Source: Hadesarchaea archaeon
GTDB taxonomy: Archaea > Hadarchaeota > Hadarchaeia > Hadarchaeales > Hadarchaeaceae
Direction of reading: 5' to 3'
Assembly (NCBI GenBank): GCA_029259175.1
Contig: JAPDJH010000009.1
Coordinates: 32,001-96,000 of the forward strand
Length of the DNA: 64,000 nucleotides
Position 1 is the first letter of the stretch, and every line of letters begins with the position of its first letter. The notes under the pieces were generated by a model, which saw only the letters and a list, made by a program, of their open reading frames with translations, was not told the DNA's origin and searched no databases. This document shows positions 1-64,000 of the stretch, piece by piece. Made by a program: the position numbers and the translations under genes.

Positions 1-717
1 CTGGAGGAAGTACTCATTCGCGACCAGCAGATCCCATGGGCGTCCGATGTCAGCCCACAGGCTGAGGGGAGAGGTGTAAATCGAGCGCCCGCTCTTTATG
101 AGAATATTCATGGAGTCGGTCAGCTCGTACTCGCCGCGCTTCGAAGGCTTGGTGCGCCTGATGGCGTCGAAGATGGCCGGATGAAAGATGTAGACCCCAG
201 CGTTTGCGGTTCGGCTCCTGATCCGCCTCGGCTTCTCGACGAGCTTGACGACCTTGCCGTCGCGCACCGTGACTATGCCGAACTGCTCGGGCTGGTCGAC
301 CTCGATGACCGCCATGAGGCCGCCGAAATCCCCATTGTCTTTGACCTCCCCGTAACGCTTGAGAAAGATATCGAGAGACTCCTGGTCGAAGAGGGTGTCG
401 CCGTTGACCACCAGCGCGTGCTCTCCACCGACGAACTCCTCGGCGAGGGAAAGAGCGTCGGCGGTTCCACGCAGCTCCTTCTGTTCAAGGTAAGTGAGGT
501 GGAGCTCCATCTGCGAACCATCACCATAGCGCTCGATTATCTGCTCCTTGCCGAAACCGACGACGAGCGCGATCTCGCGGATTCCGGCGTTTTTAAGCAA
601 CAAAAGCACGTGGTCTAGGGCTGGCTTACCGGCAACGGGCAGAAGGAACTTGGGCTTGGTGAAGGTGAGGGGCCGCATTCGGGTTCCGAGGCCTGCGGCT
701 AAGACCACCGCTTTCAC
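1..717 (-). CDS. glmU: Sugar-1-phosphate nucleotidyltransferase (archaeal bifunctional GlmU-like), 3' end runs off the window
   Basis: Manual translation from GTG at 717: MKAVVLAAGLGTRMRPLT..KPK..PVAGKP, VEKP, GEYELTD, WADIGRPWDLLVANE. Not in the ORF track because it is truncated. Confidence 0.8.
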   Translation of the reverse strand, partial: MKAVVLAAGLGTRMRPLTFTKPKFLLPVAGKPALDHVLLLLKNAGIREIALVVGFGKEQIIERYGDGSQMELHLTYLEQKELRGTADALSLAEEFVGGEHALVVNGDTLFDQESLDIFLKRYGEVKDNGDFGGLMAVIEVDQPEQFGIVTVRDGKVVKLVEKPRRIRSRTANAGVYIFHPAIFDAIRRTKPSKRGEYELTDSMNILIKSGRSIYTSPLSLWADIGRPWDLLVANEYFLQ

Positions 718-776
718 GGATGTGCACCAAAAGGAATTGAAGGGGCTGTCTAATAAGGATGACCAGGCGAGCGAGG

Positions 777-889
777 TTGAAAAATTTTTCAAGTGCTCCA
801 TTGAAAATCGTTTCAACAAGGAGGTTAAAGAAAATTCAACGAATTAATGGATTTTTTCTCAAAAAACGCTTTTATAAGCGCTTTTTTGA
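777..889. promoter_or_regulatory. Tandem palindromic operators plus an inverted repeat around the TATA box in a divergent promoter region
   Basis: TTGAAAAATTTTTCAA (777-792, perfect palindrome); TTGAAAATCGTTTCAA (801-816); TCAAAAAACGCTTTTATAAGCGCTTTTTTGA (859-889) centred on TTTATAA. Confidence 0.6.
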
Positions 890-906
890 CCAAAAATGGT
901 GCACAC

Positions 907-2334
907 GTGTTCAGAACAATTGCAAAGATCTGGATTCTGGGGCTGATCTTGGCTTCGAGCGCCCTGCCCGCAGGCGGACAGCTCGAACGGAAGAACGTGG
1001 CGTTCGTTCAGGAGTTCGAGGGCTTCAAGCTCGTCGGACAGGTCGTGGATTCCGAAACAGGTGCGCCCATTCAGAGCGCGCTGATCAAGGCGGTGTTCAG
1101 CAACGGGCGAAAAGCGCTGAGCAGGAGCGACGCCCAGGGTCGGTTCGCGGTGGGCGTATGGGGAGAAGGGGAGACCTCGTACAGGTTGGAGATCTCGGCC
1201 CGGGGGTACGACTCCAAGACGACGGAGGGGAGAGTAGTACTACACACGGCCGGAACGCACGATGTGGGCCAAATCGGACTTCACTACCATCCCTTCGACC
1301 TCTCGCTCTCGGAGCAGAGCAGATCCCTGAGCAGGGAGCAGGGAGAGTCTTGGCCCAGCGTCGAGCTCACGGTCACCCTGGAGAACCGGAACGGGTACGA
1401 CAACGCAGTCGAGCTCGGGGTTGAGGCCCCGGAGGGCATCGAAGCTGAGTTCGAAAACGCCAGGCTGCGCTTCCGCTCCCCTGTCTCGACCGTGCTCACG
1501 CTGACTCCCGGGAGCGCGCTGAGCTCGGGAACCTACACGGTGACGGTTAAGGCGTGCGACGCGTGGGGCAGGCTCGCGGCCAGCGCCTCATGCACGCTCA
1601 CGCTCAGCACCCAAACCAAGCAAACGACCACGACGGGCGGATCCGGTGGCGGGTCGGGCTCCGGCGGCGGGTCGGACAGCTCCCCTCTGGTCATCAAGGT
1701 CGTGGACGCCGCGACCGGGAGCGGGATCTCGGGGGCGAGCGTGGTCCTGAAGCGGCAGGGGACGACCGAGGTGGTCGCGAGCGGGACGACCGGGCCGGAC
1801 GGGACGGTGGAGTTCACCCCGCCGCGCGTGTGGGTGGACGCGTTCGTGAGCAAGTCCGGGTGGGTGGCGTACAACGCGTCCAGGCAGGCCGTGAGCACCG
1901 TGCACACATACTTCTACGCGGGGAGCGGGACGCGCACCTTCTACCTCTCGAACATCGGGGTGATAACCGGGCTGAAGGCGGAGCACACCACCCTCACCTT
2001 CACCCAAGTGAACGAGACTAAGCAAACCACCCTGACGGTTCAGGGGGACTACTCGAAGTCGGTGGACACGACCTACGACGTGTACTATTACCAAACCTAC
2101 ACCCCGAGGGAGGCGGTCTACCACGTGTGGACCAAACCGACCTCGGTCTCGGGCTCCGGGCAGTCCTACACGTTCAAGGGGAAGTGTCTGGTCTGGCAGC
2201 CCCCGACGGGAATCAACTTCCACCCGGGGGCGCACGGGTCCAGGCGCGTGGCGTGGAACTACTGGGGGTCGAGCTGGGCCGGCGAGCCGGGGGCGCAGAC
2301 GACGGTGACGCTGAGGCAGAAGGAAGGATACTAA
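907..2334 (+). CDS. Secreted/surface protein with two carboxypeptidase-regulatory (Cna-B-like) beta-sandwich domains and a Thr/Gly/Ser linker
   Basis: Signal-peptide-like N-terminus from GTG 907; GQVVDSETGAPIQSA and KVVDAATGSGISGASV repeats; TTTTGGSGGGSGSGGGS linker. Confidence 0.65.
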   Translation: MFRTIAKIWILGLILASSALPAGGQLERKNVAFVQEFEGFKLVGQVVDSETGAPIQSALIKAVFSNGRKALSRSDAQGRFAVGVWGEGETSYRLEISARGYDSKTTEGRVVLHTAGTHDVGQIGLHYHPFDLSLSEQSRSLSREQGESWPSVELTVTLENRNGYDNAVELGVEAPEGIEAEFENARLRFRSPVSTVLTLTPGSALSSGTYTVTVKACDAWGRLAASASCTLTLSTQTKQTTTTGGSGGGSGSGGGSDSSPLVIKVVDAATGSGISGASVVLKRQGTTEVVASGTTGPDGTVEFTPPRVWVDAFVSKSGWVAYNASRQAVSTVHTYFYAGSGTRTFYLSNIGVITGLKAEHTTLTFTQVNETKQTTLTVQGDYSKSVDTTYDVYYYQTYTPREAVYHVWTKPTSVSGSGQSYTFKGKCLVWQPPTGINFHPGAHGSRRVAWNYWGSSWAGEPGAQTTVTLRQKEGY

Positions 2335-3545
2335 ACCATTCGGTCAACAAATGTGTAACCATTGAGTGGAACATTCTCAAATTCTTCGTAAAATTTCTCG
2401 ATTAAATTCCAAGATTCATTGTCAAATTCACTAAGCTGAATCAAAACTTTAGTTGCGCCAATTCGTCCGGCTCCTGGTCCACCATGGGCTATGAGCGGAC
2501 TCCCGTTCTCCTCCGGCTTCAGCGGGCGCACCCAGCGGTTCTCGCTCGGGATCCACCCGTAGCCCTCCGTCGCGTAGTCCCCGATCCGCACCTGGTTCTC
2601 GTTCTCCTCCGGGGCCAGGAAAACCCCCTCCAGCACCACGGTCTCGCCGGGCTCCAAGGAACCGAGCGGGTGCCCCTCCTCGTCCAAGGTCGAAATCAGG
2701 GCTTTCGCCATTATGTTCTCGTCCTGGTATGGCTCCTCGACTGTCTTGAAGCGCAGAAACCTGGTTCCCTGTGTAATGACCCAGCGCCCGTTCTCGAACC
2801 GCTTTTCCAAGACTGTCTCATCTCCGCGCTCGATAGCAAGCCTCAACCATACCAGTCTGCTGTAGCGGTTGTTGCCGAGTTCGTTCGGATAGGTGGCCCA
2901 AACGGATGGACGCTCCCAGTAGAGAACGAGCGCCACTTCGTTTTCCTCGAGCCGGTACTCATACGCGTCCTCGTCGTACCAAGCCACGAACTCCCAGCGC
3001 TCCCCAGAGTAGACCTCCCGGAGGTGCTCCGCCTCCTCCGTGCCTTTAACTTTCCAACTCCACATCTGACTTCCCGGCCCAAACCTGTTGTCTGGAATTC
3101 CAACTGAGTAGTACCCAACGTGGGGCCAAGGGAGGTCGAGTTCAAGGCCGCTCAGCACCGGGTCCCCCTCCTCGCCCGCGTACGTGAACGCGCTCACGAA
3201 GTGGAAGGGCACCCAGCCCTCGGGGACGTTCTCGGGGGCGGAGACGGGGGCCGGCTCCCAGCCCGGGATCCCTGCTCCCGCGCTCCACCACACCCAGAGC
3301 GCACCCGCGAGCGCGCACGCCGTCGCGACCGCCGCGCTCCGCTTCGGAGTTCCCGGGCCGAACCCCGCGCTCGCAAACCAGGCGATTCCCAGGACGGCCG
3401 CGGCCTGGGCCCACCGCGGGAGCTCCCCGAACCCCGGGACGAGCGGGAGGAGGAAAAAGGCCGCGAGCCCGGCGACCGCGAAGATCACCGCCACCAAGAA
3501 CACAGCCGCGACGCGCCAGTTCACGGCAGACCCCTCCTCAACCAC
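2331..3545 (-). CDS. Hypothetical membrane protein (3 N-terminal TM segments, large soluble domain)
   Basis: 404-aa ORF with hydrophobic N-terminal segments; stop overlaps the convergent gene. Confidence 0.6.
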   Translation of the reverse strand: MVEEGSAVNWRVAAVFLVAVIFAVAGLAAFFLLPLVPGFGELPRWAQAAAVLGIAWFASAGFGPGTPKRSAAVATACALAGALWVWWSAGAGIPGWEPAPVSAPENVPEGWVPFHFVSAFTYAGEEGDPVLSGLELDLPWPHVGYYSVGIPDNRFGPGSQMWSWKVKGTEEAEHLREVYSGERWEFVAWYDEDAYEYRLEENEVALVLYWERPSVWATYPNELGNNRYSRLVWLRLAIERGDETVLEKRFENGRWVITQGTRFLRFKTVEEPYQDENIMAKALISTLDEEGHPLGSLEPGETVVLEGVFLAPEENENQVRIGDYATEGYGWIPSENRWVRPLKPEENGSPLIAHGGPGAGRIGATKVLIQLSEFDNESWNLIEKFYEEFENVPLNGYTFVDRMV

Positions 3546-4630
3546 TCTCTGAAGAAAACGTCGTGTATCCTGCCCTCATCAAGCACCCCTTTGTGCTCAA
3601 GCGATTTAACCACGCGCTGTACGTGGGACTGCGTTTTCAGCCCGTACCGCTCCACGAAATCGCTGGAGAAAATCGATACGCCCTCTTCCGCCGCAAGCCC
3701 CCTCAAAAATCTCCGCTGGAGCGGCGTCAGGTGATCCATCAGGTCCAAGTAGTTCTTCTGCTCGTGTGCTATGATCCTGTCGACGGCTTCCCGCACCTGA
3801 GACTCGCCCGTAACCTTTCTCGAGCTGAACCAGAGCTCGTAGCAGAGCTGCTGGGTGTAGTACGGGTGGCCGCCCGTCAAATCCAGTATGGCGTCCAGCG
3901 CCTCATCGCTTATCCGCCCGCCGGTCTTCTCGAACTTGTTGGCGATGAACTGCTTGAACTCCTGCCTGGGGATGGGGCCGAGCTCCATGGGCTTGCTGAA
4001 CCTGTAGAAAGGCCTGCTCTCATCACTGAACATGCGTGTCAGGATGTGACGCTTGCTCCCCATGAACACGTACGTGACGTTTCTGTGGCGCTGGAACTTC
4101 GACCTCATCAGCTTCTCGATAGCAGTCCCATTCAGATCGGACACGTCTTGGAATTCGTCGAACGCGAGCACCATGCGTCTGCCCTTCTTGCCCGCGAAGC
4201 TCTCTGCGAAATCGAGGGCTTCCCCGAGTTCCTCGTCGGTAATGTCTCTGGCCATCTCGAGCTTGACGTTCCCTTCCGGCGTGAAAACCACGCTGACCCT
4301 CAGACTCTTGAAGAACCCGGGCAGCTCGAGCACTGCCCTCTTTAACCTGTCCAGTTTGGTGTAGGCCGAGTTCACGATCGTCTCGATGATCCTTGTGGCC
4401 AGCGCGCGTTTTGAGTCCACGGCCGACACGTCAACCCGGGCGTGGTAGACATCCTTTCCCAACCGCGAGAACAGTTCCTCGACCAGCGAGCTCTTCCCCA
4501 TCAGCCGCGGTGAGTAGAGAACCACGCTTTTTCCAGACAGCAGGTCGCGTTTCAGCTCCTCGAGTTCCCGCTTCCGGTTGACAAAGTTCGCCCCCGTAAC
4601 AATGGGCCCGTAAACGAACGGATTCCTCAT
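3521..4630 (-). CDS. Archaeal ATPase (ATPase_2 / AAA family) with C-terminal wHTH
   Basis: NPFVYG..FVNRKREL, Walker A PRLMGKSS, Walker B LAFDEFQ, TGGHPYY. Confidence 0.85.
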   Translation of the reverse strand: MRNPFVYGPIVTGANFVNRKRELEELKRDLLSGKSVVLYSPRLMGKSSLVEELFSRLGKDVYHARVDVSAVDSKRALATRIIETIVNSAYTKLDRLKRAVLELPGFFKSLRVSVVFTPEGNVKLEMARDITDEELGEALDFAESFAGKKGRRMVLAFDEFQDVSDLNGTAIEKLMRSKFQRHRNVTYVFMGSKRHILTRMFSDESRPFYRFSKPMELGPIPRQEFKQFIANKFEKTGGRISDEALDAILDLTGGHPYYTQQLCYELWFSSRKVTGESQVREAVDRIIAHEQKNYLDLMDHLTPLQRRFLRGLAAEEGVSIFSSDFVERYGLKTQSHVQRVVKSLEHKGVLDEGRIHDVFFREWLRRGLP

Positions 4631-4632
4631 TT

Positions 4633-4681
4633 TATACACTTCTGTATAATACGGATGTGTATAGGAATATTTATACTTTTT
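4633..4681 (-). promoter_or_regulatory. TATA box and 31-bp imperfect palindrome upstream of the ATPase
   Basis: TATACACTTCTGTA-TAA-TACGGATGTGTATA (12 of 14 arm positions match); minus-strand AAAAAGTATAAATA. Confidence 0.55.
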
Positions 4682-4960
4682 GGTCTAGTGGTCGTCTTGC
4701 GCCTCCAAAAGCTGGACCAACTCGAGAAGTTCTACGAGCGGCCAAATCCGGTGGGCGGTATCATAGCTGAGAGGAACCCGCGGTCTCAATAACCGGAAAG
4801 GTTTTGCACGCGCCCTCCATCCCCGCCAACAAAGCGCCCGCGCCTGCCAAGTGGTCAGAACAGCAGAAAGGAGCTTTGATCCTGACCGTCACCCTAGAGA
4901 ACCACAACGGGTGCGACTACTAGCCAAAACCGCCGACTCTTCAGCCGGAACGGTGCCGCA

Positions 4961-6310
4961 TCACTTCTTTTTTACCACACTCTCCACCACGCCCGCCGCC
5001 CTGCGCAGCAATTCTTTCGCACCCGCCTCGTCTTCGGCTTCGGCGGTTACCCTGATATACGGCTCCGTGCCCGAGGGCCTGACGAGCACCCATCCGCTCT
5101 CAGCATCAACCCGCACGCCGTCCGCCGTCGAAATCTCCCCCTTCGCCTCCCGCGGCAGGAGCTCCTCAACCTTTCGCATGACCTCTCCTTTTCGCTCGTT
5201 CGGGCACGCGATCTTTTCCCTCAGCGTCACATAGTCGGGCAGCTCGTCGACCAGCTCAGATAGCTTGCGCCCCGTCGACTCCAGCAGCTCCACCACCTTC
5301 AGAGCGGCGAGCGGGCCATCGGGCGCCAGATGAACCTCCGGAAAGATCCACGAACCGCTGGGCTCGCCTCCGAACACCGCCCTGTGCTCGACCACCGCCT
5401 GCGCCACTGCCACGTCACCAACCCGAACGCGAACAACGCGGCCTCCCCGCTCCTCGACCGCGTCTTCCACGACCCTCGAGGCGTCGACCGTGGTAACCAC
5501 CACGTCGCCCGGCTTTTTAACCTGAAAAGCGGCCATCAAAGCCAGCAACTTATCGCCCACAAACCTTCCCTTCTCGTCAACGGCACCGATGCGATCGGCA
5601 TCCCCGTCGTGGGCCAGACCCACACCAACTCCCAGCTCCCGCACCGTTTTCGCCAAAACCTGCAAGTTTTTCTCATTCGGCTCCAGCCCACGCGCGGGAA
5701 ACAGCCCATCGGGATTGGAGTTCAACGCGATGACCTTGCACCCTCGCTCCCTCAGCAGCTGCGGAGTGACGACCGACGCCGCCCCATTGCCGCAGTCCAC
5801 CACCACCGTGAGCGTACTCTCGAACCCCACCCTTTCAGCCATAACTTGCTCGTACCGCGAGAGCAAGTCGATTTCTCTACATGTCCCGATCTCGTCCCAG
5901 CCGACCGTCCGCCACCGGCGCCCAAAATAGAGCTCCTCAATCTTCTCCTCCTCAGCCGGTGTGTAGGCCATCCCGTCCCGATTCCAGCATTTCAGGCCGT
6001 TGTACTCAGGGGGATTGTGGGACGCCGTTATCATGGCGCCCGACTTGGCCCCCACGAGCTTCGTCCCCAGCGCGAGGACGGGGGTGGGAACCATGCCTGC
6101 TAGCGCAACATCGCACCCCCCTGACAGCAAGCCAGCTACGAGCGCGTTCTCGAGCACCGGACCGGATAGCCTCGGGTCGCGGCCAACGACCACCGTCCCA
6201 GAATTGCCAAGAACGGTCGCAATAACTCGGCCCAAATCCGCAAACAGCTCTGGCGTGATCTCCTTTCCAAATATCCCCCGAACACCGGACGTTCCGAAAA
6301 GCTTTCCCAC
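4961..6310 (-). CDS. glmM: Phosphoglucosamine mutase / phosphomannomutase
   Basis: LFGTSGVRG, ITASHNPPEYNG, DGDADR, RPSGTEP; start at GTG 6310. Confidence 0.9.
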   Translation of the reverse strand: MGKLFGTSGVRGIFGKEITPELFADLGRVIATVLGNSGTVVVGRDPRLSGPVLENALVAGLLSGGCDVALAGMVPTPVLALGTKLVGAKSGAMITASHNPPEYNGLKCWNRDGMAYTPAEEEKIEELYFGRRWRTVGWDEIGTCREIDLLSRYEQVMAERVGFESTLTVVVDCGNGAASVVTPQLLRERGCKVIALNSNPDGLFPARGLEPNEKNLQVLAKTVRELGVGVGLAHDGDADRIGAVDEKGRFVGDKLLALMAAFQVKKPGDVVVTTVDASRVVEDAVEERGGRVVRVRVGDVAVAQAVVEHRAVFGGEPSGSWIFPEVHLAPDGPLAALKVVELLESTGRKLSELVDELPDYVTLREKIACPNERKGEVMRKVEELLPREAKGEISTADGVRVDAESGWVLVRPSGTEPYIRVTAEAEDEAGAKELLRRAAGVVESVVKKK

Positions 6311-6323
6311 CCACTGGCCTCCT

Positions 6324-6932
6324 TCACGAAGCTGAACCCGGACGGGCAAGCAACTTGCTCTTGTAGACCTCCACTCGCCGAATCGGGTGAAAGCGCTTGG
6401 CCTCCTTGTAGATGTCCGCAGCGAGCTTCCCGAGCACCATCTCCTGTACAAACTGGTCGAAGTTGCGCTCGCGTGCTTTCGCCGTCACGACCTCCCGGAT
6501 GGCCTTGCGTATCTGCTTGACCTTCGAGCTCTGAGCGCGTCCGAGCGTTATCGCCATGGCAGTCACGCGCAGCGTGTACCCGTCTTTCGTGGTCACCGTG
6601 GTTATGTCCTCAGCCTTTCTGCTCCTGCGCCTGATCTGACTCTTCACGTAATCGCGAGCCATTTCGTGCCCAACAAAATCCGTTTTTGCGTTCGTGTCAT
6701 CCACCGTTCTGATTTGAAAGTATAGCTTGATGTGCGACTTGGAAAAGTCGTTTATCAGATCGCCCAGAGTCGTCTCGAAAACCCTCCCGATGAGGTGCTG
6801 AGGATCGGACGCCGGGGTCTCCCCTATAGGGGTATTGCCGAACATGGAGGGCGCCAGCACCTCGTACCATGCCTTCTCACGCCAGCTCTTGACCCTCTTC
6901 CGTCTTTCTGCAGCCGACGCCATCTCAACCAC
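6324..6932 (-). CDS. rps3ae: 30S ribosomal protein S3Ae (eS1)
   Basis: KAWYEVLAP..F, GRVFETTLGDL, IRRVEVYK. Confidence 0.95.
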   Translation of the reverse strand: MVEMASAAERRKRVKSWREKAWYEVLAPSMFGNTPIGETPASDPQHLIGRVFETTLGDLINDFSKSHIKLYFQIRTVDDTNAKTDFVGHEMARDYVKSQIRRRSRKAEDITTVTTKDGYTLRVTAMAITLGRAQSSKVKQIRKAIREVVTAKARERNFDQFVQEMVLGKLAADIYKEAKRFHPIRRVEVYKSKLLARPGSAS

Positions 6933-8415
6933 CCATTTGCCTGATTTTCTGACGGACGAGTTCGGGCCACGCCTCCATTTCCAATCCGTGCTGAGCCAAG
7001 AATCCCACGACCCAGCGGCTCGTCCCGAAACCGCAGCAGCCCGTCCACATCTCTCTCCCCTTCGCTTCCTTAATCTTAAAGCTCTCGGTGAACTTGGTGC
7101 GGTGAACGTTGTAAGAGCCTATCTCGAGCCAATCCTTTTTGTACGGGAGCCAGACCTCGAGATCGTACGTGGCGACTTTGCGCGGGTCTGTGCTCGTCTC
7201 GCGTGTTCCCTCCCGCATGTAGAAGGGGGTCGCTTCCGTGACCCTCCACTCTATCTCCAAGTCATCGAGAATCTCTATACTGTGATCCAACACCTTGCCC
7301 CTCAGCTCCGCCACATCGTCCGGGCTTCCCAGCATCACAAACTCAATACGCCTGAACTCTTGGGTCCGGATCAATCCCTCCACGCCGCCGCCCTCCCAGC
7401 GGTAGGTCCACCCGCTGCGGTCGAACTGTTTGATCGGCGTCTGCTCAAGCGAAACGACCTTCCTCGAGAACTGCTGGTAGAAGGGCTCGCACTGCGCCGG
7501 GGCCAGCACATACGCCGGGTCCTTAAGAACCTTCCTCAGTTCATCCGCAGAAATCCTCTTCATCAGCTTGAGCTGCCGTTTGAAATTCTCAAAGCTCTCT
7601 GGATCGCGGGGCGGCGGAGAAACGTAGTACATGCCCTCCGGAACGCCATCGAGATATCCGGGCATTCGCTGCATCACCTCCAGCGGAATCAGCTTCGGAA
7701 ACATCACCTCCTCGAACCCCAACGGTCTTGCCACGCGCTCGATGATGATCTCCTCCAAAGCGCGAAGCAAAGCAGTATAGGGGTGTAAGTAAATCCACTG
7801 CCCGCGGCCGGGGAACTCCACGATCCAGCCCCGCTTCACTGCCTCCTCGAACGGATCGGTGGTGAACCGGTGCTCCCTGGGTTTGCTTTGCCTCACGACC
7901 ACGATTTCTTCCTTGGCCTGCACAACGGAGGGCTGCAACAGTTGCTCCACTGAGGACACCAGCCGATCGACCATCCGCCCGCGAATATCGGTCTCGGAGA
8001 GATCTGTGAGTCGCAGGATAATCTGGCCACCAGAAATCTCACACCCAAGCTTTCGGAGTTCTGGCTCGACCGATGACGGGATCTCGCCAACCGAAAACAC
8101 TATGGTATAAGTGGGTGCCCCGATCTCCCTCAGACCTATCCGGTGGGCCCGACCGAGCTCGCTGGAAAGGGCCTTGCCAATCCGCAACAGGGCATCGTGG
8201 GCCCGCACGTATCTGCCGGACTCTATCCACACGCGAAGCTTGTTGCCCTCGATCTCCCATCTCCTCAGCCGAGCCGCTTCGTCCTCCTTGCCCTTGGGAG
8301 CGCCCTTCACCAACAGCTGTTTTGAATCTTCGAACACGCTCTTGACACGATCCGCCACGGCCGAGAGATCACGGCTGAAACCGAGCACGCCCTCTAGCTC
8401 AAACTTCACTTCCAC
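6925..8415 (-). CDS. serS: Seryl-tRNA synthetase, methanogenic (type 2)
   Basis: SGRYVRAHDALLR, PAQCEPFY, WTYRWEGGG, EFRRIE, TGCCGFG. Confidence 0.9.
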   Translation of the reverse strand: MEVKFELEGVLGFSRDLSAVADRVKSVFEDSKQLLVKGAPKGKEDEAARLRRWEIEGNKLRVWIESGRYVRAHDALLRIGKALSSELGRAHRIGLREIGAPTYTIVFSVGEIPSSVEPELRKLGCEISGGQIILRLTDLSETDIRGRMVDRLVSSVEQLLQPSVVQAKEEIVVVRQSKPREHRFTTDPFEEAVKRGWIVEFPGRGQWIYLHPYTALLRALEEIIIERVARPLGFEEVMFPKLIPLEVMQRMPGYLDGVPEGMYYVSPPPRDPESFENFKRQLKLMKRISADELRKVLKDPAYVLAPAQCEPFYQQFSRKVVSLEQTPIKQFDRSGWTYRWEGGGVEGLIRTQEFRRIEFVMLGSPDDVAELRGKVLDHSIEILDDLEIEWRVTEATPFYMREGTRETSTDPRKVATYDLEVWLPYKKDWLEIGSYNVHRTKFTESFKIKEAKGREMWTGCCGFGTSRWVVGFLAQHGLEMEAWPELVRQKIRQMGG

Positions 8416-8433
8416 TCTTCCGCCTCCTTCCCA

Positions 8434-8688
8434 TCAATCCTTGTGGTTTTTTTCCTTCAAAACGTTCTCAGCTGCTTGGGTGCAAGCAAGCAGATCGTCC
8501 AGTGTATTCAGAAGGGTCTCCACCCGACCATCGAATTCGATTTCTGTTCTCACGGTGCTTCCCCGCTGTTCAGTGCTGACTCGAAAGCCCGGTGGTAGCC
8601 CCTCGTTATCGGGAGCCACCGCGCGCGCTATCGCTCGGGCCACGCGCTTGTTCTCATAAACACCGACCACTGTGGCTTTGATCCGCAT
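8434..8688 (-). CDS. pcc1: KEOPS subunit Pcc1-like
   Basis: 84 aa, AVAPDN, TLLNTLDDLL; conserved position upstream of serS/rps3ae. Confidence 0.8.
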   Translation of the reverse strand: MRIKATVVGVYENKRVARAIARAVAPDNEGLPPGFRVSTEQRGSTVRTEIEFDGRVETLLNTLDDLLACTQAAENVLKEKNHKD

Positions 8689-8697
8689 AACAATGCC

Positions 8698-9951
8698 TCA
8701 GAACGTGCCCGGACGCACGGTGCCTACTTCCTTGCCCTCCCGCGTGACCTTCATCGAACCGAACTGGACTACTTTGATAGCGTCCACATCCGTCACGGGA
8801 GTGGTAACAACCATCTGTCCCCGGGCAAAATCGATCTTCTCGATTATTCCCAATCCTAATATTTCATTCTCATCGGAGGCCAATCCCACTATGACGTTCT
8901 TCTCCTCTCCCTGCACAATGACCTTTATCGGCCCGTGCTGTGCTGCGAGCTCCTCTATCTGCTTTGGACTCATCCGCCACTTGCTCACCAGAATCGTGAA
9001 CTCCGGGACCCGCTCCGCATACAAGATGTTTTCTCCGAACTTCTCGGGATTGAGTGGAACCCCGGTCCTCACGTATGTGCGCTCGAAACGCACCTTTGAC
9101 AGATTGAGCACTACACTTTTTGCGCTCTCGAAGTACTTCCCCAACAAAAGGGCTCGCAACTCGGCCCGCTCCGATGGGTTCCGCTTCCTCACCTTCGCAG
9201 AAACGGTGAGCTTCCGGATTTTGTGTGAGGGTAGGCACGAAAGGAGGTGCTCGAGCTCTGTCTGGCGCTGGAGGGCCACCACATAATCCGGATTCACAAG
9301 CTCCGCCGTGTAGAGCTGCAGACTGCGCCCAGCGCCGCCAGCGACCCACCCGGGGGTGTTCACCAGCACCAGATCCGCATATTTCAGACCACGCTCAACC
9401 AGCCACTTCATCCCTACTATGAACTCCAACATGTGGCCCGAAGGAGACATGGATCCAACGAAGTACAAGCTACGAAGCGGAACCTCGTAGAGCTGGGCAA
9501 CCGGGCGCTCGAAAACTCCCAATCCCATGGTGGTGGGCGGACCGATATCGGCTTGACCAACATCGCTGTCTACCGCAGCCATCCGAATGCCATGAGCAAG
9601 CAAGCGGTTTCCGAAGTAAGTGGTCAGAAAGGTTTTGCCCACGTCTACACTTCCGATCACCAAAACAACTCGTGGTCTGGTCTCTATCACCTCCTTCAAA
9701 AACGCGTCCCAGTCTGAAGGAATCGTGCGGCCCGGGAGTTTCTCAACGACTCCACCGGCCCCCAACGTGTACTCTATTTGCGCGTCCGTTTCCGCCTCCA
9801 GAGGCACAGATTTGGCTCGAGGGATGGTAATCCGATCTCCCTTTTCTCGAAGCCCGCCCGAGACCAGAATCTTTCCTTCTTTGACCTCCAGCGATATCAG
9901 CCCTTCTATGCGATAAACCTCACCGGCTTTTAGATCAAGCCGCGGCATCAT
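8698..9951 (-). CDS. Clp1/Nol9-family polynucleotide 5'-hydroxyl kinase
   Basis: GSVDVGKT, DSDVGQADIGPPTT, NTPGWV, basic clasp helix, GLGII C-terminal domain. Confidence 0.85.
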   Translation of the reverse strand: MMPRLDLKAGEVYRIEGLISLEVKEGKILVSGGLREKGDRITIPRAKSVPLEAETDAQIEYTLGAGGVVEKLPGRTIPSDWDAFLKEVIETRPRVVLVIGSVDVGKTFLTTYFGNRLLAHGIRMAAVDSDVGQADIGPPTTMGLGVFERPVAQLYEVPLRSLYFVGSMSPSGHMLEFIVGMKWLVERGLKYADLVLVNTPGWVAGGAGRSLQLYTAELVNPDYVVALQRQTELEHLLSCLPSHKIRKLTVSAKVRKRNPSERAELRALLLGKYFESAKSVVLNLSKVRFERTYVRTGVPLNPEKFGENILYAERVPEFTILVSKWRMSPKQIEELAAQHGPIKVIVQGEEKNVIVGLASDENEILGLGIIEKIDFARGQMVVTTPVTDVDAIKVVQFGSMKVTREGKEVGTVRPGTF

Positions 9952-10373
9952 TCCACCTCGAAGTCCAGCGAAGGCCATTCCTTGCGTAGGATCTCACGGT
10001 TGATGCGTTCGACTTCCACGATGTCCGATTTTTTCACCCGGACTTTCTCGGACACCGGCACCACCACAACCTCCTGCACTTCCCCAAGTGCGATCTCATC
10101 ATCTCCGATCTCGGCAACTTTCCCGGCGATTGTCTTTCCATCCCGGGTTTTGAGCACTACCTCCTCCTCTGGCCGGATTTCTTTCACGTCGGTCTTCTGA
10201 ACTATCTTCTCTAGACACATAGAAACGATTCCAGGATAAATTGGGATCTTTCTGTACATGTCGTGGAACTCGCTCAGAATGATCTCCACGAGCACCGGAT
10301 TGCCGCGATAGCGCTCAAGAAGACGAACCAACACCTCTGTAAGCTGCTGGAAATCGCTTTGCTCTAACGTCAT
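9948..10373 (-). CDS. Hypothetical protein, C-terminal half Sm/Lsm-like
   Basis: VVLKTRDGKTIAGKVAEIGDDEIALGEVQE..VRVKKSDIVEVE resembles the Sm1/Sm2 pattern. Confidence 0.5.
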   Translation of the reverse strand: MTLEQSDFQQLTEVLVRLLERYRGNPVLVEIILSEFHDMYRKIPIYPGIVSMCLEKIVQKTDVKEIRPEEEVVLKTRDGKTIAGKVAEIGDDEIALGEVQEVVVVPVSEKVRVKKSDIVEVERINREILRKEWPSLDFEVE

Positions 10374-10424
10374 GCGACCAACACCACAATATGAAGGAGT
10401 TTTATAAACACTGTGGGTCTCGGG

Positions 10425-11813
10425 TTATTCGAGGCCAAAAGCTTCCGCAAGTTTTAGTTTCTCCGGCTCCAACTCTCCCCGATCCAGCGCCTTCGCGACT
10501 TCAATCAGCTGCTCAATCGCGAAAAGAAGTTCATGCATCACGGCGTACATCGGAACGGGCTTGTCAGCGAGCAACTCTGCTGCGCGTGCATGTCCACCTC
10601 CCCCGATACCTGAATACCCCGGGTATCGGCTCTGCAATCTGCGCGCGACCTCAAAACATATCTTACCACAGTTGATTATTCCTCCACCGCCGCGCATCGA
10701 GATGTGTACGCCGCGTTCTTTGGGGCAAAAAACGATCACCGCCGCATGGGGGTGGCCGCCCCTGCGCTTGAAAACCTCCAGTTTGGTCGAGGCAACAAAC
10801 GGCAGAATGGCCGGAAAGGGAGCACGCTCCATGGCCTTCGCTTCACGCGCAAATAGCAAATAAATGCCCACCCCACGAACCTCTCCGAGGTACACGGGAT
10901 TTTCTGTTCTAGCTTCCAGCAGATCCCAATCTTCCTTGTACTGCTCGAATACCGTAGACAGAATCATCCCCTTTGGCTTGGTTCCGAGAAATTCACGAAC
11001 CGTTCTTATCTGTTTAGGATCGACTCCACGATCCACTAGCTCCAGCAGAAACTCGAGCACCAAGCGCGGGCCAGACACAACATCGATGTTCAGCATGTCC
11101 TTGTAGAAATGGGCAATCGTTCCGACTTGGAGAACTTCTCCTATCTGGTTGATGAGGGCAGTGCGCGTTCTGTCGACGATATCATACATGGTCGGGCGCC
11201 CGCTTCTTACTTCCAGCAAGTTCGGAAACACAGAGCGCACATAATCCAAAAATGGTTTCGTGAACTCGGCGGCGGTTTTTCCTACAGGATCGAAGGCAAA
11301 GTCGCCTCTGCACCCAACCAACGCCGCAAAATCATCGTATCGATCAACTTCGGTCAGCTTTTTTGCAATCATGTGGCACAGCAAGGCACAAGCAGATGCG
11401 TAATCGGAGTTCTGCACAGTGGGATTGAAGAGCAGACACTTCTGGGGGCGGCCATCGAGCTGGTGATGGTCGATTATCACTATCGGCTCAATGTGCTTGA
11501 GCAGGGAATCATAATACTCAAATGTGCCCTTATCAGAGATTATCAGCATGTCGAAACGGCCTTCTTGTTCCAGCGCTTCGACTAGGGTTTGCTCCCAAAG
11601 CTTAAAGTGCTGAGGCATGCGCACTACGACTTCGGCACCCTTAAGTCGCTCCAGCATCCGCTTCAGAATGAAAGCGCTAGTGATGCCATCAAGATCGTGA
11701 TGCGAAAATATCAGAACACGTGGATTTTGTTTGAGGTCCCGAATGGCCTGTACCACGCTCGGAAAGCCAGAGTTTCGCTCGTATAAGTCCTCAATCTGTT
11801 GCTGATACCTCAT
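10425..11813 (-). CDS. DHH-family phosphoesterase (second, divergent copy)
   Basis: HHDLDG, ISDKG, IIDHH, GGGGHARAA (DHHA1); start ATG 11813. Confidence 0.8.
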   Translation of the reverse strand: MRYQQQIEDLYERNSGFPSVVQAIRDLKQNPRVLIFSHHDLDGITSAFILKRMLERLKGAEVVVRMPQHFKLWEQTLVEALEQEGRFDMLIISDKGTFEYYDSLLKHIEPIVIIDHHQLDGRPQKCLLFNPTVQNSDYASACALLCHMIAKKLTEVDRYDDFAALVGCRGDFAFDPVGKTAAEFTKPFLDYVRSVFPNLLEVRSGRPTMYDIVDRTRTALINQIGEVLQVGTIAHFYKDMLNIDVVSGPRLVLEFLLELVDRGVDPKQIRTVREFLGTKPKGMILSTVFEQYKEDWDLLEARTENPVYLGEVRGVGIYLLFAREAKAMERAPFPAILPFVASTKLEVFKRRGGHPHAAVIVFCPKERGVHISMRGGGGIINCGKICFEVARRLQSRYPGYSGIGGGGHARAAELLADKPVPMYAVMHELLFAIEQLIEVAKALDRGELEPEKLKLAEAFGLE

Positions 11814-13215
11814 GCGAGCCCTCCAACGACTTATCCAAGAGAGATAAGAACTCTTCGATTTCAGATGGCGGAATTCGAGCAGCAGCAGCGACGTCATGGC
11901 CCCCTCCAACTCCTCCGGCTCTTTCTGCTGCAGCTTTGATTGCCGCCCCGAGATCCAGCCCACCCATCGCTAGTGCCGGTGTTGAACGAGCAGAAACTTT
12001 GATCTCCCCCGTTGGTGTTTTGCTGAAAATCACGATCGGCTTATCCATCCGAACGAGGCCCGATTCGATGAGCAGAGAGACCGCCTCCCCAACCAACGCC
12101 GGGCGGACACCGTCTCCTCCATCCAAAACTCTAAGATTCTGACGTTCTCTAACAGACCCCAGCCGGTTCACCAGATATTCCAAGGCTCTCAGCATTTCTT
12201 CTTGATAGGTGGTAAGCAAAGACGTGGCCTCGTGGAAAGCTGTTCGGTCTCCTATCAGGGCTGAAAGACCGATTTCTGGTTTGTTAAGACTGCCGCAAGC
12301 ATCGAGCAACGCCGAACACTCACGGAAAGTTAGAGAAAGCAAATGAAATCCGGCCACGGGCTGATGAATAGAACCCCACAGCGTGTGTCGGAACTCCTCA
12401 GCCTTCGCAGCCTCCCCGGCCCGAGCCACCAACAGGTCCGCCAGCGCCTTTTCTTCTTCCATGTCCAGCTGGCTGAGCATCGTTGAGGGCTTCAGATCCA
12501 ATTCCTCAAGCACTTGCTGGCATACGGTCGGGTGGCCGGAAAGGCCCTTGATGAAAGGTCTGATCGAAAGTCTCAGGGTTTCTACGAGCGGTCGAAAAGA
12601 CCGGCCCACCAGCCGCAGACCTTCCCGAGTTTCGACAAATCCCAGATCCACGGCCCGCTTGTATAACACATCGTTCACTCCGGTAAAACCGGAAAAGAAC
12701 TCCTGTCGGTCGCCGATAGCTCCGATGAGAGCAACCACGATGAGCGAACGAAAGCGGGGGTCTAGGTTTTCAACCACCACATAAGCAGCGCTGCTTCCAC
12801 TGACGTCCTTCGCACCGTTCATTCCAATAGAGTGAGGATTCAAAACCGCGAGATTTGGGTGCTCGTGAAACTCGCCCGGATGATGATCGATTATGATCAC
12901 ATCCCGATGTTTCGCGAGCAGGCTCTTGTGAATTGCCTCGAGTTGGGCCGAACCCTGATCAAGAAAAACGAAGAGCTCGTATTCCTCCTGTCCCAGCTCG
13001 GCGATTTCTGCAGGCTTTTTCGGTCTGCTGAACTCGATTGAAAAAGGGACATCATAAAATCTCAGACACTCTGCCAGAATCATGGTTGCGGCAATTCCGT
13101 CGGTATCTCGGTGCGCCACTATTTTGACCGAGCGTTTTTGCTCGATCCGATCTTTCAGAAAATCAGCGACTCTCGAACCCATCCGCAAGAATGTCCGAAC
13201 ATCCGCCTTTCCCAT
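11791..13215 (-). CDS. recJ: Archaeal RecJ-like DHH nuclease (GAN/Cdc45-like)
   Basis: HRDTDG, DQGS, IIDHH, LNPH, GAIGDRQ, GGGHDVAAAA; conserved position after rps15. Confidence 0.85.
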   Translation of the reverse strand: MGKADVRTFLRMGSRVADFLKDRIEQKRSVKIVAHRDTDGIAATMILAECLRFYDVPFSIEFSRPKKPAEIAELGQEEYELFVFLDQGSAQLEAIHKSLLAKHRDVIIIDHHPGEFHEHPNLAVLNPHSIGMNGAKDVSGSSAAYVVVENLDPRFRSLIVVALIGAIGDRQEFFSGFTGVNDVLYKRAVDLGFVETREGLRLVGRSFRPLVETLRLSIRPFIKGLSGHPTVCQQVLEELDLKPSTMLSQLDMEEEKALADLLVARAGEAAKAEEFRHTLWGSIHQPVAGFHLLSLTFRECSALLDACGSLNKPEIGLSALIGDRTAFHEATSLLTTYQEEMLRALEYLVNRLGSVRERQNLRVLDGGDGVRPALVGEAVSLLIESGLVRMDKPIVIFSKTPTGEIKVSARSTPALAMGGLDLGAAIKAAAERAGGVGGGHDVAAAARIPPSEIEEFLSLLDKSLEGSHEVSATD

Positions 13216-13300
13216 CGTTCTCCCTTTCTTTAGGTTATCTTCTTTCTTCTACTCAAGCTCCTAATAATTTTTCGATATCCCGCTGCGAGCGCTCCAAAAA

Positions 13301-13690
13301 TCACTTTACCAAGAGAGCTGCTCGCTCTCGGTCGTATCTCCAGTCCTTGGGAAGCATCCCTTTCCGCTTGTAATACCGAGCGAGCCGGTTTATTCGGGAT
13401 TCTAAAATCTCCAAGGCCCGTTTGCTTTTGAAGTCCTTTCGGTGCTTCGCCAAGTGCTCGTAGAGCGTCACGGCGCGCTTTATAACATTTGCCAAGTCTT
13501 CGGGCAAGGAGGGCTGCAAGTTCCTCTCTTTAAGAATTTGCAAAATGCTCTTCCCCGTGACTACTTTCACTTTTGGTACTGCGTATTGATCCCGCAAAAT
13601 CAGGCCTATCCTGCTGGGAAGTACTCCCTCCTTCGCCAGCTTGACCACGAGTTCCTCCACCTCAGAAGGCGACAGCTCTGTTTGCGCCAT
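13301..13690 (-). CDS. rps15: 30S ribosomal protein S15 (uS15)
   Basis: IGLILRDQY, LPEDL, ESRINRLARYYK. Confidence 0.95.
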   Translation of the reverse strand: MAQTELSPSEVEELVVKLAKEGVLPSRIGLILRDQYAVPKVKVVTGKSILQILKERNLQPSLPEDLANVIKRAVTLYEHLAKHRKDFKSKRALEILESRINRLARYYKRKGMLPKDWRYDRERAALLVK

Positions 13691-13699
13691 ATCTGCCCC

Positions 13700-14262
13700 T
13701 CAAATTTCCCTGATTTCTCTCCCTTTAAACCATTCCATGAAAGCGCGGAGGGCCCTTCCACGATGCGAGAACTTGTTCTTCTCTCCAACGTCCATTTCGG
13801 CAAACGTTTTTCCACCGCCGCCCTCTGGCTCGAATATGGGATCAAAACCAAATCCCTTATCGCCCCGCGCTTCTGTGGAGATTTTCCCGGGACAAACCCC
13901 AACAAAGAGAACCGGGTCGCCTCCTGGCTCGCAGTACCCAACGACTGAGCGGAATTCAGCTCTTCGGTCATTCACCCCCTCCAGAAGCCTCAGAATACCA
14001 GCATTTCCGATGGTCAAAAACACATATTTGGAATAAGGGCCGGGAAATCCGCCCAAGCGATGCACGAACAAACCTGCGTCTTCCACAAAGCAGGCGGCTC
14101 CGAGCTTGGAGGAGACCTCCCGAACACCTCTGCGAACTATCTCCTCCAAGGAATCCGACTGAATTTCCGTGTATCCTGTTTTTTCTTGGACGATTTCTAT
14201 ACCGAAGAGAAACGCCAAAGCTTTTGCCTCGAGAAACTTGTGGTCATTGCCTGTAACAAAAA

Positions 14263-14272
<10 letters not shown>
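13700..14272 (-). CDS. rdgB: XTP/dITP diphosphatase (HAM1/RdgB)
   Basis: VTGNxHK, EDAGL, GFPGPYS, GFGFDPIF, SHRGRA. Confidence 0.95.
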
Positions 14273-15932
<1,660 letters not shown>

Positions 15933-16016
15933 TCAATATAGCGGGCCCCTCTTTAAACGCGTATGGTTAACGACAAAAGGTTTTATTTAACATCAATGTT
16001 CAACAACTGGGGGCTC

Positions 16017-16964
16017 ATGAAAGTCAGGGTTTTGAACATCCTTCCGGTCGTTGGAGTCTGCATACTGATCTCCGCATATATAATGGTCCAAAGTCCGCCA
16101 CGCCTTTTGGTGGCCACCACCACCAGTCTCTACGATACGGGATTGTTAGACCTGATAGGCGAAGCATATTTTGAAAACACTGGACACCGAGTTGGGTTCA
16201 TCGCAGTTGGCACGGGACTGGCACTCGAGCACGCCAAGCGGGGGGATGTGGACGCAGTTTTTGTGCACGCACCAACTCTAGAAAGCGAAATTCTGCAGGA
16301 AAACGCGTGCGGCTTGCGAAAAATAATCGCATACAACTACTTCGTAATCGTGGGGCCAGCCAACGATCCAGCACACATTGCTGGCCTCTCCCCCACCCAA
16401 GCCATGCGCCGAATAGCGGAAACAGGGAGCCTTTGGGTTTCGCGTGCCGATAACTCGGGCACCAACAATAAAGAAATCGCGCTATGGGAGGGAGCCGGAT
16501 ATGAGTACGAAAACTTGCGATCAAAGGACTGGTTTTTCGAAACAGGAACAGGAATGGGAAACACGCTCCTAGTAGCAAATGAAAAAGGAGCTTACACGTT
16601 AAGCGATACCGGCACGTTTCTCAAATACAAAAAGGAAAACCTGATCACGCTTGAAAAACTCGTGTCTGAAAGCGAGGAATTGCTCAATGTGTACAGCGTG
16701 ATGGTGGTAAACCCAGAAAAACACCCATTCGTAAAATTCGAACTCGCGGCGGAATTTGTAGAGTTCCTCATATCGCCCGGAGTTCAACAGCTAATCGCAG
16801 AATTCGGGAAAGAAGAATTCGGAGAAGTTCTCTTCTATCCCGCTGTGGAAATATTGGAAAACGAAAACTCCGCTGTCGCTCAGTGGATAAAGGAAACAGC
16901 ATTTATGGACAACTCTGAGTGTCCGCCCCATTTGAGGTTCGGAAGAGCGGATCTCTATGAGTGA
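16017..16964 (+). CDS. tupA: Tungstate ABC transporter substrate-binding protein
   Basis: ATTTSLYDTGLL, VGTGxAL, SRADNSGT. Confidence 0.9.
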   Translation: MKVRVLNILPVVGVCILISAYIMVQSPPRLLVATTTSLYDTGLLDLIGEAYFENTGHRVGFIAVGTGLALEHAKRGDVDAVFVHAPTLESEILQENACGLRKIIAYNYFVIVGPANDPAHIAGLSPTQAMRRIAETGSLWVSRADNSGTNNKEIALWEGAGYEYENLRSKDWFFETGTGMGNTLLVANEKGAYTLSDTGTFLKYKKENLITLEKLVSESEELLNVYSVMVVNPEKHPFVKFELAAEFVEFLISPGVQQLIAEFGKEEFGEVLFYPAVEILENENSAVAQWIKETAFMDNSECPPHLRFGRADLYE

Positions 16965-17595
16965 GGGCCTGATCCCAATCGTGCTTCGATCGCTTATGGT
17001 CTCAGGAACAGCCACAGTACTGGCGGCGACTTGGAGCTTACCCATAGCAGTAAAAATCGGGACAACACACTTTCGCGGAAAAAAGATAGTAAGGGACTTC
17101 TTCAATGCGATGATCGGAATTCCCACCGTCGCGCTGGGCCTTGTGTTGTATTTGCTTCTCTCACGGGAAGGAGCGCTAGGATTTCTAAACTTGCTGTACA
17201 CTCCCTCCGCCATTATGCTTGGACAGGCGCTTCTAATAACGCCGCTGATGATCAGCTTCCTCATGCATGCTATCGAGGAAGTAAACCCGTTGATAAAAGA
17301 GACGGCCCTCACCTTGGGTGCGAGCGAACGGGAAGCGAACAGAGTCGTTCTAAGAGAAGCCAAAAAAGGAAGCGTGTTGGCCACTGTTGCTGGATTCAAC
17401 CGGGCTATATCTGAACTCGGTATTGCGCTCATGGTAGGAGGAAACCTCGCAGGAACAACGCGAGTAATGACCACTGAAATCTCTCGGGTCGTATCAGGCG
17501 GAGATATCGAGCTAGCAATCCAGTTAACCATCGTGCTTCTGAGTATCGCCTTCACATCAACACTTATTTTAAATCGGTTGAGGGGGTCCGAATGA
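16957..17595 (+). CDS. tupB: Tungstate ABC transporter permease
   Basis: Multi-TM protein, FNRAISELG..GGN, TRVMTT. Confidence 0.9.
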   Translation: MSEGLIPIVLRSLMVSGTATVLAATWSLPIAVKIGTTHFRGKKIVRDFFNAMIGIPTVALGLVLYLLLSREGALGFLNLLYTPSAIMLGQALLITPLMISFLMHAIEEVNPLIKETALTLGASEREANRVVLREAKKGSVLATVAGFNRAISELGIALMVGGNLAGTTRVMTTEISRVVSGGDIELAIQLTIVLLSIAFTSTLILNRLRGSE

Positions 17596-18305
17596 CTCCC
17601 ATCCTTGAAGCCCATAAGGTGTGGAAGAGTTTTGGCTCGATTCGAGCGTTGAGAGGGATAACGCTGGACATATCGGAAAACGAAACGGTGAGTATTATCG
17701 GACCGAACGGAGCCGGGAAAACTACTCTGCTTCGCATCCTGGCATTGCTGGAAAGACCAGACAAGGGATGGGTGCGCTACAGAGGAGAGAAAGTGGAAAG
17801 CGGGGAGAAGCACCGTGGAGAAATCACCATGGTATTTCAAAACCCTGCATTCTTCACCGGCACTGTAGCTGACAACGTTGGATATGGACTGAAAATTAGA
17901 GGGATGGACAAACAAACGATCCGGCGAAAAGTCCGTGAAGCTCTCAGGGCTGTAAATCTCGCGGGTTTTGAAAAAAGAAAGATCAAAGCATTATCGGGAG
18001 GTGAAAAACAAAGAGTCGCGCTGGCCCGAGCGTTATGTATCGAACCGAGAGTACTCCTTCTCGATGAACCCACAGCGAACTTGGATCCGCCAAACTGTGA
18101 GAGAATAAGGAGGGTCCTAAAAAGAATCAAGAAAAATATCACGGTTGTAATAGCGAGCCACCATCTGGGGCTGGCAAAAACTGTAGCCGACCGAGTAGCG
18201 TATATCCACCAAGGCAAGCTCTTGGAAATCGGCTCTCCCGAACAAATCTTTGGAAAGCCCAGACACCGCCTCACAAAGCTGTTCGTGGAGGGCAAACTAG
18301 TTTAA
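17592..18305 (+). CDS. tupC: Tungstate ABC transporter ATPase
   Basis: GPNGAGKT, LSGGEKQR, LLLDEPT. Confidence 0.9.
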   Translation: MTPILEAHKVWKSFGSIRALRGITLDISENETVSIIGPNGAGKTTLLRILALLERPDKGWVRYRGEKVESGEKHRGEITMVFQNPAFFTGTVADNVGYGLKIRGMDKQTIRRKVREALRAVNLAGFEKRKIKALSGGEKQRVALARALCIEPRVLLLDEPTANLDPPNCERIRRVLKRIKKNITVVIASHHLGLAKTVADRVAYIHQGKLLEIGSPEQIFGKPRHRLTKLFVEGKLV

Positions 18306-18335
18306 GTTATAGGCTTTCAAACCAGAAAAATTTGG

Positions 18336-19607
18336 ATGCTCCTAAAGCTTTTTCGAAAAGGTGAGCAGAAGCCAAAAGTCAAGGCAATCAATTTCAAGGA
18401 TGTGGGAAAGGAAGTCGAAAAAAGAAAAACCGAACAGCTGGAGAAATTCAAAAATTTCGCGAAAGAACCTCTTCGAAAGCTCCAACATCAAAGAGCCGAA
18501 ATTTTGAAAGTCCTGAAACAGTTGAAAGAGAGCGAAGTAAGCGAGGAAATCCACCCGGGTTTGTATAGGGCAAGCATCGAAGCCAGACGTCTGTTGGTAG
18601 AAAAAACGACACGAGTGCTTGAGGAGGTCAAGATAGGAGAACTAAAAGCCCTGGACGATATTACCACGCTCAAAGAACGGCTTGAAAGAATTTCGACACA
18701 AACAGCGCATGCGATTCTCGCTCACGGGAAAAGACCATCTATTGTTTTCGGACGAGAAATGCGCGCTCTCAAAACAGCAATTATCGAGTTTCAGCAAACG
18801 GTGAACGAAATCACCAAAAAAATTGAGGAAATGAGTCCAGTGATCGAACAACTAAATCTCTTGAAAGCCAAAACAGAGAGCTATCAGCAACTAAAGATCG
18901 AGATGATAGAAAGAGAAAAACAACTGGCAACCCTGCGAAATCGCAAAAAAGAACTGGAGGCTGAAGCGGAGAAAAAACAGAAAGAAGCGGAAATCTTTGC
19001 TCGTAGCCCGCACTATCGGGAGGCCGAAGAACTAGCGAAAAAAATCAGGGAGGTTGAAGCGGAGATCGCCCGTATTCAACATGAATTTGAAACACGAGTA
19101 CATACCGTAAATCGGCTGTTACGCAAGATACGGAAAGTCGTGGAAAAAGAACTCTCGCGAGAAAGGCGCCTTCTGATAAGTGTTCTGATTCACGAACCCG
19201 CCAGCGTTTTGGACACCGAAGAAAAGGCTCGTGCGGCTCAATCCTTGTTAGAAGTCGTTTTAACAGTTGCAGAGAGCGAGCAAATCGAAAAGGACAAGAA
19301 GAAACAGGAAAAAATGATGGCCGAACTTCGAAGGCTTATATCCGAAAAAACAATTGAAAGCACATTTAATAGAATAAGATCGCTCCAAAGCGAAAAAGAA
19401 AAGCTGTTGGCTCGGTGGGAAAAGGAACCAGAACTCGAATATGCACGAATTAAGTCTGCGGCCAGAGAATTGGAAGAACAAACAAAGCAAATAGAAAAAG
19501 AAATCCAGCTGATGGAATCCATGTCTCACGGGGGAAAAGTCAACCAGCTACAAGAAGAAATCAAGCAAATCGGAAAAGAACTGGGAATGGAGATCACTTT
19601 TTCTTGA
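18336..19607 (+). CDS. Hypothetical coiled-coil protein
   Basis: 423 aa, E/K-rich heptad-like sequence, no catalytic motif seen. Confidence 0.65.
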
Positions 19608-19770
19608 ACTCGGTATATCCGCATCGTCCGCATGCCAGACGATTCCCATGATCGGCCAAAAAAACTCCATCTCCACATCTCGGGCATCGCTGACGCAAGC
19701 GTTTCAGCTTTCCGTCCTTAACCTCATACAGTTTGGCCTTGCGCGCCTCTGGCGATTTTTTCTCGGCTAT
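19594..19770 (-). CDS. rps27ae: 30S ribosomal protein S27ae (eS31), apparent ATA start
   Basis: Manual translation (I/M)[57 protein letters not shown]; follows rps24e. Confidence 0.9.
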
Positions 19771-20174
19771 GGTTCTCCCTCCTTCTTTTCTTCCTCAGGT
19801 GGTTTCTGCTCTTCCTCCTTCTTTTCTTCTTCGGATGGTTTCTGCTCGGCTTGTTGAGGTGGCTTTTCTTCGACCTGCTGCTCACCACCTTCTTTGAGCA
19901 AACCCATCCGCTTCAATAAATATGGGGGCTCGAGTGAACGCATTTGATCCTCGTTCTGATAAACGCGCGCAATCCCCGATGACTCCGCCTTACCATGCAG
20001 ACTGGCTATCTTCTCAATCACTATCAAGTCGGGAGTGGCTTGGAGTAAAGAAGCAAGCTGATCCCGAACTTCGAGACGTTTGGGAGTTGGGGCACTTGGA
20101 TGAGATATCCTGAAATTGACCTCCAATCTGCCCAGCACTGGATTCTCCTTTTTCTCCACAATCTGGAGCTCCAT
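19767..20174 (-). CDS. rps24e: 30S ribosomal protein S24e with acidic repeat tail
   Basis: [21 protein letters not shown]; C-terminal EQKPxEEEKKE repeats. Confidence 0.9.
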
Positions 20175-20213
20175 ACGAACCCCATATCATACGGGACTGG
20201 CTTAAAAAAGTAG

Positions 20214-20558
20214 TTACCGAATCTTGCCAGCCACATTTCTGGCGAGAGCTGTCGCGATAAGAATGACTATAACCATCACCGTAGCCAGAACAGCGACGGG
20301 CAGCACAGGACTGGAAAATTCGGAAACCGAATAACTAATCAGCAACAGAACAAAAGCCAGCAGATGTAACATTCCGAAGGTTTGAGGATAAAGAGGAAGT
20401 ACAAGCACAGCCGTGACGGAGGAAATCACAGCCATAAAGGCTGAAAGCAAGCCAAGCACGATCTGCCAAGGGGACTCGTACGGAGATGCCTGGGCCGCGA
20501 CCGGAGATGCCAGAACCAACAGCAAAAAAACAGCAACTAAGCATGTTCCCCTTTTCAT
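20214..20558 (-). CDS. Small membrane protein
   Basis: Signal-like N-terminus plus 3 hydrophobic segments; overlaps the upstream gene stop. Confidence 0.6.
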   Translation of the reverse strand: MKRGTCLVAVFLLLVLASPVAAQASPYESPWQIVLGLLSAFMAVISSVTAVLVLPLYPQTFGMLHLLAFVLLLISYSVSEFSSPVLPVAVLATVMVIVILIATALARNVAGKIR

Positions 20559-21055
20559 TCACTCACCTTTTCAAACTGCTTGAAAAACTCCATAAATTTT
20601 TGTTTTGATTGTTCAGACACTCTCACAATTACCATTCCCTCGCGAGGCTGTCCGTAAACGATCACCGCGCCGACCGGTGTTTGCTGAACAGCCGGGATAA
20701 CCGCCAAGTCCTCCTCTCCCTCGACCACTATCTTCAAAGGTCTTTCTGGACGGGTAAAAGCCTCAAAAAGTTCGTTGGTAAGAGTGCCCGCGGGATTTCT
20801 GACTCGAACCTCTGGTGCTTGCCATTTCTGGACAATAGCTTTCACCTCCGGAGAGGAACGATCACGCATTACCTTGAAATCGACAACTGCGATATCCGGG
20901 GGCACTCCCTCCCGAATAAAATGAGCGGTCACCACATCGCCGATAGTTATCAGGACCACGGGGCGCCGAGTTCTAAGCCATTCTGGAATTTCAGAAACAA
21001 GTTCACCCAGCGGCCGTCCGAGCACCGGTCGAAGACGGTCGGGAAGACGCCACAT
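20555..21055 (-). CDS. GTP-dependent dephospho-CoA kinase (DUF359)
   Basis: IGDVVT, NPAGTLT, VEGEEDLA, YGQPREG. Confidence 0.9.
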   Translation of the reverse strand: MWRLPDRLRPVLGRPLGELVSEIPEWLRTRRPVVLITIGDVVTAHFIREGVPPDIAVVDFKVMRDRSSPEVKAIVQKWQAPEVRVRNPAGTLTNELFEAFTRPERPLKIVVEGEEDLAVIPAVQQTPVGAVIVYGQPREGMVIVRVSEQSKQKFMEFFKQFEKVSE

Positions 21056-21078
21056 GTGCTCAACAACCGCTTTTACAG

Positions 21079-23937
21079 GTGGAAGAAAAAGGTTTGGGTG
21101 TGAGCGAGGTTCTGGATCTGCTGCCCCCGGTCATCAGAAAAATTGCAGAAAAGCAAGGAATCAAAGAACCGACGCCGCCGCAAGAACTTGCCATCCCGCC
21201 GATTCTCGAAGGGAAACACGTGCTGGTAATCGCCCCAACGGGGAGTGGCAAAACTGAAGCAGCGATGCTTCCCATTCTGAGCAGGCTCATCGAGGAAAAG
21301 GATAGACCGGGGATCAAGGCAGTATATGTGGCGCCTCTAAGAGCGCTCAACAGAGACATGCTACGACGTTTCGAAAGGTGGGCTGAGGAACTCGACATCT
21401 CGGTTACTGTCCGGCACGGGGACACCACTCTCGCTGAGAGAAGAAAACAATCCAAGCAGCCCCCAGACATGCTTATCACTACTCCAGAAACTCTGCAAGC
21501 AATCCTCCCCGGAAAAAACTTTAGGAAACACCTAAGCGCCGTGCGATGGGTGGTAGTGGACGAAGTGCACGAATTGTATGGGGACAAGAGGGGGGCTCAA
21601 CTCTCAATTGGTCTGGAACGCTTGGTCGAGTTGGCCGGTGAATTCCAGCGGATTGGCCTTTCAGCCACTGTTGGCGAACCCAGGCGGGTTGGCAAGTTCT
21701 TGGTTGGAGCCCATCGCGAAGTGGTGATCGTTAATGCCACACACGAAAAAGAAATGGAAATTGTAGTCGAGACACCGAGTGTTACTCCGCTAGACACTGA
21801 GCTAACCGAGAAGCTTGGTGTGGACCCACTAACAGCTGCACGCATTCGCAGAGTGAAAGAGATAATCCAACAACATCCCGGATGTCTCGTATTCGTCAAC
21901 ACCCGAGAGACGGCCGAGTTCTTAGGCTCCAAGCTCCGGTTGCTGGAGATTCCCATCAGCGTGCATCATGGGTCGCTCGCACGAGAAACGAGGCTCGCCG
22001 GAGAACAAAAGTTCAAAGAGGGAGAGCTAGAAGCGCTTGTATGCACTTCCTCTATGGAATTGGGACTAGATATCGGGCGCGTCTCGCTGGTGATCCAGTA
22101 TTCGTCGCCGAGACAGGCCGTGAGAGCAATCCAGCGAATTGGACGGGCTGGACACAAAACTTGGAGGGTTTCCAGAGGAATCATACTAGCCACTAGTCCC
22201 GAAGATGCGCTCGAATCAGCTGTCATAGGGCGCCGAGCAAAAAACGCGTTATTAGAAGCGGAAAAAGCGCACGAACAGGCTTTGGATGTGTTGGCTCACC
22301 AAATTGTTGGAATCGTGTTGGACAAAGGGGAAACACAAAGGGAAGAGATACTCAGCATAGTTCAGCGGAGCGCGTTTTATGAAGGAATGAGTGAGCGTAG
22401 GTTCGAGAGAGTGTTGGGACAGTTAGAATCCCAAAGACTCATAACAAACGCTGGAGAAAAAATCAAAGCTCGGAGAAAAGGATTCGAATACTATTATACC
22501 AACCTTTCGATGATCCCAGATACCGTTCGATACCAGATAAGAGAACTCGCGAGCAGGCGAAAGATTGGTCACCTTGACGAAGAATTCGTGAAAGCCAACC
22601 TCTATCCCCAGACCACATTTGTGTGTAGTGGAGAAACTTGGAAAGTCCTAGAAATCAACGACGAGAAAAAAGTAGTACTCGTGGAAAAACATGACGACCC
22701 TACGGGGGCAATTCCTGCATGGGAGGGAGAGCTGATCCCTGTGAGTGAGCAAACAGCTAAAGATGTGGCGCGTTGGAGAAAAAACATTGAAACCCTTCTA
22801 CGAGGCGGAAAAACCAAAGAGGAAGTAGTCCAGAGAATCAGAGCTGAGCTACCACTGGCCCAAGAAGCGGCCGAGTGGATAGTGGACGAAATCGCGGAGC
22901 TCTTGAATGACCGATTCCCAGTTCCAACAGACAAACGTGTGGTGCTCGAAACAGTGGGGAATTATGTTGTGATCCACGTGCCCGGAGGAACAGTAATCAA
23001 CAGAACGCTGGGGTGGGTTCTCGGAGAATTGCTCACGGCTCGCATCGGATCTAGCGTGCGTGTGAAGACGGATTCATACCGCATAGCTCTCGGCTTTCCT
23101 GCCAGTGGTCAGCCGTCTTTGGTTCGGGAATTGTTGCAACAGCTAGATAAAACACACATCCAAACAGTCAGCGAGCTGACCATCAAAAAAAGTGCTGCGT
23201 TCAGATGGAGACTCCTGCAGGTAGCTAAACGCTTTGGAACAATTCGGAAAGATGCCGATCTCTCCTCTGTCCCTATTCACAAACTAATAGACTCGCTCGC
23301 TGAGACACCCGTGTTTGAGGAGACCTATCGGGAAATGATGACGGATCGGCTGGATTTCGAAGGCACAGCGAACATGTTGAATGAAATAAAGAAGGCTGAA
23401 GTAGTTGAAGTATTTCGTGGAGAGCCCTCCATTTTGGCTTGGTATTTGCTCAACCAACTAAGCGGAGGAGAAGTTATAATTCCAAAGCGGGCGGAACGAG
23501 AGATTCTGGCCATGGTAAAACACCGGTTAGAGAACAGTATGATTACGCTAGTCTGCTTGAACTGCCTGAAGTGGAAGCAAACTACCCGGATTAAAAGGGT
23601 GGATGAAAAACCGCGGTGCAAGAACTGTGGAGCCCGACTACTTGCGATCGTTCCCCGTGGAGAAAGACACGTGATAGGATTGCTAAAAAAGCGCCGGGAG
23701 GGAGCAAGCCTAAGCAGGACTGAAATGGAGGTGGTAAAACGAGCAGAACGGACGGCTTCGCTGGTACTCACTCATGGACGGAAAGCCCTAATCGCTCTCG
23801 CTGGCAGAGGGATAGGATGGAAAACCGCCAGCAGAATTCTCGCTAAAAGCTATAAAACAGAAGATGATTTTTACAAAGAAATCCTGCGTGCAGAACGCAC
23901 ATATGCCAGAACTCGCAGATTTTGGGATCACAAATAA
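21079..23937 (+). CDS. lhr: Lhr-like SF2 helicase
   Basis: APTGSGKT, TTPETL, DEVHE, GLSAT, HHGSL, QRIGRAGH, C-terminal Zn-finger cysteines. Confidence 0.9.
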   Translation: MEEKGLGVSEVLDLLPPVIRKIAEKQGIKEPTPPQELAIPPILEGKHVLVIAPTGSGKTEAAMLPILSRLIEEKDRPGIKAVYVAPLRALNRDMLRRFERWAEELDISVTVRHGDTTLAERRKQSKQPPDMLITTPETLQAILPGKNFRKHLSAVRWVVVDEVHELYGDKRGAQLSIGLERLVELAGEFQRIGLSATVGEPRRVGKFLVGAHREVVIVNATHEKEMEIVVETPSVTPLDTELTEKLGVDPLTAARIRRVKEIIQQHPGCLVFVNTRETAEFLGSKLRLLEIPISVHHGSLARETRLAGEQKFKEGELEALVCTSSMELGLDIGRVSLVIQYSSPRQAVRAIQRIGRAGHKTWRVSRGIILATSPEDALESAVIGRRAKNALLEAEKAHEQALDVLAHQIVGIVLDKGETQREEILSIVQRSAFYEGMSERRFERVLGQLESQRLITNAGEKIKARRKGFEYYYTNLSMIPDTVRYQIRELASRRKIGHLDEEFVKANLYPQTTFVCSGETWKVLEINDEKKVVLVEKHDDPTGAIPAWEGELIPVSEQTAKDVARWRKNIETLLRGGKTKEEVVQRIRAELPLAQEAAEWIVDEIAELLNDRFPVPTDKRVVLETVGNYVVIHVPGGTVINRTLGWVLGELLTARIGSSVRVKTDSYRIALGFPASGQPSLVRELLQQLDKTHIQTVSELTIKKSAAFRWRLLQVAKRFGTIRKDADLSSVPIHKLIDSLAETPVFEETYREMMTDRLDFEGTANMLNEIKKAEVVEVFRGEPSILAWYLLNQLSGGEVIIPKRAEREILAMVKHRLENSMITLVCLNCLKWKQTTRIKRVDEKPRCKNCGARLLAIVPRGERHVIGLLKKRREGASLSRTEMEVVKRAERTASLVLTHGRKALIALAGRGIGWKTASRILAKSYKTEDDFYKEILRAERTYARTRRFWDHK

Positions 23938-23983
23938 TGAAGTTCTTATTATGGCATAACGCATTAATGGAGGAGGGAGATTC

Positions 23984-25243
23984 GTGGCGCGAGAGAAAAC
24001 CATTCACGACCCTGTTCACGGAAGTATGCGACTCGGAGGAATCGTGCTCGATCTAATCGACACTGTGGAAGTGCAGCGCCTTCGTGGGATAAAACAACTG
24101 GGGCTCGCAAATGTTGCCTTTCCCGGAGCAAATCATTCCAGGTTCGAGCACGCCTTGGGTGTTGCTTACGTTGGGGGCCGCGTTGCCCAGGAGCTCGGGT
24201 TGGACGAACACGAGCGTAACCTGCTTCAAGCAGCGGCGGTCCTGCACGATGTGGGACACGCCCCATTCTCACACACTCTGGAGCACCTCATGGTCCACAA
24301 GCTGAAAATGGATCACATGGAGCTAACAGGGGAGATAATAGGAGGGAAAATCGATATCGAGAAATGCAGAAATGTCAAAATTCGAGCACCCCGAGTATTC
24401 AAAGTGTTGGAAAAATGGGGAATCGCAGCAGATGAAGTCGCACAACTGTTGATCGGAAAACACAGGCAAAGATATCTAGGAGAGTTGCTACATAGTGAGG
24501 TCGATGTGGATCAGATAGACTATCTTCTTCGGGATTCGCATTACACGGGTGTCGCGCTAGGAATGGTAGACGCAGATAGACTGATTCGAACGCTTGCGAT
24601 CTCTAACGAAAGATTGTGTATTCTGGAGAAGGGTGTTGAAGCCGTTGAAGGAATGCTCACTGCCCGCGGGCTGATGTACAGTTCTGTATACTATCATCAC
24701 ACAGTACGATCGGCAGAAGTGATGATGAGTAACGCCGTGGACTGGGCGCTCGACCACGACACAGACGGGAGGTTGGAAAATCTATTTTTGATGAACGATT
24801 CGCAGCTGGTGGAGGCTTTATGGGAAATAGGAGGATATGCTGCCCAAATGATGGCTCGGATCGAGTACCGGCGGCTATTCAAGACCGCCTACATGGAGCC
24901 ACGTAGAGAGCTAACTGCGGGAGAAAAAAGAGAATACTTAAAACGGTTTGGAGAATTCTCCAAGATAAAAGAGATCCAAGCCGAGATTGCTGATAAAGCA
25001 AAAGTAGATTTTGGAACTGTGCTCTTAGATGTTCCAGTGGTAGACATTATCACTTCGGAGCCGCGAATCCAGAAAGTAGAAATGCCCGTGCTCTCAGAGG
25101 GCAAACTGAAAAAACTAACAGAAGTCTCATTGATTGCCGAAGCACTAAAACGCAGACAAGCGCCGCGTTATCTGGTTCGGGTACTAACGGAACCAAAGCT
25201 TGTATCTCGCGTAAAAAAAGCTGCAACTAAAATTCTGGGTTAA
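23984..25243 (+). CDS. HD-domain phosphohydrolase (SAMHD1/dNTPase-like)
   Basis: DPVHG, QRLRGIKQLG, HSRFEHALG, LHDVGHAPFSH, DVDQIDYLLRD. Confidence 0.9.
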   Translation: MAREKTIHDPVHGSMRLGGIVLDLIDTVEVQRLRGIKQLGLANVAFPGANHSRFEHALGVAYVGGRVAQELGLDEHERNLLQAAAVLHDVGHAPFSHTLEHLMVHKLKMDHMELTGEIIGGKIDIEKCRNVKIRAPRVFKVLEKWGIAADEVAQLLIGKHRQRYLGELLHSEVDVDQIDYLLRDSHYTGVALGMVDADRLIRTLAISNERLCILEKGVEAVEGMLTARGLMYSSVYYHHTVRSAEVMMSNAVDWALDHDTDGRLENLFLMNDSQLVEALWEIGGYAAQMMARIEYRRLFKTAYMEPRRELTAGEKREYLKRFGEFSKIKEIQAEIADKAKVDFGTVLLDVPVVDIITSEPRIQKVEMPVLSEGKLKKLTEVSLIAEALKRRQAPRYLVRVLTEPKLVSRVKKAATKILG

Positions 25244-25779
25244 CTTCGGAGGGCGCGCCACCCCAGCTCGGTGGGTTTGAGCGATCCATCCATGTATCCG
25301 AGAATCTGTAAGCGGCGGATTTGTCCTTTAGCAACCGCGAGCGGTACACCGACTTCGGCAGCCGCCCGTTCGATGGTAAGCCCGCGCTCGAGCCCACGCA
25401 TGAGACCGCGGCCCACCTCGCCCACTAAAAACTCATCGGCTATACGCTCCTTCACGGCAGGATCCAGCTTAGCACGGTTCAAAATTTTCCGTAGCAGTCC
25501 GGGTCCCGGTGGCATTCTATATTTTTTGTACAATGTGCGTTCACTGATTTTTGAACCAGCGATCGCACTTCGCAGTGATTCTAGATCTCTAACCAGTTCG
25601 AAGAGTGACGGATGAACTGGCATTGGTGCACCTTCGCTCTGCTGTGCTTGGAGCCTGCGGCGCAACTCACCGAGTTCTTGTTCGAGCTGTCGCTGACGGA
25701 CGATTCCACCACGACCGAAGAGCATGAGGGCCAATAGAGCGATTATCACCAGCATCAGAAATATATCGACCAGCCACAT
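25240..25779 (-). CDS. Membrane-anchored protein with coiled coil and C-terminal wHTH-like region
   Basis: N-terminal TM from ATG 25779; C-terminal TIERAAAEVGVP..RRLQILGYMD..PTELG. Confidence 0.6.
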   Translation of the reverse strand: MWLVDIFLMLVIIALLALMLFGRGGIVRQRQLEQELGELRRRLQAQQSEGAPMPVHPSLFELVRDLESLRSAIAGSKISERTLYKKYRMPPGPGLLRKILNRAKLDPAVKERIADEFLVGEVGRGLMRGLERGLTIERAAAEVGVPLAVAKGQIRRLQILGYMDGSLKPTELGWRALRS

Positions 25780-25873
25780 ATCACCGCTCAACCTAACGCG
25801 TTGAAATTTAAAAAGATGCGGGGTGAAAACGGGTAGGTTTTTATAGACCACTGCCCTAACTCTCTCGACCGCT

Positions 25874-26344
25874 ATGCGTGTGGCTGTGCAAGGACTCGGG
25901 ACCGTGCCAACCACTGTGCTCATGGTGCTAGAACAGGAGAAACCCGATGTCTGCTATGTGATATGTTCGGACTATCAGATGAACCACGTGGCAAAAGAAG
26001 CTGGGTTTGAAAAACCAAATCGTGAGCTCATAAAGGAAAAGGCTGAGGAACTGGGAACAAAGATCGAGTTCAAGCTATGTGATGTTTTCAATCCAGTATC
26101 CGTTGGTAATGTCGTTGGTGAGATCCTCAACAAGCTAAACCCAAAAGAGGATGAGGTGGTGGTGAACTACACAGGAGGAACAGCAGTGGTACGACTGCTG
26201 CTGGGGACTATGGGCGTGGTGCTTTCAAGTATAATGAAGGCGAAGGTTGTATACGCGATAAGCTATTCAGAAGGAATGGAGATCTCTGAAGACCACACGG
26301 AAGCTTTGAAAGCGATTTTCGAACGTCTCCGGATCATTAGCTAA
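25874..26344 (+). CDS. Stand-alone CARF-like domain protein
   Basis: N-terminal strand ending LGTVP, VYVI-type strand, central DxFN, VVVNYTGGT motif, KVVY. Confidence 0.65.
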   Translation: MRVAVQGLGTVPTTVLMVLEQEKPDVCYVICSDYQMNHVAKEAGFEKPNRELIKEKAEELGTKIEFKLCDVFNPVSVGNVVGEILNKLNPKEDEVVVNYTGGTAVVRLLLGTMGVVLSSIMKAKVVYAISYSEGMEISEDHTEALKAIFERLRIIS

Positions 26345-26350
26345 CGGTCG

Positions 26351-27598
26351 GTGGCGGTCTTGTTTGTAAAGGAGTTGCGGTGCCTCCGATGCGGTCACCG
26401 GCACCGGCCCGAGGATAAACCGTACGTTTGCGAAAAATGTGGAGGTAAAATCGAAGTTCAGTACGACTATGAGCAAATCAGAATATCTAGAAAAACTCTG
26501 GAAAAAAGAAAAAGGGGTGTCTGGAAATACGTCGAACTCTTACCGGTAAGGAATCCAGATCGTGCTGTCACTTTAGGGGAGGGAGGTACTCCGCTCATCA
26601 AAGCCGCGCGACTCGGGAAAAAACTTGGACTCAAACATCTTTACCTCAAAGACGAAACCCGGAATCCAACGGGATCTTTCAAAGATCGGCTCATGACAGT
26701 TGGTGTGACAAAGGTCTTAGAATTCGGAGCAAAAACGGTAGTTACGGCGTCCAGCGGAAATGCTGCTATTTCTCTCGCCGCATACGCTGCAAAAGCGGGA
26801 CTCGAGTGCTACACCTTTGTGCCCGAACGTGCTCCCGAAAGCAAGCTGGCTCAGATTTCAATACACGGTGCAGTGGTGGTGAAAGTAAAGGAGAAAGAGC
26901 GGGGTGATCCCACGTATGAACTCATGATCGAGTCTTGGAAAAGATTTGGGTGGCATCCGATTCCGAGTGCTGGAGCGTTCAACCCCTACCACTGGGAGGG
27001 TATAAAAACGCTGGCCTATGAGGTGTGTGAAGGTCTAAAATGGAGCTGCCCGGACTGGGTATTTGTGCCCACCGGAGCAGGAACTTTGCTGTCCGGGTGT
27101 GCAAAAGGCTTTTCCGAACTCAAAAGACTCGGCTTGACCAAAAACATGCCACGGATTGTCGCGGTGCAGGCAAAAGGGTGCGCTCCACTGGTACGGGCAT
27201 TTAGGCAAAACATCCCGTATGAGCGGATAGAAACTTGGAGAAAACCAAAAACTGTGGCTGGAGGGCTCATAGATCCGTTCCCGTGGGATGCCGACACGGC
27301 AATCGAAGGGATAAGACGCTCGGGAGGAGATGCCGTAGCGGTGAGCGATAAAGAGATCTTGCAAGCGGAAAAAGAGCTTGCACAAATGGAAGGTGTTTTT
27401 GCCGAGCCTTCGGGTGCCGCAGGGGTGGCAGGGTTGAAGGCGCTTATAGACGAAGGAAAAGTAGACGCCTCGGATACAGTGGTTGTCGAGGTAACGGGAG
27501 GGGGGCTAAAAGATGTGCAAACAGCGCTGGAGATCTCGAAACGGCCTAGAACGATTTCACCGTCCATTAAAGCGCTTTCCAAGCTCATCAAAATCTGA
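26351..27598 (+). CDS. thrC: Threonine synthase
   Basis: N-terminal Zn ribbon, LGEGGTPL, NPTGSFKDR, ASSGNAA, AEPSGAA. Confidence 0.9.
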   Translation: MAVLFVKELRCLRCGHRHRPEDKPYVCEKCGGKIEVQYDYEQIRISRKTLEKRKRGVWKYVELLPVRNPDRAVTLGEGGTPLIKAARLGKKLGLKHLYLKDETRNPTGSFKDRLMTVGVTKVLEFGAKTVVTASSGNAAISLAAYAAKAGLECYTFVPERAPESKLAQISIHGAVVVKVKEKERGDPTYELMIESWKRFGWHPIPSAGAFNPYHWEGIKTLAYEVCEGLKWSCPDWVFVPTGAGTLLSGCAKGFSELKRLGLTKNMPRIVAVQAKGCAPLVRAFRQNIPYERIETWRKPKTVAGGLIDPFPWDADTAIEGIRRSGGDAVAVSDKEILQAEKELAQMEGVFAEPSGAAGVAGLKALIDEGKVDASDTVVVEVTGGGLKDVQTALEISKRPRTISPSIKALSKLIKI

Positions 27599-27613
27599 GC
27601 GTTCGGGGAAAGC

Positions 27614-28045
27614 ATGAATCGAAACATATACAGATTGCTAGCGCTGTTTGGGAGTATGTTGGCTTTGGTGGGCTTTTTCCAAGAGTGGATCACCATTAAA
27701 GCGTTCGGACAGACCATTAGTTACTCCGGATGGTCGGCTATACAGAATGGGGCTCTTACCCCCTATTTCGAACTGCTAGGGGCGTTTTTTGGATTGCTGG
27801 CCGCCTTCTTATTGCTGGTGCGGCCGAGGCCTTATCTTAGGCTCTTGTTAATGATCACCGGAATGTTTGTGCTCATAGGGGTGGGTCTGGGAACTGCCGC
27901 ATTGGAGTTAGAGCAAGCATTCGAATTTGAAAGCTTTGGAATTCTCGTAGGATGGGGATGGGGAAGCATCCTAACCATGGTGGGAGGAGTGATGCTTCTG
28001 ATATCCTCTCTGGGTGTAGAACACATAGCAACTGCGTACTACTAA
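27614..28045 (+). CDS. Small multi-pass membrane protein
   Basis: About 4 hydrophobic segments. Confidence 0.65.
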   Translation: MNRNIYRLLALFGSMLALVGFFQEWITIKAFGQTISYSGWSAIQNGALTPYFELLGAFFGLLAAFLLLVRPRPYLRLLLMITGMFVLIGVGLGTAALELEQAFEFESFGILVGWGWGSILTMVGGVMLLISSLGVEHIATAYY

Positions 28046-28069
28046 AAAAAGGGAAAACTCTGGCCGGGG

Positions 28070-29122
28070 CTAACGCATTACCATAGCCATGACAGCTTTC
28101 TGAACGTGTAAGCGGTTCTCGGCCTCCTCGAAATAGAGCGAGCGCTCGTAGGAATCCAAGACCTCATCCGTTACCTCTTGGCCACGATCGGCAGGCCCGC
28201 AGTGCATGTAATAGGCGCGGTTGGTGACATCCAGCAGCTCGCGGGTGCAGATCCAGTCCTTGAACTGCTCCTGGTAGCGCTTGGCGCCCTCCTTGTCGAC
28301 TTGGCTGTTGTGTGGTGGGAAGAAGCTCTTGGGAGACCATGCCTTGGGATAGACAAAGTCGGCGCCCTCGAAGGCTTCCTTCATATCGTTGACTATTTCA
28401 AAACTTCCCCCGTAGCGATCGGCGTTCTCGCGCGCGGCTTGGATAACGCTGTCTTCTAGCTCGAATCCCTTGGGGTGGGCCAAGACTACATCCATTCCGA
28501 ACTGGGTGGTAATGAGGACTTCGCTCTGCGGAACCGCTAGAGGCTTGAGACCCCCTGAATAGGCGTAGGACACCACGAATTTCTTTCCTTGTAGATTTGG
28601 CTCAGCTTCGCGAGCTGCCATGATGTCCGCGAGAGCCTGAAACGGATGATAGAGATCATCCTCCATGTTGAGCACCGGAATGTCGGCCCACCGCGCGAAT
28701 TCCTCTATGATGCGATGTCCACGACCGATGACCCATTTTGCAGGATCTCCATAAATGCGTATGGCTATCGCATCACCATAGCGACTGAGCACCCGAGCAA
28801 CGTCCGAGATGGCCTCGGTGGCATAGGGGACCATGTCTTCTGGGAGAGTGGGAGTGTAGAGGTCATTCGGGCTAAGGAAGTGTCCGTGACCGCCGAGCTG
28901 ATAAATGCCCGCCTCGAAAGAGTTCCTTGTGCGGAGGGAGCGATTATAGAAGATCATGAACAGCGTGCGACCGGATAGATAAGTGGTGGGTTCCCGTTTT
29001 CGAAAGCGTTGTTTGAGATCTGCTGCCGCGTCAAGGATCGCTTTGATTTCCTCTTGGGTGAAGTCTTGGGTGTTGAGGAAGTCCTTGCCGGCCATCCTCC
29101 CCACATACGATGGTGTTGCCAA
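28070..29122 (-). CDS. YgeW/ArgF'-like carbamoyltransferase
   Basis: SLRTRNSF, HPFQALAD, AYSGGLKPLAVPQS, YPKAW, HCGPADRG, AENRLH. Confidence 0.8.
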   Translation of the reverse strand: MATPSYVGRMAGKDFLNTQDFTQEEIKAILDAAADLKQRFRKREPTTYLSGRTLFMIFYNRSLRTRNSFEAGIYQLGGHGHFLSPNDLYTPTLPEDMVPYATEAISDVARVLSRYGDAIAIRIYGDPAKWVIGRGHRIIEEFARWADIPVLNMEDDLYHPFQALADIMAAREAEPNLQGKKFVVSYAYSGGLKPLAVPQSEVLITTQFGMDVVLAHPKGFELEDSVIQAARENADRYGGSFEIVNDMKEAFEGADFVYPKAWSPKSFFPPHNSQVDKEGAKRYQEQFKDWICTRELLDVTNRAYYMHCGPADRGQEVTDEVLDSYERSLYFEEAENRLHVQKAVMAMVMR

Positions 29123-29264
29123 TTTTCCACCTGCTAATTCCAGAGAGCCCCTAAATTTAAAGGTGATGGTGCAGGACCGCTGGCCGCTGAGATCAGCTTA
29201 CACGACCAAATAAAGAACTCAAAAATGAATAAACCACCAAATTCCCAAAAGTAATGTGACGTCA

Positions 29265-29939
29265 ATGAAGCTCATTTATGATGGAAAGACAAAGCGGGTC
29301 TTTCGTCGCGGGCGATTCCTAGTTTTTCGCTTCAAGGATACTGTGCTCGGCCACTCTCCGGGTAAACCCGATCCGGGAGGAAACCGGGTTATTGGCCGTC
29401 TCCCAGGAAAGGCCGAGTTAGCCACTGCCACTGCCGTGTTTTTCTTCAAGCTTCTTCATGGCCATGGTATTCGCACTCACTTTGTCCGACAGCTTTCACC
29501 AATAGATATCGAAGTTTTCAAAACAGAACCGATTCCGTTGGAAGTGATCTACCGCAAGTCTGCTTATGGGAGTTTCTTGCGCCGATATCGCGGTTTCGTG
29601 AAACCTTTCTGCAAATTGGATATGGTGGAATTCACGCTAAAAAGTGATGAGCTGGGAGATCCGCTGATAACTCGCTCGGCGATCGAGCGCCTTCGAATAG
29701 CCACCCAAAAAGAGCTCCAAAACATGGAGCAAACCACACGTCGCGCGGCGAGGGTTCTCGCTACAGCGCTTGCAGATCGGGGGCTTGAATTGGTTGATTT
29801 CAAGCTGGAGTTCGGACGTTACGCTAAGAGACTAATAGTGATCGATGCGCTCAACGCGGATTCGATGCGCGTGGCTGATAAGCGCAGACGGATTCTCGGT
29901 CACCGCGAGCTGGCACGTCGGCTGGGTGTAAGCAAATGA
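29265..29939 (+). CDS. purC: SAICAR synthetase
   Basis: YDGKTK, FKD, PLEVIYR..AYGS, KSDELGDP, LVDFKLEFG. Confidence 0.85.
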   Translation: MKLIYDGKTKRVFRRGRFLVFRFKDTVLGHSPGKPDPGGNRVIGRLPGKAELATATAVFFFKLLHGHGIRTHFVRQLSPIDIEVFKTEPIPLEVIYRKSAYGSFLRRYRGFVKPFCKLDMVEFTLKSDELGDPLITRSAIERLRIATQKELQNMEQTTRRAARVLATALADRGLELVDFKLEFGRYAKRLIVIDALNADSMRVADKRRRILGHRELARRLGVSK

Positions 29940-30664
29940 AAGTCATCGATACGCACGCACATCTGGAGGAGCTAAACGATGTACAACGGGCTCTTGCAGA
30001 AGCGCGCGAGGCAGGAGTGATAAAGATTGTTGGAGTTGGATCGGATAGCAAATCCAATCAACGAATACTAGCGCTTGCAAAACAGTTTTCTGAGATGGTT
30101 GTGCCAGCCCTCGGCCTCCACCCGTGGAATCTTGAACACGACCCAGCTGAGGAAATCAAATTCATTGAAGTTCACATCGATGAGTGCATCGCTCTTGGAG
30201 AAGTCGGGATGGACTACTGGATCGATCGGGATCAAGAGCTCCAGCGAAGAACCCTCGAAACAATTCTGAAAATAGCTGTAGAACACGACAAACCTGCAAT
30301 TCTTCACAGCCGGGGCGCGTGGCAGGACGTGTTCGAGCTCGTTCGGGAAAGTAATATAGAACGGGCGATCTTTCACTGGTACAGCGGACCAATAGACTTG
30401 CTTCACCAAATTCTGGATTTAGGGTACTATATCTCCGCTACTCCAGCAGCCGAGTACAGTCGACACCACCAGCGCGCAATCGTCGAAACACCCATTGAGC
30501 GCATAGTGCTGGAAACCGATACACCGGTTAACTATCGGGGGATGGAAGCCAGGCCTGTGCACGTGCTTCGCAGTTTGAATGCGGTCGCAAAACTGAAGGA
30601 GCTCTCCCCGGAAGAAGTGGCTGAAATCACCACGCGTAATGCAATCCAGGTGTTTCGCCTGTGA
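29936..30664 (+). CDS. tatD: TatD-family nuclease
   Basis: DTHAH, GLHP, GEVGMD, LHSR, HWYSG, ETDTP. Confidence 0.9.
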   Translation: MKVIDTHAHLEELNDVQRALAEAREAGVIKIVGVGSDSKSNQRILALAKQFSEMVVPALGLHPWNLEHDPAEEIKFIEVHIDECIALGEVGMDYWIDRDQELQRRTLETILKIAVEHDKPAILHSRGAWQDVFELVRESNIERAIFHWYSGPIDLLHQILDLGYYISATPAAEYSRHHQRAIVETPIERIVLETDTPVNYRGMEARPVHVLRSLNAVAKLKELSPEEVAEITTRNAIQVFRL

Positions 30665-30706
30665 AAAAGGCAAAAGTTATAACACCCCTATACTCACCTT
30701 CTAAAG

Positions 30707-31201
30707 ATGAACAAATCGAATGCTGACCAACGCGTGCTCCTCTACGATCCACAGCGTTGTACCGGTTGTCGTTGCTGCGAGATGGCGTGTGCCTATCAGA
30801 ACTTCGGCTCGCTCACGCCAATAAAAAGCCACATCCGGATAATCGCGAGCGAGGATGGAATCCACCGCGATGCCGTGTACTGCTGGCACTGCGAGGAACC
30901 GGTGTGTGCCGCGGCATGTCCGGTGGATGCGATAGAAAAGGACGAGCGCACGGGCTGGGTGCGGGTGAATCCGCTTAAATGCATCGGCTGTCGATCGTGC
31001 ACATATGCATGTCCTGTGGCTGCCGCATGGTTCGATGAAGATCGGCGGACGGCTGCGAAGTGCACCTTCTGTGACGGGGATCCGCTCTGTGCCCGTTTCT
31101 GCTCGCCACAAGCCATACGAGTCGCCACCCGAGCGGAGGCCTCAGCCGCGCTCAAACAAATTCTCGGAGGTGCCGCGAGTGGAGGCGGAACGAGTCCTTA
31201 A
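30707..31201 (+). CDS. 4x[4Fe-4S] electron-transfer protein (HycB/CooF/DmsB-like)
   Basis: CTGCRCCEMAC, CWHCEEPVCAAACP, CIGCRSCTYACP, KCTFC..C..C. Confidence 0.9.
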   Translation: MNKSNADQRVLLYDPQRCTGCRCCEMACAYQNFGSLTPIKSHIRIIASEDGIHRDAVYCWHCEEPVCAAACPVDAIEKDERTGWVRVNPLKCIGCRSCTYACPVAAAWFDEDRRTAAKCTFCDGDPLCARFCSPQAIRVATRAEASAALKQILGGAASGGGTSP

Positions 31202-31823
31202 AGCTGCTGGAGCAATCCAGGTGGTAAAAAAACGTGATCGAAAAGTGGAAGCCGCGATCAGGCCCGACCGTATACGGACGGTTGCAAGCAAGTTGTGTTC
31301 CCATGGCGCACGTTTCATCATCATTGCCGCGGCGGATTCGGGGCTCGATATCGACTTGATCTATCACTTTGATTTGGATGGGCTAGTAGTTGCTGTAAAA
31401 ACGAGAGTGCCTAAAGAGTCCCCAGAAATCGACTCAATAAAGGATATAGTGCCCGGAGCTGAATGGGCTGAGCGCGAAGCTTCAGATCTCTGCGGTGTAC
31501 GCTTCCGCGGGGGCACAAACGAGCCATTGGTTCTTCCCAAAGAGGGTGCTCTGGAGACTCCTCCTCTCACGCGAGCGTTTCGGGTGCTGCCAGCCGAGGT
31601 GGCCCCCGTGGCGGAGTCCATTGCGAGCGTTGGGGCAACAGCCCCGCTGACTTCGCTTATGGAGCGCCGACGCCAAGAGGCAGGACTCGAGGCCAAAGCA
31701 CCCATGGTCTACGCCACCGAAAAGGGGACTAAGGAATTGACAGAACTGATCAAGCAAGCCAGCTTCACCGAGCGCGGAGGGTTCGATCCCGAGCGTAAAA
31801 AGTTGAGAGGTGTGTACAAGTGA
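31179..31823 (+). CDS. NuoC/EchD-like hydrogenase subunit with C-terminal extension
   Basis: LIYHF, DSIKDIVPGAEWAEREASDLCGVRF; GGAGG upstream of GTG 31179. Confidence 0.8.
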   Translation: MEAERVLKAAGAIQVVKKRDRKVEAAIRPDRIRTVASKLCSHGARFIIIAAADSGLDIDLIYHFDLDGLVVAVKTRVPKESPEIDSIKDIVPGAEWAEREASDLCGVRFRGGTNEPLVLPKEGALETPPLTRAFRVLPAEVAPVAESIASVGATAPLTSLMERRRQEAGLEAKAPMVYATEKGTKELTELIKQASFTERGGFDPERKKLRGVYK

Positions 31824-32689
31824 AGGAGTACGCTGTCTACTGGGGCTGCATGATTCCTCATCGTCTGCCCTCGATAGAAATCGCGGCCAGATATGTGCTC
31901 GAAAAGCTTGGTGTTCGGGTGCGCGAGGTTGAAAACTACACTTGTTGCCCGGATCCGATCATTGGGCGATTTATCGATAGAAAAACTGCCCTGACACTTT
32001 CTGCACGCAATCTAGCACTGGCCGAAGAACTGGGTCCAGAACTTCTAGTTCTCTGTAATGGGTGCTTCGAGACACTGATCGAAGCCGTAGAGGCTCTGCA
32101 CGATGAAAACACGCGCACTGAAATTAACCAAATCCTAGAAAAAGTTGGCAGGAAATACCAAGGAGCTATACAAGTCCGCCACGTGGTAGAAGTGCTGCAC
32201 GACGATGTTGGGCTAAACCGGATAAAAGAGGTCGTTCAGAAGCCATCGAGGGTCAAGCTCGCCGTCCACTACGGATGTCACCTTTTCCGCGAACCCAATG
32301 GTGGGGACATCTGGAGGAAACCAAAACAATTCGAAGAGCTCCTGCGTGTGATCGGAGGCAATCCAGTACTGTGTGACCACAACAGGCTGTGCTGCGGTTT
32401 TCCGACGTCACATGTGGATCCGGAGTATTCGTTGCGCATGAATCTGTTGCCTAAGATGCGGTGCTACAAACAACTAAAAATAGAAGCTGTGGTTACTGTG
32501 TGTCCAGCATGCACCATTCAGATGGAAACTGGACAGCGCATGCTCCGCAAGTTTGGCTTGGAGACCTCCGTTCCGATAGTTCACTTGATGGAGCTCATGG
32601 CACTTGCTTTTGGAATGAGGCCCCAAGAGCTTTCGCTCAAGGTTCACCGCAGCCCCGTCGAGGATTTTGCTAGGAGGGTGTTCGGATGA
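31820..32689 (+). CDS. hdrB: Heterodisulfide reductase subunit B
   Basis: Two CCG domains: YWGC, TCCPDP, CNGC, HYGCH, LCCG, CPAC. Confidence 0.9.
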   Translation: MKEYAVYWGCMIPHRLPSIEIAARYVLEKLGVRVREVENYTCCPDPIIGRFIDRKTALTLSARNLALAEELGPELLVLCNGCFETLIEAVEALHDENTRTEINQILEKVGRKYQGAIQVRHVVEVLHDDVGLNRIKEVVQKPSRVKLAVHYGCHLFREPNGGDIWRKPKQFEELLRVIGGNPVLCDHNRLCCGFPTSHVDPEYSLRMNLLPKMRCYKQLKIEAVVTVCPACTIQMETGQRMLRKFGLETSVPIVHLMELMALAFGMRPQELSLKVHRSPVEDFARRVFG

Positions 32690-33819
32690 GCGAAATCGCG
32701 CGCTACGGTCCATATCATCCCATCCACCTTGAGCCGGAGGTCTACGAGGTTCATGTTCGCGAAGGCAGGATTTCGGATGTACGTATCGAGCAGGGCTTCA
32801 CTCACCGGGGGATTGAGCGCCTTCTAGAGCAGCAGTCAGTGAAGCACGGGGTTCTCTTGGCAGAACGGGTCTGCGGATTGTGCTCTCAGGCCCATGCGGA
32901 GGCCTACTGCACTGCGGTGGAAAACACGCTCAAAATCGAGCCGCCGGAGCGTGCGGCACATATTCGAACGCTTGCTTTCGAGCTCGATCGAATCCATAGC
33001 CACCTCATGTGGTTCGTGCTTTTGTTTCACTCCGTGCGCGACACTGAGGCATTAACCGTGGTGCTGAACCGGCGAGAACGGCTGATGGATCTAATCGAAT
33101 CGCTGTTCGGGAATCGGGTTCACTTCTCCATCAACACTCCGGGTGGGGTAAAACGTGACTTGCCCGCAGATGCGGATCAGCTTGTGCGCCGAACGATGGA
33201 GCACGTGCGCAATCTCGCAGATTTCGTGAAAAACAAGGTAGAAGCGCACTCGCAACGACTGAGTGGAATCGGTGTATTGCCAAAAGAGAAAGCTAGAGCT
33301 TACGGGGTTGTAGGACCTGTGCTCCGCGGGTCGGGGATCGCCAGCGACATAAGGCGGGACGATCCGTATCTGATCTATGACGAATTGGAGTTTGACATCC
33401 CGACGGAGGACTCCTGTGACGTACTGGGACGAACGCGTGTGCGGGTTGCCGAGCTCTACGAGTCCATCCGGATAGTTGAGCAGACCGTGAAAAGAATGCC
33501 GGTAGGCGAACTCTCGGTGGAGTTCCCATTCCCGTTGACCAATGAGGACTGCGGGCGAGTGGAGGCTCCCCGTGGAGAGCTCATCTACTTCGCGCGGCTG
33601 AGGGGGACCAGCTTTCCGGATCGTGTGAAGCTCAGACCGCCCACCTATGTCAACGACCCAGCCGTCGCCGAGATGCTCAAAGGAGAACCACTTGAAAATC
33701 TGCCGCTAGTCCTCGAGAGCATCGACCGCTGCATTTCATGCACTAATCGCGTGACAGTAATTGATGAACAAAACGGGCATGTCAAAAAAATCTCGCTGGA
33801 GGATCTGGTGCGATGGTAG
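32686..33819 (+). CDS. Group 4 NiFe hydrogenase large subunit
   Basis: GPYHP, HRGIE, L1 ERVCGLC, EAPRGE, L2 DRCISCTNR plus C-terminal extension. Confidence 0.9.
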   Translation: MSEIARYGPYHPIHLEPEVYEVHVREGRISDVRIEQGFTHRGIERLLEQQSVKHGVLLAERVCGLCSQAHAEAYCTAVENTLKIEPPERAAHIRTLAFELDRIHSHLMWFVLLFHSVRDTEALTVVLNRRERLMDLIESLFGNRVHFSINTPGGVKRDLPADADQLVRRTMEHVRNLADFVKNKVEAHSQRLSGIGVLPKEKARAYGVVGPVLRGSGIASDIRRDDPYLIYDELEFDIPTEDSCDVLGRTRVRVAELYESIRIVEQTVKRMPVGELSVEFPFPLTNEDCGRVEAPRGELIYFARLRGTSFPDRVKLRPPTYVNDPAVAEMLKGEPLENLPLVLESIDRCISCTNRVTVIDEQNGHVKKISLEDLVRW

Positions 33820-34670
33820 ATGAGCTCCGAGTATATCGGTTCAACGCGGGGTCGTGCAACGGTTGTGATATTGAGGTCGTCAGTGCTCTAGCGGAGCACT
33901 ACGGTCTTCAAAACGTCCGGGTGGTAGAAGAGGTGGAAGAGGCAAACACCATGGTAGTTGTGGGTGTCGTAACGACGAAGACCGAGTCCCATCTGAGAGC
34001 AGCTTATGAAAAACTCCAAGATCCCAAGCTCGTTATTGCCGTGGGGACGTGTGCCGTTTCGAGTGGAGTGTTCGATGGCTCCTACAGTGTCCGGAATCCG
34101 CCTGAGACATACATCCCAGTGAGAGCATATCTAAACGGGTGCCCCCCTAGCCCTCACTCGATCGTCTCAGCTCTCCGCGCCCTTATGGCCCGCCAAGACT
34201 CCGAGTGGACAGCGCCCAAGGGCTACAGGGGATTGCCGGTGGTCGATGCCGAGAAATGCACCGCGTGCGGAGCTTGCGCTATCGCCTGTCCCGCTAGCGC
34301 TATCGAAATCGAAGAAGCCGACGAAGGCAAAATCGTGCGCTACTTGCACGATCGCTGCATCAGTTGTGCCACCTGCGAGCTCGTGTGTCCGGAGGACGCG
34401 GTGAGGCTGAAGGAAGAGCGTCATCCGCTGGTGGCGGAACGAGAAAAAGCTAGGGTGGAAACGAAGTTCACAACGGTGCAGTGCCCGGTGTGTGGTAGTG
34501 GGCACATAACGGAACGGCATCTGGACGTGATTGTTGAACGGCTGAAAGAAAAAGAGGCGCTGAAAGCCGCTGCTCAGGAACTGCGCGAGCGATCGAAGCT
34601 CGAGAGGACTTGCAAGATAAGGCAGTTGGCTGTGGGCAAGCAATTGCTTTTTAAGCTCGGCTATGGATAA
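33813..34670 (+). CDS. Hydrogenase small subunit (NuoB-like) fused to a 2x[4Fe-4S] NuoI-like domain
   Basis: GSCNGCDIE, GTCA, GCPP; CTACGACAIACP, CISCATCELVCP. Confidence 0.9.
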   Translation: MVDELRVYRFNAGSCNGCDIEVVSALAEHYGLQNVRVVEEVEEANTMVVVGVVTTKTESHLRAAYEKLQDPKLVIAVGTCAVSSGVFDGSYSVRNPPETYIPVRAYLNGCPPSPHSIVSALRALMARQDSEWTAPKGYRGLPVVDAEKCTACGACAIACPASAIEIEEADEGKIVRYLHDRCISCATCELVCPEDAVRLKEERHPLVAEREKARVETKFTTVQCPVCGSGHITERHLDVIVERLKEKEALKAAAQELRERSKLERTCKIRQLAVGKQLLFKLGYG

Positions 34671-34699
34671 TCCATTTTGCGGCTGGGGGGAAGGACGAG

Positions 34700-35731
34700 A
34701 TGGCTCTCAAAACCGCTCGATCGCTTTTCGATCTTGTTGGAAATACTCCTCTTATCCGGATCAACAAGATACCCGAGCGCTGGGGGTTCGGAGATCTGGA
34801 ACTCTACGGTAAGGCCGAGTTCATGAACCCCTCGGGTAGTCTCAAAGATCGTATCATCGCCAAAATCCTTTCGCAGGCAATGAAGGACGGCAGGTTGAAA
34901 CCGGGGATGACCATAGTGGAGAGCACGACGGGAAATACTGGGATCTCCACTGCCATGTTCGGTGCCCACCTGGGGCTGAAAGTCATGATTGTGATTCCGG
35001 CGGGCATGAGCGCTGAGCGGATGAAGACGTTGAAGGCCTTTGGGGCTGAAATCGTTCACGTTCCGGGAGGGGAATCGGATGTGGACTTGGCTGTGGAAAA
35101 GGCACGGGAGATCGCGAGGTCCGATCCGGATCGCTACTTTTTCGTTGACCAGTTCAACAATCCGGCCAACGCGGAGGCTCACTACGAAACCACGGGGCCG
35201 GAGATATGGGAGCAAATGGGGGGTAGGATAGATGCTTTCGTTGCGACCGCGGGGACCGGGGGAACCATCACGGGGGTCGGGAGGTATCTGAAGGAGCGGA
35301 ACCCGCGCGTCAAGGTCTATGTCGCTGAGCCGGCCGAGTGCCCGCTGCTTTCCAAGCAGCGCTGGGGCAGCCACAGGATTGAAGGTATCGGGGACGGTTT
35401 CATTCCGTCGATTCTGGATCTCTCCGTTCTGGACGGGGTCATCACGGTGTCGTCCGATGAGGCGATCGAGATGACCCAGCAGCTGATCCGGGAGGAAGGG
35501 CTTTTCGTCGGGATCTCGAGCGGGGCCAATGTCAAGTGCTGTTTGAAGCTCCACCGGCGGCACCCTGAGCTCAGGCGGGTTGTGACCATGCTCAACGACC
35601 ACGCGTTCAGGTACTTCTCCACGCGGCTTTTCGGTGTGAGAAAGGAGCTGAAGGTCCCGGAGCGGCCCCATCCGATCAGCGTCACCCCCGAACAGCGAAG
35701 ACATCTCTCGCGGCTGGAAATCATCGAGTAA
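34700..35731 (+). CDS. cysK: PLP-dependent cysteine synthase family protein
   Basis: VGNTPL, NPSGSLKDR, TTGNTG, GTGGT, IEGIG, GISSGA. Confidence 0.85.
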   Translation: MALKTARSLFDLVGNTPLIRINKIPERWGFGDLELYGKAEFMNPSGSLKDRIIAKILSQAMKDGRLKPGMTIVESTTGNTGISTAMFGAHLGLKVMIVIPAGMSAERMKTLKAFGAEIVHVPGGESDVDLAVEKAREIARSDPDRYFFVDQFNNPANAEAHYETTGPEIWEQMGGRIDAFVATAGTGGTITGVGRYLKERNPRVKVYVAEPAECPLLSKQRWGSHRIEGIGDGFIPSILDLSVLDGVITVSSDEAIEMTQQLIREEGLFVGISSGANVKCCLKLHRRHPELRRVVTMLNDHAFRYFSTRLFGVRKELKVPERPHPISVTPEQRRHLSRLEIIE

Positions 35732-35871
35732 AAAACGTACGGGATGCTGACTCAAATTGCCTGAGGAGTCGATTGGCCACTGTACCATTTTTTTCAGATT
35801 TCGAAACGTCCGCAAACCACAGTCCCGTCAGCGATGGGGCTTAATACCGGGCGCTGCTTATCTTTTTCTGG

Positions 35872-35998
35872 GCCGGGGTAGCTCAGATGGTTAGAGCGCC
35901 AGACTCATAGCCTCGAAGCGCGGCTGTGAGTGCTGATCCCGCGAGATGATGGGTGAGAAATCTGGAGGTCGCGGGTTCGAGTCCCGCCCCCGGCACCA
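35872..35998 (+). tRNA. tRNA-Met(CAT), elongator type, with a 50-nt intron (35910-35959) at position 37/38
   Basis: GCCGGGG/CCCCGGC acceptor stem plus ACCA; CCAGA-CTCATA[intron]A-TCTGG; GCGGG-TTCGAGT-CCCGC. Confidence 0.92.
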
Positions 35999-36059
35999 TC
36001 CCGCTCACAAAACCATATCACCGTTTAAAAGAGGAAGAACTTTTGTTCACCAAGTGGAC

Positions 36060-37163
36060 TCATTCGCGTAAAACCTTCTGCAAAAACGGAAGTGAGACCA
36101 GCCCCACAACAACAAACATCAGAAACGGTGCCGAAGGACCACACCAGTCAGCGATGACCCCACCAACGCCCGGGAAGATACCCCACCCGGCCATGCCCAC
36201 GGAGTTGAAGATCCCCAGCACTAGCCCTGGACTGCTTCGCTCACCGAGCTTCGAAATGCTGCTGACCACCGCAGGGTAGACTGCACCCTCGGCCACGGCC
36301 AAAAGTAAAGAAAACAGTAGCAACACCGGGTAGGTGGTCGCAAGGGCGAGACCCAGCGAGACGAACGCGGACGCGCCTATACTCGCCACGATCATCCGCT
36401 TGGCCCCGAAGCGATCCGAGAGACCGCCGAGCGGTGCGAACACCACTCCTCTCACCACGGTAAACACAGTTATCAGCGTGCTGGCCTCGAACTCCGTGAG
36501 GCCCAGATCCACTACAGCATACGCTGGCAATAAGGTATGAAAAATCGCGACCACTCCGATGTAGATCAGAGTGGCAAAACACAGTGGAAGCAAGCGGACA
36601 AAATCGGGTCGTTTCAATACCCTGCGCGGCGGCTTGAACTCGGTCATCAGAACCGGAATTACCGAGCAGATTGCTAGCGCGGCGCTCCACAAGAAAACCC
36701 AACGAGCACCAAACTCGGGATAAGCCCATCCAGCAAATATCGGACCGATACCAAACGCTGCGGCCCACGACGTCCCATAGAGACCCATAGCACGGCCGCG
36801 TTCGTGCTCGCCGGACAACTCGGCAATGGCCGTCTGCATGTTGACCCACACAGGTGCCTCAGCCAACCCCTGATAGAGCCGGACGAGCAAAAGCTGGGTC
36901 ACGGAGCTGCAGAAGGTATAGAGATAGAAGGAGAATGAGGTCATGACATAACCAAGAACAATGAACCGTCTGCGGCCAAAGCGATCACCCAGCACGCCCG
37001 CTGGAATGGAAAAGATCACGTCAAAAATCACATACATCGTGCCTATTAGACCGATCTCTGTGTATGACGCCCCCAGCTCCTTCGCAGCATAGATGGGGAG
37101 CAACAGCGCCACCGCTCCCATCGCGAGAGATACCAAAAAGCTGCCGATAAGCAGACGGCGCAT
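36060..37163 (-). CDS. MFS transporter
   Basis: About 12 TM; GVLGDRFGRR and GGLSDRFGAK motif A. Confidence 0.9.
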   Translation of the reverse strand: MRRLLIGSFLVSLAMGAVALLLPIYAAKELGASYTEIGLIGTMYVIFDVIFSIPAGVLGDRFGRRRFIVLGYVMTSFSFYLYTFCSSVTQLLLVRLYQGLAEAPVWVNMQTAIAELSGEHERGRAMGLYGTSWAAAFGIGPIFAGWAYPEFGARWVFLWSAALAICSVIPVLMTEFKPPRRVLKRPDFVRLLPLCFATLIYIGVVAIFHTLLPAYAVVDLGLTEFEASTLITVFTVVRGVVFAPLGGLSDRFGAKRMIVASIGASAFVSLGLALATTYPVLLLFSLLLAVAEGAVYPAVVSSISKLGERSSPGLVLGIFNSVGMAGWGIFPGVGGVIADWCGPSAPFLMFVVVGLVSLPFLQKVLRE

Positions 37164-37215
37164 CACACCAATCTTTCCCGTTAGGTTAATACGTTTTTGA
37201 ATCCATTCTCTCACG

Positions 37216-37893
37216 ATGTTGAAAACACCCATTGTGGTGGTGAACTTCAAGACTTATCCCGAGTCCACCGGCGAACGCGCGGTTCAGCTGGCAAAAATTA
37301 TCGAACAGGTTGCACAGGATTACTCAGCGTCGGTTGCAGTGTGCCCACAACACGCTGACATATACCGGGTGTCCAGAGAAGTGAGTATTCCAGTTCTGGC
37401 ACAACACGTAGATCCCCTCAAGCCCGGGCGAAACACCGGGTGGGTAACGCCCGCATCCGTAAAAGCGGCGGGGGCTGTGGGAACGCTGATTAACCACTCC
37501 GAGCACAAGATTCCACACGACCAAGTAAAGCAAGTGGTGGATCTCTGCCGAAGCAAAGAGCTAGTCACCATCGTGTGCACGGCCGATGTGGAGGAGAGCA
37601 AAGGGCTGGCGGCACATTCGCCGGATTTCATAGCGGTAGAGCCTCCTGAGCTCATCGGGACCGGAATACCGGTGTCTAAAGCCAAACCGGAAATCGTGAG
37701 CGGTTCAGTAAAAGCCATTCAAGAGGTGAATTCATCTGTTCAAGTGCTGTGTGGGGCAGGAATAACTACCGGAGAAGACGTTGCGAAAGCTGTAGAACTC
37801 GGAACCGTGGGTGTGCTCGTCGCCTCAGGCATTGTGCGAGCAAAGGATCAGCGCGCAGCCATCGAAGACATGGTTCGCGCTCTCCCGAAGTGA
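37216..37893 (+). CDS. tpiA: Triosephosphate isomerase (archaeal type)
   Basis: VNFKTY, INHSE, AVEPPELIG, LCGAGI, GVLVASG. Confidence 0.95.
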   Translation: MLKTPIVVVNFKTYPESTGERAVQLAKIIEQVAQDYSASVAVCPQHADIYRVSREVSIPVLAQHVDPLKPGRNTGWVTPASVKAAGAVGTLINHSEHKIPHDQVKQVVDLCRSKELVTIVCTADVEESKGLAAHSPDFIAVEPPELIGTGIPVSKAKPEIVSGSVKAIQEVNSSVQVLCGAGITTGEDVAKAVELGTVGVLVASGIVRAKDQRAAIEDMVRALPK

Positions 37894-37926
37894 TTTTAAG
37901 ACTGTTCGCTACCCAAGGAGAATTGG

Positions 37927-38001
37927 GCCGCCGTAGCTGAGCCTGGTTACAGCGGCCGCCTTGTAAGCGGCAGATCGTGGGTTCAAATCCCACCGGCGGC
38001 T
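37927..38001 (+). tRNA. tRNA-Thr(TGT), CCA not encoded
   Basis: GCCGCCG/CGGCGGC acceptor stem; GCCGC-CTTGTAA-GCGGC; GTGGG-TTCAAAT-CCCAC. Confidence 0.95.
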
Positions 38002-38003
38002 CA

Positions 38004-38234
38004 TTACAACTTCTCCAACAGCTCAAAGAACCTCTCTCGGGTAAGCTCCGCCTCCCGGATTATCGCCCGCACGAGCGCTGGCTTGATCTCCCTATCCGGA
38101 TGGACCGGGATAACGGTACGCACGTTCTCTTTCATCAGGATAACGTGGGGACCCTTCCTCCTAACAATTCGAAATCCTTCATGGATCAATATCTTGATGA
38201 GCTTCTCAGCTGGAACAGGCCCGATTTTAGGCAT
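38004..38234 (-). CDS. hicA: HicA-family toxin
   Basis: 76 aa, GFRIVRRKGPHVIL, TVIPVH, AIIREAEL. Confidence 0.85.
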   Translation of the reverse strand: MPKIGPVPAEKLIKILIHEGFRIVRRKGPHVILMKENVRTVIPVHPDREIKPALVRAIIREAELTRERFFELLEKL

Positions 38235-38466
38235 GAACCTCTACTTTTTGTAATCCAACAACTGACTGCGCCATTTTGAGAACTTCTGATTTCTCCTCTT
38301 CATCAAGGGTTTCCAAGTAGAGTTCGATTGCCTCCTCAACATTTTTCATCAACTCTTCGAGCGTTTCGCCTTGCGTGTGGCACCCTGGCAGGGAAGGAAC
38401 AAACGCCACGTAACCGCCCGTCTCATCCTTTTGAACCACTACATCGAACATCAATCTCTTGGCCAT
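38227..38466 (-). CDS. hicB: HicB-family antitoxin
   Basis: GGYVAFVPSLPGCHTQGETLEE..NVEEAIELYL. Confidence 0.9.
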   Translation of the reverse strand: MAKRLMFDVVVQKDETGGYVAFVPSLPGCHTQGETLEELMKNVEEAIELYLETLDEEEKSEVLKMAQSVVGLQKVEVHA

Positions 38467-38573
38467 GTCTTTCCCAACCACTCTATGTAAACCAGAGTAT
38501 AAAATCTATGGGAAGTTCCAGCACGAGCAATCGTCCGTGTTTGACAAGCAGTAGGGAATAGACAAGAGGAATC

Positions 38574-38613
38574 TCTGTCCTTCCTCTTTCATTAAGACCA
38601 CCGGCGGCTCCAC
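38574..38613 (+). repeat. Cassette boundary repeat R1 (arm plus tRNA-Thr 3' end)
   Basis: TCTGTCCTTCCTCTTTCATTAAGA-CCACCGGCGGCTCCAC. Confidence 0.85.
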
Positions 38614-38656
38614 GAACACAGTAAATTATTTAAATTTTGAAACAATTGTTTTAAAT

Positions 38657-39205
38657 ATGAAACATCTAGACGAAAAGGCTTTGAAGGTGCTCACCTACTT
38701 CTTTGAGAACCCGCGAGAAGAAGTTTACCTGCGGGAACTGGCACGCCGGCTACGGATGAGCCCAGCAACTGTTATGCGAGCCCTACGTCTCCTCATTAGA
38801 GAAGGCTTGATAACCAAGCGCCCGGAGAAGCACGCCACCTATTTCAAGGCCAACCTTAACCCATACTTCAGAGAGTTGAAGAAAGCGCATACGGTTTCCA
38901 AAGTCTTGCGCTCCGGAATTCTTGAACTCATCAACGAGAAATCGGTAGGTCTAAGTTCAATACTGCTCTACGGGAGCGCCGCTAAAGGCGAAGACGATCG
39001 GGGAAGCGACTACGACTTTCTGGTGATTGCCGCAAGATGCGCCCTGAGAAGCAGTGAACTCTCGAAACTTCTAGGGAGAGAGGCCACCCTACAGGTCTTC
39101 GACGTGGCGGGCTGGAAACGAGTAGCAAAGCGAAACCGAGCATTCTACCTAGACGTTATAAGCAATTCCATTGTCCTTTATGGTGGAAAGCCGGTGATCG
39201 ATTGA
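38657..39205 (+). CDS. wHTH + minimal nucleotidyltransferase (MNT) antitoxin
   Basis: YLRELARRLRMSPATV HTH; LYGSAAKG...SDYDFLV. Confidence 0.85.
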   Translation: MKHLDEKALKVLTYFFENPREEVYLRELARRLRMSPATVMRALRLLIREGLITKRPEKHATYFKANLNPYFRELKKAHTVSKVLRSGILELINEKSVGLSSILLYGSAAKGEDDRGSDYDFLVIAARCALRSSELSKLLGREATLQVFDVAGWKRVAKRNRAFYLDVISNSIVLYGGKPVID

Positions 39206-39642
39206 CGCTTAGGGATTGTCTTGCGCAAAGGAAGTTGCGCAGGATACGGCCGGATCCGCTCAAAGCCCGCAAATCGCTGGAAGCTGCGTCTGCAAAACTG
39301 AAAAAGGCCAAGGAACTCCTCGCCGATGAGCATTACGATGCAACCCTTCTGTACGCGTACACGAGCATGTTCAGCTCGGGAAGAGCTCTCCTTTACAAGG
39401 ACGGCATCCAAGAGAAATCCCACTACTGTTTGGCTAGGTATCTAGAGGAGAGGTACGTGAAGAGAGGAAAGTTGAATCCAAAGATCATCACCTTCCTCGA
39501 CTCTTTCCGTGAGGAGCGGCACGCGATAATGTATGGGTTCGAGGAGGTTGAAATCCGGCGCGAAGAGGCTGAGGAAGCCATCTCGGTTGCGGAAGAATTC
39601 CTTGGGAGAGCTAAAGAACTCGTGGGTAAGCGTACGCGCTGA
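39202..39642 (+). CDS. HEPN-domain toxin
   Basis: AYTSMFSSGRALL, KSH, REERHAIMY; start overlaps the MNT stop. Confidence 0.85.
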   Translation: MTLRDCLAQRKLRRIRPDPLKARKSLEAASAKLKKAKELLADEHYDATLLYAYTSMFSSGRALLYKDGIQEKSHYCLARYLEERYVKRGKLNPKIITFLDSFREERHAIMYGFEEVEIRREEAEEAISVAEEFLGRAKELVGKRTR

Positions 39643-39690
39643 ATGAAGAAGCTTGCTATTGCTTATCGTCTTTGGTTCTCTGCCGTGGTT

Positions 39691-39733
39691 TCTGTCCTTA
39701 TACTTTTGATAGGAAGCCCACTAGTGGCTCCAC
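39691..39733 (+). repeat. Cassette boundary repeat R2 (degenerate)
   Basis: TCTGTCCTTATACTTTTGATAGGAAG-CCCACTAGTGGCTCCAC. Confidence 0.7.
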
Positions 39734-39795
39734 TATATTTTTTAATAAATAGTTAACTTAATATATAGTTAAGTTTTAGGAATAACGGTGTTGAG

Positions 39796-40713
39796 ATGTG
39801 GCCTGCTGAATGGCTAGCAGAGAAATACTTTGAGATCAAAGAGCTGCCGCGAATAGTCGATCGAAACATGGTTGCAAAAATTTGGAAAACTAACAAAAAC
39901 TACGCGAGTGTCACCTTGCACGAGATGCGCGAAGCTTTACTTATAGACAGATTGAAGAGAGGAGCATATCTATCGGTACCGCCTGAGAAATGGCTGCCGG
40001 TGCACTCGTTCCTGATGCGAACTCCAGAAATCGCTCCAGCTCTATCTAAACTATTACAGGACTCGATGAACGATATTGAGTGTCTGGTGCTCTATGGCTC
40101 GCGGATTTGGGGGGGAGATGAGCTAAGCGACTGGGATTTCTTCACCGTTGTTTCCTCCGAAAAGTCGAAGAATGCGATGAGGACCAAACTCCTCAAAATC
40201 AGGCAAACAAATCTTCGACTTGATGTGGAGATATTGTCTGTTCAAGACTTCGAGTTTCTCCTACGCAAAGACCCGATTTTTCTCAAACTCGTAGCGTGCG
40301 AGTGCAGGCCCATAGTAGATACTGGTATTCTTGGAATTGCCAAGGCAATCGAGATTAAACCAGAACACGTTGCCGTTGAAATGTTGGCCGCGAAAGAAAA
40401 TATTCTACAGGGCATGGCATGCGCGCGACGAGGCGAAAGCAGTATCGCCTGCTACTGGCTCACCCGCGGGATCCGGCGAACGCTTGCTGCGGCCCTCTCC
40501 ATGTGTGAAAACTTCTCCGGGAAAGCTTTGGAAGAGGAATTCAAAGCACGTTTTCCTCAGTATGAGCAACTTCGGGTGATCGTTAAAAAAATTGGCTTGG
40601 AACGAGAAACACATATACCAAAAAAATTCCTTAGAGAACTTGTTAACAGAACAATAGTCGAGTGGGAACTGGTAGCAAAGGAGTTGCGCAGATGGGGAAA
40701 AAGCGCAAAATAA
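39796..40713 (+). CDS. wHTH-MNT protein with C-terminal helical (HEPN-like) domain
   Basis: N-terminal LIDRLKRGAY wing; LYGSRIWG...SDWDFF; helical C-terminus. Confidence 0.7.
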   Translation: MWPAEWLAEKYFEIKELPRIVDRNMVAKIWKTNKNYASVTLHEMREALLIDRLKRGAYLSVPPEKWLPVHSFLMRTPEIAPALSKLLQDSMNDIECLVLYGSRIWGGDELSDWDFFTVVSSEKSKNAMRTKLLKIRQTNLRLDVEILSVQDFEFLLRKDPIFLKLVACECRPIVDTGILGIAKAIEIKPEHVAVEMLAAKENILQGMACARRGESSIACYWLTRGIRRTLAAALSMCENFSGKALEEEFKARFPQYEQLRVIVKKIGLERETHIPKKFLRELVNRTIVEWELVAKELRRWGKSAK

Positions 40714-40949
40714 AGAAACCAGCAGCGCTTCTGGCACAAAGAAAAGCACACTTGCAACTTGCAGAGGAATTTTCCAAACTCGTACCAACTGAAGTAATTA
40801 AACATTGGGAAAAAGAGGCCGAGCGCTTCGAACGCGAAGCTAGACGGCTTATGACAGGGTTACCCACGAGCTACCTAGAAGAAATAGAAAAGATAAGTGA
40901 TGAAGAAGCGAAAAAGCTCTTACGAAGGAAGCGAAAAGAGATAATCTAG
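40692..40949 (+). CDS. Small basic/helical hypothetical protein, partner of the upstream MNT
   Basis: 85 aa from ATG 40692, overlaps the upstream gene, ends just before R3. Confidence 0.55.
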   Translation: MGKKRKIKKPAALLAQRKAHLQLAEEFSKLVPTEVIKHWEKEAERFEREARRLMTGLPTSYLEEIEKISDEEAKKLLRRKRKEII

Positions 40950-40968
40950 ACATTCGCGTAGCGAATCT

Positions 40969-41010
40969 TCTGTCCTTTACTTTCATTAAGGATCCCACCG
41001 GCGGCTCCAC
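40969..41010 (+). repeat. Cassette boundary repeat R3
   Basis: TCTGTCCTTTACTTTCATTAAGG-ATCCCACCGGCGGCTCCAC; 16 nt identical to 37987-38002. Confidence 0.9.
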
Positions 41011-41057
41011 AAAAAATAGTTTATAGGTAAGGATTTCTTACATTAATTAGTGATGGG

Positions 41058-41309
41058 ATGAAAGGAAGCGTGGTAAAAATTACCTCAAAAGGACAACTTA
41101 CCCTCCCCGTGGAAATCCGGAGAGAGTTAGGGGTTAGGAAAGACGATTATCTTTACGTCACAAGAGCTGGTGAGCTAATTCTGATGAAGCGGATCGGAGT
41201 GAATCCTAAGGAAATTTTAGATACCTTTCAGCAAGTCGCAAAGGAGAGCGGGCTGACGAGAAAAGAACTAAACCGGGTCATCCGCGAGATCAGGCGGGCA
41301 AAAGAATGA
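41058..41309 (+). CDS. AbrB/MazE-family antitoxin
   Basis: KITSKGQLTLPVEIRRELG. Confidence 0.9.
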   Translation: MKGSVVKITSKGQLTLPVEIRRELGVRKDDYLYVTRAGELILMKRIGVNPKEILDTFQQVAKESGLTRKELNRVIREIRRAKE

Positions 41310-41728
41310 ATAAAAAGCCAAGAGTTTTCTTGGACACGAACGTTTTGATATCGGGAATGGTATTCAGAGGAAACGAGAGGAAACTGCTGGACGCGATTAT
41401 TGATAACCGATTGAAACTGGTAATAAGCGACGATGTTTTGAACGAAACAGAAATGGTCTTCAGGAAAAAATTCCCGCAGCACCGTGTTCTTTTCCCGTTA
41501 TTTTTGCAGCTCGTGAAGCACGAAAGAATACCGAGAAAAGCGTATAGAAAAGCCGAAAAGACATATTCTGGACTCCTCCGTGACAAAACAGACGCCCACA
41601 TCCTTGCGGCCGCTGTCGTGGGCAAGTGCGATTATCTAATTGCCGGCGACAAAGAACTCCTTTCCCTGAAGAAAGTTGGTCTCACAAAAATAATTCAAAC
41701 GTGGGAGTTGCTGAGAGAATTGAAATAA
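41306..41728 (+). CDS. vapC: PIN-domain (VapC) toxin
   Basis: FLDTNVLIS, E, DKTDAHIL, GDKELL. Confidence 0.9.
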   Translation: MNKKPRVFLDTNVLISGMVFRGNERKLLDAIIDNRLKLVISDDVLNETEMVFRKKFPQHRVLFPLFLQLVKHERIPRKAYRKAEKTYSGLLRDKTDAHILAAAVVGKCDYLIAGDKELLSLKKVGLTKIIQTWELLRELK

Positions 41729-41787
41729 ACGTGTGCTCTGTCTCCTCGCGCTTCAGCAAAAACTAAAAACCACACCACCCATCAGAA

Positions 41788-43914
41788 GTGTTGGTGAAGA
41801 GACTCGCTCTCCTAGCTGGAGCAATCCTCATCATTCTCGCCATGGCTCTCCACACTGGAGAAAAGAAGGGAGTTGAGCTGCCCCCGCCGGAGGAGAACCT
41901 CGTGCCTTCTCCATCCCAGCAAGGGCCCGCATGGGAAAACGAAATGGAAGAGATTTTGGTCCAAGTGTTCGAGAGCTCCTATCGAACGGCCGGGCCAGCA
42001 GTCGGAGAGTTCGAGAACGGGCAAGCAGCTGATCTCGTGCTTTTTCAACACGGGTTTGACAACTCCGGAGGCCCACTGAGCTTCAATCACCCCATGGGTC
42101 TGACAACCGACGGGCAGAGACTGATCCTGGCAGACACGCGCAACAACCGCGTTTTGATCTGGAACGAACTGCCCGACTCAAACACCGTCCCCGACCTCGT
42201 GCTCGGCCAGCCTGATTTCTATCACAACGTTCCCGGCGACGGTTTGGACGAAATGAACTGGCCGGTGGGCGTGGCGACCGATGGCACCAGCCTCGCGGTC
42301 GCGGACACGATGAACAACCGCGTTCTGGTCTGGCTCGACTTCCCCACCGAAAACGGAGAGCCAGCCGACCTGGCCATCTACGGTCCACCCGACCAGCCCA
42401 TCGGTGGCCCTTGGGGCGTCTACTTCCTCGATAACAGATTCATAGTCGTGAGCACTTGGGGCAACTCGGGTGTCTACATCTGGAACCACATCCCCTCAGC
42501 CGATGAGCCACCGGATCTTGTGCTCACGGGCGACGGAATGATGGGAACGCCGCGGCAGGTGTGGAGCGACGAACAAAGACTGGTCGTTGTGGATCACAAC
42601 ATCGCGCTCGAATCTGGGGGATCCCAGCCCGGCATGCTTTTCTGGCTGGACTTTCCGACTGCTGACGAGCCACCCGACTTTTACATGACCGGAATGCTGT
42701 GGGGACCAGCGATGGACCACCAGGGGCGCTTCATGGTGCTCAACAACTACGGCCTAGCGATATGGAACGATTTCCCCGCAGGACCGGACGACGAAGCAGA
42801 TCTGGTCATAGGCTCTCCAATGATTGCAGAGTGGATCAGGCGACAGGAGTACCGCTTCGACGATGGAGATGGATCGAGCATTGTTCCTGCGGGCGACCGG
42901 CTGTACATCTCGCTGTACAATGCCAACATGGTGGTCGGCTACCGGTCCTTGCCTGCTTCGCCGGACGATCTGCCAGACTTCGCCTTGGGATCGACGAGTA
43001 TTTGGATAAATCCGATGGAAAACAAGGGTTTCTTCGAGAACCCCGTTCCCGCCTCGGATGGGGAGCACCTCTTCGTGGCCAGCGGATTCAGCAGGCGTCT
43101 GTGCGTCTGGCGCAATATTCCCGATGAGAGCGGTGCAACCCCCGATGTGATCTACACGTTTCCAAATCTTGAGCCCACCAACGTTTGGGTGGAAAACGGA
43201 AAGCTGGCGCTCGGAACGAACAGCTCAATCGTCTACATCTGGAATCACTTGCCCCTAGCAGGCGAACTTCCAGATGTTGTTCTCAACCTAGAAAACATCT
43301 TTGCCCCTCCGGAGAGCGATTCAGCCGAAACCGGCATCATCCCCGTGTGGGTTTGCCTGGCCAAAAACCGGCTGTTCGTTTGGGAGGTCGGGGGGACGAT
43401 TCTGGTGTGGAACGAGGTGCCCACAGAGCAAGAGGACCCGGATCTCGTCATCCCCACCGATCTCCCGATCTCGTGGCTGTGTGTGGACGACGATCGCCTA
43501 GTCGTTACGACAAGGGACGATGAGGTCAGGGTGTATGACCTAATTGACCTCCTCTCCCTCCAGCCCCCGGCTACCGAAAAACTGAGCAAAGAGGGGGCTC
43601 CCCAGATCGAAAATGCTCTGCGTTTGGTATTGAGAAGGGATGCGAACAGGGAGGAGTTTAGAGCCCCCACCGGTGTCCACTCGCGAGAAAACAAGCTCTT
43701 GCTAGTAGACCTAGAGCTGAGCGAGGTGTTTATCTGGAACGGATTCCCCACCCAGAACGACCAGCCACCGGACGCCGTTTTGGGGAGTAAAATGGAGTGG
43801 GCAACCAACAGCAACACATTCTTCTGGCCAGCGATGGTGTGGTACGATGGAGACCACCTCTGGGTCGGGGAAACCAAATTCTCGAACAGACTTCTGAGAT
43901 TCTCGCCCTCATAG
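41788..43914 (+). CDS. Membrane-anchored NHL-repeat beta-propeller protein
   Basis: N-terminal TM; repeated ADTxNNRVLIWNxxP...PDLVLG units; acidic. Confidence 0.75.
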   Translation: MLVKRLALLAGAILIILAMALHTGEKKGVELPPPEENLVPSPSQQGPAWENEMEEILVQVFESSYRTAGPAVGEFENGQAADLVLFQHGFDNSGGPLSFNHPMGLTTDGQRLILADTRNNRVLIWNELPDSNTVPDLVLGQPDFYHNVPGDGLDEMNWPVGVATDGTSLAVADTMNNRVLVWLDFPTENGEPADLAIYGPPDQPIGGPWGVYFLDNRFIVVSTWGNSGVYIWNHIPSADEPPDLVLTGDGMMGTPRQVWSDEQRLVVVDHNIALESGGSQPGMLFWLDFPTADEPPDFYMTGMLWGPAMDHQGRFMVLNNYGLAIWNDFPAGPDDEADLVIGSPMIAEWIRRQEYRFDDGDGSSIVPAGDRLYISLYNANMVVGYRSLPASPDDLPDFALGSTSIWINPMENKGFFENPVPASDGEHLFVASGFSRRLCVWRNIPDESGATPDVIYTFPNLEPTNVWVENGKLALGTNSSIVYIWNHLPLAGELPDVVLNLENIFAPPESDSAETGIIPVWVCLAKNRLFVWEVGGTILVWNEVPTEQEDPDLVIPTDLPISWLCVDDDRLVVTTRDDEVRVYDLIDLLSLQPPATEKLSKEGAPQIENALRLVLRRDANREEFRAPTGVHSRENKLLLVDLELSEVFIWNGFPTQNDQPPDAVLGSKMEWATNSNTFFWPAMVWYDGDHLWVGETKFSNRLLRFSPS

Positions 43915-44104
43915 AAGCGGGTGTCCCGCGCCCGGTGGAACCTGAGCCATCGCCTCGTCTCCTCAGGCGCATGGCAGGCGCGGGCATAGAAAATTTTTCT
44001 TTCTCACTAAAAAGGGTTACAAGTCTATAACACTGTCCACAAACATGCTGAGTATGATCCAGTCGTCTATAAGTGTAGTGTGCTCATCCGAAAGTATTCT
44101 GATC

Positions 44105-44905
44105 CTAAAAAGCTGATTCACACTTTAGACCTAGAACTTTAGATTTCCGCTCGATTTCTTTTTTTACACTTCTCCACCACTCTGGCGTTTGCAAGATCTT
44201 TTTTATCTTAGCAACTTCCTCCGCGCCAAATACTCGTTCAAGTCTCTCGAGCACACCCGTTTTTACGTTGAGCTTATCATACATCACATAACTTCCACTA
44301 GACTTGGCTTCTCGCAACACTTCTTCGATTTGCTCGGGCGAATCGTTCACACCTGGGATTATAGGGCCCAAGAACAGCCACGTCTCCACATTACGCTCTT
44401 TGAATTCCTTCAGAACCTGAACACGTGCATCGGGATCCGGCGCACGAGGTTCAATTTTAGAAACGACATCTGCATCCAGCGTGGTAACCGTCACGCCCAC
44501 TTCGAATTTCTCCCCCCGGATAAGATCCCGATCGCGCAACACCAGATCAGATTTGGTCTGAATGCAAACACCAAAACCCGAATCGCGGAGAACCTCCAAA
44601 CACCGTCTGGTAAGCTCCACCTCTTTTTCAATTGGCTGGTAGGGATCACAGACTGTAGAAACACCCACCACCCCCGGCCGCTTACGTCTCACTTCAGCCC
44701 TCAGCACCTCAGCCACATTCTCCTTAAGCCAAACATCCTGTCCCCACCTCTCCACCAGTTCGGCATCTCTCAGAATAGCTGGAGAGTAACAGTAGAGACA
44801 GCCGTGCTCACATCCGCGATAGGGATTAAGAGCATAATCCAGTCCCGGAAGTCCGCTTTTCGATAGCGCGCTCTTGCACCGCATCAGGTGGTACCTTGCT
44901 TTCAT
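44105..44905 (-). CDS. Radical SAM protein (spore photoproduct lyase-like family)
   Basis: NPYRGCEHGCLYC, DPYQPIE, QTKS. Confidence 0.9.
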   Translation of the reverse strand: MKARYHLMRCKSALSKSGLPGLDYALNPYRGCEHGCLYCYSPAILRDAELVERWGQDVWLKENVAEVLRAEVRRKRPGVVGVSTVCDPYQPIEKEVELTRRCLEVLRDSGFGVCIQTKSDLVLRDRDLIRGEKFEVGVTVTTLDADVVSKIEPRAPDPDARVQVLKEFKERNVETWLFLGPIIPGVNDSPEQIEEVLREAKSSGSYVMYDKLNVKTGVLERLERVFGAEEVAKIKKILQTPEWWRSVKKEIERKSKVLGLKCESAF

Positions 44906-46218
44906 GTCAAGAACTCCGTTATTCGTTTTTGATGTAAAACACGCCTAAGCATCCAACTGTGCTTTATCCATTCTCCAAGAGGAATAGTCAGATGGCTCAT
45001 AGCATGCTCCAACGCCTCGCGTAGAGTGTCAAACCGTGCTGGTTTCTGCCGCACCATCGCCCTCACACTTTCTCTAACATTCCACACGCCCACCGGCAAT
45101 ATATATCCGGGATGAATCTCACGCAACACCAGCACCGCAGCCTGACGTTTTTCTCTTACCAGCTGCTCACACACGGCCAACCTGCAAGAATAGTAACATC
45201 CTCCCACTTCGGGATAGGTCGTTCTCCCCCAATACTCTTCGTAGTCTCCCATCATCGCTGGTTTAGCGGCAAATCTGTCCGGATTCCATGTGGTCCCCGG
45301 AAACCAGGCCTCTATCCACTCGTAACTCCAGCTCTCAGGAAAGAAGATCCCGACAAATCGATTATCAAGGTGGCGAAAAGCGTAGACCCTGTACTCATCG
45401 ATCACCGGATAGGTCTTCACCTCGTCCATCAACCGCTGGGACACGATCGAGTCCACGGCAGTTATGCTCCAACGTGTTGGAACTAGACGTCTGCGCTCTT
45501 GGACTCCAAACATCCCGAGACTAAACGCGCGCTGAATCCTGCTGATCTCAACCCCCTGCGAATACAGCTCCCAAACGGCGTCCGCGGCTTTGAGATCCCG
45601 GTCATAAAACGTCCGCTCGAGCTTGTGATCGGAACCACCCACACTCGCTCGAAAGCTGCGCATGGGGGCTGAAGGGCCAAAAGGAGGGATCTCATTTCCG
45701 AGTGTCAGAACTGCACTTGGTTTGCGTTCTAAAACCAGCTCGGCATCCGCAGGAGTGCGGCTAAGCAACATCTCTTGAAGTGTCTCAAGAATGCGGCTAC
45801 CCGTAGCCGCATCACGAACATCAGCGCGTGTTTTTCCGCGAATCAGCGAAAAACGAAAATCAATTATTTCCTGAATGTCACGGCCAAGCCATTGCTCGGG
45901 AGTATCAAGTATCGATGTATCCCCCCTTATTGGCGGAACCATTGGCCCTACTAAAACCTTCGGATATCCTATTCGGCCTACAAAGACTCCTGGAGGGCTC
46001 GATCCTTCTACTATCGAGGAATTGATTTTCAATGATGTTTTCACAAGCGAGCGGGCGCGGGCAAGAACTGGGCAACGCAGCTTGCCGCATAACATGCGCC
46101 CGCCCTTGCAGTGCAAACACACCGCACCGGAACGCGTGCTCACCACTTTGAAACTCGTGAGTTCCCGAGCGATGTTCGATGGAACAACATCGGCGAGCCA
46201 GCTCATAGCCCGATTCAT
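44902..46218 (-). CDS. nreA: DNA repair protein Nre
   Basis: CLHCKG..LCG..CP, SPPGVFVGRIGYP, LVPTRWSITAVD, C-terminal PIP box QKRITEFL. Confidence 0.9.
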   Translation of the reverse strand: MNRAMSWLADVVPSNIARELTSFKVVSTRSGAVCLHCKGGRMLCGKLRCPVLARARSLVKTSLKINSSIVEGSSPPGVFVGRIGYPKVLVGPMVPPIRGDTSILDTPEQWLGRDIQEIIDFRFSLIRGKTRADVRDAATGSRILETLQEMLLSRTPADAELVLERKPSAVLTLGNEIPPFGPSAPMRSFRASVGGSDHKLERTFYDRDLKAADAVWELYSQGVEISRIQRAFSLGMFGVQERRRLVPTRWSITAVDSIVSQRLMDEVKTYPVIDEYRVYAFRHLDNRFVGIFFPESWSYEWIEAWFPGTTWNPDRFAAKPAMMGDYEEYWGRTTYPEVGGCYYSCRLAVCEQLVREKRQAAVLVLREIHPGYILPVGVWNVRESVRAMVRQKPARFDTLREALEHAMSHLTIPLGEWIKHSWMLRRVLHQKRITEFLT

Positions 46219-46351
46219 GCGCTGCCCCTCTCTTCCTACGTGTCACCAAACTTTGTTTATTTCTTCACACCACACCAAAAATAATCCATCTGCGCGTTAG
46301 GGCCACCGTATAGGTCTTATACATCGAGAATCCTCTTTTTTCTTGGTTTGA

Positions 46352-47359
46352 ATGATCGACTACGATCTCGAACCCCACACAGTCGCCCGATTTTTGAAAC
46401 AACACCGAGCAAAGCGAGTAGGAATCCAGCTCCCAGCCGGTCTGCGCCCTTTCTGGCCCAAGATCGCACACACCGTGCGCAAAAGTGGTTCCACACCTTT
46501 ATTCCTCAAAACGTGCTATGGTGCATGCGACCTCGCGGATCTCCAAGCCAAACAACTCGGATGTGATGTGCTCCTGCACTACGGTCACGCAGATATGGGG
46601 CTTCCGACCCTAGTTCCAACCCTCTATGTTGAAGCCCGCGTGAAGAGAATCACGCTGGGAGCCATAGGGCTCTTCGCCAAACGAGTCCACGGGTCCCGGA
46701 TCGGTCTCTTCACGACCGTACAGTATGTCGAACATCTCCCACGGATTGTAGAAAAACTGAGGGAACTCGGTTTGAAGCCAGTCATTGGAAAACCCGGGCC
46801 CAGGACCAAGTACCGCGGCCAAGTGCTGGGTTGTGATTTCAGTTGTGTCAAACAGATATCAAAAAAATGTGAAGCTTTGCTTTACGTCGGGACGGGAAGA
46901 TTTCATCCTCTCGGGTGTGCAATCGCGACTCGCAAGCCCGTGTATATCGCCAATCCGCTCACAGGAAAGCTAAGCCAAATCGGTGGCTTGAGCGAGTTTC
47001 TTCAAAGCCGCAAAGCCGCCATTTCTAAAGCTGCTAGTGGCCGTCGGTTCGGTGTGATAGTCTCAACCAAGCGAGGACAAGCCCGTTATGCGTTGGCCCT
47101 CCAATTGGTGGAAAAGCTTATCACCAATAGAAGAACCGCAGAGCTCGTAGTACTTGACGAGGTACTTCCAGAACACTTAGCTGATTATTCCTTCGACGCC
47201 CTGGTGTGTACGGCCTGTCCTCGCATACCGATCGATGATTCTCCGCGATACGAAGTACCACTGCTAACCCCTTTCGAGCTTTCCGTCATGCTAGGAGAAC
47301 GTCCGCTCGAGGATTACCAAATGGACGAAATCGTGCGAACAGATTTTGGAAAGATTTAA
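46352..47359 (+). CDS. dph2: Diphthamide synthesis protein Dph2
   Basis: CYGACD, HYGH, QVLGC, GRFH, TACPRI. Confidence 0.9.
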   Translation: MIDYDLEPHTVARFLKQHRAKRVGIQLPAGLRPFWPKIAHTVRKSGSTPLFLKTCYGACDLADLQAKQLGCDVLLHYGHADMGLPTLVPTLYVEARVKRITLGAIGLFAKRVHGSRIGLFTTVQYVEHLPRIVEKLRELGLKPVIGKPGPRTKYRGQVLGCDFSCVKQISKKCEALLYVGTGRFHPLGCAIATRKPVYIANPLTGKLSQIGGLSEFLQSRKAAISKAASGRRFGVIVSTKRGQARYALALQLVEKLITNRRTAELVVLDEVLPEHLADYSFDALVCTACPRIPIDDSPRYEVPLLTPFELSVMLGERPLEDYQMDEIVRTDFGKI

Positions 47360-47391
47360 GCCTTCTAGAAGCAGGGGAGTATGGGACAAGC

Positions 47392-47970
47392 ATGGAAGTC
47401 AAGACCGGAGACTTTGTTCTGCCAGGAGACTTTCTAGCCACGGCAGAAGAATTCGTGCCTGGAGAAGGAGCTTACGAAGAGAACGGAAACATCTACTCGT
47501 CAACAGTTGGAATGGTGCTGGTAGATATCCGCACCAAAAAAATCTCCGTGTTCCCCAAAACCAAAACACCACCAACTCTGAAAATCGGAGATATCGTGAT
47601 CGGACGAGTAGAAGAGGTGCGTGACCAATTTCTAACGGTTTCCATCGCCGCTCTCGTGGGAAATGAAAACAGAGAACTGCCGCCACCGAGGCTGGCCCTA
47701 ATTCATATCTCCAAGGTTCAAGCGGGCTTTGTTAAGGATTTGAGTAAGCTTTTCAAGCCAGGAGACATCATCAAAGCGAAGGTTCTGAATGCGCAACCAG
47801 AGTTAATACAGCTCACCACCATCGGGAGGGAGCTCGGCGTGCTCGTTGCTTTCTGCTCCCGTTGCCGCTCCCCTCTAGATCGAGAAGGGAACAAGTTGAG
47901 ATGTCCTTCGTGCGGATCGGTCGAGACCAGAAAGCTGTCCGTGCACTACCGACAGGAAGTAGCAAAATGA
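47392..47970 (+). CDS. csl4: Exosome subunit Csl4
   Basis: VLPGD..EEF.PGEG, S1 domain, C-terminal Zn ribbon, ETRKLS. Confidence 0.9.
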   Translation: MEVKTGDFVLPGDFLATAEEFVPGEGAYEENGNIYSSTVGMVLVDIRTKKISVFPKTKTPPTLKIGDIVIGRVEEVRDQFLTVSIAALVGNENRELPPPRLALIHISKVQAGFVKDLSKLFKPGDIIKAKVLNAQPELIQLTTIGRELGVLVAFCSRCRSPLDREGNKLRCPSCGSVETRKLSVHYRQEVAK

Positions 47971-48167
47971 AAAAGCAACTCACCATCAAAACCGGAAGTC
48001 TAGCTCAGATGATCCAGACGCTTGAGAAACTGGAGACCCTCAACGTGGATTTAGACGCCGAAGGGAGAGGAAAAACCATCACTCTCACCCTATACGGCGA
48101 CAAAGCAGACATCAAACGCGCGCTCCACAAGTTGCGCCAGATCCGCGAATCGAGCAAGGATTTATAA
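47967..48167 (+). CDS. Small hypothetical protein
   Basis: 66 aa from ATG overlapping the csl4 stop. Confidence 0.6.
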   Translation: MKKQLTIKTGSLAQMIQTLEKLETLNVDLDAEGRGKTITLTLYGDKADIKRALHKLRQIRESSKDL

Positions 48168-48199
48168 AAACCGGGTTGGAGTGAAGGAAGGGGGTCCTC

Positions 48200-48484
48200 G
48201 TGGAAATAGAAGTAGTAAAAAAGGAAAAAAACGACCTAACACTACGAATCGAAGGTGAAACCCACACGCTGATGAATCTCCTGTGCTCCGAACTTTACGC
48301 GGACGATAGCGTGAAAGTCGCGTCCTACACCCTCGAACATCCGTTGACACGGGTGGTACTGTTTCATTTGAAAACGGCTGGCAAATCGCCTGAAAAAGCT
48401 CTCAGCTCTGCTACCGACAGGATCGTCGAAAAGCTGGAGGAACTGAAAAAGGAATTTCAGACAAAACTGAAAAGGCGCGAATAA
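48200..48484 (+). CDS. rpoL: RNA polymerase subunit L (Rpo11)
   Basis: GETHTLMNLL, YTLEHPL. Confidence 0.9.
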   Translation: MEIEVVKKEKNDLTLRIEGETHTLMNLLCSELYADDSVKVASYTLEHPLTRVVLFHLKTAGKSPEKALSSATDRIVEKLEELKKEFQTKLKRRE

Positions 48485-48521
48485 AGTTTTACATCTCTGC
48501 GTTCAACTCTTTTACGATCCC

Positions 48522-49112
48522 ATGCGCCACTTTCACATCAAGCCAGAAATCCGAGTGCTAGGGGTTGACGACGGACCCCATAGTGGTTCTCATCCGGTGC
48601 CACTAGTGGGGGTCGTGTTTCGGGGTAATCGATGGTTTGAGGGGATTCTAAAAACCGAAATCACGAAAGACGGGATGGACGTCACCGACAAACTTATCGA
48701 AATGGTGAAAACAAGCCGACAGTTGGGGCAGCTCCGTATCATCATAACTGATGGAATCACGTTTGCAGGGTTCAATGTGTTGGATATTCGCCGAGTTTTT
48801 AATGAACTTGGTCTTCCCGTCATAGCCGTTTCACGCACTAAACCCAACATGCGAGATATCAAAAAAGCACTCAAGAATCTGCCCGATTGGCCAAGGAGAT
48901 GGGACATCATCCGGCGCTCCGGTAAAGTCTACGCCCTCAGGCCTCTCAGGGGCACTCGTCCGATATATGTCCAGCCAATGGGGATTGATCGAAAAACCGC
49001 CAAACAAATCGTTGAGCACACGCGTGGACGAAGTTCTATTCCCGAACCTGTGCGTGTAGCTCATATGGTCGCAACTGCAATAGTGAGAGGGGAAAGTCAT
49101 GGCGGGGCATAA
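48522..49112 (+). CDS. DUF99 / UPF0215 endonuclease V-like protein
   Basis: LGVDDG, DGMDVT, DGITFAGFN, PEPVRVAH. Confidence 0.85.
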   Translation: MRHFHIKPEIRVLGVDDGPHSGSHPVPLVGVVFRGNRWFEGILKTEITKDGMDVTDKLIEMVKTSRQLGQLRIIITDGITFAGFNVLDIRRVFNELGLPVIAVSRTKPNMRDIKKALKNLPDWPRRWDIIRRSGKVYALRPLRGTRPIYVQPMGIDRKTAKQIVEHTRGRSSIPEPVRVAHMVATAIVRGESHGGA

Positions 49113-49698
49113 ACTCCTACGCAAATTAGCCAGCTGGTTAACTCGTCATTCGACTGTGAAAGAAATAGTCGAAACCGTTCTCTTTATAGTGGCCCTTTAT
49201 TTTCTCATCGTCGGCGTTCTGATTCTTGCGTTCAACACCTCCTCTTACTGGATGGGGGTGGTTTCCAACAGTATGAAGCACGAAGAGTGGGTGGACTGGA
49301 AGCTGTATTTCCAAGATCAAAGCATGCGCCAATTTCTGCTCAGTCAGTCGAACCTCGAGTACATAAGCGAACAAGACCACCTCTACGACCCCGACCATTT
49401 TCCAATTCAAGGAGGATTCACGCGAGGAGACCTGTTAGTGATTCGCGGTGTAAACTCCATCTCGGAGATATCCGTGGGTGATGTAATCATCATCGAAAGA
49501 CCAAACGACATCCCACTGACTCACCGGGTTTTCGCTGCTTGGGAGGAAAACGGGAAGATAAGATTTACGACGAAGGGCGATTACAATTCGTATTTGCTTA
49601 GCGACGACATGATAGTTTATCCGGAGCAGATAATCGGCAAAGTGGTTTATGTAATACCAAAGCTCGGAAACATATCCGTGTGGTTCCAGGGGAGATGA
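49099..49698 (+). CDS. Signal peptidase I (Sec11 type)
   Basis: TM, VVSNSM, GDLL, HRV, TKGDYN. Confidence 0.85.
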   Translation: MAGHKLLRKLASWLTRHSTVKEIVETVLFIVALYFLIVGVLILAFNTSSYWMGVVSNSMKHEEWVDWKLYFQDQSMRQFLLSQSNLEYISEQDHLYDPDHFPIQGGFTRGDLLVIRGVNSISEISVGDVIIIERPNDIPLTHRVFAAWEENGKIRFTTKGDYNSYLLSDDMIVYPEQIIGKVVYVIPKLGNISVWFQGR

Positions 49699-49702
49699 AT
49701 CC

Positions 49703-50092
49703 ATGCGAAAACCAGCCGTTACTGTGGACATCATAATAAGAACTCCGAGAGGGGTGGTGCTGGTAAAGCGAAAAAATCCGCCTTTTAAAGGCATGTGGGC
49801 GCTTCCTGGAGGGTTTGTGGAGTACGGAGAGCGGGTGGAAGACGCCGCCGTCCGAGAAGCTCTGGAAGAAACTGGCCTCAAAATCCGGTTGAAAAAAGTT
49901 GTCGGAGTGTATTCAGACCCAAATCGTGATCCGCGAGGGCACGTGATCAGCATATGTTTCCTCGCAGAGCCCAGCGGAGGCGCCCTGAAAGCGTCCACTG
50001 ATGCGATGCGGGTAAAAACCTTCAAGAAAATCCCTTGGAAAAAGTTGGCCTTTGACCATGCCAAGATTTTAAAGGATGCGGGATTTAGGTGA
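49703..50092 (+). CDS. NUDIX hydrolase
   Basis: GGFVEYGERVEDAAVREALEETGL, RDPRGH. Confidence 0.9.
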   Translation: MRKPAVTVDIIIRTPRGVVLVKRKNPPFKGMWALPGGFVEYGERVEDAAVREALEETGLKIRLKKVVGVYSDPNRDPRGHVISICFLAEPSGGALKASTDAMRVKTFKKIPWKKLAFDHAKILKDAGFR

Positions 50093-50096
50093 TGAG

Positions 50097-50405
50097 ATGC
50101 AGCGGACTTGTCCGAAGTGTGGCGGAATTATGGGATTGAAAAAATCTGAGGATAAAACACTTCTCGTGTGCATGCGATGTGGACATGTTGAAGAAGCGAA
50201 GAAGCCTGCTGAAAAGAAAACTGCAGAAGTCCCGGTGATTGAATCACCAACAGAGAAGGCCCTCCCCACGACCAAGATCGAATGTCCTAAATGTGGCAAC
50301 GATAAAGCCTTTTGGTGGATGCAGCAGACCAGATCGGCCGATGAGCCCAGCACCAGATTTTACAAATGCACCAAGTGCGGCCATGTGTGGCGAGAATATG
50401 CGTGA
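50097..50405 (+). CDS. tfs: Transcription factor S
   Basis: Two Zn ribbons, QTRSADEP. Confidence 0.95.
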   Translation: MQRTCPKCGGIMGLKKSEDKTLLVCMRCGHVEEAKKPAEKKTAEVPVIESPTEKALPTTKIECPKCGNDKAFWWMQQTRSADEPSTRFYKCTKCGHVWREYA

Positions 50406-50414
50406 GGTGAAGAA

Positions 50415-50762
50415 ATGAACGCTACGGCTTTCCGGATTTCAGGAAAACTTCGAGACATCAGGGAAATACGAGTCGAAGATAAACGCGTCACAGTCGTGGG
50501 CATAGTGGTCGCGAAAGACGAATCCAGCATCATGATTGACGACGGCACTGGACAGGCGGCTGTTATCTTTGACAACCCGCGGTGGCTGGAAAACGTAGAG
50601 GTAGGTTCCGTTGTAAAGGTGATGGGAACACCACTTGAAGCTGAGGGAGGAATGGAGATCCACGCAGATTTGCTCCAGCGGATGAACGGATTGGACTTGA
50701 AACTATACCGGAAAGCCAGGGAAGAATTAAAAGAACTGGAACGAGAGATAAGAGGGGATTGA
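50415..50762 (+). CDS. Single OB-fold protein (RPA small-subunit-like)
   Basis: RVTVVGIVV, IDDGTG, VKVMG. Confidence 0.7.
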   Translation: MNATAFRISGKLRDIREIRVEDKRVTVVGIVVAKDESSIMIDDGTGQAAVIFDNPRWLENVEVGSVVKVMGTPLEAEGGMEIHADLLQRMNGLDLKLYRKAREELKELEREIRGD

Positions 50763-50763
50763 T

Positions 50764-51510
50764 ATGGTTAGAGTTTCGATGAGTGAACCCAAGGTTTGGA
50801 AGACGTTTGTAAGCTCTGTAACGGCGCTTATCGAAGAAGCGGCTTTCGTGTTTAGCCCAGAGGGGGTCAGAATGAAGGCCATGGATCCGTCCAAAATATC
50901 CTTGGTGGAGTTCGAACTATCGCCCAAGGCCTTTGACGAGTTCAATGTGAAGGAAAAAACAGTAGTCGGAATAAAACTCACGGAATTTGAACGTGCTCTT
51001 TCTCGTATGAAATCCAAGGATCAGCTCATTCTAGATGTTGATACTGAAAAAAACCGCTTAAACCTCGTCTTCAAAGGCGCATCCACAAGACGGCTCGGAA
51101 TTCCGCTCCTAAGCATGGAAGAGGAGGAACTCCCAGAACCCAAGCTCTCCTTCGCAGCAAAGGTCGTAGTTAGGGCTGAAGTGCTGAAGGATGGTCTCAA
51201 AGACGCCGAAATGATAGCTGAAAACGTGCGGCTCAGTGCAGATAAAAAGAGCTTCTCGCTAACAGCTGAAAGCGATCGTGGGAGCAGCGAGCTCGTGTTG
51301 TCGACCGGGGACGAGGGGCTCATCTCCTTAGAAGTTAGTGAGCCCGCGACCGCGATTTACAGTGTGAGATATTTGAAAGACATGACCAGCGGTGCATCGG
51401 CATCGGACAACATAACCCTCAAGTTTAGCACAGATCTGCCCCTCGAGATCGATTTCAATGTGGAAAACGGCAAGTTTAGGTATCTGCTCGCCCCACGTGT
51501 CGAGGCTTAA
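50764..51510 (+). CDS. pcn: PCNA sliding clamp
   Basis: MKAMDPSKISLV, YSVRYL, YLLAPRVE. Confidence 0.95.
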   Translation: MVRVSMSEPKVWKTFVSSVTALIEEAAFVFSPEGVRMKAMDPSKISLVEFELSPKAFDEFNVKEKTVVGIKLTEFERALSRMKSKDQLILDVDTEKNRLNLVFKGASTRRLGIPLLSMEEEELPEPKLSFAAKVVVRAEVLKDGLKDAEMIAENVRLSADKKSFSLTAESDRGSSELVLSTGDEGLISLEVSEPATAIYSVRYLKDMTSGASASDNITLKFSTDLPLEIDFNVENGKFRYLLAPRVEA

Positions 51511-51546
51511 CCCTCGTCTATTAGAAGATCTAGACCGAGTCTGTAG

Positions 51547-52812
51547 ATGGGTGGTTTGGTGCTCCTGCCCGAATACGCTGCTGTATTAAACCCCTTTAGC
51601 GAGGAAGGTCGAAAAATCGCAAGCAACGCTCCACCCTTTGAACAAATGCCAGAGGAAACCATCAAAACTGCTATCGAGCGAATAAAGTGGAGCGGGCGCG
51701 AAGCGATAGTTGAGCCCACTGCACAATCTATCGAGCGCGAGATCCACTCTTTCTATCTCATGTGCCAATCGCTTGCGGCTGTTTGCCATCCCTACTCAGC
51801 AGAGACCCAGTACGCACGGGAGAGTGTAAAGAAAGTTCTGAAATATCGGCTTTACGACCTTTTCAGGAAAGGTGAGGGCGAATTCTGCCTCAAAACCATT
51901 GGTCGAGCCCTCAATCTGCTGCCCCTCGAGGAGTTCATCAAGCAAAGGAAAGAACTACCCGAATCTGATTATTACCGCCTGAGAGATTTGCGGATGAAAA
52001 AGGACGGGGTGGAAGAAGTGGATCCACACTTACTCCAACAGTTTCTCCCCAAATGGGCTGTGAAGTGGACCGACGTAGGAATCGTGTTCAAACACAACCG
52101 AGCTAATCTCACGGATTTCTACTTGATCGATGGATGGATGATACTCACTCTGAGGGATCTGTGGGATCTTTACGCCGAGCTCATAGGTGACCAGACAGAG
52201 GAATACATCCAGACGGTGTACGAGCGAATGACCGACCGGGGGAAACCCGAAAGACTCGTAAAAATAGGAGAACAAATCGCGCGTCAAATTCCAAAAACCG
52301 TTGAAAGACTGCCTGGTGTGCGCGGAGTGGCGGGAAAGCTGAACCCAGAATACTTTCCTCCGTGCATACACAACGTGCTGCGCGGAGTGGGCAGCGGACT
52401 CCGAAACTTTGCCATAGTGATGTTGCTCACACCGTTTCTCTCATATGCTAGAATCGCCCCCTCAGGCAAACGAGGGGACAAAATATCTGACTTCATTCAA
52501 AATATTTCAGTCATCACCGAAGAAATCGTGCCAATAATAATGAAAGCCGCTGAGCGATGCAATCCTCCCCTGTTCTCAGACCAGCCACAGGAAAAAGCCA
52601 ACATTTTTTACCATATGGGTTTTGGAATGACAATCGCCCCGAGACTGCAGGACGCCGGAAGATCGAAGTGGTATATGGTGCCAAACTGTGCGAAGATACA
52701 AGCAGTTGCGCCCCCTCTTTGCCAGCCAGATGAACTCTGCAAGAAAATCAAAAACCCACTCACTTATTATTTCCGTAAAAAAGCTGAAGCGCTGAGGAGG
52801 AGATCTCAATGA
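51547..52812 (+). CDS. priL: DNA primase large subunit
   Basis: FPPCI, G.RN, C..I...C..IKNPLTYY. Confidence 0.9.
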   Translation: MGGLVLLPEYAAVLNPFSEEGRKIASNAPPFEQMPEETIKTAIERIKWSGREAIVEPTAQSIEREIHSFYLMCQSLAAVCHPYSAETQYARESVKKVLKYRLYDLFRKGEGEFCLKTIGRALNLLPLEEFIKQRKELPESDYYRLRDLRMKKDGVEEVDPHLLQQFLPKWAVKWTDVGIVFKHNRANLTDFYLIDGWMILTLRDLWDLYAELIGDQTEEYIQTVYERMTDRGKPERLVKIGEQIARQIPKTVERLPGVRGVAGKLNPEYFPPCIHNVLRGVGSGLRNFAIVMLLTPFLSYARIAPSGKRGDKISDFIQNISVITEEIVPIIMKAAERCNPPLFSDQPQEKANIFYHMGFGMTIAPRLQDAGRSKWYMVPNCAKIQAVAPPLCQPDELCKKIKNPLTYYFRKKAEALRRRSQ

Positions 52813-53774
52813 TCATGCGCCCAGCCACGCCAGAGGAAATAAAAAGATTCTACAGGGAGGAATGGAACAAAAAAGATTTGCCCGATTTTATCACCCACAC
52901 CTTATCTCTCCGCGAATTCGGATTTGATTTGGATGGCTCAGGACCAAGTCACCGATACAACCAATTCCTGACACTCGAACAGCTAGAGGAGTTCCTCAGG
53001 GTCAGAGCACCATACTCGGCCTACGCCAGCGTGGCCCTCTACGAAAATCCGAGAAAACGGGAAGGGTGGTTAAAGGCCGATCTCGTTTTCGATATAGATG
53101 CAAAGGATTTGCCCGTAAAGCCATGCGGGTGTCCAAAAGGACAAGTTTGCTACAAATGTATCGAGCAGGCAAAGCAAGTAGCCCTCGAGTTCGCAGATGT
53201 GCTACGCCGAGACCTCGGTTTTCGACAAATAGTTTTTGTCTACTCTGGTCGTGGTTTTCACATCCGCGTCCTCGACGAGTTCGCGATGCGACTTGAGCAC
53301 AACGAAAGACAACAATTGGTCTCCTATGTCACGGGGGCGGTTGTACCAACAGATCTCTCCCTTGCTCTTGGGTATTCCAAGGTCTTCCGCGAAAGAGCCG
53401 CCAAACTTCTTCGACTGATGAACGAAGAAAAACTCCGAGAGGTCGTCAAACGTAGAGCTTTCAAAAATTTGCTTCGGTTCAAGGATCAAATTGTTCAGTA
53501 TTTACTGGAAGGACGAGTTGATGACATCCTTAGCCTGGAGGGCATTGGCGCGGGCACGTTGGAAGCACTTCTAACAGGGCTCGCAAGGATAAACTCAGAA
53601 TTCACGGACGGAAAGGTCACTGTGGACACCAAGCGCATTTTGAGACTGCCCTCGAGCTTACACTCTGGAGTCAGCCGCAAGTGCATGGTCATAAAAAATC
53701 TGGATTCCTTTACTCCTGACGATGCAGTTCCGCGTTTTCTCCTGGAGGCTGGTGGTAAAGATGCTCAACATTGA
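52809..53774 (+). CDS. priS: DNA primase small subunit
   Basis: REFGFD, LVFDIDAKD, YSGRGFH, DxKRILRLPSSLH. Confidence 0.95.
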   Translation: MIMRPATPEEIKRFYREEWNKKDLPDFITHTLSLREFGFDLDGSGPSHRYNQFLTLEQLEEFLRVRAPYSAYASVALYENPRKREGWLKADLVFDIDAKDLPVKPCGCPKGQVCYKCIEQAKQVALEFADVLRRDLGFRQIVFVYSGRGFHIRVLDEFAMRLEHNERQQLVSYVTGAVVPTDLSLALGYSKVFRERAAKLLRLMNEEKLREVVKRRAFKNLLRFKDQIVQYLLEGRVDDILSLEGIGAGTLEALLTGLARINSEFTDGKVTVDTKRILRLPSSLHSGVSRKCMVIKNLDSFTPDDAVPRFLLEAGGKDAQH

Positions 53775-54312
53775 AGAATTGGCCAAAATCTATCAAAAGG
53801 AACTGCAGACCCCTCACTTGCTTGAACTTCCGGATGACTTCTTCGAAAAAATCGGGAAGTATCTAGTAGCACTTGAACGCGAGCAGAAGGGAGCAGAAGG
53901 GCTCAAAAAAGAACTGGTTCAAGAACAGCTCCGAGAAACCGCCTTGCTGCTCGATCTGCTCTACCAAGCCCGAATGGTAAAGGCGATGATTCAGCTGGCC
54001 ACGGGAGAAACGCCTGACACTCTCATCGCCAAAGAGCGCAACGGATTCTTAGAGATAAAAAGGGTCTTGGGCGAGCTCCACACCTTTTATGAGCGGGGTG
54101 TGGTCGAGAAAAAGGCCTTAATGGCACCCATCAGTACCAATCGAGTTCTCGTCATTTTCCAAACCGACCTCAAAGAAAAAATCTTGGGAGTGGACGCCAA
54201 GGTGTATGGCCCCTTCAAGACCGGAGACGTGGTGAATTTACCTGCCCCCAACGCAGAACTCCTGTTGAGACACGGGATCGTGAAGAAAATCAAGATAGGG
54301 GGAGAAGAGTAA
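53761..54312 (+). CDS. GINS subunit (Gins51-like)
   Basis: LLELPDDFF, GVDAKVYGPFKTGDVVNLP..NA..L; follows priS. Confidence 0.8.
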   Translation: MLNIEELAKIYQKELQTPHLLELPDDFFEKIGKYLVALEREQKGAEGLKKELVQEQLRETALLLDLLYQARMVKAMIQLATGETPDTLIAKERNGFLEIKRVLGELHTFYERGVVEKKALMAPISTNRVLVIFQTDLKEKILGVDAKVYGPFKTGDVVNLPAPNAELLLRHGIVKKIKIGGEE

Positions 54313-54362
54313 CAACTGTTTTTATTACTGGATGGTGAAATAATGGGAGCGGGGGAAGGGAG

Positions 54363-54641
54363 ATGAAACTGCCCAAAAAAGTGCGCACCTACTGCCCAAA
54401 CTGCAAAAAACACACTCAGCACACAGTCACTCAAGTAAAAAAACGGACTGCCCGCGCCCTAAGCTGGGGTCAGAGACAATTCGCTCGCGTAACGGCCGGG
54501 TACGGAAGTCAGCCGCGCTCGGAGCAGAAGAGATTTTTCAAAACAACGAAAAAGATTACTCTACTGTTCCGGTGCAGTGAGTGCGGCAAAGCACATCCAC
54601 GAAAGGGGTTCAGATCCAAGAAAGTAACGTTTGGTGAATAA
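54363..54641 (+). CDS. rpl44e: 50S ribosomal protein L44e
   Basis: [24 protein letters not shown]. Confidence 0.95.
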
Positions 54642-54642
54642 T

Positions 54643-54819
54643 ATGAAAGCAAAACGAAGCAAGTTTCTACGAGTTCGGTGCACTGGATGCGGAAACGAAC
54701 AGATAGTATTCAGTCACGCGAGCACGATCGTTAGATGCCGGGTGTGCGAGAAAACATTGGTCATTCCACGGGGTGGAAAGGCGGAAATCAAGGGAGTAAT
54801 TCTTGGTGTGGTGAGCTGA
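54643..54819 (+). CDS. rps27e: 30S ribosomal protein S27e
   Basis: [24 protein letters not shown]. Confidence 0.95.
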
Positions 54820-54820
54820 G

Positions 54821-55618
54821 TTGGTAAAACGCAAAAAGGAATGGCCCACCGTGGACGAGCTCGTTCTATGCACTGTGAAAGAGGTCTTCGATCAGGGGGC
54901 ATTCGTAACTCTGGATGAGTATGGTGGTAAAGAGGGCATGGTTCACATCTCAGAAGTAGCATCTGGATGGATAAAGAATATTAGAGACCACGTGCGTGAA
55001 GGACAAAAAGTTGTCTGTCGGGTCCTGACTGTGCATCCAGAGCGCAACATTGTAGATCTATCCATCAGGCGTGTCAAGGACAGCGAACGAAGATGGAAGG
55101 TGGAACGCTTCAAGCTCGAACAAAGAGCTGAGAAGTTGTTGGAGCTAGCAGCCAAGAAAATGAAAAAAAGTCTGGACAAGGCTTACGAAGAAGTAGGCTT
55201 TCTCCTTCAAGACGAATTCGGCGATCTTTACGCAGCGTTTGAAGCAGCAGCACAGGATCCCAAGGCGCTCGAAAAGGTGCTTGGGAAAAAGAAAAAATGG
55301 AGCAAAGTCCTCACTGAGCTGGCCTCTTCCTTGGTAAAGACCCCAATTTACAAGATAGTGGGAGAGCTCACCCTTACTGTTCCAGCCCCCAATGGGGTTG
55401 ATATCTTGCGCGACGCCTTTCTAACTACACGTAAAACGTGTACAAAGGGCGACGTAAAAGTAGACTTCTATACCGTGGGGGCTCCGCGATATCGGATAGA
55501 AGTATCGGCGCCCTCCTACAAAGAAGCTGAAAACATCATGCGGCAGGCGGTGGAATCGGTTATCTCGAAAATAGAGTCTGCCGGCGGTCGGGGAGAGTTC
55601 CAGAGGGAAACAAAATGA
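54821..55618 (+). CDS. eif2a: Translation initiation factor 2 alpha
   Basis: S1 domain, [22 protein letters not shown]. Confidence 0.95.
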
Positions 55619-55776
55619 AGATGATGAAGTGCCGCTCATGCAATACGTACACGTTCAAAGAACTCTGCCCCAGGTGTGGGAAAAAAACATCTAGCCCCCA
55701 TCCGCCGCGGTTTTCGCCCCACGACCCGTATGGTAAATATCGCAGAAAACTGAAAGAAGAAAAGGGGATGCTCTGA
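55615..55776 (+). CDS. nop10: H/ACA RNP protein Nop10
   Basis: Manual translation [37 protein letters not shown]. Confidence 0.95.
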
Positions 55777-56540
55777 TGAAAACCACCATGCTTCAGCTGC
55801 TAGAGAAACCTCGCTTGCAGAAACCGGTGCTGATAGAAGGATTGCCGGGAATGGGCCATGTGGGCAAACTAGCAGTGGAACATCTGGTTAATGAACTCCA
55901 CGCTGTAAAGTTTGCAGAAATATACTCGCCCTACTTTCCCCACCAAGTGGTGATTCAGCGAGGAGGGATAATGCGCCCACTGAAGAACGAACTTCACTAT
56001 GCGAGCAAGGACGATGTCGACTTCATTTTCTGGACGGGAGATGTGCAACCGCTCGTATCACAAGGCCACTACCAAGTCGTGGAGAGAGTACTAGACGTGG
56101 CGTGGGATTTGGGAGTGAGAACCACATTTACACTTGGAGGATTCGCCACTGGAAAGTACGAAGAAAAAAGACCAGCCGTCATTGCACTTGGAGACCCAGA
56201 ACTCGTGCGTCTGGCCCAGCAACACGGAGCCACGACCGAAATGAGCGGCGGTCCAATTATTGGTGCTGCGGGCCTCCTGCTAGCGCTCGGACAGTCGAGA
56301 GGAATGAAAGGGCTCTGTTTGCTGGCTGAAACACCGGGAATAATGGTCGACCCAAGAGCCGCCACAGTGGTGCTGGAAGTACTTCTACCCATACTGCAAA
56401 TCAAGGTGGACTTGGCCAACCTAGAACACCACGCTCGGCTAACTCAGGGAATGATCAAGCGCTTGAAAAAAGAGATGGAGCGCCGGATTCTGCGTGAACA
56501 CAAACCGCCAGAAGAGGAAGAACCCTCCTATATCGGATAA
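55776..56540 (+). CDS. PAC2-family proteasome assembly chaperone-like protein
   Basis: EGLPGMGHVGKLA, TLGGF, IIGAAGLL, ETPG..DP. Confidence 0.9.
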   Translation: MKTTMLQLLEKPRLQKPVLIEGLPGMGHVGKLAVEHLVNELHAVKFAEIYSPYFPHQVVIQRGGIMRPLKNELHYASKDDVDFIFWTGDVQPLVSQGHYQVVERVLDVAWDLGVRTTFTLGGFATGKYEEKRPAVIALGDPELVRLAQQHGATTEMSGGPIIGAAGLLLALGQSRGMKGLCLLAETPGIMVDPRAATVVLEVLLPILQIKVDLANLEHHARLTQGMIKRLKKEMERRILREHKPPEEEEPSYIG

Positions 56541-56558
56541 ACAACGGGGAGGATAACC

Positions 56559-57791
56559 CTGGAAATCCACCACGCGGATCTCCACATTCATTCAAAGTAC
56601 TCGGGAGGCACATCTGCACGGATGGAGTTAAAAACGATCGCTCAACAAGCCCAGCTAAAGGGATTATCGATTGTTGGAACGGGCGACGCTTTACATCCCC
56701 TGTGGTTAAACAGTATCAAATCTGAACTTCAAAAAGCAGGGGACGGAATTTTTGTTTATCCGGAGCTTCGGACAAAATTTGTGCTAACGACTGAAGTGGA
56801 GGACAAAAATCGTGTGCATCACCTGATATTGATTCCAAACGAAGGGATTGCGGAGGAGCTGAGAATCCTCTTCTCCAAATGGTCAGATGACATAGATCAG
56901 GAAGGGCGCGCATCACTTCGACTTGGCGCTCCAGAAATCACAGACATGGTGGTGGAACGAGGATGTCTGATTGGACCAGCTCATGCTTTCACACCTTGGA
57001 CAAGCATGTACAAAGAGTTTAACAGTCTGGAAGAATGTTATAAAGACGCTGCACGGAAGGTAAGTTTTCTAGAGCTAGGACTGAGCGCAGATACAGACAT
57101 GGCCGATCGAATCCCCGAGTTGCACGGCCTCACCTTCCTCTCATGTTCGGACGCTCACAGTCCTTGGCCGGACAAGTTGGGGCGAGAATTCAATCGTTTT
57201 GAGATCCATGAGGTGAGTTTTTCCGAAATAGACAAGGCAATCCGGCGCCAAGGAGGGAGAAAAATTTCGCTAAACGTGGGGTTCGATCCGCGCCTCGGAA
57301 AGTATCACCGGACTGCCTGTACGCGATGTTTTAAGCACTACGCTCTCGAGGAGGCTCAAAAAGTGCATTGGAGATGCACGGAGTGCGGAGGGCTAATAAA
57401 GAAGGGAGTATGGGATCGTGTGAACGAACTCGCACACACAGAATCTCCGATTCATCCCGACCACCGGCCTCCGTACCTCCGAATCGCGCCACTTTCCGAA
57501 GTGATAGCGTTGGCAATAGGCGAATCAAATCCGCACACACCAAAAGTGCAATCGCTATGGGAAACCCTCGTCAGCGAAATCGGTGATGAAATATCGGTTC
57601 TCGTGGATGCGGACGTAGAAACTATTGAAAAAATCAGCGAACGGCGAATTGCCTTGGTGATAAAAGCTTTTAGGAACGGTAATCTAGAGGTCGTGGCAGG
57701 CGGAGGAGGAAAGTATGGGCAACTCGGACTTCCTCCAGAACTCCGACAAAAACTTGTACCGCAAAAAACACTGTTGGAGTTTGGACTATGA
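56559..57791 (+). CDS. Endonuclease Q-like PHP protein (TIGR00375 type), apparent CTG start
   Basis: ADLHIHSKYS lies upstream of the first ATG; GTGD, PAHAFTP, ELGLSAD, SDAHS, GKYH, Zn finger, PIP-like QKTLLEF. Confidence 0.85.
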   Translation: MEIHHADLHIHSKYSGGTSARMELKTIAQQAQLKGLSIVGTGDALHPLWLNSIKSELQKAGDGIFVYPELRTKFVLTTEVEDKNRVHHLILIPNEGIAEELRILFSKWSDDIDQEGRASLRLGAPEITDMVVERGCLIGPAHAFTPWTSMYKEFNSLEECYKDAARKVSFLELGLSADTDMADRIPELHGLTFLSCSDAHSPWPDKLGREFNRFEIHEVSFSEIDKAIRRQGGRKISLNVGFDPRLGKYHRTACTRCFKHYALEEAQKVHWRCTECGGLIKKGVWDRVNELAHTESPIHPDHRPPYLRIAPLSEVIALAIGESNPHTPKVQSLWETLVSEIGDEISVLVDADVETIEKISERRIALVIKAFRNGNLEVVAGGGGKYGQLGLPPELRQKLVPQKTLLEFGL

Positions 57792-57958
57792 GAGTGAACG
57801 GTAATTTGTGTGTGAGATGCGGAGCATGCGTAAGTGTGTGCCCATTTGACGCCATCGAAGCAACTGATGGAACGGTAGCGCCCAACGAGCGGTGCACGGA
57901 CTGCGGAATATGTAAACAGCTGTGTCCCATGGGGGCGATAGAAATTGGTGAAAAATGA
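57788..57958 (+). CDS. 2x[4Fe-4S] ferredoxin
   Basis: CVRCGACVSVCP, CTDCGICKQLCP. Confidence 0.9.
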   Translation: MRVNGNLCVRCGACVSVCPFDAIEATDGTVAPNERCTDCGICKQLCPMGAIEIGEK

Positions 57959-59132
57959 ATACGATGTTGTAGTTGTCGGAGCAGGTCCGGCTGGTTCAAC
58001 CGCAGCCTACTCGGCTGCAAAGATGGGAGCCAGCGTACTGGTTCTCGATAGGAGGCGAGAACTCGGGATTCCAGTTCAGTGCGGAGAAGCGCTTGCCGAA
58101 GATGTGTTGAAAGAATTGGGAATAAAGCCAGACCCCGCCTGGGCTGTTAACAAAACAAACGCTGTGAAAATCGTTTCGCCTGGAGGGATTGAAGTCCGGA
58201 TATCGGAAAGGGCTGGAGGCAAAGTGGGTTATATCCTGAACCGGAAAATATTCGACAAGTTTTTGGCACTTCGGGCAGCAGATGCGGGGGCCGATGTGAT
58301 GGCCGGCACGTTTGTTTATGGACTGATCCAAGAAGACGGAAGACCGGTAGGGGTAAAGGCGTCTGCGCCAGGACAGCGAATGGAGATCCGGTGCAAAGTG
58401 CTAATAGCGGCCGATGGGGTCGCATCCAGGATAGCGAGATGGGCGGGGATGAAAACCACCCTGAAGCTGGATGACATCGAAACTTGTGCGCAGTTCCAAA
58501 TGGTGGGAGTAAAGCTCGAAGCACCCAATCTGTTAGAATTTTATCTAGGAAGCCACATCGCCCCTGGAGGATATGCGTGGGTTTTCCCCAAATCGGAAAA
58601 CTATGCCAATGTGGGACTCGGAGTTCTAGCGAGTAGAGCTCAGCGCAGACCCATCGAATACCTGCAGGAGTTCGTGAAACGAATGCCGAATCTTCAGAGT
58701 GGAAAAATAGTAGAAATAAATGCGGGAGGAGTGCCCGTGTGCGGACCACTGGACAACACGGTAAGGGACGGTTTGCTGGTGGTGGGAGACGCTGCCAGAC
58801 AGGTGAATCCTCTGACGGGAGGAGGAATAGATTCCGCCATGCGTGCTGGAAACATTGCAGGCGAAGTTGCCGCTAAAGCCGTGGCTGAAGGGGACGTATC
58901 GGAAAAGCGATTAAAGGAATATGACAAGCGATGGCGAGAAGCTATGGAAAAACGATTACAGCGCTATCTCAAAGCCAAGGATGTGCTACTGTCTCTCTCA
59001 GATGAGGAGTTAGACAAACTCGCCAAAGTGCTGAGCAAGGTGGACTTCGATCGCATCAGTCTCACCGATATGCTGAAGGTGTTAGTTAAAGCCAGCCCAA
59101 AACTGCTCTGGAAGCTCAAGGGATTGCTGTAA
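57945..59132 (+). CDS. Digeranylgeranylglycerophospholipid reductase
   Basis: GAGPAG, PVQCGE, PGGYAWVFP, GDAA..VNPLTGGGI. Confidence 0.9.
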   Translation: MVKNEYDVVVVGAGPAGSTAAYSAAKMGASVLVLDRRRELGIPVQCGEALAEDVLKELGIKPDPAWAVNKTNAVKIVSPGGIEVRISERAGGKVGYILNRKIFDKFLALRAADAGADVMAGTFVYGLIQEDGRPVGVKASAPGQRMEIRCKVLIAADGVASRIARWAGMKTTLKLDDIETCAQFQMVGVKLEAPNLLEFYLGSHIAPGGYAWVFPKSENYANVGLGVLASRAQRRPIEYLQEFVKRMPNLQSGKIVEINAGGVPVCGPLDNTVRDGLLVVGDAARQVNPLTGGGIDSAMRAGNIAGEVAAKAVAEGDVSEKRLKEYDKRWREAMEKRLQRYLKAKDVLLSLSDEELDKLAKVLSKVDFDRISLTDMLKVLVKASPKLLWKLKGLL

Positions 59133-59165
59133 AAAAACCATTATGAACCTCAGAGCACAGTCTGT

Positions 59166-59870
59166 TTGATGAGGGTCGCGGCAGTTTCTGACGTGCACGC
59201 TCCTCAGTACTTGGAGCTATTCGTGCGCGCGCTGGACGTAATGCCCGATCCCGATCTTCTTCTGCTAGCTGGCGACATGGTGCTAAAGGGAGACCACTCC
59301 CAGCTGGGCAAAGTGGTGGAAGCCATCAGAGCCAAATACGACGGACCCATCTTTGCCGTTTTCGGCAACGAAGAGTATGACCAATACGTCCAAGAGTTTC
59401 TTGAATACGAAGAAATCCGCTGGCTGCAAGATGAAAGTGTGGTAGTCAACATCGGTGGGCTCGACATCGGAATCGTTGGCTCCAGAGGATCGCTAGACAG
59501 ACCCACTTTCTGGCAGCGGACTCACGTTCCAGGGATAAACACTGTTTACAGAGAACGAATCCACAAAATTGACAGACTCTTGGGTGCTCTCCGGAGCAAA
59601 ATAAAAATAGTGATTACTCACTACTCACCCACATATGCGACGCTAGTGGGTGAGCGAGAAAAATCGTGGAGTGAGATGGGAAGCAAGAAGCTTGAGCGGG
59701 TCATTAAACAGCGGCAGCCGGATCTCTGGGTTCACGGGCACATTCATAACGGGAAAAAACTGGAAGTCCAAATCGGGCGCACGCTTGTAGCGAACGTGTC
59801 ATTGCCCGCACGTGGTGGAATTTTCACCGTTGAGCTTCCGAGAAAAGTGGGGCTGGAGGCCTTCGTATAG
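59166..59870 (+). CDS. Calcineurin-like metallophosphoesterase
   Basis: SDVH, AGD, GNEE, THY, HGHIH. Confidence 0.85.
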   Translation: MMRVAAVSDVHAPQYLELFVRALDVMPDPDLLLLAGDMVLKGDHSQLGKVVEAIRAKYDGPIFAVFGNEEYDQYVQEFLEYEEIRWLQDESVVVNIGGLDIGIVGSRGSLDRPTFWQRTHVPGINTVYRERIHKIDRLLGALRSKIKIVITHYSPTYATLVGEREKSWSEMGSKKLERVIKQRQPDLWVHGHIHNGKKLEVQIGRTLVANVSLPARGGIFTVELPRKVGLEAFV

Positions 59871-59873
59871 GGG

Positions 59874-61193
59874 CTATGGGGTGAGTCTGCGACGATCTCG
59901 GGGAAAAAGAACACATTCGCGGATGTTCTCCCGACCCGTTAGCACCATGGTAAGTCTGTCGAGGCCCAGACCCCAGCCAGCGTGGGGCGGCAAACCGTAG
60001 CGGTAGCTGAGCAAGTGAGACTTGAAGCTCTCTGGATTGAGACCCTTTGACTTGAGCTGCCTCACCAACAGATCATGCTGGTGTATACGAGTGCCGCCGG
60101 ACGCGAGTTCCAGCCAATCATACATAAGATCAAAAGACTCCGAGAGCTTTGAATCCTCTTCTTTTGGCATCGTGTAAAAAGGTTTGATCGCGAGAGGCCA
60201 ATCAGTGATAAAGTAAGCACCGCCCACGAGTTCTCCCAACTTTCGCTCTGCAGGAGTTGGGAGATCCTCCCCCCACCGAATCTTCACTCCCGCCTTTTCC
60301 AAGATCTGCAGAGCCTCTGTGTAAGTGATGCGCGGAAAAGGTGTTTTTGGAACCTCCAAGCGGTGATCTAACGTTTCCAATTCAGAGCCGCACCTATCAG
60401 CAACCGCTTTGAAAGCGCGCACGATCAAGTCTTCTAAGATGTCCATCACATCGGAAGCCGTCGCGTAAGCAACCTCGATATCTACAGAGATCGCCTCGTT
60501 CAAGTGGTGAGTCGTGTCGTGCTCTTCCGCCCGGAAGATGGGTCCGACCTCAAAGACACGCTCAAAGGCTCCTGTAAGTACCTCCTTGTAGAGCTGTGGA
60601 CTCTGACTCAGAAAGGCCTCGCGTTCAAAGTACGAGATGGGGAAGAGAGCCGCCCCACTTTCAGTGGCCGTGGCGACTATTTTTGGGGTGTGAACTTCGA
60701 CGAATCCGAGGGAAAGTAAACGTTCGCGAATTGCTTGGAGTGCCACATTTTTTATTCGAAATATGGCCCGGACTTCCTGTCTGCGAAGATCCAATGCCCG
60801 AGCGTCCAACCGCGTATCCAAGTTGGCCTTGACCCGTCCAAGCGGATCCAATGGTAAGGGCGTTTCGGCCAAGTTGAGAATCTTGATTTCAGAAGGAACT
60901 ACTTCGACTCCTCGAGGAGCCTGGGAAGCCCTAACAACTTTACCGCGAACCGCCACGGAGCTCTCTTGGGTAAGCTTGGAAATCTGGTCGAGAATCGCTT
61001 GGGGGGTTTTTTGCTTGGGCGCCGTTACCTGAACAAAACCGCTCACATCGTGAAGGATGAAGAATTTTATTCCTCCCAAGTCGCGGATATCTCCAACTCG
61101 GCCCATCACCACAACTTCTTCTCCTTCCATCTCGGGCCGGATATCTGCTGCTTGGTGCGTCCTCCGCCAGTCACCTAGACGGGCAACGGTCAT
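59874..61193 (-). CDS. aspS: Aspartyl-tRNA synthetase (probably non-discriminating)
   Basis: IRDLGG, QSPQLYK, FRAE, PPHAGWGLGLDR, FPRD; Pro in QAPRG. Confidence 0.95.
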   Translation of the reverse strand: MTVARLGDWRRTHQAADIRPEMEGEEVVVMGRVGDIRDLGGIKFFILHDVSGFVQVTAPKQKTPQAILDQISKLTQESSVAVRGKVVRASQAPRGVEVVPSEIKILNLAETPLPLDPLGRVKANLDTRLDARALDLRRQEVRAIFRIKNVALQAIRERLLSLGFVEVHTPKIVATATESGAALFPISYFEREAFLSQSPQLYKEVLTGAFERVFEVGPIFRAEEHDTTHHLNEAISVDIEVAYATASDVMDILEDLIVRAFKAVADRCGSELETLDHRLEVPKTPFPRITYTEALQILEKAGVKIRWGEDLPTPAERKLGELVGGAYFITDWPLAIKPFYTMPKEEDSKLSESFDLMYDWLELASGGTRIHQHDLLVRQLKSKGLNPESFKSHLLSYRYGLPPHAGWGLGLDRLTMVLTGRENIRECVLFPRDRRRLTP

Positions 61194-61245
61194 GGGCTCA
61201 CCTCGCCACGAAAATTCTAGACCGTGGTTTATTAGGCATTCGCAT

Positions 61246-62912
61246 TTAGAACTTTTTGACCTGAAGGTTGAAGAGCTCGCGCACGCGCTGCAGGGTGTCG
61301 GCCTCAGCCGATGATTTGTCTTCCCGGATCTTCGTGATGCGGGCGAAGCGGAGCGCCATCCCACACGGATACTTCGGGCTCCGCTGAATCTCGTTGTACG
61401 CCACTTCGACCACCACTTCCGGCTTTACCCAGATTCGTCTGCCTTCCTCGGAGATCTTCAGCTCCTGCAACCGCTTTGTCATCCACTGGATCTCCTCATC
61501 GGTGAGCCCCTTGAAAGTCTTCCCAACAATCTCGAACTTTCCTGTCTCAGCATCCAGAGCAGCCAGATAGTAATCGGAAAGCCAGCGATGACGGCGCCCG
61601 TATCCGTACTCCGCTCCCACTATCACCAAATCGAGTGTCTCCATCGTTGGTTTGACTTTGAGCCAGTTCTTTCCTCTCACCCCTGCAGTGTAGGGGGCAT
61701 CCAGCTTCTTTGCCACCAGTCCCTCGTGCCCCAATTGGATAGCCTGATTCAGAAAACGCTCGCCCTCTGCGGAATCAGAGACCACGAGCTGCGGCGAAAG
61801 CGGAATCGAACCAGCTATTTCGGCCAGTTTTTGCCGGCGCTCGTGATAGGGGCTGTCAACAAGTGGTTCTCCGTTCAGATAAAGCAGGTCAAATAGATAG
61901 AGCTGGAGAGGGATCTCTTTAACCAGCGCTTCTATCCCACGCTCGCGTCTGAAACGGTGAAGAAGAATCTGGAAGGGCCTGGGGCGCCCGGCACTATCGA
62001 CGGCGATCACTTCTCCCTCCACGATCGCCTCAGTCGCTGAGAGCTCTTGCTGAACCAGCTGTGCTATATCGGGCATGCTTGATGTAACATCGGCCATCCT
62101 GCGGCTGAATATCCGCACGGCAGTATCGCGCTTGTGGATCTGCACGCGGGCCCCGTCGAACTTGAATTCGAGAGCCGTGCGGCCACCGTGGATTTCCAGA
62201 CACTCCTTAATGGAGCGCGCGGTTTGGGCAAGCATGAAGCCCACAGGGGTGAACAGCTCAGGTCTAACCTTCTGTAGACCTTGGACGCCTTCCTGGGACG
62301 CAATCAAAGCAACGCGCGCAATATCCCCGATAAACGTTCGCGCGCGCCTAACAAGGTCTTCCGGCACTGCGAACGCGCGGGCTATTGCCTGCTCGACCAT
62401 GCCCTCTCTGAAGCCCGTACGCATTTCACCCACTATTACCTTGGTGAGGTACTTCGCTTCGAGAGGAGTGGCTCTCGCAAAAAGGCCTTCGAGCAAGCGC
62501 TCTTTCCGCTCCCGCGCTTTCGGGCCTTTCGCCTCGGCGACTTTCACAAGAATTTGAAAGGCTCCGGTGATATCCATTGGGTGTTCCACGAGGGGGCGTT
62601 GCTTGCGCTTGTGGGTTTCAAAAACTTGTCGAACGGCCTCACCTAGGTCACCAGATTCTCTAAAAGCCCGAAAGAGATCCCCCTCGGACGCGCCGGAAAC
62701 ACGCAAGACCACGTCGCGCACCGTTGCCCAGCTCACGTTCAGCTTGACAGCAGAGTGCGGTAGAAAGGGCTGACCCAGAAGCATGCGTATGGCTGGCTCG
62801 AGTTCTGGAGCGGATACTCGACACAAAAATCTGAACACAGCTCGACCATCTCTGTGCGCTTGGTGGTAGATGCCAAGTGCTCCAGGAGGCAGGCAAGATC
62901 CGAGAACCTCAT
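61246..62912 (-). CDS. lig: ATP-dependent DNA ligase, frameshift near 62825-62829
   Basis: EFKFDGARVQIH, EGLVAK, WLKVK, LRFAR; N-terminal MRFSDLA..TTKRTEM is in another frame. Confidence 0.9.
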
Positions 62913-62973
62913 CAACAAATTATATTTTGAACCAAAAAATCACTATTTCGGATAAACGGGGTCGGAGGAGACG

Positions 62974-64000
62974 ATGAAAGACTTGCTGCGGAGAATTCAG
63001 AAAGACCGGGTTTTGTTGCTTGCTTGCGTAGTGCTGGCACTAATCGTCGGGGGCTCGCTCGCGCTCCGGCTTTCGGTGACTCTGGGCTACTGGCTCCCGC
63101 TGGGGCGCGATGGTCCTTACAACTTCTTTCATTCCAACTACCTGCTTGACCACTACCCTCACATGCATAGCAGAGAAGTGCCCGGGTTCTTCCACTTCGC
63201 CGCATGGGTAATGGGTGCTCTGTCGGTGCTCGGGGTTTCGCGAATCACGGCATTCGATATAGCTACAGCTTTGGCCTCTGGGTTAGTGGCCATAACGACT
63301 TTTCTGATGATGAGGCGCCTAACTAAAAACTCTTGGATAGCCCTGATGGCGGCTTTCCTGTCGGCGTTTCTCCCTGCCAATCTCAGACTAATGGGCGAAC
63401 TCCAGAAAAACGCATTTGGAGTCACTCTCATGCCGCTCAGCGTTCTCTTCTTTTGGAGAAGTTTGGAAAGCGAGAGCAAACTCGATATGATAGTGACTGG
63501 CATACTGCTGGGCGTGGTTGGACTCACCCACCAGCTAGCCTTCGGCACGCTGGCAATCGCTTATGTCACCTATCTCGGAGTGTTGATGGCGTACAGGAAA
63601 CGCATCCCGTGGAAAGAAATCAGAATTGTTGCAATCATAGGCGTTGTCGCGGCTTTGATTTGCGGGTGGTACTACTATGGGGCGATAAGCGGTGCTGAAA
63701 GTCTGGCTGGAGAATCCGGTCCCGCCCCTGCCCAAGAAGGCCCTGCCATTTACAGATTTTACGACGAGTATATGGGCCGGATGTTGTTGTTTTTCTCGCT
63801 TGTTGGACTTGGAGTTGGAATTTTGCGGAGGAGGAAAAGTGATCTTTTCTTAATCGCTTGGTGGCTCAGCGCTCTCGCAATGGCCCAACCGTGGGTCTCC
63901 AGCGAATATCAATGGAGGTTTGCGATCATGCTTGGAATGCCCACCGCCCTGCTGGCTGCAGTAGGGATCATAGATGGTATCGGTGGATTGTTGGAAAGCA
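62974..64000 (+). CDS. Multi-pass membrane protein, GT-C glycosyltransferase-like, truncated by window end
   Basis: Open frame from ATG 62974 after GGAGG; first TM followed by LGRDGPY, many hydrophobic segments. Confidence 0.6.
   Translation, partial: MKDLLRRIQKDRVLLLACVVLALIVGGSLALRLSVTLGYWLPLGRDGPYNFFHSNYLLDHYPHMHSREVPGFFHFAAWVMGALSVLGVSRITAFDIATALASGLVAITTFLMMRRLTKNSWIALMAAFLSAFLPANLRLMGELQKNAFGVTLMPLSVLFFWRSLESESKLDMIVTGILLGVVGLTHQLAFGTLAIAYVTYLGVLMAYRKRIPWKEIRIVAIIGVVAALICGWYYYGAISGAESLAGESGPAPAQEGPAIYRFYDEYMGRMLLFFSLVGLGVGILRRRKSDLFLIAWWLSALAMAQPWVSSEYQWRFAIMLGMPTALLAAVGIIDGIGGLLES

Follow-up and report, generated by a model that had tools for sequence, protein, structure and literature searches.

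Five overlapping genes at positions 30707-34670 (plus strand) of a 64,000-nucleotide stretch of DNA from an uncultured Hadarchaeales archaeon, here called the window, probably encode a cytoplasmic, anchor-free and non-bifurcating H2:disulfide oxidoreductase. The enzyme would belong to an HdrB-associated branch of the group 4 [NiFe]-hydrogenases; its activity, direction, substrate, assembly and electron path are deduced from the sequence. Going by the passages on such complexes in Kohtz et al. 2022 (PMC9723716), the hydrogenase of the window is a pared-down, soluble version of a type of enzyme that has until now been reported only in membrane-associated forms. New in the present analysis is an HdrC-like tail on the NuoC-like subunit.

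Organization of the gene cluster

The first gene (30707-31201, 164 aa) encodes a HycB/DmsB-type ferredoxin. [quoted passage not shown] The NuoC-like gene most likely starts with the GTG at 31179 behind a GGAGG motif, which gives a product of 214 aa and an overlap of 23 nt with the ferredoxin gene. At the last three junctions the genes overlap by 4, 4 and 7 nt. The overlapping reading frames suggest that the cluster is one translationally coupled unit. It is flanked by genes for TatD and a PALP enzyme.

An A/T-rich BRE/TATA-like box, CAAAAGTTATAA, was read directly from the plus strand at 30671-30682, about 29 nt upstream of the first ATG. As a putative promoter, this box is consistent with a leaderless or near-leaderless operon transcript. 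A/T-rich boxes, in two forms, were also present 5' of the first gene at orthologous loci. A scan for sigma-70 promoters and terminators was uninformative, the host being an archaeon.

The sequence-only reading that preceded this analysis had named the same five overlapping genes, placed a BRE/TATA box near 30671 and described the L1 and L2 cysteines of the large subunit as intact. The gene identities were borne out by ORF calls, Pfam and NCBIfam, the box was found where it had been placed, and all four cysteine ligands were present.

Hydrogenase and ferredoxin subunits

The large subunit matched PF00346 (Complex1_49kDa, E 7e-58) and PF00374 (NiFeSe_Hases, E 9e-16). Like the large subunits by which group 4 [NiFe]-hydrogenases are recognized, it is of the NuoD/HycE type with two CxxC ligand pairs. 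These lie in the motifs RVCGLCSQAH (C63, C66) and DRCISCTNR (C349, C352), the latter followed by a 22-residue tail, and the motifs were kept in all nine aligned orthologues and in 16 of 16 sequences of a second alignment. The closest solved structures were HycE (7z0s_E, 8e-63) and MbhL (6cfw_L, 7e-59). Genes for the maturation proteins HypC and HypD and for one HycI were found in the genome.

The NuoB-like, NuoC-like and NuoI-like subunits of a group 4 module were all present, with NuoB and NuoI fused. In the fusion protein, Oxidored_q6 covers residues 15-124 and Fer4 motifs cover residues 142-198; residues 135-273 matched PRK12387, which is of the HycF type. Four cysteines of the NuoB-like part (C15, C18, C80 and C110) are suited to one proximal cluster, and the NuoI/HycF-like part is a 2x[4Fe-4S] domain. 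Among solved structures the protein matched MbhJ (6cfw_J, 8e-23) and HycF (7z0s_F, 1e-14). The same fusion occurred in the Hadarchaeal loci and in most metagenome loci.

The ferredoxin subunit is of the Fer4_11/HycB-DmsB type (Pfam Fer4_11, E 1.3e-13). Its 16 cysteines are arranged in four CxxCxxCxxxC-like motifs, which would leave room for four [4Fe-4S] clusters, and the subunit is proposed to be an electron wire. Across 23 sequences, 14 of the 16 motif cysteines were invariant and the other two nearly so. In profile searches of solved structures its nearest relatives came from tungsten aldehyde oxidoreductases, whose Fe-S subunits (8c0z_C, 1e-34; 6x6u_B and 6x1o_B) ranked ahead of HycB (7z0s_B, 4e-22). 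That the wire would lead to HdrB is suggested solely by analogy with HycB of formate hydrogenlyase.

HdrB and the HdrC-like tail

The HdrB subunit contains two CCG domains (E 8e-22) with five cysteines each, and all ten (C10, C42, C43, C79, C82, C153, C191, C192, C228 and C231) were invariant in 28 sequences. A profile search gave a full-length match to solved HdrB (5odc_B, E 1.3e-84), the next structure following at 1e-4. Because its TIGR03288 score of 252 bits lies below the curated cut-off of 345, the protein is a relative of HdrB and not a certified CoB-CoM enzyme. It is proposed to carry the disulfide/dithiol site. CCG domains in the organism's own genome were confined to this gene. Proteins with CCG domains also serve enzymes that do not act on disulfides.

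In the NuoC-like subunit (Complex1_30kDa, E 7e-17), roughly the last 75 residues (about 31596-31820) form a tail that shares homology with the C-terminal portion of HdrC. Positions 84-142 of the 144-position HdrC model TIGR03290 matched ten of the 11 NuoC proteins scanned, with a best E value of 1.2e-6. All ten NuoC proteins from clusters were positive, and the sole exception was the NuoC of the genome's own Mbh, from which the tail is missing. A profile of the tail matched residues 121-183 of the 184 residues of solved HdrC (5odc_C, E 1.7e-8) as well as 8rvu_c, 8rvv_C and 9sfi_E; the next, unrelated match had an E value of 0.8. The invariant residues of the region were kept in 25 of 25 sequences, a membrane-bound relative among them. 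The tail likely holds HdrB on the hydrogenase.

Absence of membrane subunits and of a bifurcation module

Genes for NuoH or antiporter domains did not adjoin the cluster, and neither a formate dehydrogenase partner nor the membrane subunits HycC and HycD were found within it. The NuoH-like anchor and antiporter-like subunit that mark membrane-bound group 4 enzymes were absent from the cluster and its borders, in genomes that are 83-92% complete. A Kyte-Doolittle scan of the five proteins with a window of 19 residues gave a maximum of 1.48 and no segment reaching 1.6, a threshold at which the organism's own MbhM and MbhH gave 10 and 20 stretches, some of them overlapping. Among the 30 loci labelled membrane-free, many of them on short contigs, none had membrane genes beside the large subunit.

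The organism's own genome contained one PF00146 (NuoH) and one PF00361 (antiporter-like) match, both in a complete Mbh/Mrp-type operon on another contig (C9); this operon encodes a separate NuoB, NuoC, large subunit and NuoI. Nine other cluster-holding genomes also carry an Mbh operon. In all ten of the other holders with a placed NuoH, this gene lay directly beside an Mbh-type large subunit. Four of the 15 holders (83-92% complete) had no PF00146 match, and the same four had no second large-subunit match at an E value of 1e-60 or better.

Free HdrC, MvhD, McrA and a group 3 large subunit were not found in the own genome, which is 90.9% complete, so that the absence of a gene there falls short of proof. 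Matches to HdrA models were restricted to short ferredoxin-like stretches of at most 37 bits. The earlier claim that the system has neither NuoH-like and antiporter subunits nor HdrA therefore held, and the search for cognate membrane subunits elsewhere led only to the Mbh operon. The accompanying claim that HdrC is absent was right as to a free HdrC gene but overlooked that the NuoC-like subunit ends in the C-terminal portion of HdrC.

Conservation and phylogeny

An orthologous large subunit (at least 50% identity) was present in 14 of 66 Hadarchaeota genomes, separated by a clear gap from Mbh-type paralogues with 35-44% identity. All 14 genomes have hdrB directly upstream of the large subunit, in agreement with the expectation that hdrB would be conserved in homologous operons, and all have the order ferredoxin, NuoC, HdrB, large subunit and NuoB-NuoI wherever the contig permits. 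In metagenomes, hdrB was found in 23 of the 80 loci fetched with the large subunit, and the full five-gene order in ten. The recurrent neighbours of the cluster were housekeeping genes, and no conserved partner oxidoreductase gene lay beside it in the 19 loci compared.

The membrane-free large subunits formed one clade in the tree (32 rows, SH-aLRT 100). Its sister group consisted of three loci with hdrB, NuoH and antiporter-like genes; the joint support was 94, an unstarred value from a quick search without bootstrap, in a tree that contained none of the named HydDB, Drh, Ehd and Ehe references. The large subunit of the window groups there with metagenome loci that have hdrB inside a group 4 cluster (L164 and L168). 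Both have the order antiporter-like gene, NuoC with HdrC tail, HdrB, large subunit and NuoH. L168, whose large subunit (81% identity) comes from Nezhaarchaeota according to source names, continues with NuoI and NuoB; the contig of L164 ends soon after the large subunit.

Comparison with known enzymes

The sequence-only reading had not recognized this architecture, but HdrB-interacting group 4 [NiFe]-hydrogenases have been described from genomes (Kohtz et al. 2022, PMC9723716). As given in the sections of that paper on these complexes, the members are Drh of Methanocellales, attributed by citing papers to Lyu and Lu 2015, Ehd of Methanomethylicia, Ehe of Culexarchaeia and Ehg of Nezhaarchaeia. 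They share with the window an hdrB gene inside a group 4 cluster and a proposed direct H2-linked disulfide reduction. The listed genes number 8 for Drh, 9 for Ehd, 13 for Ehg and 15 for Ehe, and the complexes are termed membrane-bound or membrane-associated; Drh is said to miss only the antiporter subunit. The five-gene cluster of the window encodes a NuoB-NuoI fusion but no membrane subunit, and it occurs in a non-methanogen; its smaller, membrane-free gene set makes it a variant. An enzyme of this kind is thus already in print, with a different gene set.

With MvhAGD-HdrABC of hydrogenotrophic methanogens (5odc, 8rvu, 9sfi) the system shares HdrB over its full length, including the ten cluster cysteines, together with the C-terminal portion of HdrC and the proposed linkage of H2 to a disulfide. 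Unlike that complex, it has a group 4 instead of a group 3c hydrogenase and lacks HdrA, MvhD and the two-cluster ferredoxin domain of HdrC; flavin-based bifurcation is therefore impossible. Mbh of Pyrococcus furiosus (6cfw) and formate hydrogenlyase of E. coli (7z0s) offer homologous large, NuoB-, NuoC- and NuoI/HycF-like modules, a HycB-like ferredoxin and the same type of C-terminal tail on the large subunit. In contrast to these enzymes, the cluster encodes neither MbhM/HycD (NuoH-like) nor antiporter-like subunits and is not adjoined by a formate dehydrogenase gene, and it adds HdrB, the NuoB-NuoI fusion and the HdrC tail.

Proposed reaction and alternatives

In the proposed reaction, the NiFe site of the large subunit would cleave H2. 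The electrons would enter the [4Fe-4S] cluster in the NuoB domain, move on to the pair of clusters in the fused NuoI domain and then, probably, cross the four clusters of the HycB-like subunit. They would arrive at the two cysteine-rich cluster sites in HdrB, and R-S-S-R' would there be reduced to two thiols. The enzyme would equilibrate H2 with a thiol/disulfide pool, the direction being set by H2 pressure and the potential of the couple. Since there is no HdrA flavoprotein and no ion-translocating arm, neither electron bifurcation nor energy conservation is expected. CoM-S-S-CoB is no obvious substrate because McrA was not found in the genome. An uncoupled reaction from H2 to a disulfide would waste much free energy if the potential of the acceptor were like that of CoM-S-S-CoB, which would make the acceptor or the direction physiologically odd.

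The same complex could run in reverse as an H2-evolving sink, oxidising a dithiol and releasing H2 at low H2 pressure; the dithiol might be that of a dihydrolipoyl carrier protein or some other low-potential thiol pair that arises in amino-acid fermentation. The group 4 enzymes solved so far, Mbh and FHL, are H2 producers, and these are the closest solved relatives. One locus (L179) has a GcvH gene after its membrane-bound HdrB-hydrogenase cluster, Lpd-like and lipoyl-synthase-like genes flank another (L144), gcvH is placed within the Ehe cluster in the relevant section of PMC9723716, and the own genome has a gcvH-gcvPA-gcvPB operon. We nevertheless regard this direction as rather unlikely: gcvH never adjoins the Hadarchaeal cluster and is not strongly tied to it (13 of 15 holders, 33 of 51 other Hadarchaeota), and a Pyr_redox_dim (Lpd-like) gene in the own genome and in 59 of 66 genomes means that there is no gap to fill. 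The HycB-like subunit might instead be the place where ferredoxin or a partner oxidoreductase docks and feeds in electrons. The complex would then be a hub that passes low-potential electrons to protons or HdrB, and it would work as a disulfide reductase dependent on ferredoxin or a substrate, with H2 as overflow. In formate hydrogenlyase, HycB joins a second enzyme to the hydrogenase, and the tungsten enzymes are nearer to the present subunit than HycB is. Extra modules such as SdhA, CdhA and FdhF are mentioned for the named relatives in the same part of PMC9723716. However, the 19 loci compared had no conserved partner gene, and a closed path from H2 to HdrB needs only the five genes, which makes such a hub clearly unlikely.

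HdrB might perform another CCG chemistry without a disulfide (quinone- or fumarate-linked, hydroxy-acid, or persulfide/polysulfide), as the SdhE-type (126 bits), LdhH, TfrB, GlcF and GlpC models also match the gene and its score stays under the HdrB equivalog cut-off. The match to solved HdrB along its whole length, far above any other structure, the ten conserved cluster cysteines and the HdrC tail retained alongside HdrB render this very unlikely. Docking of the soluble module on a membrane arm encoded elsewhere, either the Mbh/Mrp arm or an unrecognised anchor, with energy conservation as in Ehd/Ehg, is suggested by the membrane-bound nearest relatives in the tree and by the Mbh operons of ten holders. 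It appears highly improbable, as the Mbh operon carries its own catalytic modules, four holders gave neither a NuoH match nor a second large-subunit match at 1e-60 or better, NuoB and NuoI are fused, and membrane genes were absent beside the large subunit in the 30 loci, many on short contigs.

Possible origin of the membrane-free clade

For the H2:disulfide oxidoreductase, a tentative scenario, which we hold to be possible but somewhat doubtful, is that the whole clade lost the ion-translocating arm of an Ehd/Ehg-like ancestor and became a minimal soluble enzyme of five subunits. HdrC would have been dismantled, its tail remaining on NuoC as the proposed clamp for HdrB and its Fe-S domain being replaced by the HycB-like four-cluster wire, and non-methanogens would use the enzyme to link H2 directly with some disulfide that is not CoM-S-S-CoB. 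If this is true, the disulfide could be a protein-bound lipoyl or a persulfide carrier, and these fermenters would gain a thiol-based H2 valve. Besides Hadarchaeales, at least three other lineages from metagenomes were represented in the membrane-free clade; going by source names, one relative may belong to Bathyarchaeia.

Organization of the gene cluster

The genome under study, a Hadarchaeales assembly of 1.31 Mb in 23 contigs (90.9% complete), carries at 30707-34670 of the window five ORFs on the + strand, which overlap at every junction. Searches against Pfam and NCBIfam bore out all five gene assignments of the sequence-only reading. Gene 1 encodes a HycB/DmsB-type ferredoxin, gene 2 a NuoC-like protein, gene 3 HdrB with two CCG domains, gene 4 a NuoD/HycE-type [NiFe] large subunit, and gene 5 a NuoB-like small subunit fused to a NuoI/HycF-like two-cluster domain. 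The likeliest start of the second gene is the GTG at 31179, with GGAGG just 5' of it. The motif CAAAAGTTATAA lies at 30671-30682 (+ strand), about 29 nt 5' of the first ATG, and A/T-rich boxes also occurred 5' of the first gene in orthologous loci. Metatranscriptome contigs from libraries X8 and X9 covered parts of four of the five cluster genes and flanking genes at a depth of 2-4, by which transcription is not demonstrated.

The large subunit contains the motifs RVCGLCSQAH and DRCISCTNR, the latter followed by a 22-residue tail; motifs and tail were kept in every aligned orthologue and in the large subunit of the separate membrane-bound hydrogenase (Mbh) operon of the same genome. The ten cysteines of HdrB, arranged in two C...CC...CxxC sets, were kept in 28 of 28 sequences, and the HdrB profile matched the solved HdrB 5odc_B from end to end (E 1.3e-84). 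The ferredoxin has 16 cysteines in motifs, the NuoB part four and the NuoI part eight. HypC, HypD and one HycI protease are encoded elsewhere in the genome.

Absence of a membrane arm

None of the five cluster proteins contained a membrane-type hydrophobic stretch, whereas MbhM and MbhH of the same genome do have such stretches. The proposal that the hydrogenase is membrane-free held at the level of the genome, as the sole NuoH-family gene and the sole antiporter-like gene both sit in the Mbh/Mrp-type operon on contig C9, which is complete with its own NuoB, NuoC, large subunit and NuoI. A NuoH-family match was absent from 4 of the 15 cluster-holding Hadarchaeota genomes (83-92% complete), and in the 10 other cluster-holders with a placed NuoH this gene adjoins the Mbh-type large subunit.

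Conservation in Hadarchaeota and relatives in metagenomes

An orthologous large subunit, defined by at least 50% identity (Mbh-type paralogues lie at 35-44%), was present in 14 of 66 Hadarchaeota genomes. In each of the 14, the gene immediately upstream of the large-subunit gene is hdrB, so that its conservation in homologous operons was upheld, and the order ferredoxin, NuoC, HdrB, large subunit, NuoB-NuoI was found wherever the contig permits. Among these clusters one is divided between two contigs, another is cut and a third holds a TnpB-like insertion; in a further, fifteenth genome the cluster is represented by its first three genes, on a cut contig. The insertion (locus L105, on contig C11 of genome G006) measures 1.5 kb, encodes what we take by resemblance to be a transposon protein of the TnpB type that has a zinc-finger motif, and sits between the large-subunit and NuoB-NuoI genes of an otherwise intact cluster.

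The genes that recur beside the cluster have housekeeping functions. The gene of a cysteine-synthase-like PALP enzyme (34700-35731, + strand) starts 30 nt past the operon stop; it was ruled out as an operon member, adjoining the cluster in none of 17 related loci. The upstream TatD gene was likewise ruled out, since its synteny is not kept and it stands beside the cluster in 1 of 17 loci.

A search of genome contigs with a single large-subunit protein returned only NuoD-level relatives of 29-39% identity. When metagenomes were scanned with an alignment of the large subunit, 80 loci were obtained, 23 of them with hdrB. Ten of the 23 showed the full five-gene order, nine were cut yet consistent with it, one had the NuoB-NuoI gene first, and three (L164, L168 and L179) were membrane-bound. 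L164 and L168 share the order antiporter-like protein, NuoC with tail, HdrB, large subunit, NuoH; L168 continues with NuoI, NuoB and, two genes on, HycI, while the L164 contig stops soon past the large subunit. The L168 large subunit shares 81% identity with proteins that carry the name Nezhaarchaeota. Another 56 loci with sufficient sequence resembled standard operons of the Mbh or Nuo type.

A quick maximum-likelihood tree was built from 76 large subunits, the 357-359-residue NuoD-like sequences having been thinned to one in four and named reference sequences not being included. In it the membrane-free hdrB-linked sequences formed one clade (32 rows, SH-aLRT 100). This clade was sister to the three membrane-bound hdrB-linked large subunits, with a joint support of 94. 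The tree also held a protein of a second cluster in the genome under study, which lies outside the window (contig C3; locus L004, 9010-11390, - strand) and in which NuoB, a 517-aa NuoC-NuoD fusion and NuoI are encoded without membrane genes. The nickel-iron cysteines of the fusion are lost (RICVLEPYSY; DPCPSDMDR), and its large subunit clustered with two Heimdallarchaeota loci (support 99).

HdrC-like extension of the NuoC-like protein

The NuoC-like protein of the cluster exceeds the Mbh NuoC of the same genome in length by about 75 residues. The last third of the HdrC family model was matched by this tail in 10 of the 11 proteins compared with it, all but the Mbh NuoC. A profile of the tail only matched residues 121-183 of the 184 of the solved HdrC 5odc_C (E 1.7e-8), as well as 8rvu_c, 8rvv_C and 9sfi_E, and the next unrelated match had an E value of 0.8. 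The ferredoxin domain of HdrC is absent from the fusion. The sequence-only reading had stated that no HdrC was present; this stands for a free HdrC gene, none being found in the genome, but not for the C-terminal part of HdrC, which is present as the NuoC tail. This fusion is newly noted here.

The matching part of HdrC presumably rests on HdrB in the solved complex, and the tail is probably a handle that keeps HdrB attached to the hydrogenase. Structure prediction of ferredoxin, NuoC and HdrB, with HdrB as the partner chain, gave a non-specific score, as a control with the NuoC chain swapped also scored high. A word-based search with the NuoC fusion gave 17 close matches and was uninformative on breadth. 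The fusion offers a concrete docking mechanism open to test and a sequence marker for the whole family.

Comparison with described HdrB-linked hydrogenases

The Drh hydrogenase of Methanocellales was reportedly first described by Lyu and Lu in 2015. Since 2015, genome data have led to the proposal that HdrB-linked group 4 hydrogenases connect H2 directly with disulfides; in the accessible portions of the literature, these enzymes are treated as predictions for which experiments are called for. The sequence-only reading had not recognised the architecture of the cluster; its kind is, however, already in print, in a section on "HdrB-interacting hydrogenases" covering Ehd (Methanomethylicia), Ehe (Culexarchaeia), Drh and Ehg (Nezhaarchaeia), which are proposed to link H2 to disulfide reduction (Kohtz et al. 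2022, PMC9723716). According to the text available from that paper, the clusters of these enzymes comprise between 8 and 15 genes and the enzymes are regarded as membrane-bound, with Drh reportedly lacking the antiporter subunit only, whereas the cluster in the window has five genes and is membrane-free. Drh was termed "putative membrane-associated" (Liu et al. 2018, PMC6046458), Ehg was expressed in cultivated Methanonezhaarchaeia (PMC12700198, 2025), and hdrB2 lies within an "fpo" operon in one Bathyarchaeia family (PMC8407382).

Hadarchaeota were not mentioned in the accessible parts of the accounts of Ehd, Ehe, Drh and Ehg (PMC9723716, PMC6046458, PMC12700198). The five-gene soluble form was absent from the available text of these, PMC8407382, PMC11291895, PMC9635834 and PMC9585477, and no published description of it or of the NuoC-HdrC fusion was found within this material; an earlier mention may exist in the original Drh paper or the gene-map figure of Kohtz et al. 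We class the cluster with the HdrB-associated group 4 hydrogenases, of which it is a new variant that is membrane-free.

As far as these accounts go, all described HdrB-linked group 4 hydrogenases include membrane subunits. A five-subunit form that is soluble by nature and has all cofactor sites intact would lend itself far more readily to expression, assay and cryo-EM, and could settle which disulfide is used outside methanogens, the running direction, and the wiring between HdrB and a complex-I-like module. It is likewise a clean case of a complex-I-type peripheral arm without a membrane arm.

Predicted reaction and substrate

The genes and anatomy described in the sequence-only reading were confirmed, and the chemistry it proposed is probably right. 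The most economical reading of the cluster product is a predicted soluble, non-bifurcating H2:disulfide oxidoreductase, in which electrons would pass from the NiFe site via the NuoB cluster, the two NuoI clusters and the four clusters of the HycB-like protein to those of HdrB. Both bifurcation and a methanogenic heterodisulfide substrate are unlikely, because HdrA, MvhD, a group 3 hydrogenase and McrA were not found in the 90.9% complete genome. The standard potentials are about -414 mV for H2, about -140 mV for CoM-S-S-CoB and about -290 mV for lipoamide; given these values, an enzyme without coupling is most plausible if it works on a low-potential couple or serves as a reversible valve.

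At the membrane-bound locus L179 a GcvH gene (8167-8604) lies immediately 3' of the cluster, and at L144 (6128-8936) dihydrolipoamide-dehydrogenase-like and lipoyl-synthase-like genes flank a soluble cluster. These loci, together with the accessible part of Kohtz et al. (PMC9723716), hint that some lineages may use a lipoyl protein as substrate. For Hadarchaeota this candidate found no specific support, as gcvH and Lpd-like genes occur without a strong link to the cluster.

Other observations

Hadarchaeota family f2 (e.g. L116, G025:C2:219000-236000) carries two HdrC-HdrB pairs of the ordinary kind, plus an HdrD-like protein, whose genes adjoin GlcD-like, ETF and thiolase genes. Neither the window large-subunit orthologue nor NuoH was present in any of its six genomes, a distribution complementary to that of the hydrogenase-linked HdrB. 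Genome G003, of the same genus as the genome under study, has neither the HdrB-hydrogenase cluster nor NuoH; the [NiFe] large subunit that it does encode (C3:83657-84802; 436 aa) is of a different type and aligns with the PF00374 model at both ends.

Within the window, small gene pairs of toxin-antitoxin type occur at 38004-39642, including a HEPN-domain protein preceded by an HTH protein, and an overlapping pair of 76 and 84 aa on the - strand, which we take by resemblance to be HicA/HicB-like; a PIN-domain protein is encoded at 41306-41728. The G+C content is 0.59-0.61 at 1-8000 versus 0.46-0.58 across the remaining window.

Follow-up and report, generated by a model that had tools for sequence, protein, structure and literature searches.

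A NuoC-like hydrogenase subunit with an HdrC-related C-terminal tail, a putative HdrB anchor in Hadarchaeota and Bathyarchaeia

Group-4 hydrogenases associated with HdrB have already been published on genomic grounds (PMC9723716). That article lists Ehd, Ehe, Drh and Ehg, together with an 'Ehd-like' group, as potentially HdrB-interacting. Ehd is assigned there to Methanomethylicia (after Borrel et al. 2019), Ehe to Culexarchaeia and Ehg to Nezhaarchaeia, the 'Ehd-like' group includes Bathyarchaeia, and Drh is the 'disulfide-reducing hydrogenase' of Methanocellales, which has no antiporter (after Lyu and Lu 2015). Excerpts of its supplement give the Ehd gene order as EhdC, EhdD/hdrC, EhdE/hdrB and EhdF/[NiFe], contain an entry 'EheH / HdrC?' for Ehe, and present drhH as a small gene beside hdrB in Drh that was originally unannotated and bears non-standard locus tags. 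According to an excerpt of PMC6046458, Drh, a putative membrane-associated disulfide-reducing hydrogenase, shows upregulation in syntrophic coculture. Ehg and Ehd-like complexes are mentioned for a Methanonezhaarchaeia strain in culture and for relatives of that strain (PMC12700198, in excerpt), and hdrB2 lies within the 'fpo' operon of one Bathyarchaeia family (PMC8407382, in excerpt). These earlier proposals of HdrB-associated group-4 hydrogenases were drawn from gene neighbourhood alone.

The cluster considered here was found in a 64-kb window (the whole stretch of DNA that was analysed). Judged from its sequence, the product of one of its five genes belongs, as a NuoC-like subunit, to a group-4-type [NiFe] hydrogenase module and bears the last ~70 residues of HdrC without the two-cluster ferredoxin domain. 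This tail probably anchors HdrB, so that a non-bifurcating H2:disulfide oxidoreductase would be formed. A literature search retrieved no report of a NuoC-HdrC fusion or of the C-terminal third of HdrC on a NuoC-like subunit, and no description of a five-gene form free of membrane subunits in Hadarchaeota; the accessible parts of PMC9635834, PMC11237513, PMC11291895 and PMC12350162 contained nothing on the five-gene cluster. Within that published kind of system, the fusion looks new, and so does the five-gene form, which is apparently soluble.

The fusion gene and its distribution

Flanked by a TatD-family gene on one side and a PALP (cysteine-synthase-like) gene on the other, five tightly packed genes are carried on the + strand. 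They encode, in this order, a HycB-like polyferredoxin, the NuoC-tail protein, HdrB, a [NiFe] large subunit and a NuoB-NuoI fusion. The NuoC-tail gene is included in a long ORF (31005-31823) that overlaps the upstream ferredoxin gene. Its likely start is the GTG at 31179, which is preceded by GGAGGT and delimits a gene at 31179-31823 (+ strand) coding for 214 aa; the identical database protein P0001 is 217 aa long, consistent with a start at the GTG in 31170. At the other end, the GTG of hdrB overlaps the TGA of the fusion gene by 4 nt.

Residues 1-135 (31179..31583, + strand) form a NuoC-like domain of the 30-kDa / HycE N-terminal / MbhK type, as indicated by Pfam, AF2 and Foldseek. PF00329 (Complex1_30kDa) covered residues 27-135 with 63.6 bits for a cut-off of 22.5, leaving ~79 residues on the C-terminal side, and this score above the Pfam gathering cut-off, together with the NuoC fold, places the protein in the NuoC family. 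The top Foldseek matches of the whole protein were 6u8y_K and 7z0s_E (E 1.3e-8 for both) and 6cfw_K. The pLDDT of the AF2 model was about 86-95 across residues 1-110 and 62-65 at residues 121-140, the linker region, whose last part (residues 136-142; 31584..31604, + strand) corresponds to variable, gapped columns in alignments A1 and A5. The remaining ~72 aa constitute the HdrC-derived tail, the proposed HdrB anchor, assigned by homology (residues 143-214, coded by 31605-31820, or 31605..31823 with the stop codon, + strand). The first-pass annotation had described a NuoC-like subunit with a C-terminal extension of about 70 aa, which is what was found behind the PF00329 domain, including the peptides that it quoted; it had placed the beginning of this region at 31600, whereas the reading frame begins at 31602.

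A scan of one genome per species yielded 18 loci, inspected with flanks of up to 10 kb on each side (less at contig ends). The tail was present in 17 of them, belonging to Hadarchaeota, Bathyarchaeia and one Nitrososphaerota MAG, while the eighteenth (L018, Chloroflexota) displayed a plain NuoC without tail and without hdrB. All 17 tail-bearing loci had hdrB directly downstream of the fusion gene; the large subunit came next in each of the 16 loci that reached that far, and in 16 of the 17 the polyferredoxin preceded the fusion. A canonical hdrC was encountered neither in the window nor in the flanks of the 18 loci when their ORFs were searched with an HdrC HMM. Four loci (L002, L012, L014 and L015) contained a second nuoBCD-like set, and the plain NuoC genes of these and of L018 gave no match to a tail HMM. 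HycI protease genes adjoined the cluster in L014 and L016. In the latter locus, an antiporter-like gene also lay upstream, and NuoH stood between the large subunit and the genes for NuoI and NuoB, which are separate there. Membrane subunits (NuoH-like or antiporter-like) were found neither in the window cluster nor in its flanks, and a Pfam scan of 42 flanking ORFs from seven loci detected them in L016 only.

A word-indexed protein search with the window protein gathered 17 clusters, and the same search with a wider family alignment gathered 43 protein clusters (90% identity) at E <= 1e-15. Public annotation has no record of the tail: where named, the 43 clusters bear no other name than NuoC or 'Ni,Fe-hydrogenase III component G', and their sole precomputed domain is PF00329. 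The tail is nevertheless strongly constrained. It accounts for a third of the protein and for 23 of the 46 invariant columns of alignment A1 (those in residues 143-214), 25 of its 72 columns are invariant among the 13 tails of alignment A2 (13 of the 17 rows of A1, the near-duplicates P0010, P0012, P0015 and P0016 being omitted), and its key residues are retained in fusions that are only about 30-36% identical overall.

Relationship of the tail to HdrC

On sequence grounds, the tail is a homologue of the C-terminal third of HdrC. TIGR03290 (HdrC) was the sole non-NuoC family of NCBIfam matched by the fusion protein, and tail residues 3-57 aligned with its profile positions 88-142 of 144 (E 0.001). 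The scores were 17.3 bits for the whole protein, which covered positions 84-142 of 144 only, and 19 bits for the tail, both far below the HdrC cut-off of 160. With phmmer, the tail matched residues 124-182 of 5odc_C, the 184-residue HdrC of Methanothermococcus thermolithotrophicus (E 2.8e-4), and 9sfi_E more weakly; the same PDB list included designed ankyrin/armadillo repeat proteins, of which no single stretch passed on its own. A profile of 17 full-length family members gave 51 matches in the PDB, distributed over 47 NuoC-type chains and four HdrC chains (5odc_C, E 8.8e-6; 8rvu_c, 8.8e-5; 8rvv_C, 1e-4; 9sfi_E, 4.1e-4), the latter all aligned in the same register over HdrC residues 118-182. 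A profile-profile comparison with hhalign between the 13 tails of A2 and 25 canonical HdrCs (A4) returned a probability of 98.0 and E 2.6e-13 over 70 columns. The claim of the first-pass annotation that the NuoC-like subunit carries the C-terminal tail of HdrC is thus borne out by TIGR03290, phmmer, the family profile, hhalign and shuffled controls alike.

The reverse comparison, the fifth independent kind to agree, recovered the same relationship. An HMM built from the 25 canonical HdrCs was run against all ORFs of at least 40 aa from the 18 loci and the window, and it matched all 17 tail-bearing ORFs plus the window ORF (E 2e-11 to 4e-4), always with HMM positions about 111/121-187, that is, the last third. 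The window tail was the weakest family member in this test (18.0 bits). When scored separately for the chance control it reached 22.0 bits, a value attained by none of 2000 shuffles (maximum 6.0), and the reversed tail sequence scored -0.9. When 21 diverse fusion tails were aligned jointly with 25 HdrC C-termini, the ~70 common columns were essentially free of gaps. Residues G152, R165, G169 and L170 were conserved at >=80% in both groups, and A145, P156, P174, P175, L184, E186, F196, G201 and L209 at >=50%; the spacing motif given for HdrC in the first-pass annotation was roughly right. The invariant His that follows the conserved Gly in HdrC was not retained in the fusion tails.

Structure prediction was less informative. 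Within the whole-protein AF2 model the pLDDT of the tail was moderate (54-80), and Foldseek searches of the PDB with this model returned NuoC matches only, which say nothing on the tail. When modelled alone, the tail had a low-confidence pLDDT of 61.6; Foldseek then gave 12 matches at E <= 10, of which the top seven were HdrC chains (best E 0.2, TM 0.42), a result not counted as independent evidence because Foldseek also uses sequence. A Pfam search with the tail alone gave no match.

A profile built from the tail only was compared with 1.84 billion representatives and gave 29 matches at E <= 1e-3. These comprised NuoC-tail fusions, seven small proteins made up of the tail only, the stand-alone tails being 64-100 aa long, and one canonical HdrC (P0045, E 3.2e-4), whose TIGR03290 score of 205 bits exceeds the cut-off of 160. 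Four long proteins with 7-19 short repeated matches (P0022, P0026, P0027 and P0033) were considered spurious. In this search the tail had two partners only, the ferredoxin domain of HdrC or the NuoC domain.

The fusion protein itself is, by its sequence features, not an HdrC, because its tail lacks Fe-S cysteines: it contains two Cys in total and no CxxC motif, and the tail is devoid of any cysteine motif. The conserved C-terminal segment of HdrC (residues ~118-184) is present and the ferredoxin domain, with its two CxxCxxCxxxCP motifs for two [4Fe-4S] clusters, is absent, so that solely the non-cluster C-terminal segment is carried.

Two trivial explanations of these observations were considered and rejected. 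The resemblance to HdrC could be due to chance or composition, the tail being an unrelated NuoC extension, as might be suspected from the modest single-sequence scores (19-24.5 bits) and from the fact that the top PDB match by full-sequence E-value in phmmer was a designed repeat protein. This is very improbable in view of the hhalign E-value, the single register of the four HdrC chains, the recovery of all 18 fusions in the same region by the reverse HMM, the shuffles and the practically gap-free joint alignment. The fused ORF could also be an assembly or frameshift artefact that joined nuoC to a truncated hdrC, and the tail end of L017, which lies in a separate 42-aa ORF, suggests that frame errors or splits do occur. 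For the family as a whole this can be practically dismissed, the single-ORF architecture being found in 16 of 17 independent MAG loci and the fusion architecture recurring in the 43 protein clusters.

Partner subunits and proposed mechanism

The first gene of the cluster (30707..31201, + strand) encodes a HycB/DmsB-type polyferredoxin of 164 aa, a candidate electron wire, with Pfam domains Fer4_7 and Fer4_11 and partial NCBIfam matches to HybA, DmsB and HydN. Its 17 Cys leave room for four [4Fe-4S] clusters. Its best PDB matches (8c0z_C, 1.2e-28; HycB3 7qv7_A, 3.7e-16; HycB 7z0s_B, 1.2e-12) indicate a resemblance to the Fe-S wire subunits of AOR/WOR5, of HDCR (HycB3) and of FHL (HycB).

The gene following the fusion (31820..32689, + strand, GTG start) encodes an HdrB-like catalytic subunit of 289 aa with two CCG domains (two stretches of PF02754). 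It aligned with 5odc_B over residues 3-286 (E 6.6e-64), and its nearest PDB chains were methanogen HdrBs over their full length. Ten Cys were invariant in 17 sequences (C10, C42, C43, C79, C82, C153, C191, C192, C228 and C231) and form two C...CC...CxxC sets, as expected of CCG domains. The protein scored 252 bits with TIGR03288, under the equivalog cut-off of 345, above which CoM-S-S-CoB would be implied as the substrate.

The large subunit (32686..33819, + strand; 377 aa; PF00346 and PF00374) is of the group-4 type (NuoD/HycE/MbhL-like) and matched 7z0s_E (8.1e-63) and 6cfw_L (6.6e-59). It displayed RxCGxCxxxH at residue 61, DxCxxCxxR at residue 347 and a C-terminal extension of 22 aa, such as HycI-type proteases cleave off. 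Both nickel-binding motifs were kept in all 15 large subunits checked, with extensions of 14-26 aa. The last gene (33813..34670, + strand) encodes 285 aa in which a NuoB-type small subunit (PF01058, residues 15-124; MbhJ 6cfw_J, residues 7-121) is fused to a NuoI/HycF-type 2x[4Fe-4S] domain (Fer4, residues 142-196; HycF 7z0s_F, residues 134-268).

Both nickel motifs of a group 4 [NiFe] hydrogenase are hence present, without membrane subunits in the cluster. None of the five proteins displayed a Kyte-Doolittle 19-residue window >=1.6, a control MFS transporter encoded nearby showing 75 such windows, and with no predicted membrane segment the five-gene version of the window looks soluble. The module may conceivably still dock to membrane subunits whose genes lie in another part of the genome, given that membrane attachment is the norm for group-4 hydrogenases, that NuoH and antiporter-like genes occur in L016 and that four loci have a second nuoBCD-like set.

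In the proposed scheme, the tail would hold HdrB on the group-4 hydrogenase module. H2-derived electrons would leave the [NiFe] site for the NuoB cluster and the two NuoI-type clusters, then travel through the HycB-like four-cluster ferredoxin to the non-cubane clusters of HdrB, where CoM-S-S-CoB or another disulfide would be reduced; neither HdrA nor flavin-based bifurcation would be involved. In the HdrABC structure that Wagner and colleagues described in 2017, the C-terminal segment of HdrC (residues ~118-184) is said to lie on HdrB. It had been suggested that the tail would explain the missing hdrC, a gene absent from the window and from the inspected flanks. The tail cannot account for the loss of the two [4Fe-4S] clusters of HdrC, for which the upstream HycB-type polyferredoxin is the likelier electrical replacement. 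In methanogens, the ferredoxin domain of HdrC provides residues Y81, T79, Y84, E94 and K98 of the HdrB active-site interface (PMC13518236, in excerpt). As this domain is missing, HdrB would here lack those interface residues unless another subunit substitutes. This speaks against the scheme, as do the lost invariant His of HdrC, the low HMM score of the window tail, the moderate AF2 confidence of the tail and the sub-threshold TIGR03288 score of HdrB.

The fusion likely arose by deletion of the ferredoxin-coding part of hdrC, as the Ehd order of EhdC, hdrC, hdrB and [NiFe] large subunit suggests. An hdrC-hdrB pair would have stood between nuoC and nuoD, as in that published order; loss of the 5' two-thirds of hdrC would then have fused the remnant in frame to nuoC.

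Complex I NuoC subunits often have lineage-specific C-terminal extensions. The tail could, with such precedents, be homologous to HdrC and still not hold HdrB, serving instead to stabilise the hydrogenase module (NuoC to NuoD/NuoI) or to bind the polyferredoxin, with HdrB loosely associated or separate and merely co-transcribed; the only moderate AF2 confidence for the tail in the whole-protein model fits this as well. We regard it as unlikely, given that the tail-profile search found no third partner domain, that hdrB adjoins every fusion with a fetched locus, and that plain NuoC genes, even those of the same loci, do not match the tail HMM. The physical hydrogenase-HdrB complex suggested in the first-pass annotation agrees with this genomic coupling, namely the constant downstream hdrB and the 4-nt overlap. 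Complex predictions of HdrB (A3) with the tail (A2) scored 0.48, 0.50 and 0.43, and one unrelated control 0.55, so that these scores weigh on neither side of the binding question. A stronger contender, which we hold to be a real possibility if short of probable, is that the complex exists and is not an H2:CoM-S-S-CoB reductase, acting on another disulfide or sulfur carrier or producing H2, a direction that an ion gradient could drive in membrane-bound relatives. It would accord with the sub-threshold TIGR03288 score, with the NuoH and antiporter-like genes of L016, with the lack of mcr, hdrA, CoM and CoB genes in the 64-kb window, and with PMC9723716, where the substrate in the non-methanogenic Culexarchaeia is argued to be an unknown disulfide. 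Against another substrate stand the full-length similarity of HdrB to methanogen HdrBs and the Mcr-type genes reported in some Hadarchaeota (excerpts of PMC8407382 and PMC9635834).

Returning to the tail as HdrB anchor, a broader generalisation comes close to an even chance without quite attaining it: the last ~65 residues of HdrC may be an autonomous, portable HdrB-docking module, existing naturally in three forms, as the C-terminus of complete HdrC, as a fusion to the NuoC-like subunit of group-4 hydrogenases and as a stand-alone protein of 64-100 aa, by which an HdrB unit could be plugged onto different electron-input machines. Hadarchaeota and Bathyarchaeia would then have obtained a soluble, HdrA-free and non-bifurcating H2:disulfide oxidoreductase from a group-4 hydrogenase that shed its membrane arm. 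The presumed docking arm of HdrC fused to a hydrogenase subunit constitutes sequence-level evidence for HdrB as a built-in subunit, and through it a hypothesis drawn from gene neighbourhood becomes a structural prediction that is precise and testable. It also suggests a route by which non-methanogenic subsurface archaea (Hadarchaeota, Bathyarchaeia) might use H2 to reduce disulfides with neither HdrA nor bifurcation.

Comparison with known systems

The last ~65-70 residues of HdrC (5ODC chain C; TIGR03290) aligned essentially without gaps with the tail and shared with it the positions G, R, GL, PP, L, F and G(F/Y)D. Like the fusion gene, hdrC is positioned before hdrB. The N-terminal two-[4Fe-4S] ferredoxin domain of HdrC is, in contrast, absent from the fusion, where the NuoC domain takes its place.

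Drh resembles the present cluster in being a group-4-type [NiFe] cluster with hdrB inside and without ion-antiporter subunit, and direct reduction of the heterodisulfide by H2 was proposed for it, a scheme similar to the one envisaged here (PMC9723716). It is called 'putative membrane-associated' in the available part of PMC6046458, whereas the five proteins of the window had no predicted membrane segment.

With the membrane-bound Ehd, Ehe, Ehg and Ehd-like hydrogenases, the cluster shares the co-location of hdrB with a group-4 large subunit, observed here in 16 of 16 loci reaching it. In Ehd, moreover, hdrC stands before hdrB and the large subunit, which is the place of the tail in the window cluster (PMC9723716, in excerpt). 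L016 resembles these hydrogenases in displaying NuoH, NuoI, NuoB, HycI and an antiporter-like gene around NuoC-tail and hdrB. According to the same excerpts of PMC9723716, their clusters have a separate hdrC ('HdrC?' in Ehe) and an antiporter subunit. In the window cluster, only the NuoC-fused tail is left of hdrC, NuoB is joined to NuoI, there is an additional HycB-like polyferredoxin, and membrane subunits are not encoded.

The formate hydrogenlyase of E. coli (7Z0S) supplied the best relatives of the large subunit (HycE) and of the NuoI-type domain (HycF), and HycB is a more distant relative of the polyferredoxin. In that enzyme, HycB connects FdhF, a soluble catalytic partner, electrically to the hydrogenase, and a like function is proposed for the polyferredoxin of the window. 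The partner is a formate dehydrogenase there and HdrB here; the window cluster lacks membrane subunits, and its NuoC, which bears the HdrC tail, forms a protein of its own apart from the large subunit.

Genomic surroundings of the cluster

Upstream of the cluster, the same gene set was encountered in three Hadarchaeota loci from the one-genome-per-species scan (L005:7487-9425, L009:3457-5354 and L013:7328-9295), and consisted of a regulator of the AsnC type, a short ORF of unknown family, a member of the IF-2B family and a small protein of Fe-S assembly (PF01883). Locus L004 also displayed the IF-2B-family gene upstream, within the part of its upstream ORFs taken in by the scan. In the window and in locus L001, a TatD-family gene occupied the upstream position in place of the AsnC/IF-2B/PF01883 set. 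The cluster of L004 was itself interrupted between its large-subunit and NuoB-NuoI genes by a 486-aa ORF (L004:12644-14101) with a Cas12f1-like TNB domain, which is TnpB-like.

Four genomes harbored a second nuoB/C/D-like set a few kb from the cluster (L002:2135-5349, L012:12272-14423, L014:4-1083 and L015:7-1107), in which NuoC was devoid of the tail. This second set is probably a conventional membrane complex.

Elsewhere in the window, positions 1-8000 displayed a G+C content of 0.59-0.61, against ~0.46-0.58 across the remainder. A small defence- or toxin-antitoxin-like cluster, with one gene each for an HTH protein, a protein with a HEPN domain and one with a PIN domain, was located at 38657-41725, and a single tRNA-Thr (TGT) lay just upstream of it (37927-38002).

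A membrane-bound version

A Nitrososphaerota MAG (L016:2-5604) displayed a membrane-bound version of the cluster, in which an antiporter-like gene was followed by NuoC-tail, HdrB, large subunit, NuoH, NuoI, NuoB and a HycI protease. NuoB and NuoI were encoded by separate genes, and no polyferredoxin gene was found within the stretch 2-5604 of this locus.

Split, joined and stand-alone tails

In a Bathyarchaeota MAG (L017:10001-10514), the NuoC-tail match was made up of two separate pieces, the final part of the tail being held by a separate ORF of 42 aa. A protein of the same length from the database searches, P0037, was similar to this ORF. The split in L017 may be genuine, or it could stem from a frameshift or from a sequencing error. 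In P0029, a predicted protein of 142 aa, the HdrC-like tail continues in a single frame into HdrB, of which the N-terminal 80 residues are present. P0029 represents either a tail-HdrB fusion that occurs naturally or a frame error in a short fragment.

The tail-profile search also gathered seven proteins of 64-100 aa (P0036, P0039, P0041, P0042, P0043, P0044 and P0046) that contained little besides the HdrC C-terminal tail, and these matched the HdrC model TIGR03290 at positions ~78-144 only. Several of them opened with a PLRK-like motif resembling the end of a NuoC domain. The seven may be split forms of the NuoC-tail fusion, or they may correspond to the small genes listed as 'HdrC?' and drhH in the clusters of the HdrB-associated group-4 hydrogenases Ehe (Culexarchaeia) and Drh (Methanocellales), respectively.

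Follow-up and report, generated by a model that had tools for sequence, protein, structure and literature searches.

How did four unrelated two-gene modules come to stand in tandem behind a single tRNA gene in the 1.3-Mb genome of an uncultured vent archaeon? The window, a 64,000-nt stretch of this genome (G000; the other G numbers denote genomes compared with it), carries a tRNA-Thr(UGU) gene at 37927..38002 on the + strand (ARAGORN; Rfam tRNA, 70.1 bits), the left, attL-like anchor of an array that runs HicAB, wHTH-MNT/HEPN, MNT-like/95-aa ORF, AbrB/PIN. These modules had been described in an earlier note on the DNA and were borne out by Pfam, with the 95-aa ORF left without a family. Units have one or two genes and for the most part are type II toxin-antitoxin or defence pairs; every unit extends from just past one core copy to the next core copy, over 0.6-1.3 kb, the repeated core being the final 16 nt of tRNA-Thr(UGU), and cassettes 1-3 each close with an arm of ~25 nt followed by this 16-nt tRNA core. 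GC content falls from 52.7% in the window as a whole to 46.8% in the array. As the note had stated, there is no sign of an integrase here: a profile search found no PF00589 match on the window's contig, and the array spacers, 59-175 nt long, hold neither an integrase remnant nor other gene fragments. The array is not an assembly artefact, because run X5, from a different study, has a 3231-nt contig that matches 37927-41157 apart from 8 differences, and the array order was unchanged in this single independent study whose contig spans it.

Cassette 1 lies on the - strand and comprises a HicA toxin gene (38004..38234; PF07927, E 6.6e-16), whose stop codon is 2 nt from the end of tRNA-Thr(UGU), and a HicB antitoxin gene (38227..38481; PF15919, E 5.5e-13). 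The genes that follow are all on the + strand. Cassette 2 pairs a gene for a winged-HTH and minimal nucleotidyltransferase (MNT) protein (38657..39205; Pfam HTH families and Polbeta/NTP_transf_2; PADLOC PDC-M05A, 1.8e-23) with a HEPN gene (39202..39642; PF05168, 3.4e-17; PADLOC PDC-M05B). In cassette 3, the gene for a 305-aa MNT-like, Polbeta-like protein (39796..40713; weak Polbeta match, 2.4e-4) is overlapped by the 95-aa partner ORF (40662..40949), for which neither Pfam nor PADLOC gave a match; homologues of the 305-aa protein (39-49% aa) retain a small partner gene in four other genomes, and the 95-aa ORF is co-conserved beside the MNT-like gene in G005, G004, G014 and G036 (52-57% aa). 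Cassette 4 consists of an AbrB/MazE-type antitoxin gene (41058..41309; PF04014, 9.6e-9) and a PIN_3 (VapC-like) toxin gene (41306..41728; PF13470, 2.1e-18). Cassette 4 lacks a closing repeat, and the remnant of an arm proposed at 41736 is not supported: it aligned poorly, and no core-like sequence (<=5 mismatches) was found outside coding sequence after cassette 4 or after the next gene, whose 708-aa product contains NHL repeats and a hydrophobic segment at its N terminus (41788..43914, + strand; PF01436). No repeat marks the boundary of this NHL gene; it probably belongs to the same inserted region, because synteny with relatives resumes at ~44100-44330, and the G004 and G013 homologues of window positions ~44108-44905 come straight after a tRNA-Thr.

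The bipartite repeat reported for the three junctions was found at each of them on the + strand: R1 (38574..38612) joins the arm (TCTGTCCTT...CTTTCATTAAG) to the core (CCACCGGCGGCTCCA), R2 (39691..39732) joins it to a variant core (CCCACTAGTGGCTCCA), and R3 (40969..41009) ends in a perfect 16-nt core with CCA. The arm adjoins the core but is not tRNA-derived; its left edge is equally distant from the core in R1-R3, and its orientation relative to the core is constant whether the genes of a unit point toward it or away. Neighbouring arms diverge by ~30-40% and the cores are almost perfect. When 30-nt arms were compared with 300 shuffles, the observed score was reached by 0-1/300 in nearly every pairing; for R1 versus R2 the counts were 1/300 and 7/300. 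The middle repeat is, as had been noticed, the most divergent, with three core changes by which CCACTAGTGG becomes a perfect 10-nt palindrome (read directly); its variant core occurs in 0/65 other genomes of the phylum, and its arm is most similar to that of G024. A loose bipartite pattern matched the whole genome four times, at R1, R2, R3 and, poorly, on contig C1, and the same arm accompanies unrelated cassettes and recurs in G024 and G049, with a weaker likeness at one G006 site. Exact-pattern scans for arm+core in metagenome and genome collections returned chance-looking matches only, and a later one in viral contigs returned none. The repeats carry CCA and the window's tRNA-Thr(UGU) gene ends in ...CTCA rather than ...CTCCA, as first observed, but the contrast is nothing special, since CCA is encoded by tRNA-Thr(UGU) in 6/6 relatives examined and by this genome's own tRNA-Thr(CGU). 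Relative to G024 and G049, which have this cassette too, the window shows a junction gap of ~10 nt, and through this deletion its tRNA gene has lost one C.

Comparison across genomes indicates that the units travel. From core to arm+core, the HicAB unit aligns among G000, G049 and G024, which represent three genera in two families, at 85%, 81% and 93% nt, and it ends in a homologous arm+core in G024 and G049 too. Its places are tRNA-Thr(UGU), tRNA-Thr(CGU) and a Thr core 33 nt past tRNA-Ser(CGA). HicB is 98% identical (aa) to the G049 copy and 94% to that of G024, and HicA is 84% identical to the G049 copy, compared with 67% nt for the housekeeping gene tpiA between G000 and G024 and 53-61% aa for TpiA. 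At sites with homologous flanks, G024 has HicAB and this genome has a 232-aa ORF (contig C1). In G042, of another family, MNT/HEPN lies right behind tpiA-tRNA-Thr(UGU) without HicAB, and the homology (786 nt, 85% nt; MNT 87% aa) begins exactly at the core. Towards its 5' end, MNT is 97% identical (nt) to G049, and a G049-like variant is also present in run X5 at greater depth; HicAB and MNT are neighbours in both G000 and G049, so this two-unit block was moved or inherited together at least once. The sequence between R3 and the AbrB gene is homologous to that directly past tRNA-Ser(GCU) in G008 and tRNA-Ala(GGC) in G014, and conserved upstream regions, which we read as promoters, accompany cassettes 2 and 4 at least. 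On sequence grounds, these comparisons show units that are discrete and portable and that behave as horizontally exchanged cassettes. Because near-identical units occur in distant relatives, they resemble very small mobile gene cassettes and not debris, and it seems to be the minimal form that spread, because the units are far more alike across families than housekeeping genes are.

Content at tRNA-Thr genes differs among relatives, with empty sites or other cassettes. None of the tRNA-Thr(UGU) loci of six relatives has a downstream core or the window's modules, and the junction between tRNA-Thr and a QueE-like gene is empty in G022, G010 and G013, holds one AbrB/PIN unit with a degenerate core in this genome (contig C4) and holds three units in G006. 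Such arrangements are not confined to tRNA-Thr: elsewhere, homologous modules are bounded by 16-65-nt repeats of tRNA-Ser, -Ile or -Gly or of non-tRNA sequence, and repeats of tRNA-Ala are probable only. Nor are the cassettes restricted to toxin-antitoxin pairs, since secreted Ig-like/beta-propeller genes are also found between cores. Repeat lengths of 16, ~26-29 and 65 nt, tRNA end included, follow the pattern of att identity blocks and not of fixed-length duplications. In G006 and G014 the right-hand core departs from the tRNA of its host at one position, and a foreign T-loop is found in one core of G006, so the repeat arrived with the unit. What survives of the proposed cassette platform is a set of discrete core-bounded units with variable content and high between-genus identity, but no recombinase is tied to the arm.

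We favour, with moderate confidence, the explanation that the units are integrase-less mini-islands accreted at the tRNA 3' core by site-specific recombination, carried out by a tRNA-Thr-specific tyrosine integrase from another element. Each unit would be transiently circular and would carry an arm-core-left flank as its attP-like site, with the arm as a putative binding site; the integrase would join the core of this presumed circle to the tRNA 3' end or to a resident core. The helper element might be co-resident, acting in trans, or adjacent, with accretion followed by cis-mobilisation. Every event would add one unit and one core, and addiction by the toxin-antitoxin pairs would then counter loss. 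Candidate enzymes include a 394-aa tyrosine integrase directly past tRNA-Thr(CGU) in G005 and a close copy in G004, after a tRNA-Thr-like gene uncalled by ARAGORN; the downstream flanks of the two are identical, and no arm+core-like sequence lies to their right. A 40%-identical integrase of this genome lies within a ~23-kb element at tRNA-Tyr, where the arm motif is absent. PF00589 had no match in the cassette-bearing genomes G024, G006 and G019, which is weak evidence because these MAGs are 86-92% complete. One integrase specificity would be insufficient for all units, because the cassette families carry different tRNA repeats and one non-tRNA repeat. No circle, empty site or clean excision was seen in the contigs compared with the array, where the two joints listed were a replaced spacer and a weak 29-letter joint.

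Alternatively, and in our view improbably, the units were never mobile themselves but are the remains of bigger integrase-bearing plasmids or proviruses at the tRNA, deleted down to an addictive toxin-antitoxin pair and a distal att site. Archaeal tRNA genes have been described as graveyards of decayed integrated elements, often with vapBC (PMC3718332), and, of the 26 HEPN/PIN/HicA loci in this genome, 11 are found within 3.5 kb downstream from a tRNA 3' end, in zones that make up 10% of the sequence; no repeat is detectable at most of the 11. A tyrosine-recombinase fragment adjoins the AbrB/PIN homologue of G027, as decay predicts, and decay is visible in the G049 version of the array, where a core is truncated, MNT is interrupted by an insertion sequence and HEPN is lost. 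Independent deletions, however, are not expected to leave identical boundaries, and the HicAB ends match in three genera, MNT/HEPN begins at the core in both G000 and G042, AbrB/PIN begins with homologous sequence after three different tRNA-type ends, and the left edge of the arm keeps its distance in R1-R3. The clean spacers and the between-family similarity given above likewise argue that the minimal form spread.

A further possibility, which we judge more doubtful still, dispenses with a dedicated recombinase: host recombination would find its homology in the core, with or without the arm, as a short direct repeat, and would free a one-repeat circle and insert it by a Campbell-type single crossover at the conserved tRNA end of another genome, duplicating the shared stretch. 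In keeping with this, the repeat length depends on the site (16, ~27 or 65 nt) and always equals the local target sequence, the G015 repeat is a non-tRNA stretch resembling coding sequence, and an integrase match is missing in many cassette-bearing MAGs. This genome has two almost identical tRNA-Thr genes, whose downstream flanks have changed places in comparison with G013; recombination between tRNA-Thr copies therefore occurs. The arm could be mere duplicated homology, because the window's internal cassettes have arm+core on both sides. Against this, 16 nt is a very short tract for RadA-type recombination, diverged arms beside near-perfect cores are less readily explained by a homology tract than by a site that a protein recognises, and the non-host right-hand cores of G006 and G014 indicate that the repeat came with the unit. 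Non-autonomous transposons or casposon-like elements making 16-nt target-site duplications, with a transposase or casposase encoded elsewhere, are disfavoured and highly improbable: casposons target tRNA 3' ends, duplicate the target and form tandem arrays, as described in PMC6563490, repeats of Thr, Ile and Ser share one 16-nt register, from the T-stem 3' strand to CCA, and this genome has a Cas1 gene, but no terminal inverted repeats were seen by eye at the unit ends, repeat length ranges from 16 to 65 nt, and right-hand repeats hold non-host variants.

The integron-like label first given to the array was rejected, since intI and attI are absent, R1-R3 form no significant single-strand hairpin and conserved upstream regions are kept with cassettes 2 and 4 at least. 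Large chromosomal integrons commonly contain toxin-antitoxin cassettes, and the array resembles an integron in its small gene cassettes, ordered and separated by recombination sites, but it lacks Pc as well, it has arm-bearing copies of a tRNA 3' end in place of folded attC hairpins, and presumed promoters accompany some of its cassettes. Integrons have been reported in Archaea (bioRxiv 10.1101/2022.02.06.479319). With casposons, the units share tandem arrangement, insertion at tRNA 3' ends and a duplicated target end (PMC6563490), but they lack Cas1, PolB and visible inverted termini, and their repeats vary in length. tRNA 3' ends are likewise the integration targets of the decayed elements of Sulfolobus islandicus LAL14/1, whose remnants include vapBC pairs (PMC3718332), and of SSV-type elements with 'suicidal' integrases, for which tandem integrations were not found in that study (PMC7253208); such remnants usually keep int fragments overlapping the tRNA, whereas the array has none and consists of clean, repeat-bounded tandem units. 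CIMEs, in the account of PMC5704250, retain attL/attR without integration or transfer genes and stand in tandem with other elements where a target gene has its 3' end, and the array units similarly keep att-like ends, lack integration genes and stand in tandem. CIMEs are by definition decayed bacterial ICEs or IMEs, mobile with a neighbouring conjugative element (PMC5704250), whereas the array has no adjacent functional element and implies no conjugation system, and its minimal form itself apparently spread between genera.

Of known systems, the nearest to the array are the tandem ssrA islands of Dehalococcoides and integrase-less cis-mobilizable elements. As described by McMurdie et al. 2011 (PMC3146451), ssrA islands lie in tandem downstream of ssrA, are bounded by a 20-bp repeat of its 3' end and have a conserved motif just upstream of the repeat that fails to align to ssrA; their content varies between strains, most have a serine-recombinase module, and some, without integration genes, were proposed to be cis-mobilizable. 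The islands are bacterial and sit at a tmRNA gene, whereas the array is archaeal, sits at tRNA-Thr and is composed entirely of units without a recombinase, which are small (0.6-1.3 kb) and mostly toxin-antitoxin, with tyrosine integrases as the candidate enzymes. In both, nevertheless, units of variable content follow a small stable-RNA gene in tandem, separated by repeats of its 3' end (20 bp in the islands, 16 nt in the array), and the repeat-adjacent motif of the islands, foreign to the RNA gene, corresponds to the arm.

The array lies on contig C5 of our Hadesarchaea genome (G000), an archaeal assembly of 1.3 Mb in 23 contigs of which the window is C5:32001-96000, and public runs containing this stretch carry the sample labels hydrothermal vent and marine sediment. 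It begins at a tRNA-Thr(UGU) gene (37927-38002) directly after tpiA and continues with four cassettes: HicA/HicB, on the minus strand and opposite to the other modules; a winged-HTH nucleotidyltransferase (MNT) with a HEPN protein; a 305-aa MNT-like protein whose gene overlaps a 95-aa ORF; and AbrB/MazE with PIN_3. Pfam matches were above cut-off for cassettes 1, 2 (NTP_transf_2 and HEPN) and 4, and PADLOC assigned cassette 2 to PDC-M05A/B. By gene arrangement (small pairs, adjacent or overlapping) and by their Pfam and PADLOC domains, HicAB, MNT-HEPN and the AbrB/VapC-like PIN pair are type II toxin-antitoxin (TA) modules, in which each toxin would be neutralised by its partner. Cassette 3 is a conserved gene pair whose TA nature we infer; a comparison of its 305-aa protein with PDB sequences returned nothing below E = 0.4.

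The cassettes are separated by three repeats, R1 (38574-38612, between modules 1 and 2), R2 (39691-39732, between 2 and 3) and R3 (40969-41009, between 3 and 4), each composed of a non-tRNA arm starting TCTGTCCTT followed by a core, the last 16 nt of the tRNA including CCA. The arms are significantly similar to one another and, by our own arithmetic, a 16-mer at ≤1 mismatch is expected by chance about 0.03 times per G000 genome. R2 carries a variant core whose three substitutions replace CCACCGGCGG with CCACTAGTGG, a perfect palindrome (39717-39726), and this variant was found neither as a tRNA 3' end nor at any other site in the 65 other genomes of the phylum. Searching the whole genome for the arm and core with a loose bipartite pattern gave four matches, namely R1-R3 and one poor match on contig C1, while a search for RNA families at the repeats scored the tRNA alone. 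An earlier note, made from the sequence by a model, had also proposed an arm remnant after cassette 4, but this is not distinguishable from chance. A contig from an independent study covers 37927-41157 with eight differences and the same cassette order, which rules out an assembly artefact; the array is a real structure with clear limits.

We found related units at many sites in other genomes of the phylum. The HicAB unit aligns from the core to the arm and core across our genome, G049, from another family, and G024, from another genus, with nucleotide identities of 85%, 81% and 93%, and HicB is 94-98% identical in amino acids among these copies whereas TpiA is 53-61% identical and tpiA is 67% identical in nucleotides over 502 nt. 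The three HicAB sites lie after tRNA-Thr(UGU), after tRNA-Thr(CGU) and after a Thr core 33 nt past tRNA-Ser(CGA). For cassette 2, a third family (G042) has MNT/HEPN directly behind tpiA and tRNA-Thr(UGU), with homology starting from exactly the core and extending over 786 nt at 85%; in G049, MNT follows HicAB as in the window, but there the core is truncated, MNT is interrupted by an insertion sequence and HEPN is gone; and in G022, MNT/HEPN lies between tRNA-Ser(GGA) and a Ser repeat of about 27 nt. The MNT-like and 95-aa pair recurs in four genomes, in one of which (G014) it is enclosed by 26-nt repeats of a tRNA-Gly-type end. The homologous sequence upstream of AbrB/PIN starts right after tRNA-Ser(GCU) in G008, after tRNA-Ala(GGC) in G014 and after R3 in the window. 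Upstream of cassette 2 (five loci) and of cassette 4 (three loci), an AT-rich region is conserved and accompanies the genes. Another MNT/HEPN-like pair, 75% identical in nucleotides between G006 and G019, sits between Thr cores in both, and in G015 a perfect 16-nt repeat of tRNA-Ile encloses a HicBA homologue (0 of 300 shuffles). G015 also holds MNT/HEPN on its contig C9 (locus L084) between 65-nt direct repeats (1387-1451 and 2528-2592) that are 98.5% identical, unrelated to tRNA and coding-like, which suggests that the unit integrated into a protein-coding gene. Units bounded by direct repeats copied from the 3' end of their target gene occur in the window and also in G024, G006, G019, G014, G015 and G022. 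By these comparisons, the units are discrete and portable.

Arm and core sites in relatives were not returned by a strict core pattern (0 of 60 genomes); a looser scan led to G024 and a reading of individual loci to G049. In sequence collections, the exact pattern matched seven metagenome and two genome entries, all chance-looking and in coding sequence of unrelated organisms, and a later pattern of arm and core had no match in viral contigs, which also held no close relatives of MNT or HicB. The HicAB-MNT block of G049 (L082, G049:C1:25500-32500) is decaying: its core runs directly into codon 2 of MNT, MNT is split by an insertion of about 1.07 kb with a putative transposase-like coding sequence, and AbrB/PIN of the type on our contig C4 stands in place of HEPN. 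One public run (X1) contains contigs with exactly the G049 junctions at deeper coverage than the window's organism, so the two organisms co-occur.

The earlier note had remarked that the repeats encode CCA and the window's tRNA does not. The observation is correct, but CCA is widespread: it is encoded by about half of the tRNA genes of our genome, including the near-identical tRNA-Thr(CGU) on contig C4, and by all six tRNA-Thr(UGU) genes examined in relatives. In the HicAB units of G049 and G024, 8-9 nt separate CCA from the hicA stop, and about 10 nt are missing at the window junction; this loss took one C from the end of the tRNA gene. Given the CCA in relatives and the junction deletion in the window, the repeats therefore retain the ancestral end. 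CCA addition would repair a tRNA end deleted in this way.

The content of these sites is not constant among relatives, where we found empty sites or other units. Clustered extra Thr cores at ≤1 mismatch occur in 5 of the 61 genomes scanned (our own, G006, G014, G019 and G024). The junction between tRNA-Thr and a QueE-like gene is empty in G022, G010 and G013 and holds three units in G006. In our genome, contig C4 (C4:23197-24140, L002) carries a ~0.8-kb AbrB/PIN unit, from tRNA-Thr(CGU) to a degenerate core, before the QueE-like radical-SAM gene; as tRNA-Thr abuts this gene in the three relatives, they provide a clean empty-site comparison. In G004 and G013, homologues of window positions ~44100-44900 follow tRNA-Thr directly, so 38003-~44100, including an NHL gene, is extra in the window. 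The claim that cassettes are TA-only did not survive, since some units between cores carry genes for secreted Ig-like/beta-propeller proteins and, in G014, the repeat is followed by a GNAT gene. Large secreted repeat proteins (NHL, Ig-like, WD40/PQQ beta-propeller) occur in or beside several tRNA-linked arrays (window 41788-43914; L001 3651-5063; L061 1327-3192), and translations of those of G006 and of our contig C1 look alike by eye in their C-terminal regions.

Our genome has a second hotspot on the minus strand of contig C1 (54000-57300, L001), flanked by tRNA-Ser(GGA) and the S13 operon. Its order is a secreted Ig-like protein (470 aa), a perfect Ser repeat of 16 nt, HicBA, a tRNA-Ser(CGA)-flank remnant with a Thr core, a 232-aa ORF of no family, another Thr core and a degenerate Ser core, and its flanks are homologous to those of the G024 HicAB site. 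In G019 (L065, C22 2982-4836), a cassette behind tRNA-Thr(CGU) ends in a Thr core, and about 100 nt past this core start putative cas1, cas2 and cas4 genes, as read from the translations. Our tRNA-Thr(UGU) and tRNA-Thr(CGU) (C4:23197-23274) genes are almost identical, and their downstream flanks are exchanged relative to G013 (L066, C4:85000-104000), where Thr(CGU) is followed in turn by genes matching our C5 76108-91099, MFS, tpiA, Thr(UGU) and QueE-like; about 17 kb have therefore been rearranged in this family by recombination of one tRNA-Thr gene with the other. Across our genome, 11 of 26 HEPN/PIN/HicA loci lie ≤3.5 kb downstream of a tRNA 3' end, behind nine different tRNAs (binomial 2e-5 with such zones making up 10% of the genome, although loci sharing an array are not independent of each other). 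Most of these 11 loci have no surviving repeats, and none was significant behind the TA-bearing tRNAs Lys, Leu, Asp, Val and Phe.

As the earlier note had stated, the array has no integrase: Pfam found no recombinase among its eight ORFs, and the tyrosine recombinase family PF00589 has no match on contig C5. Such recombinases do exist elsewhere in the genome, with three PF00589 matches on contigs C1 and C2; besides the integrase of a tRNA-Tyr element, they lie beside tRNA-Gly and tRNA-Met. This putative integrated element (G000:C1:118624-141467, ~22.7 kb) occupies an intron-bearing tRNA-Tyr; a tyrosine integrase ORF of 420 aa overlaps the 3' end of this tRNA and is followed by a 915-aa ORF, and the far side carries 14 nt repeated from the tRNA end. 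The arm motif is absent from this element. Elsewhere in the family, a tyrosine integrase immediately follows tRNA-Thr(CGU) in G005, and G004 has a close copy after a tRNA-Thr-like gene not called by ARAGORN, with identical downstream flanks; no sequence resembling arm and core lies to the right of either (27-184 of 200 shuffles score at least as high). With the G005 integrase as sole query, tblastn found only C1:118817-119731 in our genome (40% identical), within the tRNA-Tyr element. An SSV-type integrase remnant, with Int(N)/Int(C) fragments abutting the att copies, is not supported, this one-query search pointing to C1 only and the array spacers being 59-175 nt. None of these integrases could be linked to the arm, and in assembled Logan contigs of the public runs, over the parts they cover, no empty site and no circle was seen.

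Orientation of the arm relative to the core is constant whatever the gene direction, and the arm is common to unrelated cassettes and to G024 and G049, and weakly to one G006 site; this ties it to recombination rather than to expression. The variable repeat length, which includes the gene end, and right-hand cores that differ from the host tRNA in G006 and G014 fit the att sites of tyrosine integrases. We therefore consider it about an even chance that the units are integrase-less mini-islands accreted by an integrase supplied from elsewhere. That they are instead the remnants of decay seems unlikely to us; were they only remnants, they would be an unusually clean case of addiction-driven survival of TA genes. 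Exchange through the short repeats with no recombinase involved is a still more doubtful explanation. A casposon- or transposon-like route is highly improbable, as the repeats are not of fixed length (16 to 65 nt), no inverted termini were seen at the units by eye and Pfam found no Cas1 or transposase gene in the array.

Beyond accretion of mini-islands by an external integrase, we tentatively raise the possibility of a tRNA-anchored cassette exchange across the phylum, in which modules with an arm and a 16-nt core circulate as minimal circles and are stacked by foreign recombinases. One- or two-gene defence and surface-protein modules would use the arm and the terminal 16 nt of the tRNA as their recombination site, minimal circles would pass between genera and families, and stacking at tRNA 3' ends would proceed through recombinases that the modules do not encode. 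Such a system would be a functional analogue of integrons built on tRNA ends and not on attC hairpins. If the minimal units are truly mobile, TA and defence pairs in small-genome vent archaea would spread in the most compact site-specific form possible, each a gene pair with a site of about 40 nt. This would explain the clustering of toxin genes behind tRNA genes, the near-identical modules in different families of the same vent sample and how tRNA flanks turn into defence islands. The arm and 16-nt core, paired with tRNA-Thr, offer a defined substrate for finding trans-acting archaeal integrases.

In a full-text literature search, we found no description of TA-only units with such sites in archaea, which is not proof of absence. 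The array had been called integron-like, but no intI lies near it and single-stranded folds of R1-R3 on both strands gave no significant attC-like hairpin (z-scores of -1.2 to +0.7 against shuffles). Integron cassettes are mostly promoterless under a common Pc; here AT-rich upstream regions, putative promoters, are kept with cassettes 2 and 4, and HicAB lies on the opposite strand. In its att repeats and its lack of integration and transfer genes, the array matches the definition of cis-mobilizable elements (PMC5704250). Such elements also arise by decay of an integrase-bearing element and move with or by means of a related one; what was observed on this point is the tRNA-Thr-linked integrases of G004 and G005, for which no connection to the arm was found. 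A close parallel is provided by the Dehalococcoides ssrA islands, which are arranged in tandem with a conserved non-ssrA motif beside a 20-bp repeat of the 3' end (PMC3146451).
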